From Psammoneis japonica (lineage: Eukaryota): a stretch of DNA of 64,000 nucleotides. The notes beneath the pieces were generated by a model. The model worked only from the letters and a program-made list of their open reading frames with translations. It did not search any database and was not told where the DNA came from. The stretch lies in NCBI GenBank assembly GCA_008632985.1, contig QPGO01000114.1, positions 1 to 64,000 on the forward strand, given 5' to 3'. Below, piece after piece: positions 1 through 64,000 of this stretch; the first letter of the stretch is position 1; every line of letters begins with the position of its first letter. Position numbers and translations under genes: made by a program.

Positions 1-36
1 CGGGGAGGCTATGTACTGTAGCAAATATACGAGGAC

Positions 37-1335
37 GTGTATTGGAATTCGATGGTGGGCTACTGGAGACAAATTCGTCTATCGGAAGAACGCAGTCACA
101 AGGACAGCACCGTGGTGATGGTACAGAATGAAGAAGCATGGCGAGATAGTTTGGATACACCAGAAGAAACACGCGGAGGCATGCTCACAGAGGCATGCTC
201 ACATCTCTCATTGAGGCTCAGTCTGTTTTTCCAGGAGGTTGAAGAAAGCGCGAAGAAAGAATCTACCTCAACAAGGCAAGCGAGCACGTTGACGAACCAT
301 CAGCACGAACTCAAGTCTCGGTTGCGAAAAATGGACTCAAAGGGTAAAGGCATCATTGCAGAGCTCGAGGGGGGCGGAATCGAAGGCGGCTAGTGCGTGG
401 GGTAAGTCCAATGGATGCATTGTTGGTTCACAAGTCTTTTTCGCCCTTGTCACCAACCTTCTTATGAAACAATAATTTTGCCATAGACTTTTTTGATAGA
501 GTTTACGGCGAGGCGTTGATTTAGCCTTCAACCGCTCGCACTCCAGAAAGGAAATTAATACCTCCCACGTTCCCTGGCGATCCCCACGCGTCTCTTGGGA
601 TGGCGATGTCAGCGTGATCTGCGGTTGGCAGGGATGCGTTATTACAGTCCGAGGTATGGAACAAAGCGTCACCGGAATTGCTGCGTCTTGACAATTCAAT
701 CTCGGCGAATGAAGTGGATCGTCAAAGCAAACTGCAAGATTTTGCTCTTGGAGTATTTGCTTCAACAGGTAGACCTTTTGTCGGGTTTCGAGTCTTTGAA
801 TCCCCCCGTATTGCAAGAGTTGGTGGAGCGACAAATGGATAAGAAAGTCGATACACATATTCAAGAAAACAGTTCAAAAGCATTCACAGCGAGTACAATG
901 AAGGAAGCGCAGCACAAATCCTCCATCCTCAATCGATCTCGACGAACGTTCATTCCACCAGAAGTAATGGACCTTGAAGCGCTCGAGTCGCCACTAACGA
1001 ATTATTTTTTCTCCATGAAAGTTGTGGAGCAATGAAAGCTAAACAAGGCATGGCAAATGGGATTGGCCATTGTGACTGTGGATTCCTATTTGCACATGTT
1101 CGAAATGCCACAATCGCTACCAGACTCGATTACGGCAGTGGAGGTCTTTCATAAGCTAGATCCAGCACCCATTTCTGACATTAACGATTTGCTACCTAAA
1201 GCAGAGAAGGACAAGCTAAAAGGACGTGACTCCATTGGTATCAGTGTTGCTATCAAGATGCTCCATTGTCGTATCGAAAGAGGACGATCGTGGAACGTCT
1301 CGCTACCATTACAAAAGCCGTTGCCTCTGTATTGA
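37..1335 (+). pseudogene. Fragmented gene remnant, possibly a coiled-coil/BAR plus PH-like protein
   Basis: Three consecutive + ORFs (37-393, 595-1035, 1057-1335). Helical segments are followed by LAIVTVDSYLHMFE, weakly reminiscent of a PH-domain strand. Family not firmly recognised. Confidence 0.25.
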
Positions 1336-1368
1336 ATATTACATAATTGACCTTGATGACTAGGCCCT

Positions 1369-2383
1369 ATGCCTCGCGGAACGAACCCGTTTGAGGACTC
1401 GTTCGATGACGATCCAGCAGCGGCAAGTCCTAATGTATCTGCGACGCCCATGATGCAGTCTGACAACAAACCCTTTGCAGCAGCAACGACAAATCCATTA
1501 GAGACCGACAGAGACGATTGCTACCGAGAAAGGAAAGACGATTGCGACGTACCAGATGACGACAAGGAGGTGGATCTGGGTGAAACAATGCAGGATGACA
1601 TTCCCGTTGAGGCTTCGTGGCAGCATGCACCTGGACATTTGCCGCACCGCCGGGTCCCTATTTGCTCCAACATTAGCTGGAACGACCGCGAAAACAGAGA
1701 GCAAGCGAATGATAAGGAAGTACAAGAGCACGACGATAGGATTATGGGCTCTCTCAACAACGGATTGGCTGCCTTTCCTCCCTCTTTTGTCAGTCAGCTT
1801 TGTGCATCGTTCCGTTGAACATTACAACTACGACCAAAGTGGCTGGTTGTCCTCATGGTGATCCGACATGTGCCATGACTATCCCGCTTCTAGGTGCAGA
1901 TACCACCACGCGTGCCATGGGCTTGTGCTGAATTACACATTGATGCCAATGCCGGTTATAAGGCACAAGTCGAATTTCCTCCGAGCGAACTGTCGGAAAA
2001 GAGTGTGCTGGCGTCCAATGTGTTGGCTCTTGGCTTTACCGACCGAATGACCGTTGTCGTGTTGGTGCGTGATTCACCTTTCTACGTTGTTTCCTTCCGG
2101 GAACAAGGGTGGAGGCACCGAGTTGCTTCAGGCATGTGTGTACGATGGTGGAGCCGCTGTGTTGGTAACGTCAACGCAGTGCGCCCTTGTCGAACAGTTC
2201 GACGACCACGATGTCAGCCACGCAGAGAGCGCCAATGTGGCTACTCGAAAGATTATCTCGAATGCTGCAGGTGGTGCGGTCTTAGATGACGAAACGTTTG
2301 GTGGCGCATCCAGTCAAACTTACACTCTGCCCCCGCATTGTGCTATTGTCATACCCTTGAAGACGGCGGCTCATGCAAGGTAA
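1369..2383 (+). pseudogene. VPS16: Truncated, frameshifted N-terminal fragment of Vps16 (HOPS/CORVET subunit)
   Basis: ASWQ..LPHRRVPICSNISW resembles Vps16 W.plg..fYRk.elYsm.W. KVAGCPHGDP (~1838-1867, other frame) resembles VAAAPYGGP. LALGFTDRMTVVVLVRD resembles the mgW..e.lvvv.dG segment. Stops and frameshifts present; no C-terminal half. Confidence 0.6.
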
Positions 2384-2977
2384 AGCTTGTGGCCATTTGT
2401 TCGTGTGTGCTCTGTTGTCGTCAATGTGCTTGGACTGAACGCGTTGCCCTCTTTCTAAACAATTCTCGTTCTAGTGTGAATAGCTAGTCTTATGTCGCCT
2501 TGGCCGTCTTACCCCGATTTTACACAAACTCCCGACACCCTGAGATCTTTTTTTTAACACTCTCAGAATGGATATCGTTCACGTGGATTGCCGTCCAACA
2601 TTGACAATCGTGTCATGGTGACTTTTGTTGAGTTTTACGAAACGCTCTAGAGTTTTGTTCGCAATAAGCTCCACAGTCATATTGGAGTGCGACACCCTCA
2701 ACTCTCTCACGAATGCGCTAGACTCGGCCGGATCCGGCAATTTCAGTATGGTTATTATTCGTTGTCGTTTGCCCTCGGGTTCGGAAGTCGTCGACGTTAC
2801 GTCACCGCAACCATCCTTTTGTTCGGGCAAAACGTATGTTGTTCATTTTGGAGCATCGGGCAATGTCAGCACAGTGATTTGTCATCGTTTGCCCTCGGGG
2901 TTTGAAGCCGTCGACGTTACGTTGCCCAGCCGTGTTGTTTGGAACGAGATTCTTCTGTTGTTTTGTTGAAACGATTA

Positions 2978-4047
2978 GTATTCGGTGCCAGCCCATCATC
3001 TTTTCCAACGCACGAAGCGGATACTCTTCTAGGCCTCAATGACGGTGCAGGTATGGGCGCTATGGATTCAGACTTTGGAGACGATGGCAAATACCGCGAC
3101 TTTGGAGGTTTTGACGATGACGGTGGCGACGTGGGCAATGCGGGTACTCATACCACAGATCTTTCATGATAGGCCTGTGTTTCTTTGTTGGAAGAACCAC
3201 AGGTGGCACGGAGATAATATTTGCCACCGTACGCCTTCTGATACAAAACGAGAGGAGGAATCGCAATAGAAATGTTAGCAAGACACGCATCAACATTTCA
3301 CGCTACAGACGCCATCATAATCCCTTGGACACGGAATTGAATACAACCCCAATGACCATGTCAAGTGGGACATACGTTCTAGACAAAAAGCATAGTAAGT
3401 AATAATGTCGATAGTCTCGACGCTACCGGTATACACATGCATATTCTCGCCTACTCGGAAGCAATCATCTCGAATCCGTTAGTCATTTAGCGATTGAATC
3501 TACGGCCGCCTCTTCCTACTCCTGCCGACCCTCAGCCAATGAGGCCTTGCCCTATCTTGAGATCGCATTCGGTGCCAACCCAGGATCTTTTCCAATGCAT
3601 GAAGCGGACACTCTTCCAGGCCTCGATGACGATGCAGGTGTGGGCGCTGTGGATTCCGACTTTGGAGGCGATGGCAACGACCGCGACTTTATTAGAGGTT
3701 TTGGCGATGACGGTGGCGACGTGAGCAATGCGGGTGTTCACACCACGGATCTTTCACGACAGGCCTGTGTTTCTTTGTCGGAAGAATCACCAGCGGCACG
3801 TGGATAATATTTGACCACCCTGCGCTTTCTGATACAAAACGAGAGGAGGCACCTGTGATGGAATCGCAATGTAAACGGCAGCATGACACGCATCAACATT
3901 TCACGCTACAGACGCCATCACAATCACTTGGGCACGGAATTGAATACAACCCCAATGACCCTGTCAAGTGGGACACATGTTCTAGACAAAAAGCATGGTG
4001 TCTAATAATCCGTTAGTCCTTTAGCGATTGAATCTACGACCGCCTCT
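2978..4047 (+). repeat. Tandem segmental duplication: copy 1 ~2978-3512, copy 2 ~3565-4047
   Basis: Direct alignment, e.g. ttcggtgcca, gactttgga, gatgacggtggcgacgtg, ctgatacaaaacgagaggagg, ttctagacaaaaagcat and aatccgttagtc occur in both copies. Confidence 0.95.
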
Positions 4048-4100
4048 CGTGTCCTTTCTTGAGATCCTGAATTGACAGTCGATTTCGAGAGTTCCCTTCA

Positions 4101-5982
4101 TCAACAAAGAAAAGATCTTTCCCGTTTCGTTTTGGAGTCGTCGCTCGCATCCGTTGCCTCCATCACGGCGGCATTTGCACTCTCCGTTTCGGTGGTTGTG
4201 ACGCCTTCAAGGGGGCGTTTCTTTCTCGTGTCGCCTTTCGCATCGTCCCCAGTGATTGCAGTTGTCTCCACAAATGGTTTTGCACGAGAGTGAGATCCGC
4301 TTCTACGTGCGGTGTGTTTGTCAATTCTACATTCGGTGGCATCCTCGGTTACAGCACGAGGTGTTACCAAGGAACCTCGGTCTTGTTTGTCAGGTCCTTG
4401 CTTGGCAGACGGCGCTTCCAAGGGAACTCGGCCCCACTCGCTTCTGCCCTGCTTGGTCGCCACGACAATCTTACTAGTCCTTGCGGCGTCGATTGCTCCA
4501 CCATCGAAGTTGCTCCTGGTTTCGGGGTTTGCGTGAGCGACCTTGTCACCAGTCACTGTTTCGACGATTTCTCTTTCGTCGGTGCTCAATTCTGACAAAA
4601 CCGATTCGTTGGTGTTCTCATCTCCGGGCTCATCACGAGCGACCGCCCCAACAGCCGTCGCAGCCACCAGCTCATCAGCACCAACAGTGGTGGCGGCTGA
4701 CGCTACATTGGTGGTAGCTAAGGTCACATCTTGGAAACAATGAATCGTCCGCCGTTTGGTGCTTTGACCATCCTCCTTCCTCCGGTGCCCGCCTCTCTTT
4801 TTCCCCTGAGAGATGAAAATGCACAAATACAATGAGGCAACAGCATCCTTGAAATGAAACAAGCATCCGAGAAATCGTCTTACATTTTCTTTCGGGTCGT
4901 CGATTTCGTTGCCCAAAATATTCTTTATTGTTTCCGCCATCTCCTGGAAGGATTTAATCCTCCGAGGACTGACCCGCTTTCCGGACTCCTTCACCTTCAT
5001 CAGCCGGCGCACAAGCAGTTCTACTGCTAGCACTATCCGCTTCCCAGTCTGCACTTTAGGCTGGGCAAGAGCCGCCTCCCAACTCTCATGGCCTTTTTTC
5101 ATCCCTTCAACGAATTCAAGGCAAGCAACAACCTTCTCGACTGTAAAACTAGCGATTGTCTTAGGATATTCGTCATCTTGTTTCTTCATCTCTTGAAGCT
5201 TCTCCCGCTGCTGCTCCTCTGGTTCCTCCGAGTATCCAGCTCGAATCCTCTGGAGTTCGTAGGATTTGCCGTAGTTAACGAACAATTCCTCAGGATTGTT
5301 AAACGGTATCTTGAACCCCCTCCTTGATTTCCCCTCCACCAACTTCAAACCAAGAAAGTAGTGTACCAGGCCGCTCGTGGTGTCCAAAGCCTGAATTGTC
5401 GGGATTTCTGTCGATTTGCATTCATTCGCATAAGGCAGTATATTTCCTCGCGCCCTGTCGTGAAGTTCTCCAGTGAGATCATTGGTTATGTCATACGTAA
5501 AGTCTTGATTTTTGGCATCAAAAACACAATTGCATCAAAAATGTTTAGAAAAACAAAAACACCTTTAAGAAAAGATCACACGACGGCTTCTCATCTGTCG
5601 ACTTACTGTCACAGCACTCGAAATCGTATTGATCGGGTCTTGATTCATGGTGTATCCAGCTCTTGAATCTGCCTACAAAAACTGACTTCTTGTCCTTCTT
5701 TTCTGCATATGCGCCCAAATCCACTAGTTCGCCTGGATTCAGCTCAAAGGTCTCTCGTCCCGTGGGTTCAATTTCTTCGGCCCTCAAAAAGAGACCATAT
5801 CCTGCTTTAGGTATTGTCGATTCTCGAGCGTAAAAGATCAAACGAGCGTTAAGGCTTCTGAAGGTGAGTTTCTTTTGTGGAAGCAATACGCCATTGACTT
5901 CCACGATTTCCGCTATTGTGGAATCAGGGCTGATGCAAGTTTCAAATTCTTCAAAAGTCATTGTTGATGTCGACTCGTCCAT
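4101..5982 (-). CDS. SET-domain-like protein with a long low-complexity C-terminus; probable intron or frameshift near 5500-5575
   Basis: YARESTIPKAGYGLF (SET N-terminal motif) in ORF 5545-6012. The downstream frame reads NILPYANE...EELFVNYGKSY (SET C-terminal ELxxxYG motif) and continues as ORF 4101-5387. ATG at 5982. Splice sites not confirmed. Confidence 0.55.
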
Positions 5983-6989
5983 TGAATTTCCCTGCGATTC
6001 CACACAATACAAAGAACAAAAGATTTATTAGGTAAGGATAATACAAGCAACGACAGGCAGGAACGGGACGAAGCTGCAAGGAGGAGCAACACTTACACTC
6101 GACAAAGGAGCAACAACAACTAAACACGGCGAAATTTTCTTGCAGTGAGAAACATGAGGCGAGCGTTTCTATCTTGAAAGGGTGACGGGTGAATGAAGGC
6201 AATTCGATCTTTTTCCAACGAACGCTGGGACGTCACGCATTTAGGGATGACGACATAATTTAATTATCTGAACTCGTATAAAATATCATAAAAATGGAGG
6301 AAACGGTCAGGAACCTATCAGTTATCGGACTGACATTATTGTTCGTAGCGCTGTGTAGACTGTGTATGGAAACTCGAGTCATTATGACCGAGACTATTTT
6401 GGCGGTTGTGTAGAGCCTACGTGGGAACTTGGTACACGGGTGGGAACCGATATTTGAATTTTGTCTCATTCCAACCGTCGGAACCAGCGCCACGATGCTT
6501 ATTTTCCATACGCGCGAGGCGACACAGTGTGGTTCAGCCCATAACCTCAAAAATGTGACTGGACTCGTGCGAATGAACTCGTGCGAATGAAACTCATTCA
6601 TCCGAGAAAAACACCATGGCGGCACGGCTCCGTTCATGAATACACTGTCACTGGGACAATGTCACAGGGGTAAGAGCATTGGTACAAGGTAATTCGAATA
6701 TGGCGAGTATGATGGTGTTTTGTTTTTGTTGGTATCTTCAAAAGCTTTTGAGTTTCTTTTGCGTTTGTGTGGGCAGGGTGGTGGTTGTTTTCTCCGCAAC
6801 TTGGCTCTATTCATTAATCGGCCATCAGTGGGACGATATTTTGGCGTCAATAGTATTGGTAAAAGGTAATTCGAATACTCTGAGTTTGGCGGTGTAGTTG
6901 TTTTGTTGGCATCTTCTAAAGGTTTCGTGTTTCTTTGGCATTTAGATGGACATGGAGGTTTTTTTGTTTTCTCCGGTCGTTGGTTGCCG

Positions 6990-7530
6990 GTTGCTTGTGG
7001 GGCTAGAAACGATGTAGCAAACTGTAAAAGGGCATCCAGTGTTGCTTTTGGCTGTCATGACGAGATATATGCTTGAGCCATTGCAACATGCAGTCTTGGT
7101 GGTGCAGTAAGAGGCCGGAACACAACTTTTTTTTTCGCTCTTTGGTTCTCGGTCGGCAGTTGCCGGACGCTTGTGGGGCTAGAAACGATGCAGGATGACA
7201 AAACAGGGTGTCAATCATCACTTTGTGTCGTTATGACAAGATAAACGTGCAATCTACTGCAGTTTGCGGTCTTGGAGCTATGGCAAGAGGCCGGAACACT
7301 GCAGGTTTTGTGCACACTTGGTCGTTGTTGCAGGAGGTGGCGGGTCGCTCGTGGGGCTAGAAACGATACAGAATGTCATAACAGGGTATCCATCATTGCT
7401 TTGGATCGTTATGACGACATACACATTCGATCTTCTGCAATTTGCAGTCTTGGAGGTACAGCAAGAGGCTGCAACACTGTACATTTTGGACGCGCTCGGT
7501 CGTTGATGTCGGAGGTGGCGGGTCGCTCCC
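6990..7530. repeat. Degenerate tandem repeat, ~176-bp unit, 3 copies
   Basis: gtggggctagaaacgat at ~6997, ~7173 and ~7351, each followed by gc(a/g)gtcttgg...aagaggc. Confidence 0.8.
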
Positions 7531-9888
7531 AGTGTCTAAGGAAATTGTAAACACAGCATGGCATAGTTTTCATTGCATAGATAATTGAAATGTTGTTTAT
7601 AGCAAATGTTACAGCTAATTAGTCACAAAGAAAGCAATGGGAATGACTCACTGGCGGTCTTTCTCTGCTGACGGTTCTGCTGTTTCCTTGTCTGCAGGAG
7701 TCTTCAACAGAGAAATAGAAGATGCATTATTTACATCTCTAAGGAGTCGGCTGAATGCCTTCCTTCCTCTTGTTTCTGGCACAGCTGTGGCCTTGATGGA
7801 TTAATGGGATCTCCTTTGAGCAAGTCACGACAGTGTGGCGCGGTGGAGGTGTCACCATGCCCAGAGTCTTGGTGGCTCAAAGCTTTACTGTAACAAATTT
7901 CCATTGGCCAATGGGCCTCGTTTCCAACTCATAGAAAGGGAAGTAAAGGAGATTCATCTATTTCTGCTCATATTCCAGCATCATACCGTCTTCCGCAACG
8001 CCGACTTGATTGAGAAGATGAGAGGCGCCAGAGCACTCGTCTCGAGCTTTTTCACCAGTGTTGAGACTAGGAACCACTTCTTTCCCACCTGAAATGTTGT
8101 ATGACGATTAGTTTCTTGGACGTGATTGACAAAGACTCGAATGCGGTGTTAATATCCCTTTTGAGGGCTTCCAGGTTATTGTTGGCGGCTGCCTTCGGAG
8201 CTGCTGGGATGCCCAAAGTGGAGTTGTCATTTCCCGTCTCCTGCATAATGTGATGGCGATGTTTTTGCACACATTGTTGGTAATGGCATATAACAGCAAT
8301 AATGCGCCGAAACATCGGCGTTGAACACATTACTTTCGACAAACGACATCGTCAACAGCAGCGGCACTCACCATTTTGTTTTGTCGCGGTGAAAGTGTGG
8401 AAAAATTAGTTTTTTGCGTTGGCCTGCAGCAGTGATATACAACATATGTACATTGATATCTGTGGTATAACGTTAATATTTCTACGCTACTATGTCGCCG
8501 AAATAAGCACCGTGGCGCAGGCGATTTTGACAAATTCGGCCGATTCCCGACGTAGAGCCACGCAGGCATGTGCCAGTGTTCCGGGAACCGGCCGTCGCGT
8601 TCCCGGAGTGAGCGATGGAGCGATGCACATGACATGGCACTGGAGGGTCATTTCTGGCTTGTAGAAATCTACACGTTGTCTGGCATTGAAATTCAAAAAG
8701 TAATGTTGAACCAACAGCGTTCCCGATCCATTCAAAAACACCGAAACATCACTCCCTCATTCATTTCGTTCGTCAAGACATGGAGAGTGTGCGGCATGGA
8801 ACCATTTCCAAACAAGCTACATTCTGTTCTTCTGTCTCTTCTCACTTGAAAGGCATGTTTACATCGAAAGCAGTGTTGATGCATCATGCATTTGCAGCAC
8901 CAGTGTGAGGATTTTTAACCTGACAATGTCATTCTCCATCTCCATCTTTCCCATGCAGACATGCAGTGCTGCACCTCAAGACACACAGCACCTCAAGAGA
9001 CTCCACAAAGTGTGTTGTGGGTTTTGTTTCTTGTTGCCTTCTGATCTGCAAATGAGGTTTGAGACACAACCTGAACAATTTTGGGTCGTGGTTGTCGGGA
9101 ACGACTTGCACCTCATCAATTTGGGGCTGTCGTCAGAAGACCGCACACTTTGTGGTGACGAGGTGTCAACGAGTTTTGCAAACTCAAGACGTGCAGCACA
9201 GTGCCTCAAGAAATGCAGCACCTCAAGACACCATCACGGAACACAGCACATTGCACCTCAAGTTCGTCTCATTTCTTGTCAAGTGGTGCATGACTGTCCT
9301 CTCTGTGCTGCAGCAAGGTTGCGGTGTGCGCTGGATGAGTTGAGACAGTGTCTCAAGAAACACAGTGCCTCAAGACACCATCACGGAGCATGGTGCATTG
9401 CACTGCGAGAAGCAAAACCATTCATTTCGTTCGTTGACGACAATGTGTTGGTGTGACCTGTTGAGTTCTCGCAATCTTTTTTAGAGCAAGTGGCACTCAT
9501 CCATGACACTGTCTGCTGAGTGTCACAGGACTGTCCGACGCGTTCCAGCCCCAGGTGGGACTCCTTGTGACATTGGGCCCGTAGAATTCTACGTGCGAGC
9601 TCCGTAGTGCGAGAATTTAATCAATGGACACATTTATCTTCAACATCAAATAAACGGCCAAGTTTGTGGTGCAATTGTGCCTCTTGCCACTCGACGTTTT
9701 TGCAACTTCGCCTGCCCCACGCGATTCTTAAGACATTGTAGAATCGCGCTGCAACAAAAAATGTCAAAAGTTGTTGGACGGATCGCTCAACAAGTGCACC
9801 GTAAAATGACACAAAATGTCGAAAAAATCACGCAGAAATCTACGTGCGCGACATGCGACGAGACTCAAAAAACTGTCGATGTCACAGT

Positions 9889-12188
9889 TCAGCAGCACGA
9901 GGTCCCACCTAGACCTGGAACGCGTCGTCCTTTGTTTTGCATGTTGAGTTCCTCGATCACCTGCTTCCGAATCGTCGCTCGCTCTTTCTCGCGACGGCCT
10001 TGCTCCAATTCTGATTCAAGTGCTTTCACCTTCTTGCTGTCTTCATCCGTCTCGCTGCGGACTTGATCCAATTCCTTTGTGACGTTGTTCAATTTTGTGC
10101 GTTCTTCTTCATGCATGACCTTGCACTCACTCTTGCNNNNNNNNNNNNNNNNNNNNNNNNNNNNNNNNNNNNNNNNNNNNNNNNNNNNNNNNNNNNNNNN
10201 NNNNNNNNNNNNNNNNNNNNNNNNNNNNNNNNNNNNNNNNNNNNNNNNNNNNNNNNNNNNNNNNNNNNNNNNNNNNNNNNNNNNNNNNNNNNNNNNNNNN
10301 NNNNNNNNNNNNNNNNNNNNNNNNNNNNNNNNNNNNNNNNNNNNNNNNNNNNNNNNNNNNNNNNNNNNNNNNNNNNNNNNNNNNNNNNNNNNNNNNNNNN
10401 NNNNNNNNNNNNNNNNNNNNNNNNGAATGTCCGCATTGAGCTTGGCAATCTCGACCTGATGGCGCTGCTGCAATTCCGAGGAAACTGCTTCAAAGGTTTC
10501 AGAAGCTTGCACTGTGCGGTTGGTGGATTGCTGGACAGGCGGAAAAGACTTGTGCGGCAGAGCTGGGTTTGTGTCCGAAAGACGTCGGCGTTTTGCTGTG
10601 TCAGTGGGTCGGCGGTCCACAGCATCCAATGCGGCAATGGCTTCATTGCCCATGTCTGAAGAAAGCCTTTTGTGTGGGTCTTGACTCTTTGTGTTCTTGT
10701 GTCGAGCACGACGAAGGCGTTCGGGGGTTAACACCTTCGCGGCCATCATGAGCGAAATGCCGCATGCGCGATTGCCATGGTTGGTGCACTGTTTCCAGTC
10801 CTTGAATTCGCACAACTGTGCAATGTGCTTCACACTCCGATGGCAGTCTTTCCCAATGGCTTGTTTGGGTTGAACTTGCAGGGCAGGTTTTTGAGATCCC
10901 ATTCGCGCTTCTGCACCTTGCTCAGCGGGCCGCAGAAAACGCGAACTTGATCAGGATGCGACCACTTCCGCAACTGATCAAAAATCTTGACAATGCAAAC
11001 AGGGTCATGGGGGTTCTCAACACATTCAATGAGCCCCTCTTTCTCGGTGCGTCCTTTCAGATTTGACAATGACAACTGGTGTGTCTTGTCGATGTCAATC
11101 ACAGAGTTGAGTCGCTGCATGCCAAAGAACTCGGATTGCTCATCATCAACAACGTCTTGATGGAATTGGTCCCACACAGCTTCGGAGACCTCTGCCACTC
11201 CACGAAAAAGGAAGCCATGAGCAAACCAAAACGCAAGCATCTCTTGACAGTGAGAGGGATCCTTGCAGGGCTTGAGCCCACCTTCCACAACTTTCACCCA
11301 AAGCTTTTTGTCGCCCTTCCAATCAAATTTTGCAGCGTTCTTCCCAACTCCAAAGGTGGGATCGCTTTCTCGCAATTCCTTCCATCTCTTCTTGCAGTTG
11401 TCGGCAAACTCTCCTTTCCCATTGAAGTCTTTCTTGAAGTCACACTTTGTGCATTTGCGATGGAAGGTTCCAAAAAGCGTCTTCATGCATTGCCCAAAAG
11501 CAGATGGTTCAAGGGCTTCTCCGGTGGGTGGGTTTTTCCAAGAGAAGAACACCAAGTCGCAACATTTCATCAGCACAAGGCGTTTCGGCTCACTCTTCTC
11601 TCCGCCAACCTCATTGTAGAATCGAAAATCCACGAGGAGACTGTCGCTCATTTCCGTCGGCACTTGCTCCAGAAGGCATTGCATCTTGTTTCCGCCTTTC
11701 TCTCGAATGGCATTGAAAAAGCGCATCTCGAGGTTGCAGGATTTTCGTTGGTGAGTCGTTTCTTGGCCTGCAGCAGCTTCCATCAATTTGCGATCCTCAT
11801 CCGAAACATTGAGGACGCTCTTGTCCTTGGCAATGACAGCTGTGGCAAGGGCGAGAGTCTGTCTGCTGGCTGTTGGCGAGGTCGTTGGAACAGTGGTTGT
11901 GCCCGAATTTGCTGCTGCGCCAGGATTGAACATTGCGGCCTCGGTGGGGTTTGCTGTGTGTGGCTGTCGGTTGACACCGACAGCAAGGTGGGCTTGCGGC
12001 TCCATCTCCACGGAAGCATTTTCTTGAGCCGCCCCCCCAAACAATTGAAACAATGCACTGGCTGCATCCAATGCATTCTGTGTCAGCACAAAGTCAACCT
12101 CTTCACCCTGTGAAAATGCGTCGTCCAAGTTTCGGCGCTCCGAAGGCGCAGTGCTTGAAGCAACAGAAATGTCGTCTCGTGTGTCCAT
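9889..12188 (-). mobile_element. Degenerate tyrosine-recombinase gene, Crypton-like DNA transposon; frameshift near 10835, crosses an assembly gap
   Basis: Catalytic-motif order: FLFRG..E (Arg I), DKT, ENPHDPVC, KPLGKTAI, TNHGNRA (HxxR), ARHKN..SQDPH (His/Tyr box with His at the expected Tyr). Confidence 0.7.
10137..10424. other. Assembly gap (288 N)
   Basis: Run of n. Confidence 1.
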
Positions 12189-12750
12189 GATGATGTTGAG
12201 TCATGATTGGAGACATCTTCAGACGTTCCGCAGGATGTGATGGAAAACAAAACAACAAAAATTAGATTGCACATTACAAAAGCGGTGCAAATCGTCTCTT
12301 CATGTTGTCGTCCTTTAACTGATGGGTTCCTGTGGAAACCGATCATTCACATGGACGCGTCCTCACCTTTGGGTGCGCCTCGGCGTCGGTCGAGCTGTGG
12401 CGCGGAAATCGCTTTGCAATTTCCACACCTTGCGATTTCCACACCACAGCTTGCCCTCCGCCTCGGCGCACCCTCAGGTTTGGCCGCTCCGGCCTCCGTG
12501 GAATTTGTGCGGGAGAACCGGTGCTCAGCCTGCCGGCTTTGCACCGGTTCCGATGACCTCAGCTGACGCTTCGGTCATTCCCGTGCAAATTCCGCGTCGG
12601 CCGGCCAGTGACTGAATGGTTTCCATGCAAAACTCATCTGCGCAGGGCCCGCGCACGCGAAATAAAAAGCAAGACCGTCCGTCACATGCACGCTGATTTG
12701 CAAATTGACACCTCGCTCTGCATCCTGCATCCGACACAAAAAGACAGAAG

Positions 12751-15700
12751 ACACACCGCACCATGGTGCACAAAATTCGGAGGCCCACCACTTTGAGTTG
12801 GCCAGGGTGGGGCTGGTTGGTCACGCACGTTTTGGTTGGATGTGATGAGCAACTGGCCATGCCCTGCAGGAAAAGCTGTTTGGTGGCGTGTGATCAAGCA
12901 GAAGCAGCCAACTTGCAGCCAAAAAGCAAAAAACACGGAGTGGGTCAAGATGTGGCAAAGTGGCATGACAACAAGCAACGAGAAGAAACCCAACTTGACT
13001 CATGAATGTGGCGCACAAATGTTGTCCAATGGCTTTGATCCTGTCTGGAAAAGCCAGCTGGTTGACAAGTGAACGGCGTTCACGTTGCTCGCCATGGTGT
13101 TGTTGTGCATCATGGTGCCGCTGTCATTGCGCGGGAAGGACTGGGATCCATTTTACCCACAGTGACTCTGTTTGTCAACAGTGTGCATTTTGCTGCATGA
13201 AGTCTGAAGACATTCTGAGAAGTGCTTCAGGCGGGTGACCCTGTTCGCACCGTCAAACAGCAATTTTTTAACTCAGATTCCACAGTTCTTTGGGGGTGTT
13301 CTGCACTTTTTTGAGTTCATCTGTGCCTCAAGCTGGAAAGAGAATCATCCATGAAGTGCCGCAAGGAAGTCAACCAGACATGGGAAGGCATCTCAAGGAT
13401 TGACTCCTGTGACCTGCAAGCAGCACTTGATGTGGACTGTGGTCTGCATGATCCCCTTTGACCCACAAGCAGCATGGCACTTTTTGCTTGAGTTCATCAT
13501 CCACAGAAGGATGTTCCTTTGCAAACAACTCAAGAGATTTGTTGAACAAGGCCTGTTTCATGTAAAACCAGAGGATTTGGGAGAGGCTGTCGACAAACGA
13601 CATGCTTCGAAAAGGGCTGCAACAGATGCAAGAAGGGCCCGCCCTTCAATTTTGCTCTTGGCATTTGTCCTCTTGACCAACAACATTCCACATTTGGGTT
13701 GGATGCAGAAGTTGTGATGGCATCAAGGATGATGCCCTTGCAGCTGCTTCTCTGCACAGGCACCGCCACGAGCAAACAGCGCCGCATCTCTGGGCAACTC
13801 ATGGCTTGAGGGAATCATTTCTCTGAAATGCTGAGTGCAACCTGCACATCCTTGGCATCCAACAACTTGTCTGTGGTGCTCAGCACGGTGTCCTCTTTTT
13901 TATCTTGATTGGAAGAGAAGCAAGAATGAGTGCCATCCATTCCTGTGCAACTTGATGCTGTGGCCACAGCACTGCTGCTTCAATCCCTGTTGAATCCCAA
14001 CCAGCAAGCACAGACAAACTCCGGCAATTGTGCCATGCTCAACCTCCAACACCTGGATCAAACCAAAGGCACCAGGACATGTCACAATGCAGCTTGCATC
14101 CCAAAGAGAAATGAACAACAAACCAAGAGGGAAGAACAAAGACAATTGACTCAAAACTGGCAATGACAAACCTGCCAATCTCAAAGTGACACCCGCTTGA
14201 AGAGAAAAGATGCTTTGACTGAAAGTGTGGCTTTCGTGCCCAGCCACCAGCCCTGAAACCAAATTGCTTGTTTCCAGCATTTGCAGCACCCGATTGTGCT
14301 GCAGGTTGGTGGCAGCTTCTTGAGATCCAATTCAACAGCTGCAACATCCAAGCCACTGGAAACAGCACCCACACGACACCACTTGGGAGGTTGGCTGTTG
14401 GAAGCAGGATCCATCGCAGTTCTGCAGCTTGAGCAACAGATGTGTTTGCCATCAAGACTGGCACAGAACAATGTCAGAGCAAAGCATGCAGACAACACCG
14501 CCATGTGTCACAATGATCTGACAAGCACATGGTTCAACAACACCCCAGCAATGCCCAGCAACCAAAATGTCTGCTGTGACTCAACAAGAGAAGCAGCATT
14601 TTTGTCGTCCATGTCAACGCACATCAGTTTGAAACCCAATGGCCTGGGGAACCAGCAAATGAATGCCAAGTCTCCACCCACCATGGTTGCAGGCAGGCCT
14701 TGAACCCAATGCATGAGCTGTGCTTTGCCAATCAGAATTAGACCGCATCCCAACAATGTTGCAGAAAGCCCCAACCTCACAGTGACAGTTGCCAGCAGTT
14801 CATCATTGGCATGACCACTGTTCATGCAGTGCTGGGCAATGGTCCAAGCCATTTGTGACAAAAACATGAGACCCTCATCTTGCGCTTGTCCCATGGCTGG
14901 CAAGAGGCAAAGTCAACAGAAATGACAAACAAACTTGATGAACCATGCCCGATCCAATTGTGAGCTTGGTTGAACTTGGCCATGTGCAGAGCAAAGCTGG
15001 GGTCTCAATGCACGCACAATGTGTGGGGAAGCCCAAATTGGACTCAGCTCCTTTTGCTTCAATGCATGTTTTTGTCAGCGTTGCTCCGTCTCCGCCATCC
15101 CTCAACAAGCTGAGAAGAAGGCACAGGTTCATTGTTCACAATGGCGCTGCAATTGTCCTTTTCTCCCCTGAGCAGTTGCATGGGCTCCTCCACCAGATGG
15201 TCAACAATTTCAGCTTCTGAAGAGAAAATTGCAGAGCAGCCCAACAAACCAAGTTTGTGGTTGCTTGGCAAGAGCAATGCACTTGGTTGTGGCAGCAAAG
15301 GCATCAATGTTGATGGTGTGTCTTCATGCAATGTCAGCCCAGAGCAGCTCTTTCTGTTGCAACAAACACTCACAATGTTCATCTTGTTTAGATCTCTCTC
15401 CCAGCATTGTGTCTTCTTCAATTTCTTCTTCTCAAAATCACTGTGCTGTCTTTGAGACTGACAAAGTCTTGATTTTCAGATCCATGATTTTGAAATTCTC
15501 CAAACAGCCAGTTGTGTCACTGAAGAACCCTGCTTTGAGATTGTGGAGTGAACCATCCACAATGATTTTGGGTCATTCAAATCAAGCTTCAACAGCTTTG
15601 ATTGAACTTCAGCAGAGTGGCAGAACAAAATTCAATGTGAAATTCCTCCAACACTTTGACGGCACTGTCCACAACAATGTTCCATCACAAATCAAACTTG

Positions 15701-15809
15701 GAAGTGATGAACAAGTTCTTTGGTGGATGCAGACATGGCATTGCTTGTCAAATTGTTGTGGCCACATGGTGGCAGGCCTCCAAATTTTACACACCATGGC
15801 GTGGTGTGT
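12751..15809. mobile_element. ~3.06-kb element bounded by 41-bp inverted repeats (possibly Tc1/mariner-like, heavily decayed)
   Basis: 12751-12791 acacaccgcaccatggtgcacaaaattcggaggcccaccac vs reverse complement of 15769-15809 acacaccacgccatggtgtgtaaaatttggaggcctgccac; 33/41 identical. No transposase recognised inside. Confidence 0.7.
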
Positions 15810-16364
15810 TTTTTTGGATCTCTCCCTCTAGCGGGAATCAGACAAAACCAAAAAAGTCTGAAAAACCATTTGCATGTAAGAGGCATTGCTTCTCAATCAA
15901 AGTTCAATCTTTTGAATGATCAACAAATTTTTCATTTGTCAAAAATGAGCACATGAACATTCATCATCAGAGCATTCAACAAGACCATCATTTCTGTGTG
16001 AGTGGTGTTGAACTCAGGTTGACAAAGTGGACATCACAGACAATGCAGTCGAGCAAACAGGGGGCAGCTGTCATGCTTCAAGTTGACTTTAGTGCCGTGT
16101 CCAACATGTGGCCAGGCGTGGCATCAATGGTTGCTGTGGACAGTTGGTTTGCATGCTGTCTGGGCAGGTGGAGGTTGATTGAATCGGGGGTCCTTTGGTG
16201 TTTGCAAAGGAGCAGACCTGTGCCATCTTCCCACTGGGGTTGCCTGGAGCTGATTTGAGAGGCGGGAATGCAGGATCCCTGGAGACAACGGTGGGTTGCC
16301 CGAACTGTGGCGACACTCATCCTTGCATTCATTGGCAATTTTGGTGGGAAAAAAGTGTGCATTG

Positions 16365-16740
16365 TCCTGATTGTCACAGAAAATCTGTGTCAATTTGAAA
16401 ATCTGTGAGATTGTTTCAGGGACCGAATGAAATCTGCAAGATTTTAGAACGGAAAATCTGGAATCTGCCCCGTCTGTCTTCCCCCCTCAGTTGCACAAAT
16501 GTGCACAGGGTGCACGTGTGCCGTGCCGGGAGGACCACTTTTGCTGCGCTGGGCCTTCAGAGGGGTTCTTCAAAGATTGCATGATTTGACAAATTTTGGA
16601 AAAAACTGGCTCCAGTTTTAGCAGAACAATTGAAAATCTGTGCTTTTTGAAAATCTGCAACTGTTTCTGAGGACCCCTTGAAAATCTGCAAGAAATCTGA
16701 ATCCCAAATCTGTGCCACAGATTTTCTGTGACAATCAGGG
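16365..16740. mobile_element. MITE (~376 bp) with 24-bp perfect TIR and internal aaatctg repeats
   Basis: cctgattgtcacagaaaatctgtg (16366-16389) is the reverse complement of 16716-16739. Flanked by TG on the left and CA on the right, compatible with a mutated TA target-site duplication. Confidence 0.75.
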
Positions 16741-19303
16741 CAAATGTTTGACAACAACATCAATGCATCCTCGTGAAAACACTTTTCTGCTTTCACTTGC
16801 AGTGTGGTCCAAGAGTGATTCCCGCTGTGGGGATGGATCATTTTCTTTTGTGTGGCCTGGGTGACAAGTGGCAAGAGTGACAATTTTCAAATCTCCGCAT
16901 GACAGACGGACACACTTGTTGTAGAAGACATGGCCTGCCTGCCTGTCTGCCCACCTTTGTGTCTCAGATGTCTGCATGAGCCAGGGGTCATCACACACTC
17001 AGCCCTGGATGCACTTGAGCCGCTGGCCTGAAATGTTGATGTCATGCGCACATTTTGATCCAGCCGCTGTGAAAAGCCAATGACTCCGGCAGCAACAAGC
17101 AAGTTTGTTCTCAACAGGACATTGCAGCACTCTCATGTGTTCTTTCCTTCATTGTGACATGCAACTTTTTTGTTTGAAATCAATCCAAAACATCTTGTTT
17201 TCCACTTGCAAATGTGCAGGACCATTGCAGAATCCCACATGTTGCCAGTCCAAGTTGCAACTCATTCGAAGTTTCAGTTGCCCAAACATCCCCATTTCAA
17301 CGGATTTGGGTCAAGGTGAAGTTGTTCAATTGTTTTGAAAAGAAGTGCAGCAAAATTGGGACAAGAGCACTGCTGTTGATGCCTCCGATCATTGGATGGA
17401 TGCCGGAACATTCATTGTGAGGTGAGCACTCGAGGGCAAGTTTCGCGGCATTTTCTTTTGTTTTGCTCTCAAAACAAATTGTTCTCAACATCTTTGTTGT
17501 TGGGGTGAAGTTTTCTTGCCTGTTCTTTTGGAAAGAATGAGAATCAGAAGAGCAGCAAAGCGCAGACAAAAATTTTGTTGTGCAAATCAAACGTCTGAGG
17601 AGCCACTCCCCACCAGCAAGTGGCACCACTTTCTAAGACAGACCAACACAAGAGCCCTGGACAACCAGTTCGGATGTGTGTTGCATTGACAACAGATCTC
17701 TAAGAGGCACTGCATGCCTTGGAGACTTTCTTCTGCTGCTTTGGCTGGACAAGCACTGTCCGTCGTGACCTCCAGCCCAACAGCTTCCGGCATCTCAAGC
17801 ACTTGTTGCACTGTGCTTCCAGCTCCAATCACCCACAATCATTAAAATTTGGGACTCATGACAAGACACAGTGAATTTGATGACAACATGTGACAAATCT
17901 TCTTGCAGCAGTCCAAGTGGATTTGGTTGTCAAGATGAGCAGCTTGCAAACAACTTGAAGGCGGGTCTGTGTTTGTTTCTGTTCACATGAAAGCACCCAT
18001 GCAAAAGCACCCTAAAAAGCCAGACACCTCAGCCCATCATCTTCCATGAACACACAAGTGAACAGATGTGATTGCATCCAATGCACTTGGACTTGAACAT
18101 TGGAAATGGCGTTGCCGGTTGATGCACCTGTGGCAGAAATTTTGGCGGAGAGCAAAAAAGTGTCAGCAAAAGTGCGACAACTGACAGTTCGAGCGGCAAT
18201 CGCCTGATGACATCCTTCCCACAGGATCAATCAAGACATTCCTTGTGGGCTCACCAATCAAATTAAAACATTGACGAAGTTGCAACCGAGCAACCAACAT
18301 TGTCCACTGCATGTTCTTGCCACAGAAAAGCATGAAGCAAGGCGGTGCTTGACCAACCAGCACGAATGTCAGGTGACTTCATTCACACCAAATCTTTCAT
18401 TGAATTGTTCAATGAATGTGTGGACCTTTCATGAACTTCAGCTGCAGAGGCATTTGCAACCTTCAATTGGGATGGAGGCAACAACAGCAAAAATGCACGA
18501 GAAACAGTGATGTGAAAAATAAAAGCATCTGAAGGAAAAATTCGAGTGGCAATCGCTGCGCCACATGATGCTTTCAATGGGGTTTAGAAAGACTCTGCAG
18601 ATGCAATTGCCACTTGATTGTCAACATTGATGCCACCACAAACAATTTGCTCACCTTGGTTGAAGTCTTTTTTCTCGTGCAAAAAGCATGAGAATTGTGG
18701 GGTGGCAGACAAACGTGCAAAAAAATGTTTCAGTCAAACATGGCATCTTTTGATTGAATGTCTCCGGCCATTTGCCCAACTCAGACAGCTTTGCTTAAAG
18801 CTGGACTGTCTGAGTTGGGCACACAGGGACATTGAACCACCACACTTGGTTTTGTGACTGACTTTTAAGCTGCTTGTGAGTTGAAACAAGTGCAAGATTT
18901 GGCGGGTGACATCACTCCCTCCACGAGGAGGCAGCACGTTGCAGGCGTTGTTGTCATCATTTTTTTCATGCTCTGCACTTGCTGGCAACTGCATTTCCAT
19001 GCAATGCAATGTCTTGCAATGACAAGGAAAATGCCCCGATTGCTTGTTGAGCTGGCAAGTTTTTCTTTTTTGGTGTGTGCCACGTTTCAACCAGCAACAG
19101 CACTCAGTTGCAACAGTCTGTTGCACACATGATTGTGCTGTTCTTGTGCTCCACTGTCTTTGCTTTTTTGGCATCAGACGACCCAAAAAGTTCTCATGTT
19201 GAAGTGCTGGAAGATGAGCATCCCCCAAAAGAGGTGAAAGTGGAAAAAAGACTTGTGGTGATGGCAAGGCTTTTCATGCTGGCAGACTGGGTGCCATTTT
19301 CTG

Positions 19304-22300
19304 TTGTTGCATGCCGTGCTTGCACTTGCATCATTCAGTGACCACGCTCCCCTTGCCATTGTGGTGCAGCAGCTGGTGCAAAAGTGGAAAAAAACTTGCA
19401 ATGATGGCAAAGTGATGAGACTTTTGCACAAAGAGCATGCAGAAAAAAGACTGGATGTGTCAAAGCCCCCCATCATGACCACCGTGATGATGAAGCAACT
19501 CCTGGGGCTGTTTCCCAATGTTCCTCTCCCCTGCACTGCTGCTGCGATGCTTGAGTGCAACAATCCAACACAGCAACAGAAGGATGGGCCAAAATGTCAT
19601 CGCTGCCCACCTTTCCCAGTTTGCAGTTTCACTGAGACCCTGCAGGATCTCTTCACCAAGCCAGTGTTCTGTGATCTTTCCAAGTTGCAGGTCAATCCGA
19701 GTGACATTTGGTCACCTCATGTGCCACCCCCCACTGACGGTTGTTTGGATTCCAGTGCTGGCTGGGCCAAGGATGTTGAGATGTCATTCCCGGATTGTCC
19801 TGGTGACTGGCAATTGTCCACTCAAAGTCAAGACATGGGTGATGGCAAGTGGCAACAATGTTGCTCCAATGCCAACAAAACAGCCTCTGATTTTCATGTT
19901 CACCTTGTCAATCACTCGGACAAGACCAGAACCAATGCGGTCAATCCTCATGGGATGGAGCCTGCCAATGTGCTCACTTGCCATGATTCAAGAGAATGCA
20001 CACTGTGGCTGTTGTTGTTGTTGTTGTTGGCATCCACTTGGATTCACACCCAATTTGGACAAGAAAGACAAGCTTGGGCACCTTGTTGTTGACAACTGTC
20101 GCCGCATTCTCAAGGAGGTTCTCCGTGGTCTGCTTCATTGCCAGGCAAATCCACCCATTGTTTGTGCAACAATGGGCACTCAATGCCACCATGTCAGAGC
20201 CACAACACATTGCAACTCCCTGTTGGGGGTCATCCTCAATCAAGAATGCATTTGTGGAAGAGTCATGAGCCAAAGCAAGACCAAGAGGTTGTCTCACAAC
20301 TGCCATGTGCCCTCCCACCTGTCTGATGATCCCCTCCATGTCTGCCAATTCTTTGGCCAAGCTTTCATTGAGTTGCTCACTGTTGATGCATTGGGTCTGG
20401 ATCCAGAGGATGACAACAGCGAAAAAAAGGCTGAGACTGAGCCAGCTTCCTCCCTCATTCGCCGAATGACCACATGCTCCAAAACATTGAGGAAAGTGTT
20501 TGGACAGCATGCGGTGGACAATGCTTGCTTTCCACTTGACATGGGTGACAACCCACGCGGTGCATTCGGCATGACCATTGCTGATGTGATGCAGGTGTTG
20601 GAGGTGGGTGTTGTCCCTCAAATGATGGAGGTGACAATGGGAGAGATGTCCGCCAAACAGAAAGAGGAACACGACCGGATTGCATCTGAATTGTTCTGCA
20701 CATCCCATTGTCGTCCAGGTCAGAGACGTGACCATTCACAAATTCGAGTCAATGGGGGACTTTTCACACTCAGTCAACTTGCGTGTGATGAGAAGATGGG
20801 CAAGCTTCTTGCACTTGCAGTCATTGGCCACACACATGCTGGCAGAAAACTGCTGGAAAAAAGGTGCAATCCATCCTTTGACAGCAAAAAGAAAAAGACG
20901 GCTGATGGCTTTAAAGGAAAGAAGCAACAAGAAGAACAGTTCGCCAAATCATCAGAAAGTGAACCCAATGATGAGGACCCTGATCCTGCTGAACCATCAA
21001 ATGAACCAACTGGCAAAACAAACACAACCCCAGTTGATGAGAATGCACCTGTTGCATTTCCTAAAGAGGCATGGTGTGATGTCACCTGCGATCCATCCGA
21101 TTTCCATCACCGCAACCATGTGATGCAACAGATGCATCATCACAGCCTTTCTGAATTTTGGGAACCATTTCCAATCAACTGGATGACCGCTGCTTTTTGT
21201 CATGCCAGAAGATTGCATGGGATGAAACCAAGTCATTGAAGATGGAAACAACACGCTGTTGAGACTTCACCTGATCAATTGTTGATGCCCGGACTGCATG
21301 GTCTTGTCGCTGGTTTGGTGGATGATTGGAACAACTTTGCAAGGTGTGCGGACAGACGGCCCTTTCTTCTCACAAAGACAAAATTGCCAAGCACTGTCAT
21401 TCATGCTGAAACAGAAAACAAACTTCCGGAATCCTTCATGAAGATCACAGATGATGAAATGACAGCCAAAAAATCCGTCGATTGTGGAGTTGATGAGTTG
21501 CTGGACTTGTTGCATCACATGCTGCTTTTTCATTCATTTTGTCTCCATGGCAAGGGACTCTGTGGAAAAACAGGAAAGGTGGATTTCAAGTGCCGCGTCA
21601 TTCTGCTCATGTTCAAGATCAATTCATGCCTTCGTCACGCAAGGAACACTTGCTTGTTCCGAGCCGCCAAGTTCCACTCTGTGCTGCATCTCATTGTCAA
21701 CTCTTTCCTTTGTGGCCAGATTGCAAATTTCTCTGCCATGATTGGAGAGAGTCACCTGAAGTTCTGGGCCAAGCTTCTGGCAAAAACTTGCCAGGTTGCA
21801 TTGGGTGCAGACAATTGCTTGGACCAACTTGTTGTTTGTTTGCATGACATGGCAGTTCTTGAGAAGGCACACAGCCTTCTCATCCCTCCCACTGTTGGTC
21901 AGGTGAGCGTCTTCCTCTGAAGAAAAATTGATGCACCCCTTGTTTGTTGTGAACAGAACTGCCTGAACTTGCTGCCAGTGTTCAGGTGGCAACAAGGTCC
22001 TGGTCGTCCCAGAAACTGCAGAGTTGGACTCTGCCCTGCTGCAGAACTGTCCGCCAAGCACAATGAAGTTGTTGTTTGCTTGGAGTTTGCCACACCAGAG
22101 AAGGGGATCTTACAACAACAACAGGTTGCGGTGTGACACACCCAGGGTCTTGTACGAAGAGGGAGCTGGTCAGAAGAAAAGGCACCCTTTTTTGCTCCGT
22201 GGTTTTGTGTCAGCTGATGATGAAACAACGCCACTTGCCGCAGGACAGTGATGCAAGGAACAGACAAAGATGTTGTGTGACATGTCTTCCAACAGTGTGG

Positions 22301-22520
22301 TCAAGTGCTGGGAACTTGAAACAACAACTGTTGGTCGTGGCAGAGATTCTCAGACGATCCCAAAATTTTGGCATGCCAGCAGAGATGCAATTGCAGCGGG
22401 GGGGTTTCTGTCCTGGTTCCTGACAACTGCAATGGAGACAACGTTGAAGTGGTGAGATGCTCTGTCTCATTGTTGTTTGTTGCAGACAGACACAATGACT
22501 GGCCAAATCATTTCCTGTCC
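19304..22520 (+). mobile_element. Degenerate Plavaka-type (CACTA/CMC-related) transposase, several frameshifts
   Basis: Motifs HSDKT...MEP; VDNACFPLDMGDNPRG..G...DVMQ...VG; AKFHSVLH.....CGQIANFSAMIGESHLKFWAK.LAKTCQ; C-terminal FVADRHNDWPNHF. These resemble Plavaka transposase motifs as I recall them (KfH..H...fG...N....gE..lK..aK). Confidence 0.65.
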
Positions 22521-22669
22521 AACAAAGTGCTCCAGCTTCACTCAGACAAATGCAGGAAGCAAGAAAAAGGTGAACGACAACGCACCTTGGGAAAAAGGAA
22601 ATGTTCGCAAATGTTTTTTAAGCATTGTGAGTGCTCCAATGAGCCAGCTGCAATGGCATGTCAACCCAT

Positions 22670-24900
22670 CTAAAAGCATCTGTTGGATCCACTCCTTGTT
22701 GCTCCTTCTGTCAGCAACTGGAGCGAGCAGCAAAAAATTGCCAACTTGTCTAAAAGCGCTGGTTGGTCCTGCTCAGTGTTGATTCTTGAAATTTGAACAA
22801 ACCCCCTCTGCTTCGTCAAGTCATGCTTTGACTTGCCACAAGAGCAAACATCGACATGAGTTGACAAATCACACCATTGATTGCCAATGAAATGTCCAAT
22901 CCTGTGCTCCAATTTGTCAGGCCACAAACCACTTGTCGACTTGTTCGAATGCTCCAAAGAGCAAATGGGTGACACACCATGCTCGCTGGATGCAAGGCAG
23001 CATGGATCCTTGTGCAACATGTTGTTCATTGATCGATGTTCCCTGCAGCCTGGTTGGCCACATTTGGCCCAAGTTGGTCTTCTGCCATTTTTTCTTGCAA
23101 CTTCAATTGCATTTTGAACAACTTCCCTTGCCTTCAATGAGGAGATCCATTTGCCTCTTGTGTGTGCTTCCTTCCCCACAACACACATGTTGACAAAGAG
23201 ACAAAATCCAGAATTGCCCTTGGATGTGTGCGCCTCTGCGGCATTTCAAGGGGAGGGTTTGTCCCATCATGGAAGCCAATTGCCTGACCTTGTGCTCGGC
23301 AACCACTGCTTGGGCAAGTTGTTCTTCCTGGCTTTGCAACAAAACAAAAGTTCCCTGGCAGATTTGTGACTTCCATCAGAACATCAAATTGACTGGAAAT
23401 GAGTGCACAGCAGATTTGCATCTCCTTCATGTTGGTCAATGAAGGATCCATGCGTTGAAATCTCTGTAATGTCAAGCATGTCATTCCGCTCACATCGCCG
23501 TTGTTCTTCAATCATCACTTCATCATCAACACCAACTGGTGACGCAACAATCCCATTTCATTTTTCTGCAACAAAGTCTTCACAGATTCTTGGTTTTTGG
23601 GTTTCACAGATTCCCTCAATGCAGCCAGAGCAACAAGAGGTGCACCGTTGAATTCCACACCCACAAATGCAGCAAATTTGTCTCCGTGGTGGAAAGCAAT
23701 GCATCCCTCGCAGTGAAGCATGAAATTGAACCAGCTGTGGAAAATTGATCCCAGGAGAAGGTCTCTGTCTGAGCCTTTGTCAACAAGCAATCATGACATG
23801 CCCTTGTGATTGCCGCTGTCAAATTGCTGAAGGTGACCCCCAACACATTGGGCAGCGCACTGAATGTCATCTTTGTTCTCCATTGTGGAAAGGTTGAAGC
23901 TGTCTGTCTGTGATTCCAGTTGTTCCAACAGGGCATTTGCATGTTCACAATCCGTCTTGAACAGTGGCTTTCGCAACTGGATTCCGACAATCTCTCTGTT
24001 GCATGACAGATGGTCAAAAGCTGTGATTGTGATGGGCACAGAATGCCTTTTCAGCTCATCCACCAAATCATTGCCAATGTTGTAATCCCGCCAATCATCA
24101 ATGAACATGACACCATTGCTGACATCATCCAAGAGGAGTTCCCACTTGTTTTTCAAGTCAAAGTGTTTTGGAGGGAAGCTGGTCATGTGAGATCCTGCCT
24201 CATTGAGTTTTTTAGCACACCTTGCAATTGTTCTGGGCAACCCAACCAGGCTTGGCATTTCTCAGACAACCTTTGTCTTTCTTCCAGCATTTCTCCTTGG
24301 GGAGACCTTTGTGTTCCCTGCAAAGCTTTTTGGCACACAATGTGAACCAAAATCACGGTCAGTTGCAAAATCCACTGTCTGCGCCAGGCAGAGAGATCTT
24401 TTTCCTTTTCTGTTGATCCAGGCTTTGCAACACCTGATCCACCATTGCGGCTCCAACCTTGAGCAATCACTCCATTCACACCAAAATCTTTGGCAACAGT
24501 CCCTCGAAATGAACGGTCAAACTTTGCAGAAAGTAAAAACTCTTGTGCCAACCCACTGCTCAGCCCCTGTTCAACAATCTTTCTGAGCTGCATCAACAAA
24601 CCCAATCCAAGAATTCTTTTGTCAAACTTGCGTGACCTGAACATGCAATTGTTGGCAATTCCTTCCATTGTGTCAAGGTGTTCAAAACAAATGGATGAGT
24701 TGGATCGCCTGCCTGGTGTGGGTGATTGGCGTCCGAACGCAGAATCTCTGCCTTGCATTGAAGGTGCCCACACATTTGCTCCAAAGCATTTGGACCCATT
24801 GCACCATGTGCTGTTGCACACAGCTTGAATTGGATGACAAGGGAACACCTCATTCCCTCCCTGCCTGGTTTTTCAACAAAAAGAATTTCATTGTCAAGTG
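22670..24900 (-). pseudogene. Decayed unknown coding sequence
   Basis: Chain of protein-like minus-strand ORF pieces (24183-24848, 23791-24258, 23134-23511, 22670-23188). No family recognised. Confidence 0.3.
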
Positions 24901-24999
24901 CATCAGACAGCTTGTTGGACTTCCGGCGAGGTTGTTTCAGGCAGAATTTTTGCTTGACTTCTCTTTCATTGTTCAAATGTTGCCAATGCTTTTGGGGCG

Positions 25000-26620
25000 T
25001 GTTGACAACAACCCGAGTTCTTGCCTCCCACCCCGTGTGGTTGGTCCTTCTTCCTCCAACAACTGACAAGATTGGCGCTGCACTGTTTGATTTCCTGGAG
25101 GAAAGATTCTTCCTGGGTTTTCTTGCTGTTTTTTCTTCCACATGCAGAGTCAGGCATGTCGTTGCAGTCAAGATCAGACTGCACAGCCTTTCGGATGGGA
25201 ACCTGCCTGCAACATGGGCATCACAGAAAATGCTTGTGTCTCTTGAGACTGCATGTTGGACAATGCACACAGTTGTCACCGGTGAAAACTGGAACACAGC
25301 AAGGGCCCTTTCTTTGTCCAGCCAATCCGACAAATTTGACTGGACCTCCAAAATCTGGAAAACACGCCAATGCAGCTTCATCTGTTTGTGCAAGAGATGT
25401 TTCACCTCTTCCTGTTTTAAGGATGGATCTACGTGCTGCGGTCTAATTTGAAATGGCTTGCATTTCCCGCACTTCACCGTGTTGTTTTGACCTGCCTCGG
25501 AAAACCCTCGAACACTCATGCGTTTGTCAAACCCTCACAGGGGCTGTCAGATGGCTTTAAGAGCTGAACATTTGGCGCTCAAAATGCCACTTGTTGACCC
25601 ATGCCCTGTTGTCAGGTCGGAAAAACCGCTGATTTTTGCTAAAAATGGGCTTCTTGTGGCAGATTGGCGGTGACTTTCTGGGAAATGCCGACAAGTGGCA
25701 TTTGACTGGCTGTTGACATGTCTGCAGTCGTCAAGGTAAAACTCGTGCATGGCCATGCCTGTTGTTTAAGCATTCTGGCAGAGGGTGTCTGGCAAACGGA
25801 CAAAGTTTGACCCATCGCTGAATTTTTTTGCGAATGTGTGCGCATTTGCTGCGATGCATCCGGGTTGTTTGTGCAAAAATTGCGAGCTCCCAAAAAACAG
25901 ACTGCAGCATGTAGATCCATCCTCAACTCATGATCCTTTGTGTGCTCTTCCCTTGTGCAAAACTTTCCATGGGCAGAGATGTCTGCTTGTGCCTCGTCTT
26001 GAAGGAAGGGGGCCTTGTCGTGTGCTCACTCTTCATGCAAGAAGCAAACAATGCACTCTTCCAACACATGTTGTTTCTTCCATTTGACCCAAAACTCTGA
26101 AAAAGCAAGACTGCACACAGGCAAGAAGAAAATCCCAGTTTCTGTCAGCAACAGCAGCAGCTCCCTGAGTGCATCTTGGAAAAAAGGTCCCTTCAGAGCT
26201 GAAGCCGAGAGAGATGCGCCGGGTTTGAACACACGCAGTCAAAGCAAATGTGATCAAGCTTCGCCTCTTTGGACAATCTCTTCCACTCTGCTGATCTGTG
26301 CAAACTTGGAACATTGCACTCTGTGTGCTTTGGTGAGGAAGCACAGCACATCCTCTCATCAATTGTGCAAACGTTGCACACAAGTTCCTGCGGGCGTTGA
26401 GTTTGAATGCTGTCACGTGCATCTTTGTCACTTCCATTTAAATTGCCACTGACTTCCATGCCAGTTGCCAACAATCTGCTGGCATCATGGAACACTGCTT
26501 CACTCTCTGCCCCAGCTCAGATTTTGTGTTTGTCATCCATGTCATCCGTCTCCGCCCAAGCTGTGTTGTTGTTGCAGTCATGGGTGGCCTCCTTGCTGGA
26601 GTCGATGCCAGCGGCAATCA
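25000..26620 (-). pseudogene. Decayed gene, possibly a Rossmann-fold methyltransferase-like protein, interrupted by a MITE
   Basis: LDHICFDCVCSNPAH (back-mutates to LDHIYFDYVYSNPAY) followed by FFQDALRELLLLLTETGIFFLP, resembling the fD.i..D and L..gG.i.l strands of SAM-dependent MTases. Weak. Confidence 0.3.
25421..25922. mobile_element. 502-bp MITE, GG...CC termini, TTAA target-site duplication (Kolobok-like signature)
   Basis: ggatggatctacgtgctgcggtct (25421-25444) vs agactgcagcatgtagatccatcc (25899-25922): inverted, 2 mismatches, both CpG transitions. Flanks are TTAA (25417-20) and TCAA (25923-26). Confidence 0.8.
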
Positions 26621-27509
26621 TTTGACTTTGAGCTTGGCTTTCATTCTAGGAGACATCAACATGGATTTTGTCAGGCAAGGAACAGATGGGAAATGGAAGC
26701 AGCACGCTCAATGCAATCCCTCACCTCAACAGCCACAGATCTTTTGCATTTTTTGGTTTGGAAGTGGCGCACATTGATCATTTTTCTGCGTGCCTTTTTT
26801 TCTTTTGTTGAGCCAGCTCCAGGAGGGCTGCCTCCTTGAAAGCCAATCTGGCACAGCTTGGATCTGCTGGCCACTTTGCAAAGTCACCGAGGTGGTTTGG
26901 ATTGTGTGCATTGCTCTTCCCACTGCTCTCGAACATGAAGATTTTTGCATCAAACATCATCAGCATGATGCCACGGATGAAGTGGTCTGTCAAACCCCCT
27001 TTTTAAGTGACAAATGAAGGTGACCGCGTTTGTTCACCCAATGTGTGGGAGAATGACACAGCCTCAATTTTGTGTCAAGGCTGTTCTCCACACTGAACGG
27101 GGCCAGATGCACTGGGGGGGGGGGGGGGCAACGGCCAGATGGAATGTTGGCCAATGCTGTTTTGTGACATGGCAGCGGCAAAGCAATGCCAGGTTGAGTC
27201 AGGTGGAATGTCATCAGGAAAGAAGTGTGATGTGTTGGACTGAAATGAGATTCGTCTGTTCCATTTTGGTGATGTGGCATGACAGGCAAGGGATTGGGCA
27301 GCATTCTGTGGGGTGGGATCATGTTGAGGTTGTTGTTTCACACAGGGAATGACATGGCTGCAGAGGACAAGAGATGGCGTCACCCCAACATCATCCGTTC
27401 ACTGCTCAACATGTGTTGATCAGCAACTTGGACCAGATTTGGGAGACTGTGGTTTGCTGCGGGAGATGTGCTTCATGTCACAACAATGTGCAGGCTTTTG
27501 TTCAGTGCA

Positions 27510-27742
27510 TTGACAAAAAAGTGACACCAAATTGATCTGTCAACAGATGGTGCATCAACAAAAAAGCAATGCCAAATTGTTCTTTTGACACAGACATGTG
27601 CAACAACAAAAAAGTGATGCCAAATTGATCTGTCAACAGACAGGCGCATCAATGAAAAAGTGATGCCAGGTTGATCTGTCAACATGTGGGTGTGCAACAA
27701 AAAAGTGATGCCAAATTGATCTGTTGACAGATGGGTGCATCA
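27510..27742. repeat. Tandem repeat, ~45-bp unit, ~5 copies
   Basis: aaaaaagtgatgccaaattgatctgtcaacaga-like unit recurs at ~27515, 27560, 27608, 27655 and 27699. Confidence 0.85.
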
Positions 27743-28123
27743 TTTGCAGTTGTTTGTCATGTGCATTGATCTCAAAGAGATTGTTTTTGATGCAGAATGA
27801 ACGGTGGATGGTGGCTGTTCCTTTGTTTCAGCGGCGGCGTCAACATGAAAACATCACACAACAACCCTGACAAGATGGTGTGCAAGCAAGTTGTTTTCTG
27901 TGCTTTGAGACAGCTGGGATGACCCATTCAATGAAGTCATGCAGCAAACTGGATGGACAAAGATCATGTCACAAGGGGCCATTTGCAAAAAAAAGTCCAC
28001 CGTGCACCCGACAGATGCTGTTGGCAACACAGCAATGGATGCGGACTTTCGCTGAATTGGGTGAAATCTGCTTAAAAAAAGACCAGGTTCCATTTGATTT
28101 GGTGGAGCCAGCATGTTCAGAGA

Positions 28124-28886
28124 ATGGCGCAAAAGTGCTCTGTTGACGGATGCCGGAAATTTGCCCGTTGGCCAACAACGTCATGTCAGAAACATGGCAA
28201 GTCACCAACACACCCGGGTGAAGTGAAATCTTGTGTCGTCAAGAGCAATGTGGCCAGGTGCAAAGAAAGAGTGCACCAGGAAGGGAAAAAAGGCTGCTTG
28301 CAAAAATTCAAAACACCACAACCCCTGCTCAACAAGATCACAACCCTGGCAAACAAGGCACCAAGCAGCAAGCAAAAGAAGGAAAGACACCGTTTTGTTG
28401 GTGAGTTTGCCATTGACAAAAAGGACAAGGCGGAAGGCATTGAGTTGGCAGAAAAAATGTTGGAGTTAATTCCTGGCTTTCCCCTGGCAGATGATTTGGG
28501 CAGAAAGATGTCTCGGTGCACTCACTCCTGCTTCAAGTTCAAGATCAAACTTCTGGCAAAAGGGGGAAATTCATCACAATTGCATGGAAATGGAGCCATT
28601 TCCTGGTGACAAAATTTTCACCATGTCTCCATTCCTTGATGACACAATGGAAGACAATGGCACACTTGAGATGTGGCTGGACAGTTGTGAGGCAACATCA
28701 AATGAGAAGGAACATGAAAGACACTTGGTCAGGTTGGGTTTGGAAAAACAATCGCTGGTTGGAGAAGCAGGCACTGCATTTGTTTTTGATGCAAGAATGT
28801 TGCACCAAGCTTTGCCCAACAAAACAAATTTGGGTCGAAGGAACATGGCATGTCTGGCCCACAATTTTGACACAGCAAGTGTGTGA
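28124..28886 (+). pseudogene. Decayed gene: CxxxGC...C.KHG zinc-finger-like N-terminus plus PhyH-like 2OG-Fe(II) dioxygenase domain
   Basis: CSVDGCRKFARWPTTSCQKHG, then (frameshifted) FLDDTMEDNGTLEMWLDS...GEAGTAFVFDARMLHQALPNKTNLGRR, matching the PhyH pattern dd....nG.l....gS...aG.vvfd..l.H...N.s..R. Confidence 0.6.
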
Positions 28887-30699
28887 ACAAGCAGTCGTTG
28901 GAATGCAAAACTGGCCAAGTGGTGAGTTGGCAAAGGCAAAAAGTGAGTTTGTGCAAATGGCCAATTGACAATGCATTGCTTGCATGGAAGAAAGTCACCT
29001 AAAAAAAGGGAAAGTGCGAAGTTGCCCACTTTTGGCAGGCTTGAATTTTTGTTTGATGTCAGTCCCTGGGTTGTTCCCAGCGGAATGCATTGGCTCCACT
29101 GTGCTGTCTCTTTTCTTGGTGTGCTCATGAAGCAGGTGCCTGTCAACACCACCTCCCCATGACAGATCATCTGGACAGGCAGGAACAGAGAATGCTTCAT
29201 GCCTCCATTTGTGGGCACACACACAAAACATCATGTCCAGCAAAATGACAATGGCGCCTTCAGGACACTCATTGGACAGCATCTCCTCAAGTTGGTTCTG
29301 TGTTGCATTGTCGTCAAAAAGCATTCACCCATTGCAGTTGTTGAAGAAAATTTTTAAGTTGTTCTGATGGTGCAGCCTGCACACAGCATCATCTTCAGAG
29401 AGGAAGTCCTCATTGATCAGGGTGGGACAATGACCGGTGGGGTTGGGCCAGATGGCGTTGCACCACTGAGAGCCCAAATCATGATGGGTGGTGGAGCTCA
29501 ATGCTGTGGGCATTGCAGGAAGGAACAAGCAAATGACAGGCAATCACAAAACCAGCACAACCACTGCCAATGTCAAGGAAATAAAAAGAGCTGCGAGTGT
29601 GGGCCGCAAGGAGAGCGGGGTTGCAAATGACTTCGGCAAAGAAGGCAAAGCTTGCCATGCCACCATGTGATTCCACACCATCACCAGCAAAATGACCCAT
29701 TTGATCATCAATTGGTGGCATGTCATTGCAGTGGAGGGAACACATGTTCCTGCAACAGGAACGACTCACAACAACCATGTCTCAGTGGCAACAAGATGCT
29801 TTGGCAGCCATTGGAGGACCAAAAGGGAATGCGCTAAATTGTGGACAGATGCTTTTGCTGATGTGCACACGCTCAACAACAATTGGAAGTGGGTTGGATG
29901 GTTTGGGTGACCAAGAGAGCAATTGGAGAGATGTGGTGTTGGGGAAGTGGAGAGAATGACCGACCAAGACAGGGACAAATTGACAAGAGACAATGCGTGA
30001 TGTGGATTTGTGTGAACAAACAGGGGGTTTGACACAACTTTTAAAACCCAACGAAACTGATGTTGCATCAGGAAGCAGGTGCAATGCACACATTCATGTA
30101 AGAACATAAAATGTGTTGTTTGACATTGATTCGAATGATGTTGCAATCTTCACTGAGGCACTGGGTTGGCTGGCAAAGGCTCACAATTCAAAACAGTGGA
30201 AGGTTGACAGAAATTCAAACATGGGGTTGGGAATGAGCACTCAAAAATGATGCAAACACCTGTTTGAATTGAGAGAGGACACACGAGCAATGACAAAACA
30301 GAGAAAATCACATGCAAAGTGCGCCCACTTTGCAACTCACCTGCTCACAAAGCAACAGGAAAGGACAGCAGTTCCAAATGAGAGGAAGCCATTGGGGAGG
30401 TAAAAAAATGGAGGAGATGGTTCTCACAGGAGCAACAGAGGGAGGAAGTGTGACTTCAAGCTGTGAGCAAGGTTGAGAAAGGACATGACAAAGAGTTGCT
30501 GATGAACCAACAGAGCTGGATTTGCCTGTGTGGTGTCACGTGAAGTCACCATGAGCCCTGCGGTGGTGGCCTTGTTGAGCACACAAAGAAATGAACATGA
30601 GGAGCTGAACAGATTCCAGTGCACAGGTGGGGATTCGAGTTTGGTGTGGTGACTCCCTCAGAGGGATGTCTTGTGTTGGATCGTGCACCAGCGGTGGGC

Positions 30700-31600
30700 A
30701 AGAAATTGACAGCATCAATGCTGACAAAGGCAATCAATGAAAGTGTTTGACTGCATTGCAAGTTCACAATCTTCCATCGAGAACTTGCCGCAGGAGGAGA
30801 TTGCATGAAATTGGTTCTGCAGGAGTTGAGGAGCATGGTGTCTTCACTGGAGGTGTTCTGGGAAGAATGCAAAGAGGTGTTCAGAGCCAAACTCAGCCGA
30901 AAGAGGAACAATGTGCAGGACAATGTTGGGAGGAGAATGACAGGCAAGCAGATGTGTGCGTGCCTTTGATTGTGTTGGAGGTGATTGTCCAACAAGATGA
31001 GTGTCGCTTCCTTTGATTTTGTCTGTGCAGTTGCTGCTTTAGAGGGATCACTGGTGGATTGCAAAGATTTGATGAAGGGAAGAAATGACAAGGACACACA
31101 CATGTGGTTCTTGGAAACTGTGGCGCCGATGGTGGTGGGACAAGCGCAGTTTGGCAGAAGCACAACCGACATGCTTCAGGAGTGGCTTTCCATTTCGTTG
31201 GACGCACTTGCTCTGCTGGCGCACTTGAGCTGCTGCAACAAGGTGAAGGACATGGCAGAGAAATTGGAAAAGGAAGAAAACATTGCAAGAAGAAGAAAGC
31301 TGACAGTGAAAGACGCTGCTCCTGCAAAGTGCACAGTGTGGGCAGTGGGAGAATTGGCAAAGCAGAGCCAAGGATGGAGCAAGGATGGGATCAAGAAGCA
31401 CAATGATCTGTGTCAGTGGGTGGTGAAAGACAGAGAGAACAACCAGGGATTTGGTGCATGGTTCAAGGAGAGAAGGCAAGAGAAGACAAACTTGTCCAGG
31501 GAGGAAAACGAGAAACGCAAAAGAGAGGAAAGGAGAAAGGAGAGAGAGGAAGGATGGGTGGCGCCAATGGGGGAGAAGACCTGCCATTGCAGGCGGTGGC
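30700..31600 (+). pseudogene. Decayed transposon-associated accessory ORF (GWS..GI..N.L...V..DR type)
   Basis: SISLDALALLAH...AKCT...QGWSKDGIKKHNDLCQWVVKDRE. I recall this motif from proteins found beside Plavaka/CACTA-type transposases; KCT and KHN would derive from KYT and KYN. Confidence 0.5.
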
Positions 31601-34090
31601 TGCAGGCAACGGAGCGGCAGCAAATGCCACAATGGCGACCAACCAAACTGGTGCGTAAACACAAATTGAAGCAAACAACAAAATCCAAAAAAGCAAAAAC
31701 AAAAAAACTTTCTGCAAAGCGGTTTGGATGCAAGAACGTGTGGCAGTTGGAAATTTGGATTTGAAAGCAACATGGCAAAGAGACAAAATGTAGGATGAGT
31801 TGGTGGACAATGAGGGTGGATCACAAGCAGCAACATTTGTGTCAAAAGAACAAGAAACCGCAAATGTCAATTGGGGCGCAGGCCACCATTGTGTGAAAAG
31901 ATTGATCATGCTTAAAAGTGGGAAGCGATTTGGGTTTTAGAAGCTCACAAACTTGTGCAGCTCTCATGTTGCATTTAAGGAGAGACTTGGCTCATGAGTT
32001 GACAACAATCTGGCATTGAAGTCAACAAACACCCAGATTGCAGCAGACAGTCAGAACCAGATTGTTGGCATCCCAGATGGTGCAATTTCTTGACACTCTT
32101 CCTTGAAAGCACCGGACAAATTGGGAACTTCAAAACCTCCTGTCAACATGTCAGCCACATTTGTCTGTTGTCTGTGCATCCCAACAGGAGAAGGAGGTGG
32201 TGGGAGGGAGTGTGTCTCTCCCCTGCCCTGACCCTGAACAGAGTGGAGAAAGATGGGTGAGACAAAGTCGGGGTGCCGCGGGTTTGGGGGTTTGGGGGGG
32301 GGGGGGCAACCACTTTCAAAATGACCAAATGTGCAAGCAGTCTTGCACACAAAACAGAGTGCAATCACTTTTGCATGGTTTGGGGATTCATGAAAATCAC
32401 TTTATTTGCTCGCACAAAACATTCCAAATTTTGCATTGCCTCGGTCATTTTTGGGTTGGGATGCCATTGACTCCTGGCCAATTGATTGGTCATTTTTCCA
32501 TTTTGAGGCTGTTGATGTAAAACATTTGAGTGCCAGTTGCTTTTGTCTTTCTTTGCGCCCTTGACAACATGTGCACGTGACAAAGCCCTTTTTTCCATTG
32601 AGATGATGGATGTGGTGATTTTGTGCTTTTTGTGTGCTCGCTTGCTTTCAAACCAGAGATCATGAGGCAGCACAAACAACTCATTCAACACCCTTGTTTC
32701 TGCACCTGACAAGGACAACCACATGATGCAAGCCTGGATTGTTGATGAATTGTTGGTCAAAAGTCATTGTCTGACAATTGCAGTCTTCAGCTGCAAATGC
32801 CTTGCACACAGTCATTTGCAGCACCAGAGGAGCCTGACAGCCTTCTTGGAACCCTCTCTTGGGATCAATTCAAACTGTGAGTTTTTGCAAAATGAGTTGC
32901 TCTGTGTCACATCAGACTGTGCACCTTTTGGGGCTCTGGCTTTGTTGTTCGCACCCCGGTGTTCGAACTCTGCATGCTTGTCATCGACAAACTTGCGCTG
33001 CATTGATTCAAAGCAATGGCGAGTGCGCGAGTGCACATTGGTGGTTTGCAAGCTGTGGCATCGCTGTGATCATGCACAGTCCTTCTTGTTGAGGGTGCGG
33101 TCTCTTCCACAAATTGCGCGGGGCCCTGCAGCAATGGACTGGGCTTCGAATGAACAAAGCAGCTCAACACATTGGGTTGATTGCTCAGGCGCTCAAAGAC
33201 ACGTGACCACAAAGCGCGAGGCAGCCCTGCAATGTTTGTTTTGCAGACTTGGATGCGACCAACTCGATGATGTTGTCTGTGTCATTGTCACACACACCTT
33301 TGCACCTTGCTTGCTGCTTGCACAGAAACAACCAAGCAAGAGAGTCAGTGAGCAGTGAGCATCCCAATTCCCAAATGCCGGTGGCAAGAGGAGGAGTCGT
33401 CGTCACGAGCAGCGTCCGACGTTGGCTTCGAAGCGACTGCGAATTGCAGCCAGCGGCAGCAATCATTGTACAGGTGTCTTGTGCATGTAGAAATTATGAT
33501 GCCGATGTGTTAAAAGATATTTCGTTTGGGTGCTTGTGCTTTTTCTGTTTCCATTTCGCGCGCATTTTCGCACTCTATCTCCAGCTAGGGCCCTGCCGGA
33601 GGCACGGCATGTGAACAGTGGCGAACTTTTTTTCAGGATCGCCTCACAGACCCCAAGACCCATATATCGGTGGAAAGCTCTCGACGAGCTGAACAAGGTC
33701 AAACGCATGTTGCATCGGTCGGAGTGAGCGGAAAGCGAATGTTTGTCGTTGAAAATTTGGTACTTATTTAAAGAAAAATAACGGTTATATTCGCCTTTTT
33801 GTAATTGATTTTTATATTTATATCCAAACATTAATCGTATCATAAATTTGACATTTAATCCGGAGTTCCGAAATCTCATGCAGGATTGTATACTATATAA
33901 ATTACTTATGGGACACCTTGTTTCTATACTTTGCTCTTGCTCTACAGCTCTTACAACTGAAGATATCGAAAAAAGGCTTTCGTCAGTTGCTGCAACTGGG
34001 TGTGTTTTAGTGACTGACGAAAGCCGATTTTCGATAAGTATTTTTGGTGTCGAGATTTTTCAATAGCAAAAATAACTTCGCCACTATTTA

Positions 34091-34452
34091 TGGGGACATC
34101 CCGAATAAATTTAGCCAGTGGCTAAAAACCTCCTGTAGAATTATACGCATTTCTCCTGGTATGCGATTTATTTAATGATAACGCCTTTTAACGCCACCCC
34201 ATTGTTTTCTTTTATATACATAAAATTATTTGTAGTTTTTTGTTTTTGTATTTATTTTTAGAGGCTTAAAAGCTAAAGGTTTTATATTAACGAACGTTAT
34301 AGTTAGCAGCAAACCGTTACAGATATGACATTTATAGGTTCAGTAAAGTGCATAGTAAATATTTTCTGTGTAGAAAATATACTAGCGTACAAACCTGGTA
34401 TGTGTCTACACAAGATTTTAGCCACTGGCTAAAATCATTCGGTATGTCCCCA
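34091..34452. mobile_element. AT-rich MITE (~362 bp), ~37-bp TIRs with an internal palindrome, flanked by TA; not TpA-depleted
   Basis: tggggacatcccgaataaatttagccagtggctaaaa (from 34091) vs reverse complement from 34452 tggggacataccgaatgattttagccagtggctaaaa. TA at 34089-90 and 34453-54. Confidence 0.8.
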
Positions 34453-35294
34453 TACATACCTCCGGTACTCGACGACTCCTCCTCACCTCTTGCCTGCCCA
34501 CCGTCACATTTTTTCTCACAAAAGCGAAAAGCGCCGCTGTCTCATCACTACAAGAAAACACGTTTGCAATTTGCAACATCATGTCGGAAGAAGAAATGTA
34601 AGTAAAGAAAAATGCTTCGGTGAATTTCTTCCTTGCATGACACCACTGCTGTCTGCCGGCTGCCTGCAGTCAATTCCATTGCTCCCCCCAAACGCGGCAT
34701 GCGGCGCGGCCTTGACGTGGTGGATCGAATCGTTTCTCCCAGTGTCATTCGATGCAAAACCGATTTTGTTTGCACAAACGAAATAATTTTTAGTTTCTAC
34801 TGGTTGAGATGACCTACAAAACGTGTTGGGTGGATTTTATGACAAGCCGGGTGTTTGATCAGGCAACGCGGGAACGCGTTGTGTTTGTTCGTCTTTCGCT
34901 TCTTGACCACGAGACTATTGTTCCAACATGCGTTGATCTACAGCATGTCCAACCAGTACGTTTCAATCGCTAAATAATATCGCAACGTTACCCTCTTGTA
35001 CGAGGAAACGCAGACGACGACTGCTCCATGGTACTGTACTTCTGCCTTTTCCAGCCATTGCGTCGTTGACCCCCACGTTTCTTGCATTTTCGAATTTTCA
35101 CGCCATCCATGACGTCATGTGTGTAGATTCTACGTCAGCTTGTACGGCGCACTTGTCTCGCGATCTTGCATTTTCAAAAGGATTCTGTGTGTCGCGCGGA
35201 GACCATATATCTTTTCGCAGTGTGTCACACACATCACTCTCTCTTTTATTCAATAAAATTAATTGGAAAACATACAACATACATGCACCTCACC

Positions 35295-36462
35295 ATGTTG
35301 TTGTTATCGGCTCTTCGTTCTTCCGCCAGCAAACGTCTTTACTCGACCGGAGCCATTGCCGAGTCTCTCAAGGGAATGGTCGGACGGAACTTTATTTCCA
35401 TTGATGAACTCAGGTATGTGAATTATTTTGTTCTTTGAAATCAGAACATACAGTATGATGAAAGAATTACGTGTTGCTGCCGCAGAATCTTACAGTATGA
35501 TTTGCTTGTGTGTCCATGATTTCCAACTACTACTACTTCTATATTGTAATAGCAACGACGAAATGCGTGGTTTGTTGGATTTGAGCAAACACTACAAGGC
35601 CACGTACGGCAAGGATTCGACGGTGGATCCGCAAACGGCACCTCGTCCGCTCTTGGGCAAGACGGTCAGCATGATTTTCCAAAAGCGCTCGACGCGTACT
35701 CGCGTGTCGACGGAAACGGGCATGTTTCACTTGGGAGGACACGCTCTCTTTTTGGGACCCTCCGACATTCAATTGGGTGTCAACGAAAGCATGAAGGATA
35801 CGTCGTTGGTATTGAGTCGATTTAATGACTTGATTTTGGCTCGTGTCTATGGACACAAGGACATTTTGGAATTGGCAGAGCATTCCACGGTTCCTGTCAT
35901 TAACGCATTGTCGGATTTGCATCATCCACTCCAAACTCTAGCGGACTATATGGCGTTGGAGCAACACTTTGGTTCCCTCCAAGGTAAAACCGTGGCATGG
36001 GTCGGTGATGGCAACAACGTTTTGCACGATTTGATGTTGGGAGCACCCAAGGTGGGCATGAATGTACACTACGCCACTCCCAAAGGATATGAACCCAACG
36101 AAACAATCGTTCAAAAGACTAAGGACCTTTTGGCCGAAAATGGTTGCAAGGAACTATTCGCCACCAACGATGCCTCCCTTGCCGTGACAGGTGCCGATGT
36201 CATTGTCACTGACACGTGGGTCAGCATGGGACAAGAAGAAGAGTATCAGAAGCGTCTTGCCGAATTTGACGGATACCAAGTCAACGCGGGCCTCATGGCC
36301 AAGGCCAATGATGGGGCCGTCTTTTTGCATTGTTTGCCCCGTCATCCGGAAGAAGTTTCCGATGAAGTGTTTTATTCGGATGCCTCCTTGATTTTCCCAG
36401 AAGCGGAGAACCGCAAATGGACAGTCATGGCTGTCATGGCGGCTCAACTTGGAAAGATATAA
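35295..36462 (+). CDS. OTC: Ornithine carbamoyltransferase, probably mitochondrial (urea cycle); exons 35295-35413 and 35553-36462, 342 aa
   Basis: KRSTRT carbamoyl-phosphate motif, HPLQ, WVGDGNNV, DTWVSMG, FLHCLP, EAENR. A GT...AG intron at 35414-35552 joins RNFISIDEL-S-NDEM in frame. N-terminus MLLLSALRSSASKRLYS resembles a mitochondrial presequence. Confidence 0.95.
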
Positions 36463-37068
36463 AAAAATACCGGAAACGAAAAATGAGCGTAGACGTAGTG
36501 GTGGGAGAAATTGTGTTTAATTAGATGGACGTGCATACCATTGCTACTCTGTTGTGTTGGAGTAATGATACGTACTGTAGTCGGTAGCATGGTGGTTATG
36601 GCTCATGTTGTTTCGTTTTTTCTGTCACCACATTGAACTATTCCATATTGATACATACGTTTTCGCCAAACGGCTCAAGCTCCTACCAACTCGGTTCTCT
36701 CAGGTACAGTACGCAACATTGACTCGGCGTTTGCACCACAGTAGTGCCTAGATACGTTCTTACCTTACATTTTTTTCATTTTTCAGGACGCAATCTTGAC
36801 TCGACGATATTTCTTTAGCGCGACAGACCTGGTGATATAAGAGAGATGCGTCGCACGTTTCCCAGTGCAACTCAGGCATTGATGAATCCGTCTGGTCCAG
36901 TTGATGCTTGGGGAACGGATTGTAGAGCCAACGATACCTCGCCTCCCTCTACTCTCTAGAGTACTTCTAGCTACTCGTAGTTAGTAGTCGTACAAAAATC
37001 CAAGGACGTCACTTTTCGCAAAGATGAAAAGAATATGAAAATGGTCTAAATTTTATTTTGAGTGAATC

Positions 37069-37941
37069 TTACGGAGCATAGTTTTCTCCTCGCTGTGGCT
37101 TGAGCTCCTCGACAGCAACTGTGAATGCGTTGACAATCGCCATTTGCAACTCTTCCATATCATGATGAAGAGAATCAAAGGGGAAAGCCGCTTGAAATTG
37201 CTCTTCGTTCCCGACAAAGCTCAGTAGCATATGAATCCCTGCAGGACCCACGGCCAATATTCTAGCCTTGTCTACATTGCGCTGCGACGCAAACGTGGCC
37301 AGAGCCTTTACATCGGAGGCATAGTCCTCTTGATCAAGAAGCTTCACCAGATCATTACAGGACTCGGCAATCGAGTAGTCCGGAACTACCCACCAGTTAG
37401 GCAGTGCGACTGGCTCGTTCAGGTGCAATTTGTCTTGAAGTACGTGTTCTAGATCCGTATCTGACTTCGCTTCTGCTGCTTGCTGATCAAGTAGCTGAAT
37501 GTTATCAATCACACACTCCTCCTCTACCTTGTCACACGGATGCGGGAACTGAAGCGGAACCATAAGTGTCACACAGCCATCGTCCTCGCACACGACTGCT
37601 TGAACATCCATGTGATTCGAGTCTATTCCGATAATCTCCACGTGCTCTACATCTTTTAGCTTGAGAGGAGACTCGGAAAAAGCAACAGCTAAGCGAGCCA
37701 ACTGAGACACGTAATCTCCGAACGAGTCCAACAAGGTCGGAGTAGAAGTGCCCAAGTACGAGTCGGAAAAGACTTCATGATGGGACGAAGAGGCAGCAGA
37801 CTCCTCTTCGGCGTATGGGGACCACAAAAACGCAGGTGCAGGAGCACGAAGTCTGCTCCCACTGATTGGAGAAAAGCACAGTACCTCTTTGAATCCATTT
37901 GCCAGCAGCAGGGTAAGCGCCGCTGTCCGTCGCCCCATCAT
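37069..37941 (-). CDS. Uncharacterised, probably plastid-targeted protein (DUF2470-like segments), ~290 aa
   Basis: Intact ORF with normal composition. MMGRRTAALTLLLANGFKEVLC-FSP resembles a signal peptide plus Phe at +1 (diatom ASAFAP-type). GIDSNHMDV...VPLQFPHPC resembles DUF2470. Confidence 0.7.
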   Translation of the reverse strand: MMGRRTAALTLLLANGFKEVLCFSPISGSRLRAPAPAFLWSPYAEEESAASSSHHEVFSDSYLGTSTPTLLDSFGDYVSQLARLAVAFSESPLKLKDVEHVEIIGIDSNHMDVQAVVCEDDGCVTLMVPLQFPHPCDKVEEECVIDNIQLLDQQAAEAKSDTDLEHVLQDKLHLNEPVALPNWWVVPDYSIAESCNDLVKLLDQEDYASDVKALATFASQRNVDKARILAVGPAGIHMLLSFVGNEEQFQAAFPFDSLHHDMEELQMAIVNAFTVAVEELKPQRGENYAP

Positions 37942-39399
37942 TTTCTCCTCCAACGTTTGATGCAAAAGTGCGCCTTTATCACAACCGAACTTATTTTTTC
38001 TGCCAATACAAATAACCTTACTTACGCTATGAACAGTTCCAGAATTTGCAGATTTCCAGATTGGATGGCAGTTGGCGCGAAAAACGAGACCAATCGTTAT
38101 GTATATCTTCATTAACTTATACAAATCAATGTTTCCTTCACTTGAAGTATGTCAAGGTTTCCGCCGACGTCAGCTTTCGTTTCTCATTTATTTCCGGGTC
38201 TGGGAACAAAACTTCGCTCCGACAGGTTGCCGTTGCTCATCCACCAACACGTGCGTTTGCCATGGCGCGGGCGACGACTTTGCGCTACTGTATTTCTTCT
38301 CGTCTGAGCCAACCCAATGAAGCGTAAGCAAATCATTTCATGAAGCGCAAGGTTAACTTTGAGTTGCAGCCGCAAGGATCAAGTGACAAGGCTTGATTGG
38401 CTCAAAGCAATGTAAGTCAGAGGGAACCACCAAGAAGTGGTCACCAAGTCGTACAACGAGAAGGCCCTCATTGGAGGATGTACTACCGAGACAGAAACAC
38501 AATGTCGCCTGCTAATGATACCTACTTTATAGGAGCTTGCAAGATGTCACGGTTGGCTTACGATCGTTCCTGAAGGTGGAACCTCAATTTCAAATGAAAA
38601 CAAGTCGGCATGCACTCCCACGAGACACGCAGCCACCTCTCTCTCTCTCTCTCTCTCGAACGAACGAACGAACATCCCTCGATGGATCGATCGCATTTCG
38701 CCCATTGGTGTGCGAGGACAGGATGCAATGACGACGACTCCATCAAGCACGTGTCATCTTCCAGCTCGTCCCACACACCCCTCATGCGAAACTTTGGTGC
38801 ATCATCCGCGGATCCTTTTGCCATTTCGCCACTGCAGTTCGGCGGATTTTTTCAACAGCTGACTCTTCAGTCATGATCCGTTTGCATGACAACGGACCAG
38901 CAGCAGTTGGGCAAACGCAGCAGTTGTTCCCGCCCGTGGAAAACAGTGCATCAAGCATGAAACAAGAAACGCAACACCAGTGCAAAATGTTTGCGGTCAA
39001 GAATTCAGAACAAGAGGCAGAATCCTCGGCTGAAGAAGAAGAAGACCAGGTCTTCAGATGAAGAGCTCTTTCAATTAAAGCACCCTCATCAAAAGAGCAA
39101 GACTGAGTCGACTCGAGCAATCCTGAAGCAGCAACAACGACACTCCTCCAACTCCATCAGGCATCCTTCTGGCTCCGACAACGATGAACTCATCTTTCTT
39201 CTGTTGCCCGCAGCAACAATGATGTGTCCGCTTTCCAGTTGAGATGACCACGCCACTGCGCAAAGGTCACTCAACGCAAGCAAGCTCCACCCATTGTGAG
39301 TCACAGTCCTTCCACACGTGCACACCACGCTCATGAAGCTGCGGCTGCTCGACACTGCAGCAGGAATCGGGTGAACACTGAAAGCATTGGTTGTTCAAT

Positions 39400-39520
39400 C
39401 CATCAACCCCACAATGGCGTCAAGGATTTCATCACGAGTTTTGTTGCTCTTGTTGCGCTCAAAGGGTGTCTTGCCCAAGACGAGTTCCAAGGTGAGCACG
39501 CCGAGCGACTGCAAATTCCT
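39400..39520 (-). pseudogene. Short protein-kinase fragment (subdomain IX-like)
   Basis: NLQSLGVLTLELVLGKTPFE resembles DlWslGvl.yEl..G..PF. Confidence 0.5.
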
Positions 39521-39929
39521 TGCAGCGAGCATTTGGAGACTTGTTGGTGGTGTTCGACATCGCATTCCAAGACGAGATGGAGGTGGGTCGAATCCTGAAA
39601 GCAACCACAACAATCCAGAATGAGCGGATGATTGAGACTGCATGTTCAATGCAGCAGCAGAAGAGGGGGGTGGGGGACACGACAGGAGTGAGGAAGAAGG
39701 CATTCTGCAACTACACTGCCCTCCACAATGGCTCCGGGACAAACACCAAGTTTCGTAGTTTCGTGACGACGGTGACGACGACACTCACCGACAATGAATT
39801 TCCATTTCCTGCATGGAATTGCGGGTCATTTATGAGCAGCTTTTGTTTGCAGAGTTGCTTGGTGGCAACCGCTTGGTGACGTTGGAGATCGTGCCGCAAG
39901 TGTGGACTTCCCCTTGCCATGGAAACTAA

Positions 39930-40470
39930 GCCGAGCAGGAATCAGAGGACCCCTTTTTCAGTCAAGCTGACTTCATCACACCCAAAGGATGCAATGATCA
40001 CTTGGGTGTGCTTGCCGTGTCTTGCTTTGGTTGTGAAGAACTAGCTGCAATGTACAAAGCCGAGAAAGACGATTGTTCCAAACTCATGTGTCAAACCGTT
40101 TTGTCGGAGTCTTTGCGGAGTGCTTGCACCGACAGATGCGTGTCGATTTGTGGGGTCATGCCAAGGACGAAAAGCTTGACGAGGTGGACTTGTTGAAGAT
40201 CACACACGACGGGATTGTCCTGCTCCAGGACACCAGTCACAACAGGATCACACGGAAAACACAACAATGTGGAACACGATTAAGGCGAAGGAGTTGGCGG
40301 GCATTGAATTGAGCGAATCTCTCAGCATGATGCAAGCAAGTCCTGTGTCGGCCTTAGCATTTGCCCACCCTGAATCTCAGTGCTTTGCGGTAGGACAGGT
40401 TTTGGCAAGGATCAAGTCGAAAGCCACTCAAAGAGGAAGGGTCTTGAGCTCGGCGTTACCGAAAGATGGC
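39930..40470 (+). pseudogene. METH: Fragment of cobalamin-dependent methionine synthase (C-terminal activation domain), frameshifted
   Basis: SQADFI...HLGVLAVSCFG...DDCSKLM; FAECLHRQMRVDLWGH; HDGI.PAPGHQSQQDHTE; GIELSESLSMMQASPVSAL.FAHPESQCFAVG; GKDQVESH. These correspond to MetH DDYS, LWGY, GIRPAPGYPSQPDHTEK, LTES.AM.PA..VS and YFAVG. Confidence 0.9.
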
Positions 40471-40499
40471 TGTCTCCAGCATTGAACTACCGGGTGCGA

Positions 40500-42417
40500 A
40501 CGTGCTACAGTAGACTGCGCAGAAAATAGACTTGTGAACACATTCTTTGAACTCTTCATCTGTTTGATGCTGTCCATCATGCTCGACTCAAGGAAACGCC
40601 AGAATGCATTTTCTAAAAATGCAAGCTGTGCGAATGTTGTGTTCGTGAATCCGACAAAGCATGAAAGCATGGCAGCCACCAATTTGGCGTTCATCTTCGG
40701 GAGCCAGAACAGTCTTCAAAGAACAATGGGAACACTCACAGACTTTCCTGCGTGCAATTTGCAACAGAGATTGGTTCCCTCAATGCACTCCTCTTGATTG
40801 ATGTCTTCGGTGTCACCATTGTCATGTTCAGCGTGATGCATGGGCGATCCAGGTGGCTTCGTTCTTCGTCATGCATTTGACGACACCATCACAAGAAACT
40901 TTTTTGAAGCACTTGGAAAATGGGACATTCGCCATGGGTTTCTCATCCGTGTCTTTGGCTGGCATCTTGACCACCGCCATTCTCGGAACCATCAGGAGCA
41001 GAGAGTGAAGTCTCCGTCTTCGCCGAGTCGGGTTTCTGAATCGGGTTTTTGGCTGGCATCTTGCCACCGCCATTTTTGGAAACGTCAGGGGCAGAGAGTA
41101 AAGTCTCCGTCTTCACCGAGTCGGATTTCTGAATCGGGTTTTTGGCTGGCATCTTGCCACCGCCATTCTCGGAACCGTCAGGAGTGGAGAGCAAAGTCTC
41201 CGTCTTCGCCGACTCGGGTCTCTGAATCGGGTTTTTGGCTGGCATCTTGCCACCGGAACCGTCAGGAGTGGAGAGCAAAGTCTCCGTCTTTGCCATGGGT
41301 TTCTCATCCGTGTCTTTGGCTGGCATCTTGCCACTGCCATTCTTGGAACCGTCAGGAGCAGAGAGCAAAGTCTCCGTCTTTGCCATGGGTTTCTCATCCG
41401 TGTCTTTGGCTGACATCTTGCCACCGCCATTCTCGGAACCGTCAGGAGTGGAGAGCAAAGTCTCCATCTTTGCCGAGTCGGGTTTCTGATTCGGGTCTTT
41501 GGCTGACATCTTGCCACCGCCATTCTCGGAACCGTCAGGAGCAGAGAGCAAAGTCTCTGTCTTCGCCATGGGTTTCTCATCCGTGTTTTTGGCTGGCATC
41601 TTGCCGCCACCATTCTCGGAACCGTCAGGAGCAGAGAGTGAAGTCTCCGTCTTTGCCATGGGTTTCTCATCTGTGCTTTTGGCTGACATCTTGCCACCGC
41701 CATTCTCGGAACCGTCAGGAGCAGAGAGCAAAGTCTCCGTCTTCGCCGAGTGGGTTTTTGATTCGGGTCTTTGGCTGACATCTTGCCACCACCATTCTTG
41801 GAACCGTCAGGAGCAGAGAGTGAAGTCTCCGTCTTCGCCATGGGTTTCTCATCCGTGTTTTTGGCTGACATCTTGCCACCGCCATTCTCGGAACCGTCAG
41901 GAGCAGAGAGCAAAGTCTCCATCTTCGCCGAGTCGGGTTTTTGATTTGGGTCTTTGGCTGGAGTCTCGCCACCGCTGTTCTCGGAACCGTCAGGAGTGGA
42001 GAGCAAAGTCTCCGTCTTTGCCATGGGTTTCTCATCCGTGTCTGTGGCAGGCATCTTGCCACCGCCATTCTCGGAACCGTCAGGAGCAGAGAGCAAAGTC
42101 TCCATCTTTGCCATGGGTTTCTCATCCGTGTCTTTGGCTGACATCTTGCCACTGCCATTCTCGGAACCGTCAGGAGTGGACAGCAAAGTCTCCGTCTTCG
42201 CCAAGTCGGGTTTCTGATTGGGGTCTTTGGCTGGAGTCTCGCCACCACCATTCTCGGGACCGTCAGGACTGGAGAGCAGTCCACACTCACTCGGGCTTGG
42301 AGGAGGAGAAGGAGAAGTCACCGTCTTCATCGAATCGTGAGTTCCATTCAGCGATGCTTCCGATGACGTGTCCTTCGCACGCTTTGATGCATCAGGGTTT
42401 CGATTTTCACTGCCCAA
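40500..42417 (-). pseudogene. Decayed gene with coding tandem repeats and a Tudor-like segment
   Basis: ORFs 41113-42417 and 40943-41731 (frameshift near 41755) encode ETLLSAPDGSENGGGKM repeats. Downstream FSKCFKKVSCDGVVK...EHDNGDTEDINQEE resembles K.F....y.G.V...YeDGD.Ed Tudor-like domains. Confidence 0.5.
40930..42282. repeat. Tandem array of 15 units of mostly 90/93 bp (two subtypes)
   Basis: ggaaccgtcagga core at ~40985, 41078, 41171, 41254, 41345, 41435, 41528, 41618, 41708, 41800, 41890, 41983, 42073, 42163 and 42256. Confidence 0.95.
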
Positions 42418-43295
42418 CGCAGGACCTTTCTTGGCTTCAGAGAGGCCCTGTCTGATGTGGCTGCCTCCATCCGGTCCATGCAGTGGAGAGAGGTGAAAAA
42501 AAGCAATGAACGAGTTAGGAAGATGATGCGGAAAGAAAAGGAGTGGAGATTGTTTGACTCACAATGGGATGAACGGACGATTTTTTGACATGATCTTCGG
42601 ATCCGGTCTGCATTGCATGGAGACGAGAATGCAAGCATTGAAAGAATGAGAAACATGACACAAAGAGAAAAGGAGTGGACGTGATTTTTGTTGAAAAGTC
42701 CGTCACTCACGATGGGATGGATTCACGAATTTCCGTCGAGACCGGCGCCTTGTTGTTTTCTTCGTGTGAAAGCTTCATTGCAGTGAGATGCAGTCTCTTG
42801 TGCAATGGGGTGCACAAAGATGTCGGAGGTTGGCAGCAACATCAACAGCAACAGAGACAAACAGACTTGTCAAAGTCATTCTCTTGAGATTGTGGCAAAA
42901 GTTCGTTGGTGATTTTGAAAAAGCAACTTGTTTTCGGCTAAATGAATCAACGAGTCTGGGTTGTGGTCGTGTTCTGTCTGCAACCAAATGGCGTTGAATC
43001 GTGACTGTCATGACCCAACAAGAGTTCTTGCAAATCACATGGGAAATGTTGCAAGACTGAAGCCTGTGCAATGGAAAGGAAAATTGTGACCTGCTTTTCG
43101 AGGAGTCGAGGCGCATTGCGTCAATCAGAGGTCCGCAACATGACTGGCTGAGACGACGTGTCGAAATGCTGCGAAGAGGGAACAATGAGGAAGAGCTCAA
43201 TCGGTTGGCAGTCGAGTTGATGGGCTTGTCACATGAATCCGGAGTCCCCTGCGCCAGAGTGCATGACTCCTCGAACTTCGTAAGACGAGTTTACA

Positions 43296-43470
43296 GTGAG
43301 TGGTCCCGACGATGTCCCCGCAGCTCACCCCGAAGTCATTGATCTCACGGGAACCGACAACAAAGTCATTGATCTCACCGAAGCCGACAACGAGGTTGCT
43401 GATCTCACCGAAAGCGATGACCAAGAGGATGAAAGAGAACAAGAAGCGACGGAAACCAGACAAATGACAT
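43296..43470 (+). pseudogene. Coding fragment with three tandem SUMO-interacting-like motifs
   Basis: VIDLT, VIDLT and VADLT at 30-bp spacing, followed by an acidic tract. Confidence 0.4.
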
Positions 43471-44949
43471 CAGTTCTCTCCACTGGAGTGTTTGTTGCAA
43501 TCTGTGCCAACTTTCATTGTGGACAGTTTTTGTTGTGTGGAGTGGCGGTTTTACATCCTTTTTGCCATGCGAAGTGGGCTCTCTTGTGCTCCAATGTCAT
43601 TGCGCATTCCGTGGCGTCTGGCAACAACTGTCAGGACCGGGGTTTTACACCGGTGTTGCAGCCGACCACCCGAGTCCAAAATTGGTTGACATGAGTGTTC
43701 ATCATTTGTCATTCCATCCGGATCTCTAGGGCCGCTGCCAGTTTGAATGCCTTGGCCGGGACACAAACATCTCTGTGGGATCTAGGCCATTGCAGAGAGA
43801 TCTGAGCAGCAGCCACAGCCAACATTGGCCATTGTAGATCATCAGCGATGAGGTTGAGAGTTCAAGTCATTGGAATCGGTGGCCACTCCATCCCCGTCGA
43901 TCCACATTGTCACCGTCGTGCTCAGTCATTTGATCCAGTGGGTCAATGGTCCACTCTTGGTCTGACTCAATGCTTTCACTGTCACGGACCGGATTGACAA
44001 ATTCACCTTCCTCTGTCCCTTTGCCTGATCTCCAACCTGCGCCACTCTCGTCAGACAAGGATCCGCCTTCAACCGGTGGACGACCTTTTTCTTTTCCACC
44101 AAAACTAAAAAAATGTTGCTTCCGTGAAATAAAAGTTCAATGAAAAGTGCTTGCGAGGACATCACTGTTGGACAAGGGGCATTCGATGCCTTCGTGGTGG
44201 TGATTCAAGACGCACCTTTTTTGTTTTCGACCAACGTGCTCCTGGGTTTTGCCCGTCTGCTGATGAGCGGTCGCTGCGGTGAAGTTGTCGAACCACCAGC
44301 AGCATTGCAACTGCCACGACAGACAAGACTGTCGCTGCAACATGCAGTGCCCAATCAATGTTGCCCTTTCCACCACCTTTGCTGCAGACCGGCGCTGTGA
44401 AGGAATCAATGTCTTTGGAAAGCTCTTGAATGTATGAGCCGTGCTGTTCTTTCAGGGACAGCTCAATCGCCATTTTTCAATGCGTTGAAAGCATCGATTG
44501 TTTCTCCCTGGACTCTGATCTTGACATGCAGAGCCGCTTGGGACAGGTGTCGGAACGACAAGTGCACAATGCCATCACTTTCACTGTCTGGCTCATGCAG
44601 AAACTGCGAAACGACAAGAACGTCGTGAATGACGTGTGCCTCCACCGGCAACTGCCGGTTCAAGACGGTCTTGGCAGCATGGTCAAAAGCTGCCTTGTCG
44701 GTTGAATCAGTCAGCTTTGTAAGAATGTCCGCAAAGAGGAGTGTCAAGTCGACAGATGCCTCATGAAATTCTGCAGAATTGGCTTTGGTTGGGCTGGGAA
44801 TGCTTTGCTTGGGATGGAGCGGGTGTCAAGGGGGCTGTTGAAATTGTTGTTTGGTGGGTGAAGACGGATGCAGGCTGGGTGCTGCAGATGGATTCGACAA
44901 ATGGCCTTCCTCACTGGCGCTTGGTGCTGAAGAAACAGTCTCAACTCCA

Positions 44950-45990
44950 GAAGGCGCGTTTGAAGAACCCGCAGTGTGCATGATGCTGACGGTTGGTTGA
45001 GGATTGGCAGATGGAAAAGCACTTGGTGAAAGCTCATCGTCGGAGAAGCACTGAATGATGGAAAACCACTGGGTGCCGGGCTGCTCGATGGAGCTTGTGT
45101 TGCGACATGGTTGCCTGCCCACAGCATCCATTTTGTCGACCCAATTGCGTTGGAGGGCGCCACACATGTGAGACACTGGCCATTGGCTTTGCTTTTTCTC
45201 CCAAAAACAGGTTCGTAACATCCAACAGGACAAGCAATGCCCTCACACCCACAGCGATTCGGTTCAAGCCCAATGATGCTGAGCACAGCACACAATGCCG
45301 GCAGAATTTCACCCACAAGACCAACGCCCAAGACTCGGAGAACTTCCAACGGAAATGCACCGAAGCATTGAGGAATCTCGCCATTGATGGATGTGTTTCC
45401 CGAAATGTCAAATGCAAGGAGCTTCGTTGGTTCAGGAATGAGAGAACGTCGGGAATTGAACCGGAGAAGTTGCTTGCTGCCGATTCCAGATGAGTTCTTG
45501 CTCCCAGGATGAGGTCGGAAGGATCCCTGAAAGCCTCTTGTTAGAAAGATCAATGCTGGTGATAAAACTGTTTGCATCACAGACAACACCTGTGAAATCA
45601 CAGCAATTGTCAATGGCGGGCCATTTGTGAAAGCTCTTAGACTGGTGGTGTCCCACATTGTTGGAGTCATCAAGGGCATTTGGGGCCTCAATTTGGTCGA
45701 GTTCCTCGGGAGTCCAGGTTGCAGTCGTCGTGGGTGCCAGAAGACTCTGTGCTGCACTCGGCATCAGAGCTTGCGGGAGTGGCAGTGGCTCGCACACATC
45801 ACCTTCGCAGCAGACTGCTGAAAGCAAGCCGGCCTCAACCTCAGTCAAATTGGCATCAACCAAGGGGTCAGCAGGCGGTGCAATTGGGGCATGTTCCGAA
45901 AATGTGCCATGCCAACATCCAGTGGGATCATCCATCCATTCTGTTGTCTGTGGCTTCGCGAAGCGCAGATCCGCCTTTTCCATGTCTCAA
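44950..45990 (-). pseudogene. Decayed leucine-rich-repeat receptor-like gene
   Basis: CDFTGVVCDANSFITSIDLSNKRLSGILP; FDISGNTSINGEIP; GLVGEILPALC; GCEGIACPVGCY. Frameshifted. Confidence 0.7.
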
Positions 45991-46986
45991 GAGAATTCCC
46001 ATGACTTTGATTGCACCAGGCCTGCCGAGTGTCAGGGCATTTCAGCTTGAATGCATTCAGTCTGGTGCTTCTAATCCGGGTCTGACTACAAGCACTTCCA
46101 CCATGTTGAGCGTGCGCGTTGGAGGGAGTTTTTCCAAATCAAACTGTCGCAGAAGTCTACGTCTTTTTCGCACTGTGCTGACCAGTCGAATCATCATTCA
46201 GCAATTGCAGCAAACCACCAAAATGGCATGGGTTCAATCGCTGAGAGCCTGTTGACTGCTGCATCGTTCTTCCACCTGAGTGAACGAGGCGCAGATGTCA
46301 TCAGTGAAGTCCGTGCGGGTGCTGCTTCCTTTCTGATGCTGAGCTGTCGGCTCTGTTGCTGGCACACCTGCGGATTGTGGCTGAAGCTGGTGTTGATCAC
46401 GATGACGCAGTCTTTTGCTGTGGCACTTTCGGCTGGAGCCGCTTGTTTTACTTTTGGATTTTTAGGAACCTCCCCTTTGCCTTTGTGCTCCGGGAATTGG
46501 TCTCAGCGCTTTTCTAACTTGTGGACTGGTCCAAACCAATGACTTCACACTTGAACAGGCACATGATCAATTTGGCAGTGGTCGGGAATTCTCCTTGCGA
46601 CAACTGCTCTTGTGGGCATCACTGATGAAAATTTGTCCCAGAAGCGATCAAGCACGCAAGCGTTGTTGACTTGATTGGCGTTGCAGCAATGCCTCGAACG
46701 ATTCTAGCCGTGTGCAGCATGAAATCGAAGATGACAGCGTTGGCGATGAGGAACTTTGTGACTGTGACGGCCACAACGATGTCTGGGCCATGCCGAACAA
46801 GGACGGCAAGTCGAGCAAAGATGACAACAGGGTGAGTGAGTCAGCTGCTGTGACTGTCAGACACGACAAAGAGAGCAACACAAATGCTCAGGAAATCAAG
46901 AGAAAAGAGCTCAAGCTGGGCTTCGATCATTCCCCAAAGCCGGATGATGTGACCCCGGACTCTCCTGCTGCCCGTTTTGCTGCTTT

Positions 46987-47634
46987 GGTTGGCACTCCAT
47001 GGGGCCAGTGACGCATTGACATTAGATCGGGAAATTGCATTGAAAAGCATCAAGTGGGATTGGCAATCACTCAAGTCTTCCCCAGATCAATTCAAGTGTC
47101 AAACAGGACAAATTCAGGTTTGTGGATGACTCCTGGAAGACGAATCGACTCATTGTGCTAGAAGCAGTGAAATGGCATTGGAAATTTGCTTCACAGCGCT
47201 TCGCATCCAGTGAGGGCTGACCACGAGATTGTCTTGGAGGCAGTCAAATTGAACAGGATGCATTTGGCGTGCGCCTCAACAGAACTTTGGGCCAGTGCTG
47301 ACATTGTTGTGGAAGGGGTCCGTCAAAATGTGAAAGCTTTTGAGTTTGCTGCGGAGCATCTGAGAGGCAGCCGAGATGTTGTTTTGTCTTCTGTCAAGCA
47401 TGTCCTCGGTCCAGCTTGCCTTGACCCTCATGTGCTTGCCTCCACCATGCGGACGTCCAAACACTTCACACTTCCCAAAGAAACCGAAAGACTGATTTCG
47501 ACTGTCACTGCTGGCATCTGGTGGCAGCATCATGATCGAGATGGGGTTGGAGCCTTCACTTTCTGCTGTGCAGCCAAAGCAGACAAAGAAACCGCTGCAC
47601 AAAACTGCATGGAACGAGTGTGGAAGCATGACCT
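46987..47634 (+). pseudogene. Hypermutated partial copy of the DUF4116-repeat gene (homologous to 62192-62885)
   Basis: Direct nucleotide alignment, e.g. tgagggctgaccacgagattgtcttggaggcagtcaaattgaac is identical in both. Two internal deletions. Confidence 0.95.
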
Positions 47635-47635
47635 T

Positions 47636-47937
47636 GGGAAGCCATCTCATTGCCAAAGCAGGGAGGGACTCGAACATGCAGCACATGCACAACAAACACT
47701 TTGGTGAAGGAAGAAATGGCACAGCACATTTTGGATGAAAATCCTTTCATGAATCTTTTTCTTGTCAAGTCTGGTGTGTGCCCACCTGGACTTCAAAGGG
47801 CAGGACTCGATGGTGTTGAAAGAACAATGGTGCGGAGGTTTGAGTCCAAGTGATGAGGCAGCAGACCCCATGGAATTTTTCATTGCTTTTCATCACCAAG
47901 TTCCGCAAGACCTGGCTTCCTTGCCTTGACAATGCTT
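47636..47937 (+). pseudogene. Hypermutated C-terminal fragment of an NSUN/Nop2-family RNA m5C methyltransferase (homologous to 52632-52892)
   Basis: GGTRTCSTCTTN..EE vs EGTLTYSTCTIN..ENEE; aligns at nucleotide level to the 52.6-kb copy. Confidence 0.85.
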
Positions 47938-48005
47938 CAGTTTTTATGCCAAACAAGAACTGGCACATTGTGCTGCTGGAAGATGTCAACCTGCACAATT
48001 CTTCC

Positions 48006-49350
48006 ATGGAGCATTCGGTGGTGACTCGGTCTCAGTGGACCCATCGCAACGCACTCATGGCTGGAATCATTGTGGTGGTTTTGTGTGTCATCATCATCAC
48101 CATTGCTGTCTTGGTTCCGGGTGGTTCTTTGAATGGCAACAGAGCCGCGCTCACAGACAATGGTGTGCTCAAGGTGGAGCTGATCAATGCGCATGATCAC
48201 TCCGATTTTCACTCACTTGACAAGAATCAACTCGATGTGAAGGATTCTCCGCAGAACAAGGCGTTTGAATGGCTTCGCTGGCATCCCAAGCACAATTCGT
48301 TGACGCACGCGAAAAAGTTGCAACTGTTTGCTCTGGCTGCTTTTTGCTGCTCGACGAACGGTGTCAAAATGGCACACAGCAAAGATGGGCCCTCCTGGAA
48401 GAATGCTCGTGATTGGCTCTTGTGCAATGAAACCAAGTGCATTTGGCCAGGATTGTTGTGCAACGACGAGGAAGAAATTGCCAAGATTTCTCTACAAGAC
48501 AATGACTTGATGAGACGATTTCCACCCGAAATGATTTGGTTGACTGAGTTGAAGTGCATCGATGTCACCACCAACAAGTTGTGTTTGGAAGGACCCAACG
48601 CACTCAATGTGCTGGGTGTTTTCAAAAACTTGCATGCCCTTCAAGCCGATGACAACTGCATTGTCACCAATGGTGGTTTGCCTGAGAGTTTGGGAAACTT
48701 GGTTGAGCTAAAAAAGTTAGTCTCATCATGCAACCTCATGTCGGGACCACTCAACAATGGCGTTCTGGAAAACTTGGGCAAACTGACGCACTCGGAAATC
48801 GAGTCCAACTTTTTGACGGGAGCCTTTCCGGCCATGATGGGAGAGTGGGACAATTTGGGTGAGTTTTTTGTTTTTGGTTTCTGTTGAAATTGCCATGGGT
48901 TTCATGCTGAACAAGAGCCAATGCATTGCACCGTTCTACTCTCACCACAGTTTGTCTCTGCATGAGGCAAAACGCCCTCACCATGGATTTGAGTTGGTTA
49001 AAAACGCATGAGATGGGGAATCTCTTTGCACTTTGGTTGGGTTCCAGCAATGTCAAAGGAGGAATTCCCACCAAAATTGGACAATTGACGGAATTGGCAT
49101 CCCCTTTGCTTGCCCATGTGGGTTTGGGTGGGGTGTTGCTGTCCAAGATTGGCAATTTGACGGGTTTGCGGCATTTCTGGATTTACACCAATGGCATTGG
49201 CAGAACCGTTCCCAAGGAAATTGGGATTTGAAGCAATTGGAGAATTTTGAAACCCATGACAATGCATTTTGACAAAAAAAATCGCTCACTGCGGATTGCA
49301 AAGAGGCGACGTGTCCCACGGACACGTGCTGCACAGAGTGTTGGCAAACT
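48006..49350 (+). pseudogene. Decayed diatom-type transmembrane LRR protein gene
   Basis: TM helix, SPQNKAFEWL, LQLFALAAFCCSTNG..W (from ALA.fYYsTnG), C.WPGLLC, LRRs (LPESLGNLVELKKL, IPTKIGQLTEL). Probable intron near 48860-48950; later stops. Confidence 0.75.
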
Positions 49351-49859
49351 GCTGCAGTGGTGGAGTCGGAGCTGCGCAATGTTGTTTTAGAAGAAGGATG
49401 CACAATGCTTGCAAATCATCTTGCTTTCAGAAATGCACTCAAACTGACAATGAAGAGAGCGCATGGTTCTGCACCCTTTTGCAGTCAGACTGCGGCACTT
49501 GCAATCTGCTCCCAGTGCACCACCAGCTTCACATGTGCTGCTCCACAAAGTGGGCGAAGTGATGTGTGCTGCCCAGTGCGACACCCCAGCCAGAGAGCTG
49601 CAGCAACTGTCATTGCATGCTGATCAAGCCCTTGCATTGGAAGAGTTGGCACAAAAACCCCACAGCAGTCTTTTTGTTGTGCTTGAGCACTGCAGCACTT
49701 TCTCTCTGACAGATTTGCTCAAGGCTTCTCTTGGGGAGCTGAGACTTGATCTCAAGCTGTGATGCAATCCAGAGAGTGGCATGCTCCTGAGCTGCTTCTT
49801 GCTCTTTCCTCCTTTCATGCAAGGCTTGTCTGGCACAGCTTTGCCCCCCAGTCACTTCA

Positions 49860-51200
49860 TCCCCATGCCAGGAGATGAGAGTTGAAGCTCCCAACTCCAG
49901 AGTGAAGGGACACCATGATGCCACCAATCAACACAACAAATGCAGGCTGAGGGCATTTTGGCTCTCTGATGGGGCCAAGGGAGCACTTTGAGAATGGTGG
50001 CTGCATGTTCCACAACTTGTGTGGTGCAGTTGTGGCTCCCACAGTTGCTTCATCTACATGTCAGAGTGAGAGCTGACACAAGGCTCCCAACTTGAGAGTG
50101 AAAGAGAACACCCTGACACCAACAACCAACAGAGCAGCTTCAGGTTGAGGGCACTGCAGGTTGCTGGTGAAATCCAGGGAACAATTTGAGGGTGGTGTGT
50201 TGCAAGGCTTGTCTGATGCAGTTTGGCTCCCAGCCACTTTTTCCCCATGCCAGGATGAGAGTTGAGGTCCCAGCTCCAGAGTGAAAGGACACCAGGGAAC
50301 ACTTTGAGGGCAGTGACTGAGTGTTGCAAGGCTCATCTGGTGTGCAGTTTGGCTCCCAGTCTTTTTTCCATGCCAGCATGAGAGTTGAGGTCCCAGCTCC
50401 TGAGCAAAAGGACACAGTTGTGTCACCATCCAACACAACAATTGCAGGCTGAGGGCATCAAAGGTCCATGGGGTGGAGCCCAGGGAGCACTTTGAGAAGA
50501 ATGGTGTTTGAGTGTTGCAAGGCTCATCTGGCACACTTGTGGTCCCCAGCCACTGGATCCACACCAGAATGAGAGCTGAAATTCCCATCTCTGGGATGAA
50601 AGGACACCCTGGGATGTGACCAACCAACACAAGCTGGGGGCACTGCAAGGGTCTCTTGTGAAGCCAGAGGCACACTTTGAGTTTTGTGGTTGAGAGTTTC
50701 AAAGTCCATCTGGTGCAGCTGCAGCCCCAGTCTCTTCATCCACACCAGCAGAATGAGGAGAGCTTGAGTTCTCACCAACTCCAGAGTGAAAGAACACCTT
50801 GATGCTGCCAGCCAACACAACAAATGCAGACAGAGGACATTGAGGATGTCTGGTGGAGCACAGAGAAGAACACTTTGAGAACAGCAGCCAAGTGTTGCAA
50901 GGCTCATCTGGAACAGCTGTTGCTCCCAGTTGCTTCATCCCCACCAGAATGAGAGCTGAAAAAGCTCCCAACTCTGGAGTGCGAAAATGCCCTGGTGCCA
51001 CCAACCAACACAAAAACTGCAGGCTGAGGGCATTGAGGGTCTCTGGCAAAGCCCAGGGAACACTTTGAGAATGCTTGCTGAGTGTTGCAAAACTCCAATG
51101 GATGAGTGATCCAAAAGGCTCCTCCTTCCAGTGCAGGTGTGCCCCCAACAGGCGCTTCATGCACACCAGGATGAGACTTGGAGCTCCCGCAACAACCTCC
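49860..51200. repeat. Degenerate tandem array, ~190-bp unit, ~8 copies; one inverted copy at ~56270-56420
   Basis: Recurrent tgagag(t/c)tga...ccagagtgaa...caacacaa...gctgagggca...cactttgag...gtgttgcaaggctcatctgg. The segment ccagatgagccttgcaacactcaa at ~56287 is its reverse complement. Confidence 0.85.
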
Positions 51201-52594
51201 AGATTTAAATGGCAGCCCAATTTCGCTGCCTCAGACACCAACTTTGTGCAGCTCCAGCTCATCAAAATTCTTGTGGAGCTTGATTTAAGGTCATTGAGCA
51301 GCATGGGAGGAGGGGGGGGTGTCTCAGTGTGGTCAACCACTTTGAGCATGGACTCAGAGGTTGGTCTGTTGCTTGAGAGCAAGGCTGCACTGCCTTTTGG
51401 ACCCAGACTTTGCACAGCCCCAGCATCAGAAGCCATGGCTTGGAGCCAAGCTTGCACAGCTTGGGGGAGGGTTGCACTGCCTTTTGGACCCAGACTTTGC
51501 ACAGCATCAAAAGCCATGCTTCCTGGGGGGGGAGTTGAGGACACAAAAGCAGTCTGGCCCACTTTTTGATCTGGTCTTGTTGAAAGTTGAATGCAGCCAA
51601 TTTGAGCCCAGGTGCACATGAAAAAAGCATGGGTGTGTCTTTTGAAACACATGGCAACATTGTTGGGGGACAGAGATCCAGCATCAAAGAGAGAGTGCAA
51701 GAAAGACACATCCAAACAGACTCAGGCTGGTGGTCTCCTTGCCAAGTGCAAGGGTGAGCAGCCTCACTGCAGCCAGAGCATTGAGAGAGCAAACAACAGC
51801 AAAAGAGCTCTCAACTGACACAAGGAGCTCCGGCTTCATCTCAAAAAGATCCAAGACAAAGTCAACAGCTGCAGCCAAAAGCCACGTGTGACACCTTGCA
51901 CTCATGTCAAGGTGCAGGATGAGGAGCAAAGGTGCAGCGGGCAGATTGCATCTGCCTGTCTTGATGCGATTTCATTTCAAGAAATTCTCTTTCCGAGCTG
52001 ACCAAGACTGATGGAGGGCAGACGCATCCCCTGAGAAAGCTCCAAAAAATGAAAATGGTGGGGAGACCGCTGAATAACGGGACAAAAGAGACCGAGACAA
52101 CGGAAAAGGCCAACCCTGCTGACCGACACTTGAACCTGTGTGTGCTGCACAGCTTCCCTTGGCTGCTGCTCATGCCATTTTATTCCCAGTTCTTGAGCCA
52201 GCCAACCGCATCCGCGTCAGCGTTTGGTTTCATGATGTTGTGTCACCCAAAACGATGTTGGGTGGACGCGACTGTCGTGCTGTGAGACGTCTTCGGATAT
52301 TTTTGTTTAGGCTATTGTGAGTTACACAAATTGGTGGATAAATACAGGTCATAAGTACTACAAAAAATCATTTGCTGCCGTCAATAGAAATCATGTAACT
52401 CGGCTACCTACTGTGAGTGTTGGGAGGTTGGGCATAAACGAGGAATGACTGTGGCAATAGTCAATACTCTTGATCCGTTGCTAGGTATGTGCTCTATTCC
52501 TCGAAGTGGGATTGTCGTAGACAAGAGTATGATGTATGTATTCTTGTTGAAACGACTCTCGACTCTCGACAAACTGTTCTTACTGGCTACTCGT

Positions 52595-52892
52595 TTTTCT
52601 AAGCATTCAAACTACCAAAGGCGTTTTGTTAGGGAAGCCGTCTCATTGCTAAAGCAGGAAGGGACTCTAACATACAGCACATGCACAATAAACACTTTGG
52701 AGAACGAAGAAATGGCACGGCACATTTTGGATGAATATCCTTTTATGAATCTTTTCCTAATCGAGTCTGGCGTGTGCCTACCCGGACTTCAAAGGGCAGG
52801 ACGACTCGACGGTGTTGAAAGAACAATGGTGCGATGGGATTTGTCGTCGCCAAGTTCCACATGACCTGACTTCCTTGCCTTGACAATGCTTC
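52595..52892 (+). pseudogene. Unmutated C-terminal fragment of an NSUN/Nop2-family RNA methyltransferase
   Basis: YQRRFVREAVSLLKQEGTLTYSTCTINTLENEEM (motif VI, YSTC). No N-terminal part; internal deletion relative to the 47.6-kb copy. Confidence 0.8.
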
Positions 52893-53604
52893 GCGTCGAG
52901 AGGCTTCTTCGGATACTATCTTTTAAGTGCACAAGCGACATGAAGCCGCACTGCCAAGGAAAAGTCTGTTTACATGTTTCTCTACCTAGGAGAAGAAGTG
53001 ATTTCGGTGCGACTTATGATCTGCAACAAGCCAATAAGAACGACGTGGGAGGGAGAGACTCAAAATCGTCGAGAGACTAGGCCTAGCGTTTTGTTGGGCG
53101 GCTTCAATTACTGCTTTTAAGAGAATGTGTTCGTATGCCGTTCTTTGACATTTCGATATGGCTGATATTGTAAAGATGGTGCCTTGTTTGTTGTAAAGGT
53201 GCAAGAGACAGGCCTATCTAAGCCCTCTCCACCAGAGAGTGAAGATCCTCATTCGCCCGAAGTTAGAGTCATTGGATGCGGTTTGTAGAAGGTCTATAAA
53301 AGAGGCGTGAATCCGCATGCGAGCATGGAGTGTAGGTAAACGTTACAAATTCTCTTGCACTCTCTCTGTACTGCCTCTAGAGGGAGATGTACTCTCTTGA
53401 TAGTGTTAGCAGTAGGGAGTAGCAAGCGAGTCTTCTGGTTCCAGTGTAGTGCTGCTGGGTTCCGTCCCGGGGCTGCAGATAGAATAGATAGAATAGAATA
53501 GAAGTAACTCTACGCACGAGCACCATAGCAAGATAGAGAGCAGGCGGGTTTGGCGCCACGACCATAAACGAAAAGTGCAGGATTTCTTCAGGTGCTAAGT
53601 ACAG

Positions 53605-56570
53605 CACATGGTGGAAACAACCCTTCACTCCACCTGCCCCTCAGCACACTCTTCATGTCCCAAAAAACAACCGCAAAGTGTTGAGCACAGTTTGGGTTGC
53701 TTGCTCTCCTTGACTGCAGTTGTGGCAGCAGAGCAGCAGCTGGTTGTGTGCAGAAACCCCTGCGCAGCAGGCAAAGTGTCAACCGACATCACAAATCATT
53801 TCTGCACAATTGCTTGCACTGTCAGCTTCTGAGCACACCCTTCATGTCCCAAGAAACAACCTCAAAGTTTTGAGTGCAGTTTGGGCTGCTTGCTCCTTGA
53901 CTGCAATTGTGGTGGTGGCAGCAGAGCAGCGACTGCTGGGTGTGCAGAAGCCCCCGAAGCGCAGGCAAAGTGTCAACCCACAGAAAAAGTCACTTCTGCC
54001 AAATTGTTTGCACTTTCAGCTTCTGAGCACACTCTTCATGTCTCAAGAAACAACCTCAAAGGGTTGTGCACAGTCATTTGGCTTGCTTGCTTGACTGCAA
54101 ATGTGGCAACAAAGCAGCACTTGGGTGGGCAGAAATCCCTGCAGGCAAAGTGTCATCCCACAGAAAAGTCACTTCTGCCAAATTGTTTGCACTTTCAGCT
54201 TCTGAGCACACTCTTCATGTCTCAAGAAACAACCTCAAAGGGTTGTGCACAGTCATTTGGCTTGCTTGCTTGACTGCAAATGTGGCAGCAAAGCAGCATT
54301 TGGGTGGGCAGAAATCCCTGCAGGCAAAGTGTCATCCCAAAGAAAAAGTCACTTCTGTCAAAAGGTTTGCTGCATTGGCTTCTGTGCACCTGGGTTTGGG
54401 CAGAAATCCCTGGAGCAGGTGTAAAGTGTCAACCCACAGAAAAAGTCACTTCTGCTGAAAGAGTGTTTGCAGCCTTGGCTTCTGAGCATGCTTTCAATGT
54501 CCCAGGAAACAGCCTCAAAGGGTTCTTGGGCACAGTTTGGGTTTCTTGCTTGTCTGCAAATGTGGTGGCAGAGCAAAATCTGGTCAAGAGCAAGAGAGAG
54601 GCCTGGTGGAAAAAGTGTCAGCAGTGTCAGCAGATGAGCCACCTTTGCCAAATTGTCTGCACTCTCAGATTTTGAGCACACTCTTCATGTGACAAGAAAC
54701 AACCTCAAAGTGTTGAGCACAGTTTGGGTTGATTGCTCTTCTTGACTGCAGTTGTGGTGGCAGAGCAGCAGCTGGGTTTGCAGGAACCCCCGCAGCAGGC
54801 AAAATGTCAGCCCACAGCAAAAGTCACTTCTGCCAAATTGTTTGCACTTGCAGCTTTTGTGCAAACTTTTCATGTCCCAAGAAACAACCTCAAAGAGTTG
54901 GGAACAGTTTGGGCAGCTTGTTTGACTGCAAATGTGGCAGCAGAGCAAAAGCTGGGCAGGAGCAAGAGAGGCCTGGCTGGTGGAAAAGGTGCCGGCAAGC
55001 AGAAAATGTTGCTTCTGCCAAATTGTTTGCACTGTCACTTTCTGAGCATGCTCTGCATGTCCCAAGAAATGACCTCAAAGTGTTGAGCATAGTTTGGGTG
55101 GTTTGCCAGTCTGCAGCTGTTGTGTCACATCAGCAGCCTCTGCTGGGTGGGCAGAAATCCATGCAGGCAAAGTGCCCACCCATGGAAAAAAATCATTTTT
55201 GCCAAATTGTTTGCAGCCTTGGCATCTGAGCACAATCTTCATGTTCCAAGAAACATCCTCAAAGTGCCGAGCACAGTTTGGGTGGCTTGCTTCACTTCAG
55301 TTGTTGTGGTGGCAGCTCAACTTCTTTGCAGAGCCCAGAAAAACCTTTTGGCAAAGTGCCAGCCAGCAGAAAAATCACTTCCACAAATTGCCCACACTCT
55401 CAGCAGCTTCTCATCACACTCTTCATGCTGAGTTGTTTTTTTTTTGTTCCACCAAATCACGATTTTTTTTGCTGCCGGCCCTGCCACCAAGAGTGCTCTG
55501 CACATTTTGCACAAAATGGCAGCCACATGCCATCACACTCACAAGCCCCACACAAATTCAATCTGAATTTTGCCATTGGTGCACTGCAGCTGGAAACCAC
55601 AGGGAGGAAGCAACCACCTCACCATGATGACAGCTCTGTGATGGTTGCCATTTTCACAATGGCATCACCACCTTGAAGAGAGCCACAACAACCGACAGTG
55701 TGTCGTGTCTCATGTGGGCCAATGTGCAGCACAATTGACATGTGAAAGTGCACAGGCTTGTTGTTGACTTGTGCAGTCAAAAAGCAACCATGAAGGGCAA
55801 AAAATTGAATGTTTCAGCTTTTTGCACTGTGGTCAATCAACTCCAAAGCAGAGCGAGGCGCGTGCCTGTGAAATTGATGACACGAACTGTTGACATGTGT
55901 CAGTGTGATGGTGAGTTTGCGGTGATCATTGATGGAGCACATTGCGTTTTTGGTTGCTGTTTTTATTGTGTTTTCACAAGTCAGGAAAAATTTGAAATGT
56001 CAAACACTGGTGTTTGGAGTTGTGCTGCAATTGTGCACAGGCTCTTCACACACTCTCAACAGTGTTTTGTGTGCAGAGTGCTCACATTTTCACACACGGC
56101 AATTCAATGAATGAACAACACATTGGCATTGATTCATGAAAACAACATGCATTGATGTCCACATGCAAACACTGGGCTTGTGGCCAGAAAAAAATTGATT
56201 TTCAGCAAAAAAAAAATGGGCAGGGCTTCAGCTTTTGTTCTGGTGCCCGTGGCATGAATGAAGTGAGGCTGTGGTCCACAGCTGTGCCAGATGAGCCTTG
56301 CAACACTCAACCACTGTTCTCAAAGTTCTCCCCAAGTTCCACCCCAGACCCTCAATGTCCTCATCCTGCAGCAGTTGTTGCACTGGTTGGTCGCACCAGG
56401 GGGGTTGTGCTGCTCGCTGGGGGCACTCAACAGAGTCCAAACATGCACCTCACACAAAGCCAGTCTTTTCACAAATGATGCTCACTGCTGAACACACAGC
56501 AACCAAAAGGGTTCTTTGTGTCACATCATGGATGGCAGCCATCACACTTTAGAAAGGTCTTGCTGGATGG
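53605..56570. other. TpA-depleted domain 3
   Basis: TA is dense up to 53600, almost absent until ~56550, and normal from ~56655. Confidence 0.85.
53640..55400. repeat. Tandem array, ~180-190-bp unit, ~9 copies
   Basis: cttcatgtc(c/t)caagaaacaacctcaaag-like core at ~53652, 53841, 54034, 54213, 54493, 54683, 54869, 55054 and 55237. Two adjacent 179-bp units are nearly identical. Confidence 0.9.
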
Positions 56571-56944
56571 CTAAGACATCAGCGAAAACAGCAAAGCATG
56601 CAACAGGAGACAGGCGCCGCCGCGCCGGTTGATCGGTTTGATCTGTTTTCTTTCGTAGGAATGGCACAAATCCCACGCATTGGTGTCATAAATGCGTACG
56701 ATCGTACGGTTTTGTTGGTCCGTCCATCGAACGATTTTCGATTTCGGCTCTGGCACTTTTTTTCCCGCGAAAGTGGTGGCGTCTACGTACACTTCTACGT
56801 AATACATACTAGAAATTGATGCCAACAAATCACTTTTAGAGAAACGCTCCATGGCGTTGTCAACCCCTGCTCCTGCCTCACGCTGAAGTTTTCCTGCCTA
56901 TCCTTGGCATTGCAGCTCTTCTTTTTATTGTAATAGTCATCAAT

Positions 56945-57997
56945 ATGAGTGGGTATGAAGAAGAAAGGGAGCCATTTGGGGAAGAAGACCTAGAGCCGCT
57001 TGAGCGCAATGAGGCGCTGCCGCCAAGCATGATAGAACCGAAATATTTGAAGGTCGCCCGACACCACAAGATATTTTATACGGAGGCTGATATACCGGAC
57101 GCTCTAAAGGATATGAATGCTGCTGAGTGGAAGAATCAGAAATTTTTGCGAGAGAGCTTCAAAGTGCCAAAGAGCGGAAGGCAGCGGAAAGATCAACAAA
57201 CGCATTATGCTTTTCCGATTTGCCTTATTTTGTTTGGTCCGGCAAGCTCAGACTTGTACCATCGAATGATAGTAGTAAATTGGTGGTTGAATCTATCGAA
57301 AGAAGAGCAAAAGGAAGCTTGGGAAAGGTTGAGGAAGCAGTTTGTAACTCCTTTCGACTCAGATGACCTTCGAAAGAGGAAAGTTGAAGAATCCAGATCG
57401 TATGAGAAGCTTCATGGAACAGCAAAGCGTTCTAAACATTCTGATATGCCCAGATCCAACGCGCAGCTTCGAGATCAAGCTGTACGATACCCAGAGGCTT
57501 TGGCTTGTCATCACCTAAAGGTCGCCATGGATCGTTCTCAAGTCACTGCCGAGAATGAATCATTGATTGACGGTAGGTATGAACTGTGCATGATGACATA
57601 CTCAACTGTGCATACCCCTGAAAAGTCTGGAAGGCCGCGCTTGAACAAACGTTCCATCCCAAAAGTTAGTCTCCGCTCTCGTGATCGCGATGCTTTGGTT
57701 GCGCAGTTTGGGCAGGTAGTCGCGGCGTTGAAAAACAATGGTTCAGTTCAAAGCATAGATGATCTTACTCCAGATTTGATTGTTGAGAGCCTTGAAGAAT
57801 CACAGAACTGCAAACTCAGCTACGTATCGGATGCTAAGAATTGGACCCCCAACCTCTACCTGGATGAGCAACGTTCCCGTCGCAAGTCGCTACAGGAGAA
57901 AAGGGTGCTCCCTTCAGCATCTGACGGCAGTGGCACTACTACCATCTTTGAAGATGATGAATCTGGTAGTGATGATGATGGTTGTGATTTGCATTGA
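56945..57997 (+). CDS. Uncharacterised 350-aa protein inside the TIR element
   Basis: Uninterrupted ATG-to-stop ORF with normal composition and an acidic tail. No family recognised. Confidence 0.65.
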   Translation: MSGYEEEREPFGEEDLEPLERNEALPPSMIEPKYLKVARHHKIFYTEADIPDALKDMNAAEWKNQKFLRESFKVPKSGRQRKDQQTHYAFPICLILFGPASSDLYHRMIVVNWWLNLSKEEQKEAWERLRKQFVTPFDSDDLRKRKVEESRSYEKLHGTAKRSKHSDMPRSNAQLRDQAVRYPEALACHHLKVAMDRSQVTAENESLIDGRYELCMMTYSTVHTPEKSGRPRLNKRSIPKVSLRSRDRDALVAQFGQVVAALKNNGSVQSIDDLTPDLIVESLEESQNCKLSYVSDAKNWTPNLYLDEQRSRRKSLQEKRVLPSASDGSGTTTIFEDDESGSDDDGCDLH

Positions 57998-58374
57998 TTT
58001 GCACAACCAACTCAACAATTGAAATTCTGGTGCCTTGCAACGACCTACATCTGTGGTGTGACGAATGCCCACCGCCAGTTCCGGTAGGCCCTAGTAGAAG
58101 TGGAGACCAGACCGTTGGCGCTTGTGTATTTTGGCGCTTTGTATCAATACTACTACATCTATCAATTGGCTATTCTGTTGTTCCCGTGAGTAGCGTAAAC
58201 ATTGCTAGTAACAAAAGTCGAGGTATGACCTAATCTTGTAATGTGCATCTATTATAGTTCTTTTCTATAACCCGTGAGCGCAATATTGTTGACATTAGTC
58301 GAATAGAATGACCGATCTAGCTCAGCTGAACGCTCCTCAACTGAGGTCTTCCCCCCCGGAGCACTCAAAACACA

Positions 58375-59250
58375 TCATCTTCCTTGAATTCTATACAACC
58401 CTCCTGCATCTTTAGCATGTGTTATTTTCAATTCTGCATTATCGGCTGTCAGCATAACCCCATCTTTAGGCACCAATTTTGCCTTGGGTTCAAGGCAGGC
58501 TGTAGTGTATTCAGAAGCCTTTGCAATGCCGGTGGCCGACGCAGATGTTGTTACTTTGAAATTGGCAAGAGTATCTCCAACGACAGAATCTCTCGAGTTA
58601 TGAAAACATTGGACACACATTTGATTGCGGGACCCACCTCATTTTGACTTGAAACTCTCATAATTAAATCCGTTATCATTCCCACAGCCAATACCGATGA
58701 GTCGCCTCGTCTCCCGTGCTTCTTCATCGTCTCCACAAAAGCGTTCATGTCAGTGCTATTGGTAGCGAAAGCAAAATAGATAGAAGCATGGCCGTACTGT
58801 TTTCTTCCGACATGAGGTGTTTGAATACATTTTTTGAGCTCATCGGCTCAGCCCTATTTCCTGTCGTAGCCGTAGGCAAGAGCACGGACGACATGTTCTT
58901 GAATATTTTCGCGACGGCAAGTTTGGTTTGATTTTCATTTGCAGCGATGTCTCCTTTTCTATTGACTGCTGCAAATCCAACTGGGGTGTGTAGTATTTTG
59001 CCATCCCCATCTATTTCAACTACCGCTTGCTCCGTAAGTAGTAGGCCATCCGTTCCGATTATTCTTGATGCGGTGCCGTCGCTTTGTTTCTCCCGAAGGA
59101 ACTCCAATATTCGTGACTTGGTGGGGTTCCTCTTTTCTTTTTCTTGACAGGAGCTGGGTATTCAAACTCGACTTCACTTTTTTCCGACTCACGATTTCTC
59201 TTTTGGATGGTACGAACTGTCTTGTGGCTGGTAACGCGTTGATCACAATG
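58375..59250 (-). pseudogene. Frameshifted, truncated ORF; possible Academ-like transposase fragment
   Basis: Chained pieces 59016-59246, 58745-59107, 58551-58748 and 58375-58620. SVVGDTLANFKVTTS...GVMLTADNAE loosely resembles the lid.L..lg.siS...aDNiD region of Academ transposases. Confidence 0.35.
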
Positions 59251-59641
59251 CAATAGGCTCTAGGATGTCTTTTCCGCTAGCAAACGAACCATGCAGTGAA
59301 GACAAATTTTGCAGCCACAAGGAGACAGAGTGACGATACACTCCTCCTCTTGCTCCTCATTACATTCAACACATACAAGCGACATTTTCAATTGTCGTCG
59401 TTGTTATCGTAATCCGCAGGAGTAGCAACGAGATGGTGCAGGGGAAGAAAGAGTGGTTTCACTTTTGCCCTCACGAATTTGAAAATTTGATTTTGGTATG
59501 TTTTTACGTACAAGTCTACAGGATATCTATGCAAGTTGAAGTTCGACCACGCAAGCCAGCGAAATCGAAAATCGTTCGATGGACGGACCAACAAAACCGT
59601 ACGATCGTACTGTACGCATTTATGACACCAGCATGTACGTA

Positions 59642-61352
59642 CTTCCTCCGGTAAGCGATAATTGTCCACGAGGAAACACCGTGTTATTCTTTTTGGGCCG
59701 TACATCGTAGTACTGCTTCTACTCAAAATGGCTCGGAGGGAAAAGCATCCACGACCCACGTCAAAGCATCACATCACATGGAAGCGCTGCAGCGACGATG
59801 ATCGCTCGTGCCGTCAACCACTACTTCGCATAACGACGATACCCTATATCATGGACCCTCCTCCACTTAGTCCAAGCGTCCACTCAGTTGGTGCATTGGT
59901 GCAGGTGCCGCCGGAACACCGCACGGGACGACCGACAGCACCGTAGTGAAGGTGGAACAGGCTTCGTCACGGGTTTCAACGCTGCCGATGGCCGAGTGAA
60001 TGTGCGGTATACAGTCAACAACAGACTCAGTATGGATGTTTTTCCAAGTAGACTCTCTCCAACATCATTAGCTGTTGATGAGGTCTTGGGGATTTGTGAC
60101 AGTAGCGTTTGCTCGTACCGAAAACGATTCTCAGAGAGGGGGGCGCACGTACAAGGTCGATTGTGCTCGTGCCGGTGGAAAGGTGAAGGCGAAGAAGGAT
60201 TCGTATCGCCGTGTATGTGGGGCTATCAGAACATTCCACTATCCAAAGATCCCAGAGAATTTGTTGCGTCACAAAGGCGAGGATTATTTTCAGAATTGGA
60301 GGTTACACTATCGAATTCGGGGACGGAACGAAATCCGCGTGGGATTATATCCATATCATTCTGTTGGCAAAGATGGAAGCAGTTGCTCAGAGGGGAAACA
60401 ACGATAAGGGGAAAGCGAGTACATCTTTTGTTCCAGTGGGATAATGCAACACCGCATATTGATTCGGTTCTCGTGGCCGGTGTGATGGTGAATTCGCTCA
60501 ACGCGGTTGGGAGCTTGCACCGCAACCGCCAAACTCCCCACCTGTATTTCTTTCCAGCAATGGCTAAGAGGGTCACTGTAGACCAAGGGCTTGAAAATGG
60601 TGGTCGATATTTGCAGGGGGGGGGGCAGCTGTGGGCATCCTTTCGTCGCGTTTATGATCGCTATCCCGAGGGGACCATCTCCCGGTCGTTGGTGTACCAC
60701 AGTCAAGTGGTGAACGCTGTTTTTGAGTGTGATGGGAGTGATGATTTCGAAATGGATTCGCAATCACTTCACTGTGGAATTCGGAAGTTTTTCTAGTGTG
60801 TTTATGACTCGGAAGAGACGCAGAATCCCACCGGAGTTGAGGTGACTGAGCACCTGGATCCGGTGGAACAGAACCTGCGGTGCACGACGCCGGATGTCAT
60901 TCGGGATGGGTACAATCCGGCAGATTTCTTGAGTGAGAATGAACTTTCAATGTTGGTGAATAATATGGACTAATCATGGAAGGATACTGAAGTGTATCCC
61001 ATGGCGGAGCTAGAACAGAATCGGGAGCTATTCGATGCCGAGGCGCACTTGGAGCAGGCACTGGCAGTGCTGTTTTGGAAGGTGAAATCTCTAGAGAATT
61101 GATAGCATACACTTAGAATCGGTACTAGAGTATCTATATTATCCTACTATTGCATCAAATTGGTATTTTATACAGTAGTCGGGCGAAAAGAAGCGATTCA
61201 ATAGAGCGAACTCTACTCTATAGAGAGAAGGTTTTAGTGGTTGCGCGAAGTCGCGCGTAAACAAAAAATATGTAGAAGCAGTACCATGATGTACGGCCCA
61301 AAAAGAATAACACGGTGTTTCCTCGTGGACAATTATCGCTTACCGGAGGAAG
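59642..61352 (+). mobile_element. Internally deleted Tc1/mariner element (1,711 bp), 81-bp TIRs, TA TSD, transposase remnant ~59890-60800
   Basis: TA|CTTCCTCCGG...CCGGAGGAAG|TA (Stowaway/plant-mariner-like terminus). TIRs 59642-59722 and 61272-61352 have 2 mismatches. QWDNATPH and LYFFPAM motifs; frameshifted. Confidence 0.9.
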
Positions 61353-61482
61353 TACAAATCTACTTGGGCATCGTCGGCACACCGCACAGCCATGAGGCAG
61401 CACAAGAAGTGGCTTAGCTTTCAAAACAACAACAGAAACACTCCAACACCGCAAATTCAATTTAGCAAGCGTCCTCAAAACA

Positions 61483-63114
61483 ATGTCTGACAGCGATACT
61501 AACCGCAGCAACAAGCGAGCCAACAGCGGAACGGAAGGAGATGATCATTCCAACAAGCGACAGCAACCAAGTCGCGAAGACCAAGACGCATCACAACCCA
61601 GCGATCGCGGGCGGAACAGCGAAGTAATTGATCGCTTATTTCGCATGGTGTTGGAAAGGGGTTGGGCTTGGACACTGGAGCACCATCAACGATCCCTTCA
61701 AGATGTTGAGGAGATTGTCATGATGGCCGTCAAAGCGGAAGGAAGAGCTCTGCAGTTTGCTTCCAATCGACTCAAGAATGACAAAACGATTGTCACAGCC
61801 GCCGTGCAAAAGGACCCATTCGCGCTCGAGCATGCTTCCCCAAGACTCCAAGATGATCCCGAGATTGTCCTCAAGGCTGTGGAATGTGACGGAATTGCGT
61901 TCAAACACGCTTCGGACCGACTTCGAAACGACCGAGAAACCATCAAGCGGGCTGTCCAACTCGACCGTCTAGCTTTTTACTATGCCTCGCAGGAAGTCTT
62001 GTTGGCCGATGAAGACTTTTTAGTGGAACTTGTTATTCTGTGTATTAGAGGGTCTCGCCCTCTAGAATCGGAACTGCTCACAAAGGAGATTGCCCTGAAA
62101 GTGGTCAAAAGAGACAGTGCCAACCTTTTCTACCTATCCGAGGCTTTTCAGGGTGATCGTGGATTTGTGTTGGAAGCTGTGAAACATTCTGGGTTGGCAC
62201 TCTGCGCGGCCAGCGACGCATTGAAAGTCGATCGGGAAATTGTATTCGAAGCCGTCAAGCAGGATTGGCAAGCACTCAAGCATGCCCCAGATCAATTCAA
62301 GAGTGACCGAGAGATCGTTGTAGAAGCTGTGAAACAGGACAAATTCATGTTTTTGGATGACTCCTGGAAGATGAACCGACTCATTGTGCTAGAAGCAGTG
62401 AAACGTCATGGAAATTTACTTCACAGCGCTTTGCATCCACTGAGGGCTGACCACGAGATTGTCTTGGAGGCAGTCAAATTGAACGGGACGCAACTGGCAT
62501 ACGCATCGACGGAACTTCGGGCCAATGCTGACATTGTTGTGGAAGCGGTCCGTCAAAATGGGAACGCTCTTGAGTTTGCTGCGGAGCGTCTGAGAGGCAG
62601 CCGAGATGTTGTTTTGTCTGCTGTCCAGAATGAGGGTGAGGCAATCAAATATGCCCTCGATCCGGCTCGACTTGATCCTCATGTGCTTGCCGCCACTATC
62701 CGGTCGTCCGAACGCTTCACGCTTCCGAAAGAAACCGAACGACTGCTTTCGACCGTCATTGCTGGTATTCGGTGGCAGCATCATGTCGGGGGTGGGGGAA
62801 GAGCCGTCAGTTTCCACGATGCGGCCTACGAAAACGAAGGAACCGCTGCTAGAAAGTACGCAGAACAAGTGTGGAAGCATGGCCTCTACAAAAAAATCTG
62901 GTCATTGAAGCAGAGAGTCCGAAATACAGGAGTGGATGACTACATTACGGGATCTATCCTGGAGTGTGCAGTCAAGGAAGAGTTTCACCTTGCCAATGAG
63001 CTCGTTCGTCTTTCTCCTATTTTTGCGGCGTTCGCGCACCGAGGAATCAACTGGGACGGGATTCTCTTTGCGTTGGAGATGCTCGAGGAAGGTGTGTTCT
63101 ATGTTCGATTATAA
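61483..63114 (+). CDS. DUF4116-repeat protein, 543 aa
   Basis: Intact ORF with many D.eiVl.AVkq.g.aL..As..Lr.D repeats typical of DUF4116. Confidence 0.9.
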   Translation: MSDSDTNRSNKRANSGTEGDDHSNKRQQPSREDQDASQPSDRGRNSEVIDRLFRMVLERGWAWTLEHHQRSLQDVEEIVMMAVKAEGRALQFASNRLKNDKTIVTAAVQKDPFALEHASPRLQDDPEIVLKAVECDGIAFKHASDRLRNDRETIKRAVQLDRLAFYYASQEVLLADEDFLVELVILCIRGSRPLESELLTKEIALKVVKRDSANLFYLSEAFQGDRGFVLEAVKHSGLALCAASDALKVDREIVFEAVKQDWQALKHAPDQFKSDREIVVEAVKQDKFMFLDDSWKMNRLIVLEAVKRHGNLLHSALHPLRADHEIVLEAVKLNGTQLAYASTELRANADIVVEAVRQNGNALEFAAERLRGSRDVVLSAVQNEGEAIKYALDPARLDPHVLAATIRSSERFTLPKETERLLSTVIAGIRWQHHVGGGGRAVSFHDAAYENEGTAARKYAEQVWKHGLYKKIWSLKQRVRNTGVDDYITGSILECAVKEEFHLANELVRLSPIFAAFAHRGINWDGILFALEMLEEGVFYVRL

Positions 63115-64000
63115 TGGAACAGCAGAAGTGGACGCCAGATCGTATGTGCAAGCGTCCACCGGGTTTGCCCAGGGGATGAATTGGTCATTGTATTTTTTTT
63201 CAACAAGACATTGATCATCAGGAAACCATAAGAAAGAGCATTTTGGGTAATTTATAGATTATACAATAAAGGCCAAAATATGGCGACACTACTCATTCAG
63301 TAGTAGGTACCGGTAGCACCATTTCCAGGTACTGTAGCACCATTTCCAGGGAGCAGGGAGCGACGAGTTCACCATCCATAACCCTGAAATTCGGCCCCGC
63401 CGAAAAAGTACAGAATCAGCTCCCCTGGAAGCTCATGATTTCGATGATAATATCCAAATCGCCCTCAAGAAACTTGATTTATTGATTCAATGGTGGCGAC
63501 CACTTGGGGGGCAAGACAGCTCGTCGAAGCAAGCGTAAAAATAAGTCAAGCTGGTCGTCGTGCGCGAGAGCATTGGAATGTATCAAGTGCGGAGCTCGTC
63601 GGCCTTCCACTCGACTCGACTGTGTCTGTACTACCGCATTGTCCGGCTCGTCAAAGCATTTGACAATCTCTGTCAGGTTCAGACCTTCCGTGCCTTTTTC
63701 TAACTCATCTTTGCACCGGATCACGGCCGGGATTGAACATAACACACGCGAACATAGGAAGAACAGGGTCCAACAAACACTCGCTTGCAACGAAGCCACC
63801 CATAAGAATTCCCCAAGTCTTCAAGGGAACTTTGGGCATACACGGCACCTCCAGTCTGCGAGACCAAGCCAAGAAATGACGACGCTTGCTGCGACGTCGT
63901 GTCGGAGGCTGGTTCAATACCGGGTCTGTACACCACGAGTTGCGATGGGTACTAGCCCCAGAAAGTCCTGCCACATTCTGTAGGAGCGGGCTCAAATCAA

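Follow-up and report, generated by a model that had tools for sequence, protein, structure and literature searches.

Fungal RIP converts CpA into TpA so that TA rises, is triggered by homology, and mutates both duplicates. The enzymes ADAR, ADAT2/3, and TadA, known as RNA editors, change A to G with a strong preference for U or T before the edited A. A de novo hypermutation of TpA to TpG/CpA has been described in Bigelowiella natans (B. natans), where it was confined to two regions and struck NCLDV and virophage DNA integrated in the genome (Mettrop et al., bioRxiv 10.64898/2026.01.13.699255, 2026). As described in that preprint, the changes are almost only A>G and T>C transitions, clusters depleted in TpA and enriched in CpA+TpG are also present, an ADAT/TadA-like deaminase is proposed, and the discussion mentions that amphioxus ADAT2 edits DNA (10.64898/2026.01.13.699255). 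Our literature searches for TpA hypermutation returned this preprint only, and nothing for diatoms. A further candidate was SPLASH (PMC9258296), the passages of which proved irrelevant.

Here we describe a comparable footprint in the window, that is, the whole 64-kb stretch of DNA of the diatom Psammoneis japonica that was analyzed. As in the B. natans preprint, TpA is changed to TpG/CpA on both strands in confined regions while the remainder, here that of the 64-kb window, stays normal, and no homology trigger is needed. The long-term footprint is likewise a shortage of TpA paired with a surplus of CpA+TpG, both in clustered windows and in coding sequences of transposon type. Unlike B. natans, a chlorarachniophyte belonging to Rhizaria, the host is a diatom (Stramenopila), and the process is known here from its long-term footprint alone, whereas the preprint reports de novo events.

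Results

Two gene fragments and their counterparts

The features of the window are listed in Table 1. For comparison, a single read set containing this sequence was used (hereafter X1), which may be the source of the assembly itself.

Table 1. Coordinates of the features discussed, given as positions in the window.
Feature	Position	Strand	Evidence and remarks
TA-erased domain 1	10425..33468	.	68 TA in 23,044 bp, observed/expected 0.043; CG observed/expected 0.39
Transposon-like family ORF	10833..12200	-	Crypton/DUF3504-like tyrosine-recombinase lead
TA-erased domain 2	38560..52074	.	54 TA in 13,515 bp, observed/expected 0.066; holds the DUF4116 fragment
Pseudogene fragment, B12-dependent methionine synthase activation domain	39930..40482	+	Three frames; PF02965, E 7.9e-16, 6e-10, and 1.4e-8
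90-bp satellite array in domain 2	40928..42278	.	Columns mixing CA and TG among units
Frameshifted internal DUF4116 gene fragment	46987..47634	+	About codons 237-468 of 543; alignment, PF13475 match of ORF
NSUN/RsmB-type RNA methyltransferase gene fragment	47636..47938	+	Adjoins DUF4116 fragment, 0-1 nt overlap
LRR-type ORF	47844..48884	+	347 codons, 0 Tyr, 13 His, 12 Cys; multi-copy family in X1
TA-normal NSUN counterpart	52632..52892	+	Conserved TYSTC motif; inside TA-normal island 52075-53600
TA-erased domain 3	53601..56549	.	3 TA in 2,949 bp, observed/expected 0.015; largely ~180-190-bp satellite
Intact DUF4116 gene	61483..63114	+	543-aa ORF with six repeats, in TA-normal segment; ORF, Pfam

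As judged from its sequence, the 648-bp stretch at 46987-47634 is a dead internal fragment of a DUF4116 gene. When aligned with positions 62192-62885, which lie in the intact gene, it matches at 552 positions and differs at 91 (85.8% identity without gaps; transitions, 55; transversions, 36), and its reading frame is broken by deletions of 26 bp and 21 bp together with several indels of 1-2 bp. Nevertheless, two ORFs of the fragment still matched PF13475 (47186-47704, 63.9 bits; 47171-47704, 41.9 bits; cut-off 24.9), whereas the intact gene scored 300.6 bits over six stretches (E = 1e-91). The latter has observed/expected ratios of 1.02 for CG and 0.34 for TA, and among the 8000 candidates scored, the best listed relative of its protein is 47% identical, most being 25-40% identical. 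A processed pseudogene (retrocopy) was considered and rejected, because the fragment is internal and ends, at 47634, at an unrelated gene fragment, with no A-run at the junction.

The intact stretch contains 11 TA dinucleotides and the fragment only two. Eight sites are fully aligned, and seven of them are lost: four became CA (62243, 62650, 62697, and 62766), two TG (62417 and 62500), and one AA (62827), while the TA at 62390 was preserved within a CTAG. The TA at 62321 falls inside the 26-bp deletion, and those at 62850 and 62857 lie in the gapped 3' end. A sequence-only reading of this locus had counted seven TG/CA among about 10 aligned TA sites and one surviving CTAG. The survivor was correctly identified and the count mostly stands, with six of the eight fully aligned sites turned into CA/TG, though the seventh (gtacg/ctgca) is in a gapped stretch and unscorable. 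The many accompanying changes of CG into TG/CA that it reported were also recovered: the intact stretch has 49 CG versus 20 in the fragment, and of the 45 aligned ones, 19 became TG/CA and 15 are unchanged. Furthermore, the intact gene is unaffected, as had been claimed, since the spectrum of TA>TG/CA and CG>TG/CA changes found in the copy is absent from it. The same reading took the extra transversions as a hint that the true donor may be a paralogue; the regional pattern described below holds whichever donor it was.

In the NSUN pair, all eight TA sites are lost from the fragment (four to CA, one to TG, and three by transversion), as are nine of the 11 CG sites (eight to CA/TG, one to GG). 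The junction between the DUF4116 and NSUN fragments is spanned by an X1 contig with 0 differences. Terminal repeats flanking the TA-normal island at 52075-53600 were searched for, and none were found. When both pairs were pooled, TA proved to be erased more fully than CG, with 15 of 16 fully aligned TA sites lost (11 by transition and four by transversion) as compared with 39 of 56 CG sites (27 of them to TG/CA, with 17 kept); given the age of the footprint, these figures also include some background change. Transitions hit 11 of 34 TA bases but 20 of 407 other A/T (odds ratio 9.3, Fisher p = 3e-6) and 28 of 117 CG bases but 15 of 343 other G/C (odds ratio 6.9, p = 8e-9), whereas for transversions the respective figures were four of 34 TA bases and 13 of 407 other A/T (p = 0.034). 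In each of the two duplicated pieces, DUF4116 and NSUN, one copy only is affected.

Extent and composition of the erased domains

The erasure of TA is regional and not copy-specific. The sequence-only reading set a mutated copy against a spared functional one; that the process picks out the DUF4116 fragment for being a copy is not supported, as the entire 13.5-kb domain around the fragment and two further domains are TA-erased, with an observed/expected ratio of 0.05 over 40 kb. Its contrast with RIP is sustained: TA is destroyed here and not created, and one copy per duplicated piece is affected. Erased DNA holds 125 TA in 40,073 bp (observed/expected 0.048) versus 980 in 22,984 bp (0.612) elsewhere in the 64-kb window, at a nearly equal GC content (0.489 versus 0.472 in the remainder), and the edges of the domains are sharp to about 100 bp. 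A TA-free stretch at 8917-9481, to the left of an N gap, is probably part of domain 1.

Per kb, the remainder holds 42.6 TA and 55.8 CG, and erased DNA only 3.1 TA and 26.4 CG; TG+CA stands at 144.5 in the remainder and 206.9 in erased DNA, which is a gain of 62 per kb to be set against a drop of 69 per kb in TA+CG. The observed/expected ratios of TG and CA are 1.64 and 1.67 in erased DNA versus 1.13 and 1.19 in the remainder. For CG the ratio is 0.44 over the erased domains, 0.58 in domain 2 (where TG/CA stand at 1.48-1.56), and 0.135 in domain 3. TA is gone even where many CG remain, as at 41001-42500, with one TA and 88 CG. No consistent strand bias of TG versus CA was found in 1-kb steps. 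The erased 40 kb has 98 TAA or TAG versus 975 TGA.

The erased domains contain satellites, the transposon-like ORF, LRR ORFs, and the methionine-synthase and NSUN fragments. A Pfam analysis of their 146 ORFs of at least 100 aa gave methionine synthase, DUF4116, and a borderline PhyH as the sole matches above cut-off; Pfam domains of viruses or transposons were found in none of them. To say that all non-genic DNA is hit would be too simple, since the TA-normal NSUN island looks like a mere gene end and is unerased.

The transposon-like ORF has one Tyr in 456 residues, versus 1.0-4.6% in 14 homologues. In the 14 columns where at least 40% of these homologues have Tyr, it carries Cys three times, His once, Tyr once, and other residues nine times, though at about 30% identity the divergence is too great for this comparison to carry much weight. 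No metagenome DNA relatives of this ORF were found using a single protein or a smaller alignment. The LRR-type ORF is probably a hypermutated former gene. In the 90-bp array, three columns contain both CA and TG, whereas CG and TA have disappeared from them. Separate hits on an ancestral TA would produce this picture, though so would an ancestral CG that had decayed completely.

Direction and sequence context of the changes

In the methionine-synthase fragment, conserved Tyr residues are replaced by His (PAPGY>PAPGH) and Cys (SKYFAV>SQCFAV), and the NSUN6 motif VYSTC, which reads TYSTC in the TA-normal copy, has Cys (TGC) in the erased one. These replacements of Tyr by His or Cys establish that the direction of change was from TA to CA/TG. 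Tyr makes up 0.07% of residues in erased ORFs of at least 100 aa (146 ORFs) versus 2.3% elsewhere (51 ORFs). The comparison of the window with X1 contigs pointed the same way: among 40 of the 785 differing places, the window has CA/TG where the reads have TA at 14 and CA/TG where they have CG at 12, the reverse for TA being seen only once. Other copies in the X1 read set keep TA.

The bases flanking TA also show a pattern. RTAY is nearly absent from erased DNA (erased versus remainder: ATAT, 0 versus 79; ATAC/GTAT, 1 versus 151; GTAC, 2 versus 69), and YTAR is the best preserved (TTAA, 25 versus 30). In the two pairs, transitions occurred at 10 of 12 non-YTAR sites versus one of four YTAR sites (p = 0.06). 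The disappearance of RTAY together with the survival of YTAR would be explained by adenine deamination at 5'-TAY on either strand. Alternatively, the flanks of surviving TA could reflect the sites at which new TA is born, by C>T after a pyrimidine.

Discussion

The best reading of these data, which we consider somewhat better than even, is a chromatin-targeted hypermutation of TpA, with adenine deamination at 5'-TAY as the favored chemistry, together with CpG decay. Its two components deserve different degrees of trust: we are quite confident that TpA mutation is targeted to regions, and we give adenine deamination, as its chemistry, slightly less than an even chance. The DUF4116 fragment lies, joined end to end with the NSUN-type fragment, in putatively silent, repeat-rich diatom DNA. 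There, according to this proposal, a region-targeted process has converted nearly every TpA, mostly to CpA/TpG and equally on both strands, and has left gene-bearing segments untouched, among them the intact DUF4116 gene. The latter would be spared because it is located outside the targeted domain, in a TA-normal segment. Targeting would presumably rely on chromatin state or location, not on homology, the conversion itself would be the work of an enzyme that deaminates the adenine of 5'-TAY in DNA, whichever strand carries this motif, and the loss of CpG would come from the usual deamination of 5-methylcytosine, to which this silenced DNA is also subject. As an outcome, Tyr codons would turn into those for His or Cys, TAA and TAG stops would vanish, and captured genes and transposons would be permanently disabled. 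What speaks against a pure adenine deaminase is that four of the 15 lost TA sites were changed by transversion.

Several other explanations have to be weighed against this proposal. Modified bases can give systematic miscalls on some long-read platforms, so that the pattern might be an artifact of sequencing or assembly, in which heavily modified DNA was misread, TA as CA/TG and CG as TG/CA. This is very improbable, since k-mer contigs of X1 match the erased sequence with 0 differences (822 nt at 47360-48181 and 465 nt at 48873-49337), X1 also reads TA-normal sequence in neighboring segments and in other copies, some TA sites are replaced by transversions, and the indels and other substitutions of the fragments mean that their divergence is real. 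We likewise give hardly any credence to the view that a pseudogene lying in methylated DNA simply decayed neutrally, with changes at TA arising by chance or inherited from a diverged paralogous donor. It is true that CpG>TpG/CpA changes are expected in methylated repeats and that the 36 transversions and many indels of the DUF4116 fragment imply a copy that is old or derived from a paralogue. There is also room for more relatives of the first part of the copy, as the summed X1 depth is 201-226 over 46792-47279 versus 56-66 for single contigs; over 47280-47767 it is 110-120 versus about 56-66 per contig, which suggests only two contigs there, depth not being the same as copy number. However, neutral decay would raise TA in former coding DNA instead of erasing it, and it is opposed by the TA-specific excess (p = 3e-6), by the adjoining, independent NSUN fragment that lost 8/8 TA, and by the ratio of 0.066 over the whole 13.5-kb domain. 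A RIP-like, homology-triggered mutation of duplicated sequences seems scarcely credible for this locus. RIP is the classic repeat-directed point-mutation defense, and the erased positions 42400-49700 are indeed multi-copy in X1 (199 contig pieces, 130 of them below 99% likeness), yet only one copy is affected in both duplicated pairs, TA is destroyed, whereas RIP makes TpA from CpA, and the domains also take in the sequence that separates repeats, their sharp edges being like those of a location. Selection against TA in the domains, be it as landing sites of TA-transposons, TATA-like promoters, or sites of TA-cutting nucleases, is improbable as well. Tc1/mariner elements insert at TA, and its loss by any type of change, transversions included, would suit such selection, but some 1,500 individual TA sites would each have to be under selection in DNA that is dead, consisting of satellites and pseudogene fragments. 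Moreover, the changes are mainly the two transitions, and the same signature arises by mutation in the mutation-accumulation lines of B. natans described in the preprint (10.64898/2026.01.13.699255).

A more serious competitor, albeit still an unlikely one, retains the regional targeting and replaces the chemistry of adenine with that of thymine. The T of TpA in silenced DNA would be modified by a TET/JBP-type enzyme (to 5-hydroxymethyluracil or a base-J-like form) and would then mispair or be excised and subjected to error-prone repair, giving mainly T>C, with some T>A and T>G. Dinoflagellates carry 5-hydroxymethyluracil in place of thymine, with a preference for TpA and TpC. Each of the four transversions at TA sites can be read, on one strand, as a change of the T of TpA: two are T>A, one is T>G, and the last is A>T, equivalent to T>A on the opposite strand. 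Transversions are also slightly enriched at TA (p = 0.034), and a preference for RTAY, being palindromic, is what an activity recognizing duplex DNA could show. On the other hand, we know of no evidence for a modified thymine of this type in diatoms. Furthermore, four transversions are few, and in B. natans, the sole experimental precedent, the preprint reports almost pure transitions, for which its authors favor adenine deamination (10.64898/2026.01.13.699255).

Chromatin-targeted TpA hypermutation, as proposed here, also differs in several respects from what the B. natans preprint describes. Over tens of kb, erasure has almost reached saturation, with an observed/expected ratio of 0.05 versus 0.45 in the B. 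natans NCLDV region. It has struck satellites, fragments of host genes, and one transposon-like ORF, with no recognizable viruses among its targets. About a quarter of the lost TA sites are transversions, unlike in B. natans as reported. CpG is co-depleted, whereas the main text of the preprint does not discuss CpG, and a rule for flanking bases applies (RTAY lost, YTAR kept), while neither "flanking" nor "trinucleotide" occurs in that main text. Like RIP, the process permanently disables repeated or silent DNA by point mutation and leaves a dinucleotide footprint; unlike RIP, it erases TA, affects one copy per pair, and would be targeted by location, while TA and CG are normal in the NSUN island as well as in the intact DUF4116 gene. 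The conversion of CG into TG/CA at 27 of the 39 lost sites and the CG observed/expected ratios of 0.13-0.58 in the domains resemble 5-methylcytosine deamination, though the loss of TA is beyond the reach of CpG decay. Changing A to G after T is also what ADAR, ADAT, and TadA do; unlike their activity, the change here is fixed in place in DNA and occurs on both strands, and nothing points to a retrocopy or an RNA as an intermediate.

Region-specific TpA hypermutation has, in the literature that we found, been described once before, in the 2026 preprint on a chlorarachniophyte, and the same footprint, near saturation, is now seen in a diatom. Diatoms are a different major lineage, ecologically dominant and including some species with good genetic tools. 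The occurrence of one footprint in both groups suggests that, within the SAR supergroup, the process either is old or has arisen repeatedly; it acts on host-derived junk and transposons besides viruses, and the hunt for the enzyme becomes testable. As a tentative hypothesis, which we think may well be wrong, diatoms and chlorarachniophytes might share a defense in which a chromatin-guided DNA adenine deaminase (ADAT/TadA-like, recognizing 5'-TAY on either strand) rewrites every TpA in silenced or invading DNA to TpG/CpA; this "inverse RIP" may be widespread in SAR and may shape much of the non-coding DNA of diatoms. If so, transposons, viruses, and stray gene copies would be killed through the abolition of Tyr codons and of TAA/TAG. 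As erased DNA is nearly devoid of TAA and TAG, it gives rise to long, false, Tyr-less ORFs on both strands, which may mislead gene prediction, and the TA observed/expected ratio could serve as an easily computed indicator of silent chromatin in genomes of this kind.

A DUF4116 fragment, its NSUN neighbour and their TA-normal counterparts

The product of the intact DUF4116 ORF is 543 aa long and contains six DUF4116 repeats (Pfam E = 1e-91); stretch 62192-62885 of this ORF was the alignment partner of the copy at 46987-47634. The alignment comprised 552 matches and 91 mismatches (55 transitions and 36 transversions) and was interrupted by two deletions (26 bp and 21 bp) as well as by several indels of 1-2 bp. 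The copy thus represents an internal part of the gene, about codons 237-468, with frameshifts. The intact stretch contained 11 TA and 49 CG, the copy 2 and 20, respectively. Followed site by site, four of the 11 TA sites had become CA, two TG and one AA, while one was kept (as CTAG), one lay within the 26-bp deletion and two fell in the gapped 3' end; among the 45 aligned CG sites, 15 were kept and 19 had become TG/CA. The sequence-only reading had listed seven TA sites changed to TG/CA, a surviving CTAG and accompanying CG changes, all of which were recovered here except for the seventh TA case, which was not scorable.

Self-comparison of the window revealed that the NSUN fragment, which begins one base past the end of the DUF4116 fragment, is a copy of a stretch that, according to Pfam, codes for the final part of an NSUN/RsmB-type RNA methyltransferase, the product of which resembles NSUN6 structures and carries the conserved VYSTC motif as TYSTC. 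This pair showed 26 mismatches; all eight TA sites were gone from the fragment (four CA, one TG and three transversions), and 8 of 11 CG sites had become CA/TG. Over both pairs, the losses came to 15 of the 16 TA sites that aligned fully and 39 of the 56 CG sites. The TA-normal island that harbors the counterpart (1.5 kb) is flanked on both sides by erased satellite blocks, is without terminal repeats and holds only the C-terminal part of the methyltransferase, matching profile positions 111-162 of 199. The island may have been inserted recently or may be a real, if short, gene; as it is TA-normal, erasure does not take in all seemingly incomplete genes.

Coordinates of the features discussed in the text
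Feature	Position (strand)	TA class	Remark
Erased stretch	8917-9481	TA-erased	TA-free
Patch	9482-9910		11 TA
Assembly gap	10137-10424		N run
Erased domain 1	10425-33468	TA-erased
ORF with homologues	10833-12200 (-)
581-codon ORF	19494-21236 (+)		0 Tyr, 31 His, 34 Cys
Ornithine carbamoyltransferase	35422-36459	TA-normal
DUF2470 protein	37072-38151	TA-normal
Erased domain 2	38560-52074	TA-erased
Methionine-synthase activation-domain fragment	39930-40482	TA-erased	spread over three frames
Satellite	40928-42278	TA-erased
DUF4116 fragment	46987-47634	TA-erased
NSUN fragment	47636-47938	TA-erased
Satellite	49818-51094	TA-erased
TA-normal island	52075-53600	TA-normal
Counterpart of NSUN fragment (NSUN exon)	52632-52892	TA-normal
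Erased domain 3	53601-56549	TA-erased
Satellite	53640-55427	TA-erased
Inverted repeats	56681-56746 / 59560-59630	TA-normal	71 bp, 93%
Inverted repeats	59639-59722 / 61272-61355	TA-normal	84 bp, 97.6%
DUF4116 gene, intact	61483-63114 (+)	TA-normal

TA is erased from whole domains

By dinucleotide profile, the window fell into two sharply distinct classes of near-equal base composition. The TA-erased class (the short erased stretch and the three domains; 40,073 bp in total) held 125 TA (3.1 per kb, observed/expected 0.048), with observed/expected ratios of 0.44 for CG, 1.64 for TG and 1.67 for CA, whereas the TA-normal class (22,984 bp) held 980 TA (42.6 per kb, observed/expected 0.61), with ratios of 1.00, 1.13 and 1.19, respectively. 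Domain boundaries were abrupt, to within about 100 bp (e.g., 32800-33468 is TA-free and the next 200 bp contain nine TA). TA loss was regional and directional, with parallel CG decay. Relative to normal DNA, TG+CA were up by 62 per kb, about as much as TA+CG were down (69 per kb). The sequence-only reading took the process to have spared the functional copy; its action is regional rather than copy-specific. The DUF4116 fragment occupies a central position in erased domain 2, and the intact gene sits in TA-normal DNA.

CpG loss was uneven in erased DNA (88 CG per 1.5 kb in 41001-42500 vs 6 CG per 2 kb in 49501-51500), while TA was equally absent from both stretches, so CpG and TA are lost at least in part independently. 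The patch between the short erased stretch and the assembly gap is possibly a young insertion within erased DNA.

A public run (X1), which may be the assembly's own source, contained 0.88 of the words sampled from 44000-52000. X1 contigs aligned to 42400-49700 at a likeness of at least 80% matched the erased sequence exactly in places, and the region was multi-copy, with 199 pieces, 130 of them below 99% likeness, and 584 transitions vs 201 transversions. Among 40 listed of the 785 differing places, the window had CA/TG where the reads had TA (14) or CG (12), the reverse being seen for TA vs read TG (1) and CG vs read TG/CA (4). TA and CG lost in the window therefore persist in other copies or alleles of X1, alleles and paralogues being indistinguishable.

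Contents and coding effects of erased DNA

Recognizable genes are found in the TA-normal segments (cf. the table), namely ornithine carbamoyltransferase, a DUF2470 protein, the NSUN exon and the DUF4116 gene. Ornithine carbamoyltransferase is 77-80% identical to that of centric diatoms (e.g., Thalassiosira, Ditylum, Helicotheca, Discostella), which identifies the window as nuclear DNA of a diatom. A Pfam scan of 146 erased-domain ORFs, each of at least 100 aa, recognized the DUF4116 fragment, a weak LRR, a borderline PhyH and the methionine-synthase fragment, and none of these 146 ORFs contained viral or transposon Pfam domains. At least three host gene fragments, that of DUF4116 included, lie in the second domain and look like end-joined filler DNA. 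A retrocopy origin of the DUF4116 copy was rejected, since it is an internal fragment joined, with an overlap of 0-1 nt, to the NSUN fragment.

ORFs in erased DNA contained 0.07% Tyr, 4.6% His and 5.3% Cys, compared with 2.3%, 3.3% and 3.1% elsewhere; Tyr was absent from a 347-codon LRR ORF and from the 581-codon ORF. The losses of conserved Tyr (PAPGY to PAPGH and SKYFAV to SQCFAV in the methionine-synthase fragment; TGC as the Tyr codon of the motif in the erased NSUN copy) match exactly what TA>CA and TA>TG changes would predict. Stops in the erased 40 kb comprised 98 TAA+TAG vs 975 TGA, and because TAA/TAG are nearly absent, many long overlapping ORFs occur on both strands, which makes them a trap for gene prediction.

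The 581-codon ORF has no Pfam match, and its length stands out even against other TA-free sequence; it may represent a former gene. The ORF at 10833-12200 has 216 homologues (top E = 2.5e-47); of eight scanned, four matched DUF3504, one of them exceeding the curated cut-off. The Atlas additionally indicated relatives of the Crypton type (tyrosine recombinases), which counts as a lead and not as proof. One homologue (P0248), with 1.0% Tyr, 3.4% His and 3.4% Cys vs 2.4-4.6% Tyr in 13 others, may itself be a TpA-erased copy from another sample or organism. The short, near-identical inverted repeats 5' of the intact DUF4116 gene could correspond either to small mobile elements or to promoter segments that are shared.

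Flanking bases and alternative explanations

TA survival in erased DNA varied with flanking bases. RTAY was nearly absent (erased vs normal: ATAT 0 vs 79, ATAC/GTAT 1 vs 151, GTAC 2 vs 69), TA with one purine-5' or pyrimidine-3' flank was down 6- to 30-fold, and YTAR was best kept (TTAA 25 vs 30, 0.48 of normal density; CTAA/TTAG 35 vs 85). Such a pattern fits a half-site 5'-TAY readable on either strand. Transitions in both pairs affected 10 of 12 non-YTAR sites vs 1 of 4 YTAR sites (p = 0.06), which weakly favors a preference of the process for certain targets over a biased return of TA at certain sites. TG and CA gains were equal, with no consistent local strand bias between them.

Chance decay of the copy, or its descent from a paralogue donor, is unlikely; in the pooled pairs, transitions hit 11 of 34 TA bases vs 20 of 407 other A/T (odds ratio 9.3, p = 3e-6). 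In the same pairs, transitions hit 28 of 117 CG bases vs 15 of 343 other G/C (p = 8e-9), and divergence at the remaining sites was only about 8%. An artefact is also unlikely, an 822-nt X1 contig (47360-48181) spanning the DUF4116/NSUN junction with no differences. Selection against TA is likewise unlikely. We also regard as unlikely a homology trigger like that of fungal repeat-induced point mutation (RIP), as one member of each duplicated pair was spared. In TA-normal DNA, a tandem repeat of 178 bp at 6969-7528 and a direct repeat of 450 bp (85% identical) at 2980-4018 are unerased, so repetition by itself is insufficient to trigger the process.

We infer that TA loss is enzymatic, with targeting that would be set by location or chromatin state. 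The favored chemistry is DNA adenine deamination at 5'-TAY, because A>G/T>C changes with T preceding A predominate, both strands are affected and the sole experimental precedent agrees. Its main rival, in which the T of TpA is modified and then mispairs or undergoes error-prone repair, would better account for the four transversions at TA (4 of 34 TA bases vs 13 of 407 other A/T bases, p = 0.034).

Relation to Bigelowiella natans

Of 302 new single-nucleotide mutations in Bigelowiella natans mutation-accumulation lines, 231 mapped to just two regions, one an integrated giant virus and the other a virophage. With a single exception these 231 were A>G or T>C changes, every one of which affected a TpA, and their rate was about 6e-7 per site per generation (Mettrop et al., bioRxiv 10.64898/2026.01.13.699255). 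The authors also described 324 nearly TpA-free coding sequences, enriched in reverse transcriptase and DDE endonuclease domains, and proposed an ADAT2-like DNA adenine deaminase (10.64898/2026.01.13.699255). The diatom footprint agrees with it in the site and products of change, in its confinement to regions and in its compositional signature, but differs in lineage, degree of erasure and kinds of DNA affected, as well as in its CpG decay, transversion share and visible flank rule; neither CpG nor flanking bases are discussed in the preprint text (10.64898/2026.01.13.699255). The literature searched contained no report of TpA hypermutation in diatoms. The changes in the DUF4116 copy are real; they show, at one locus, a TpA-erasing process that acts on whole domains, and the diatom case is a new member of a kind that a single recent preprint has so far described.
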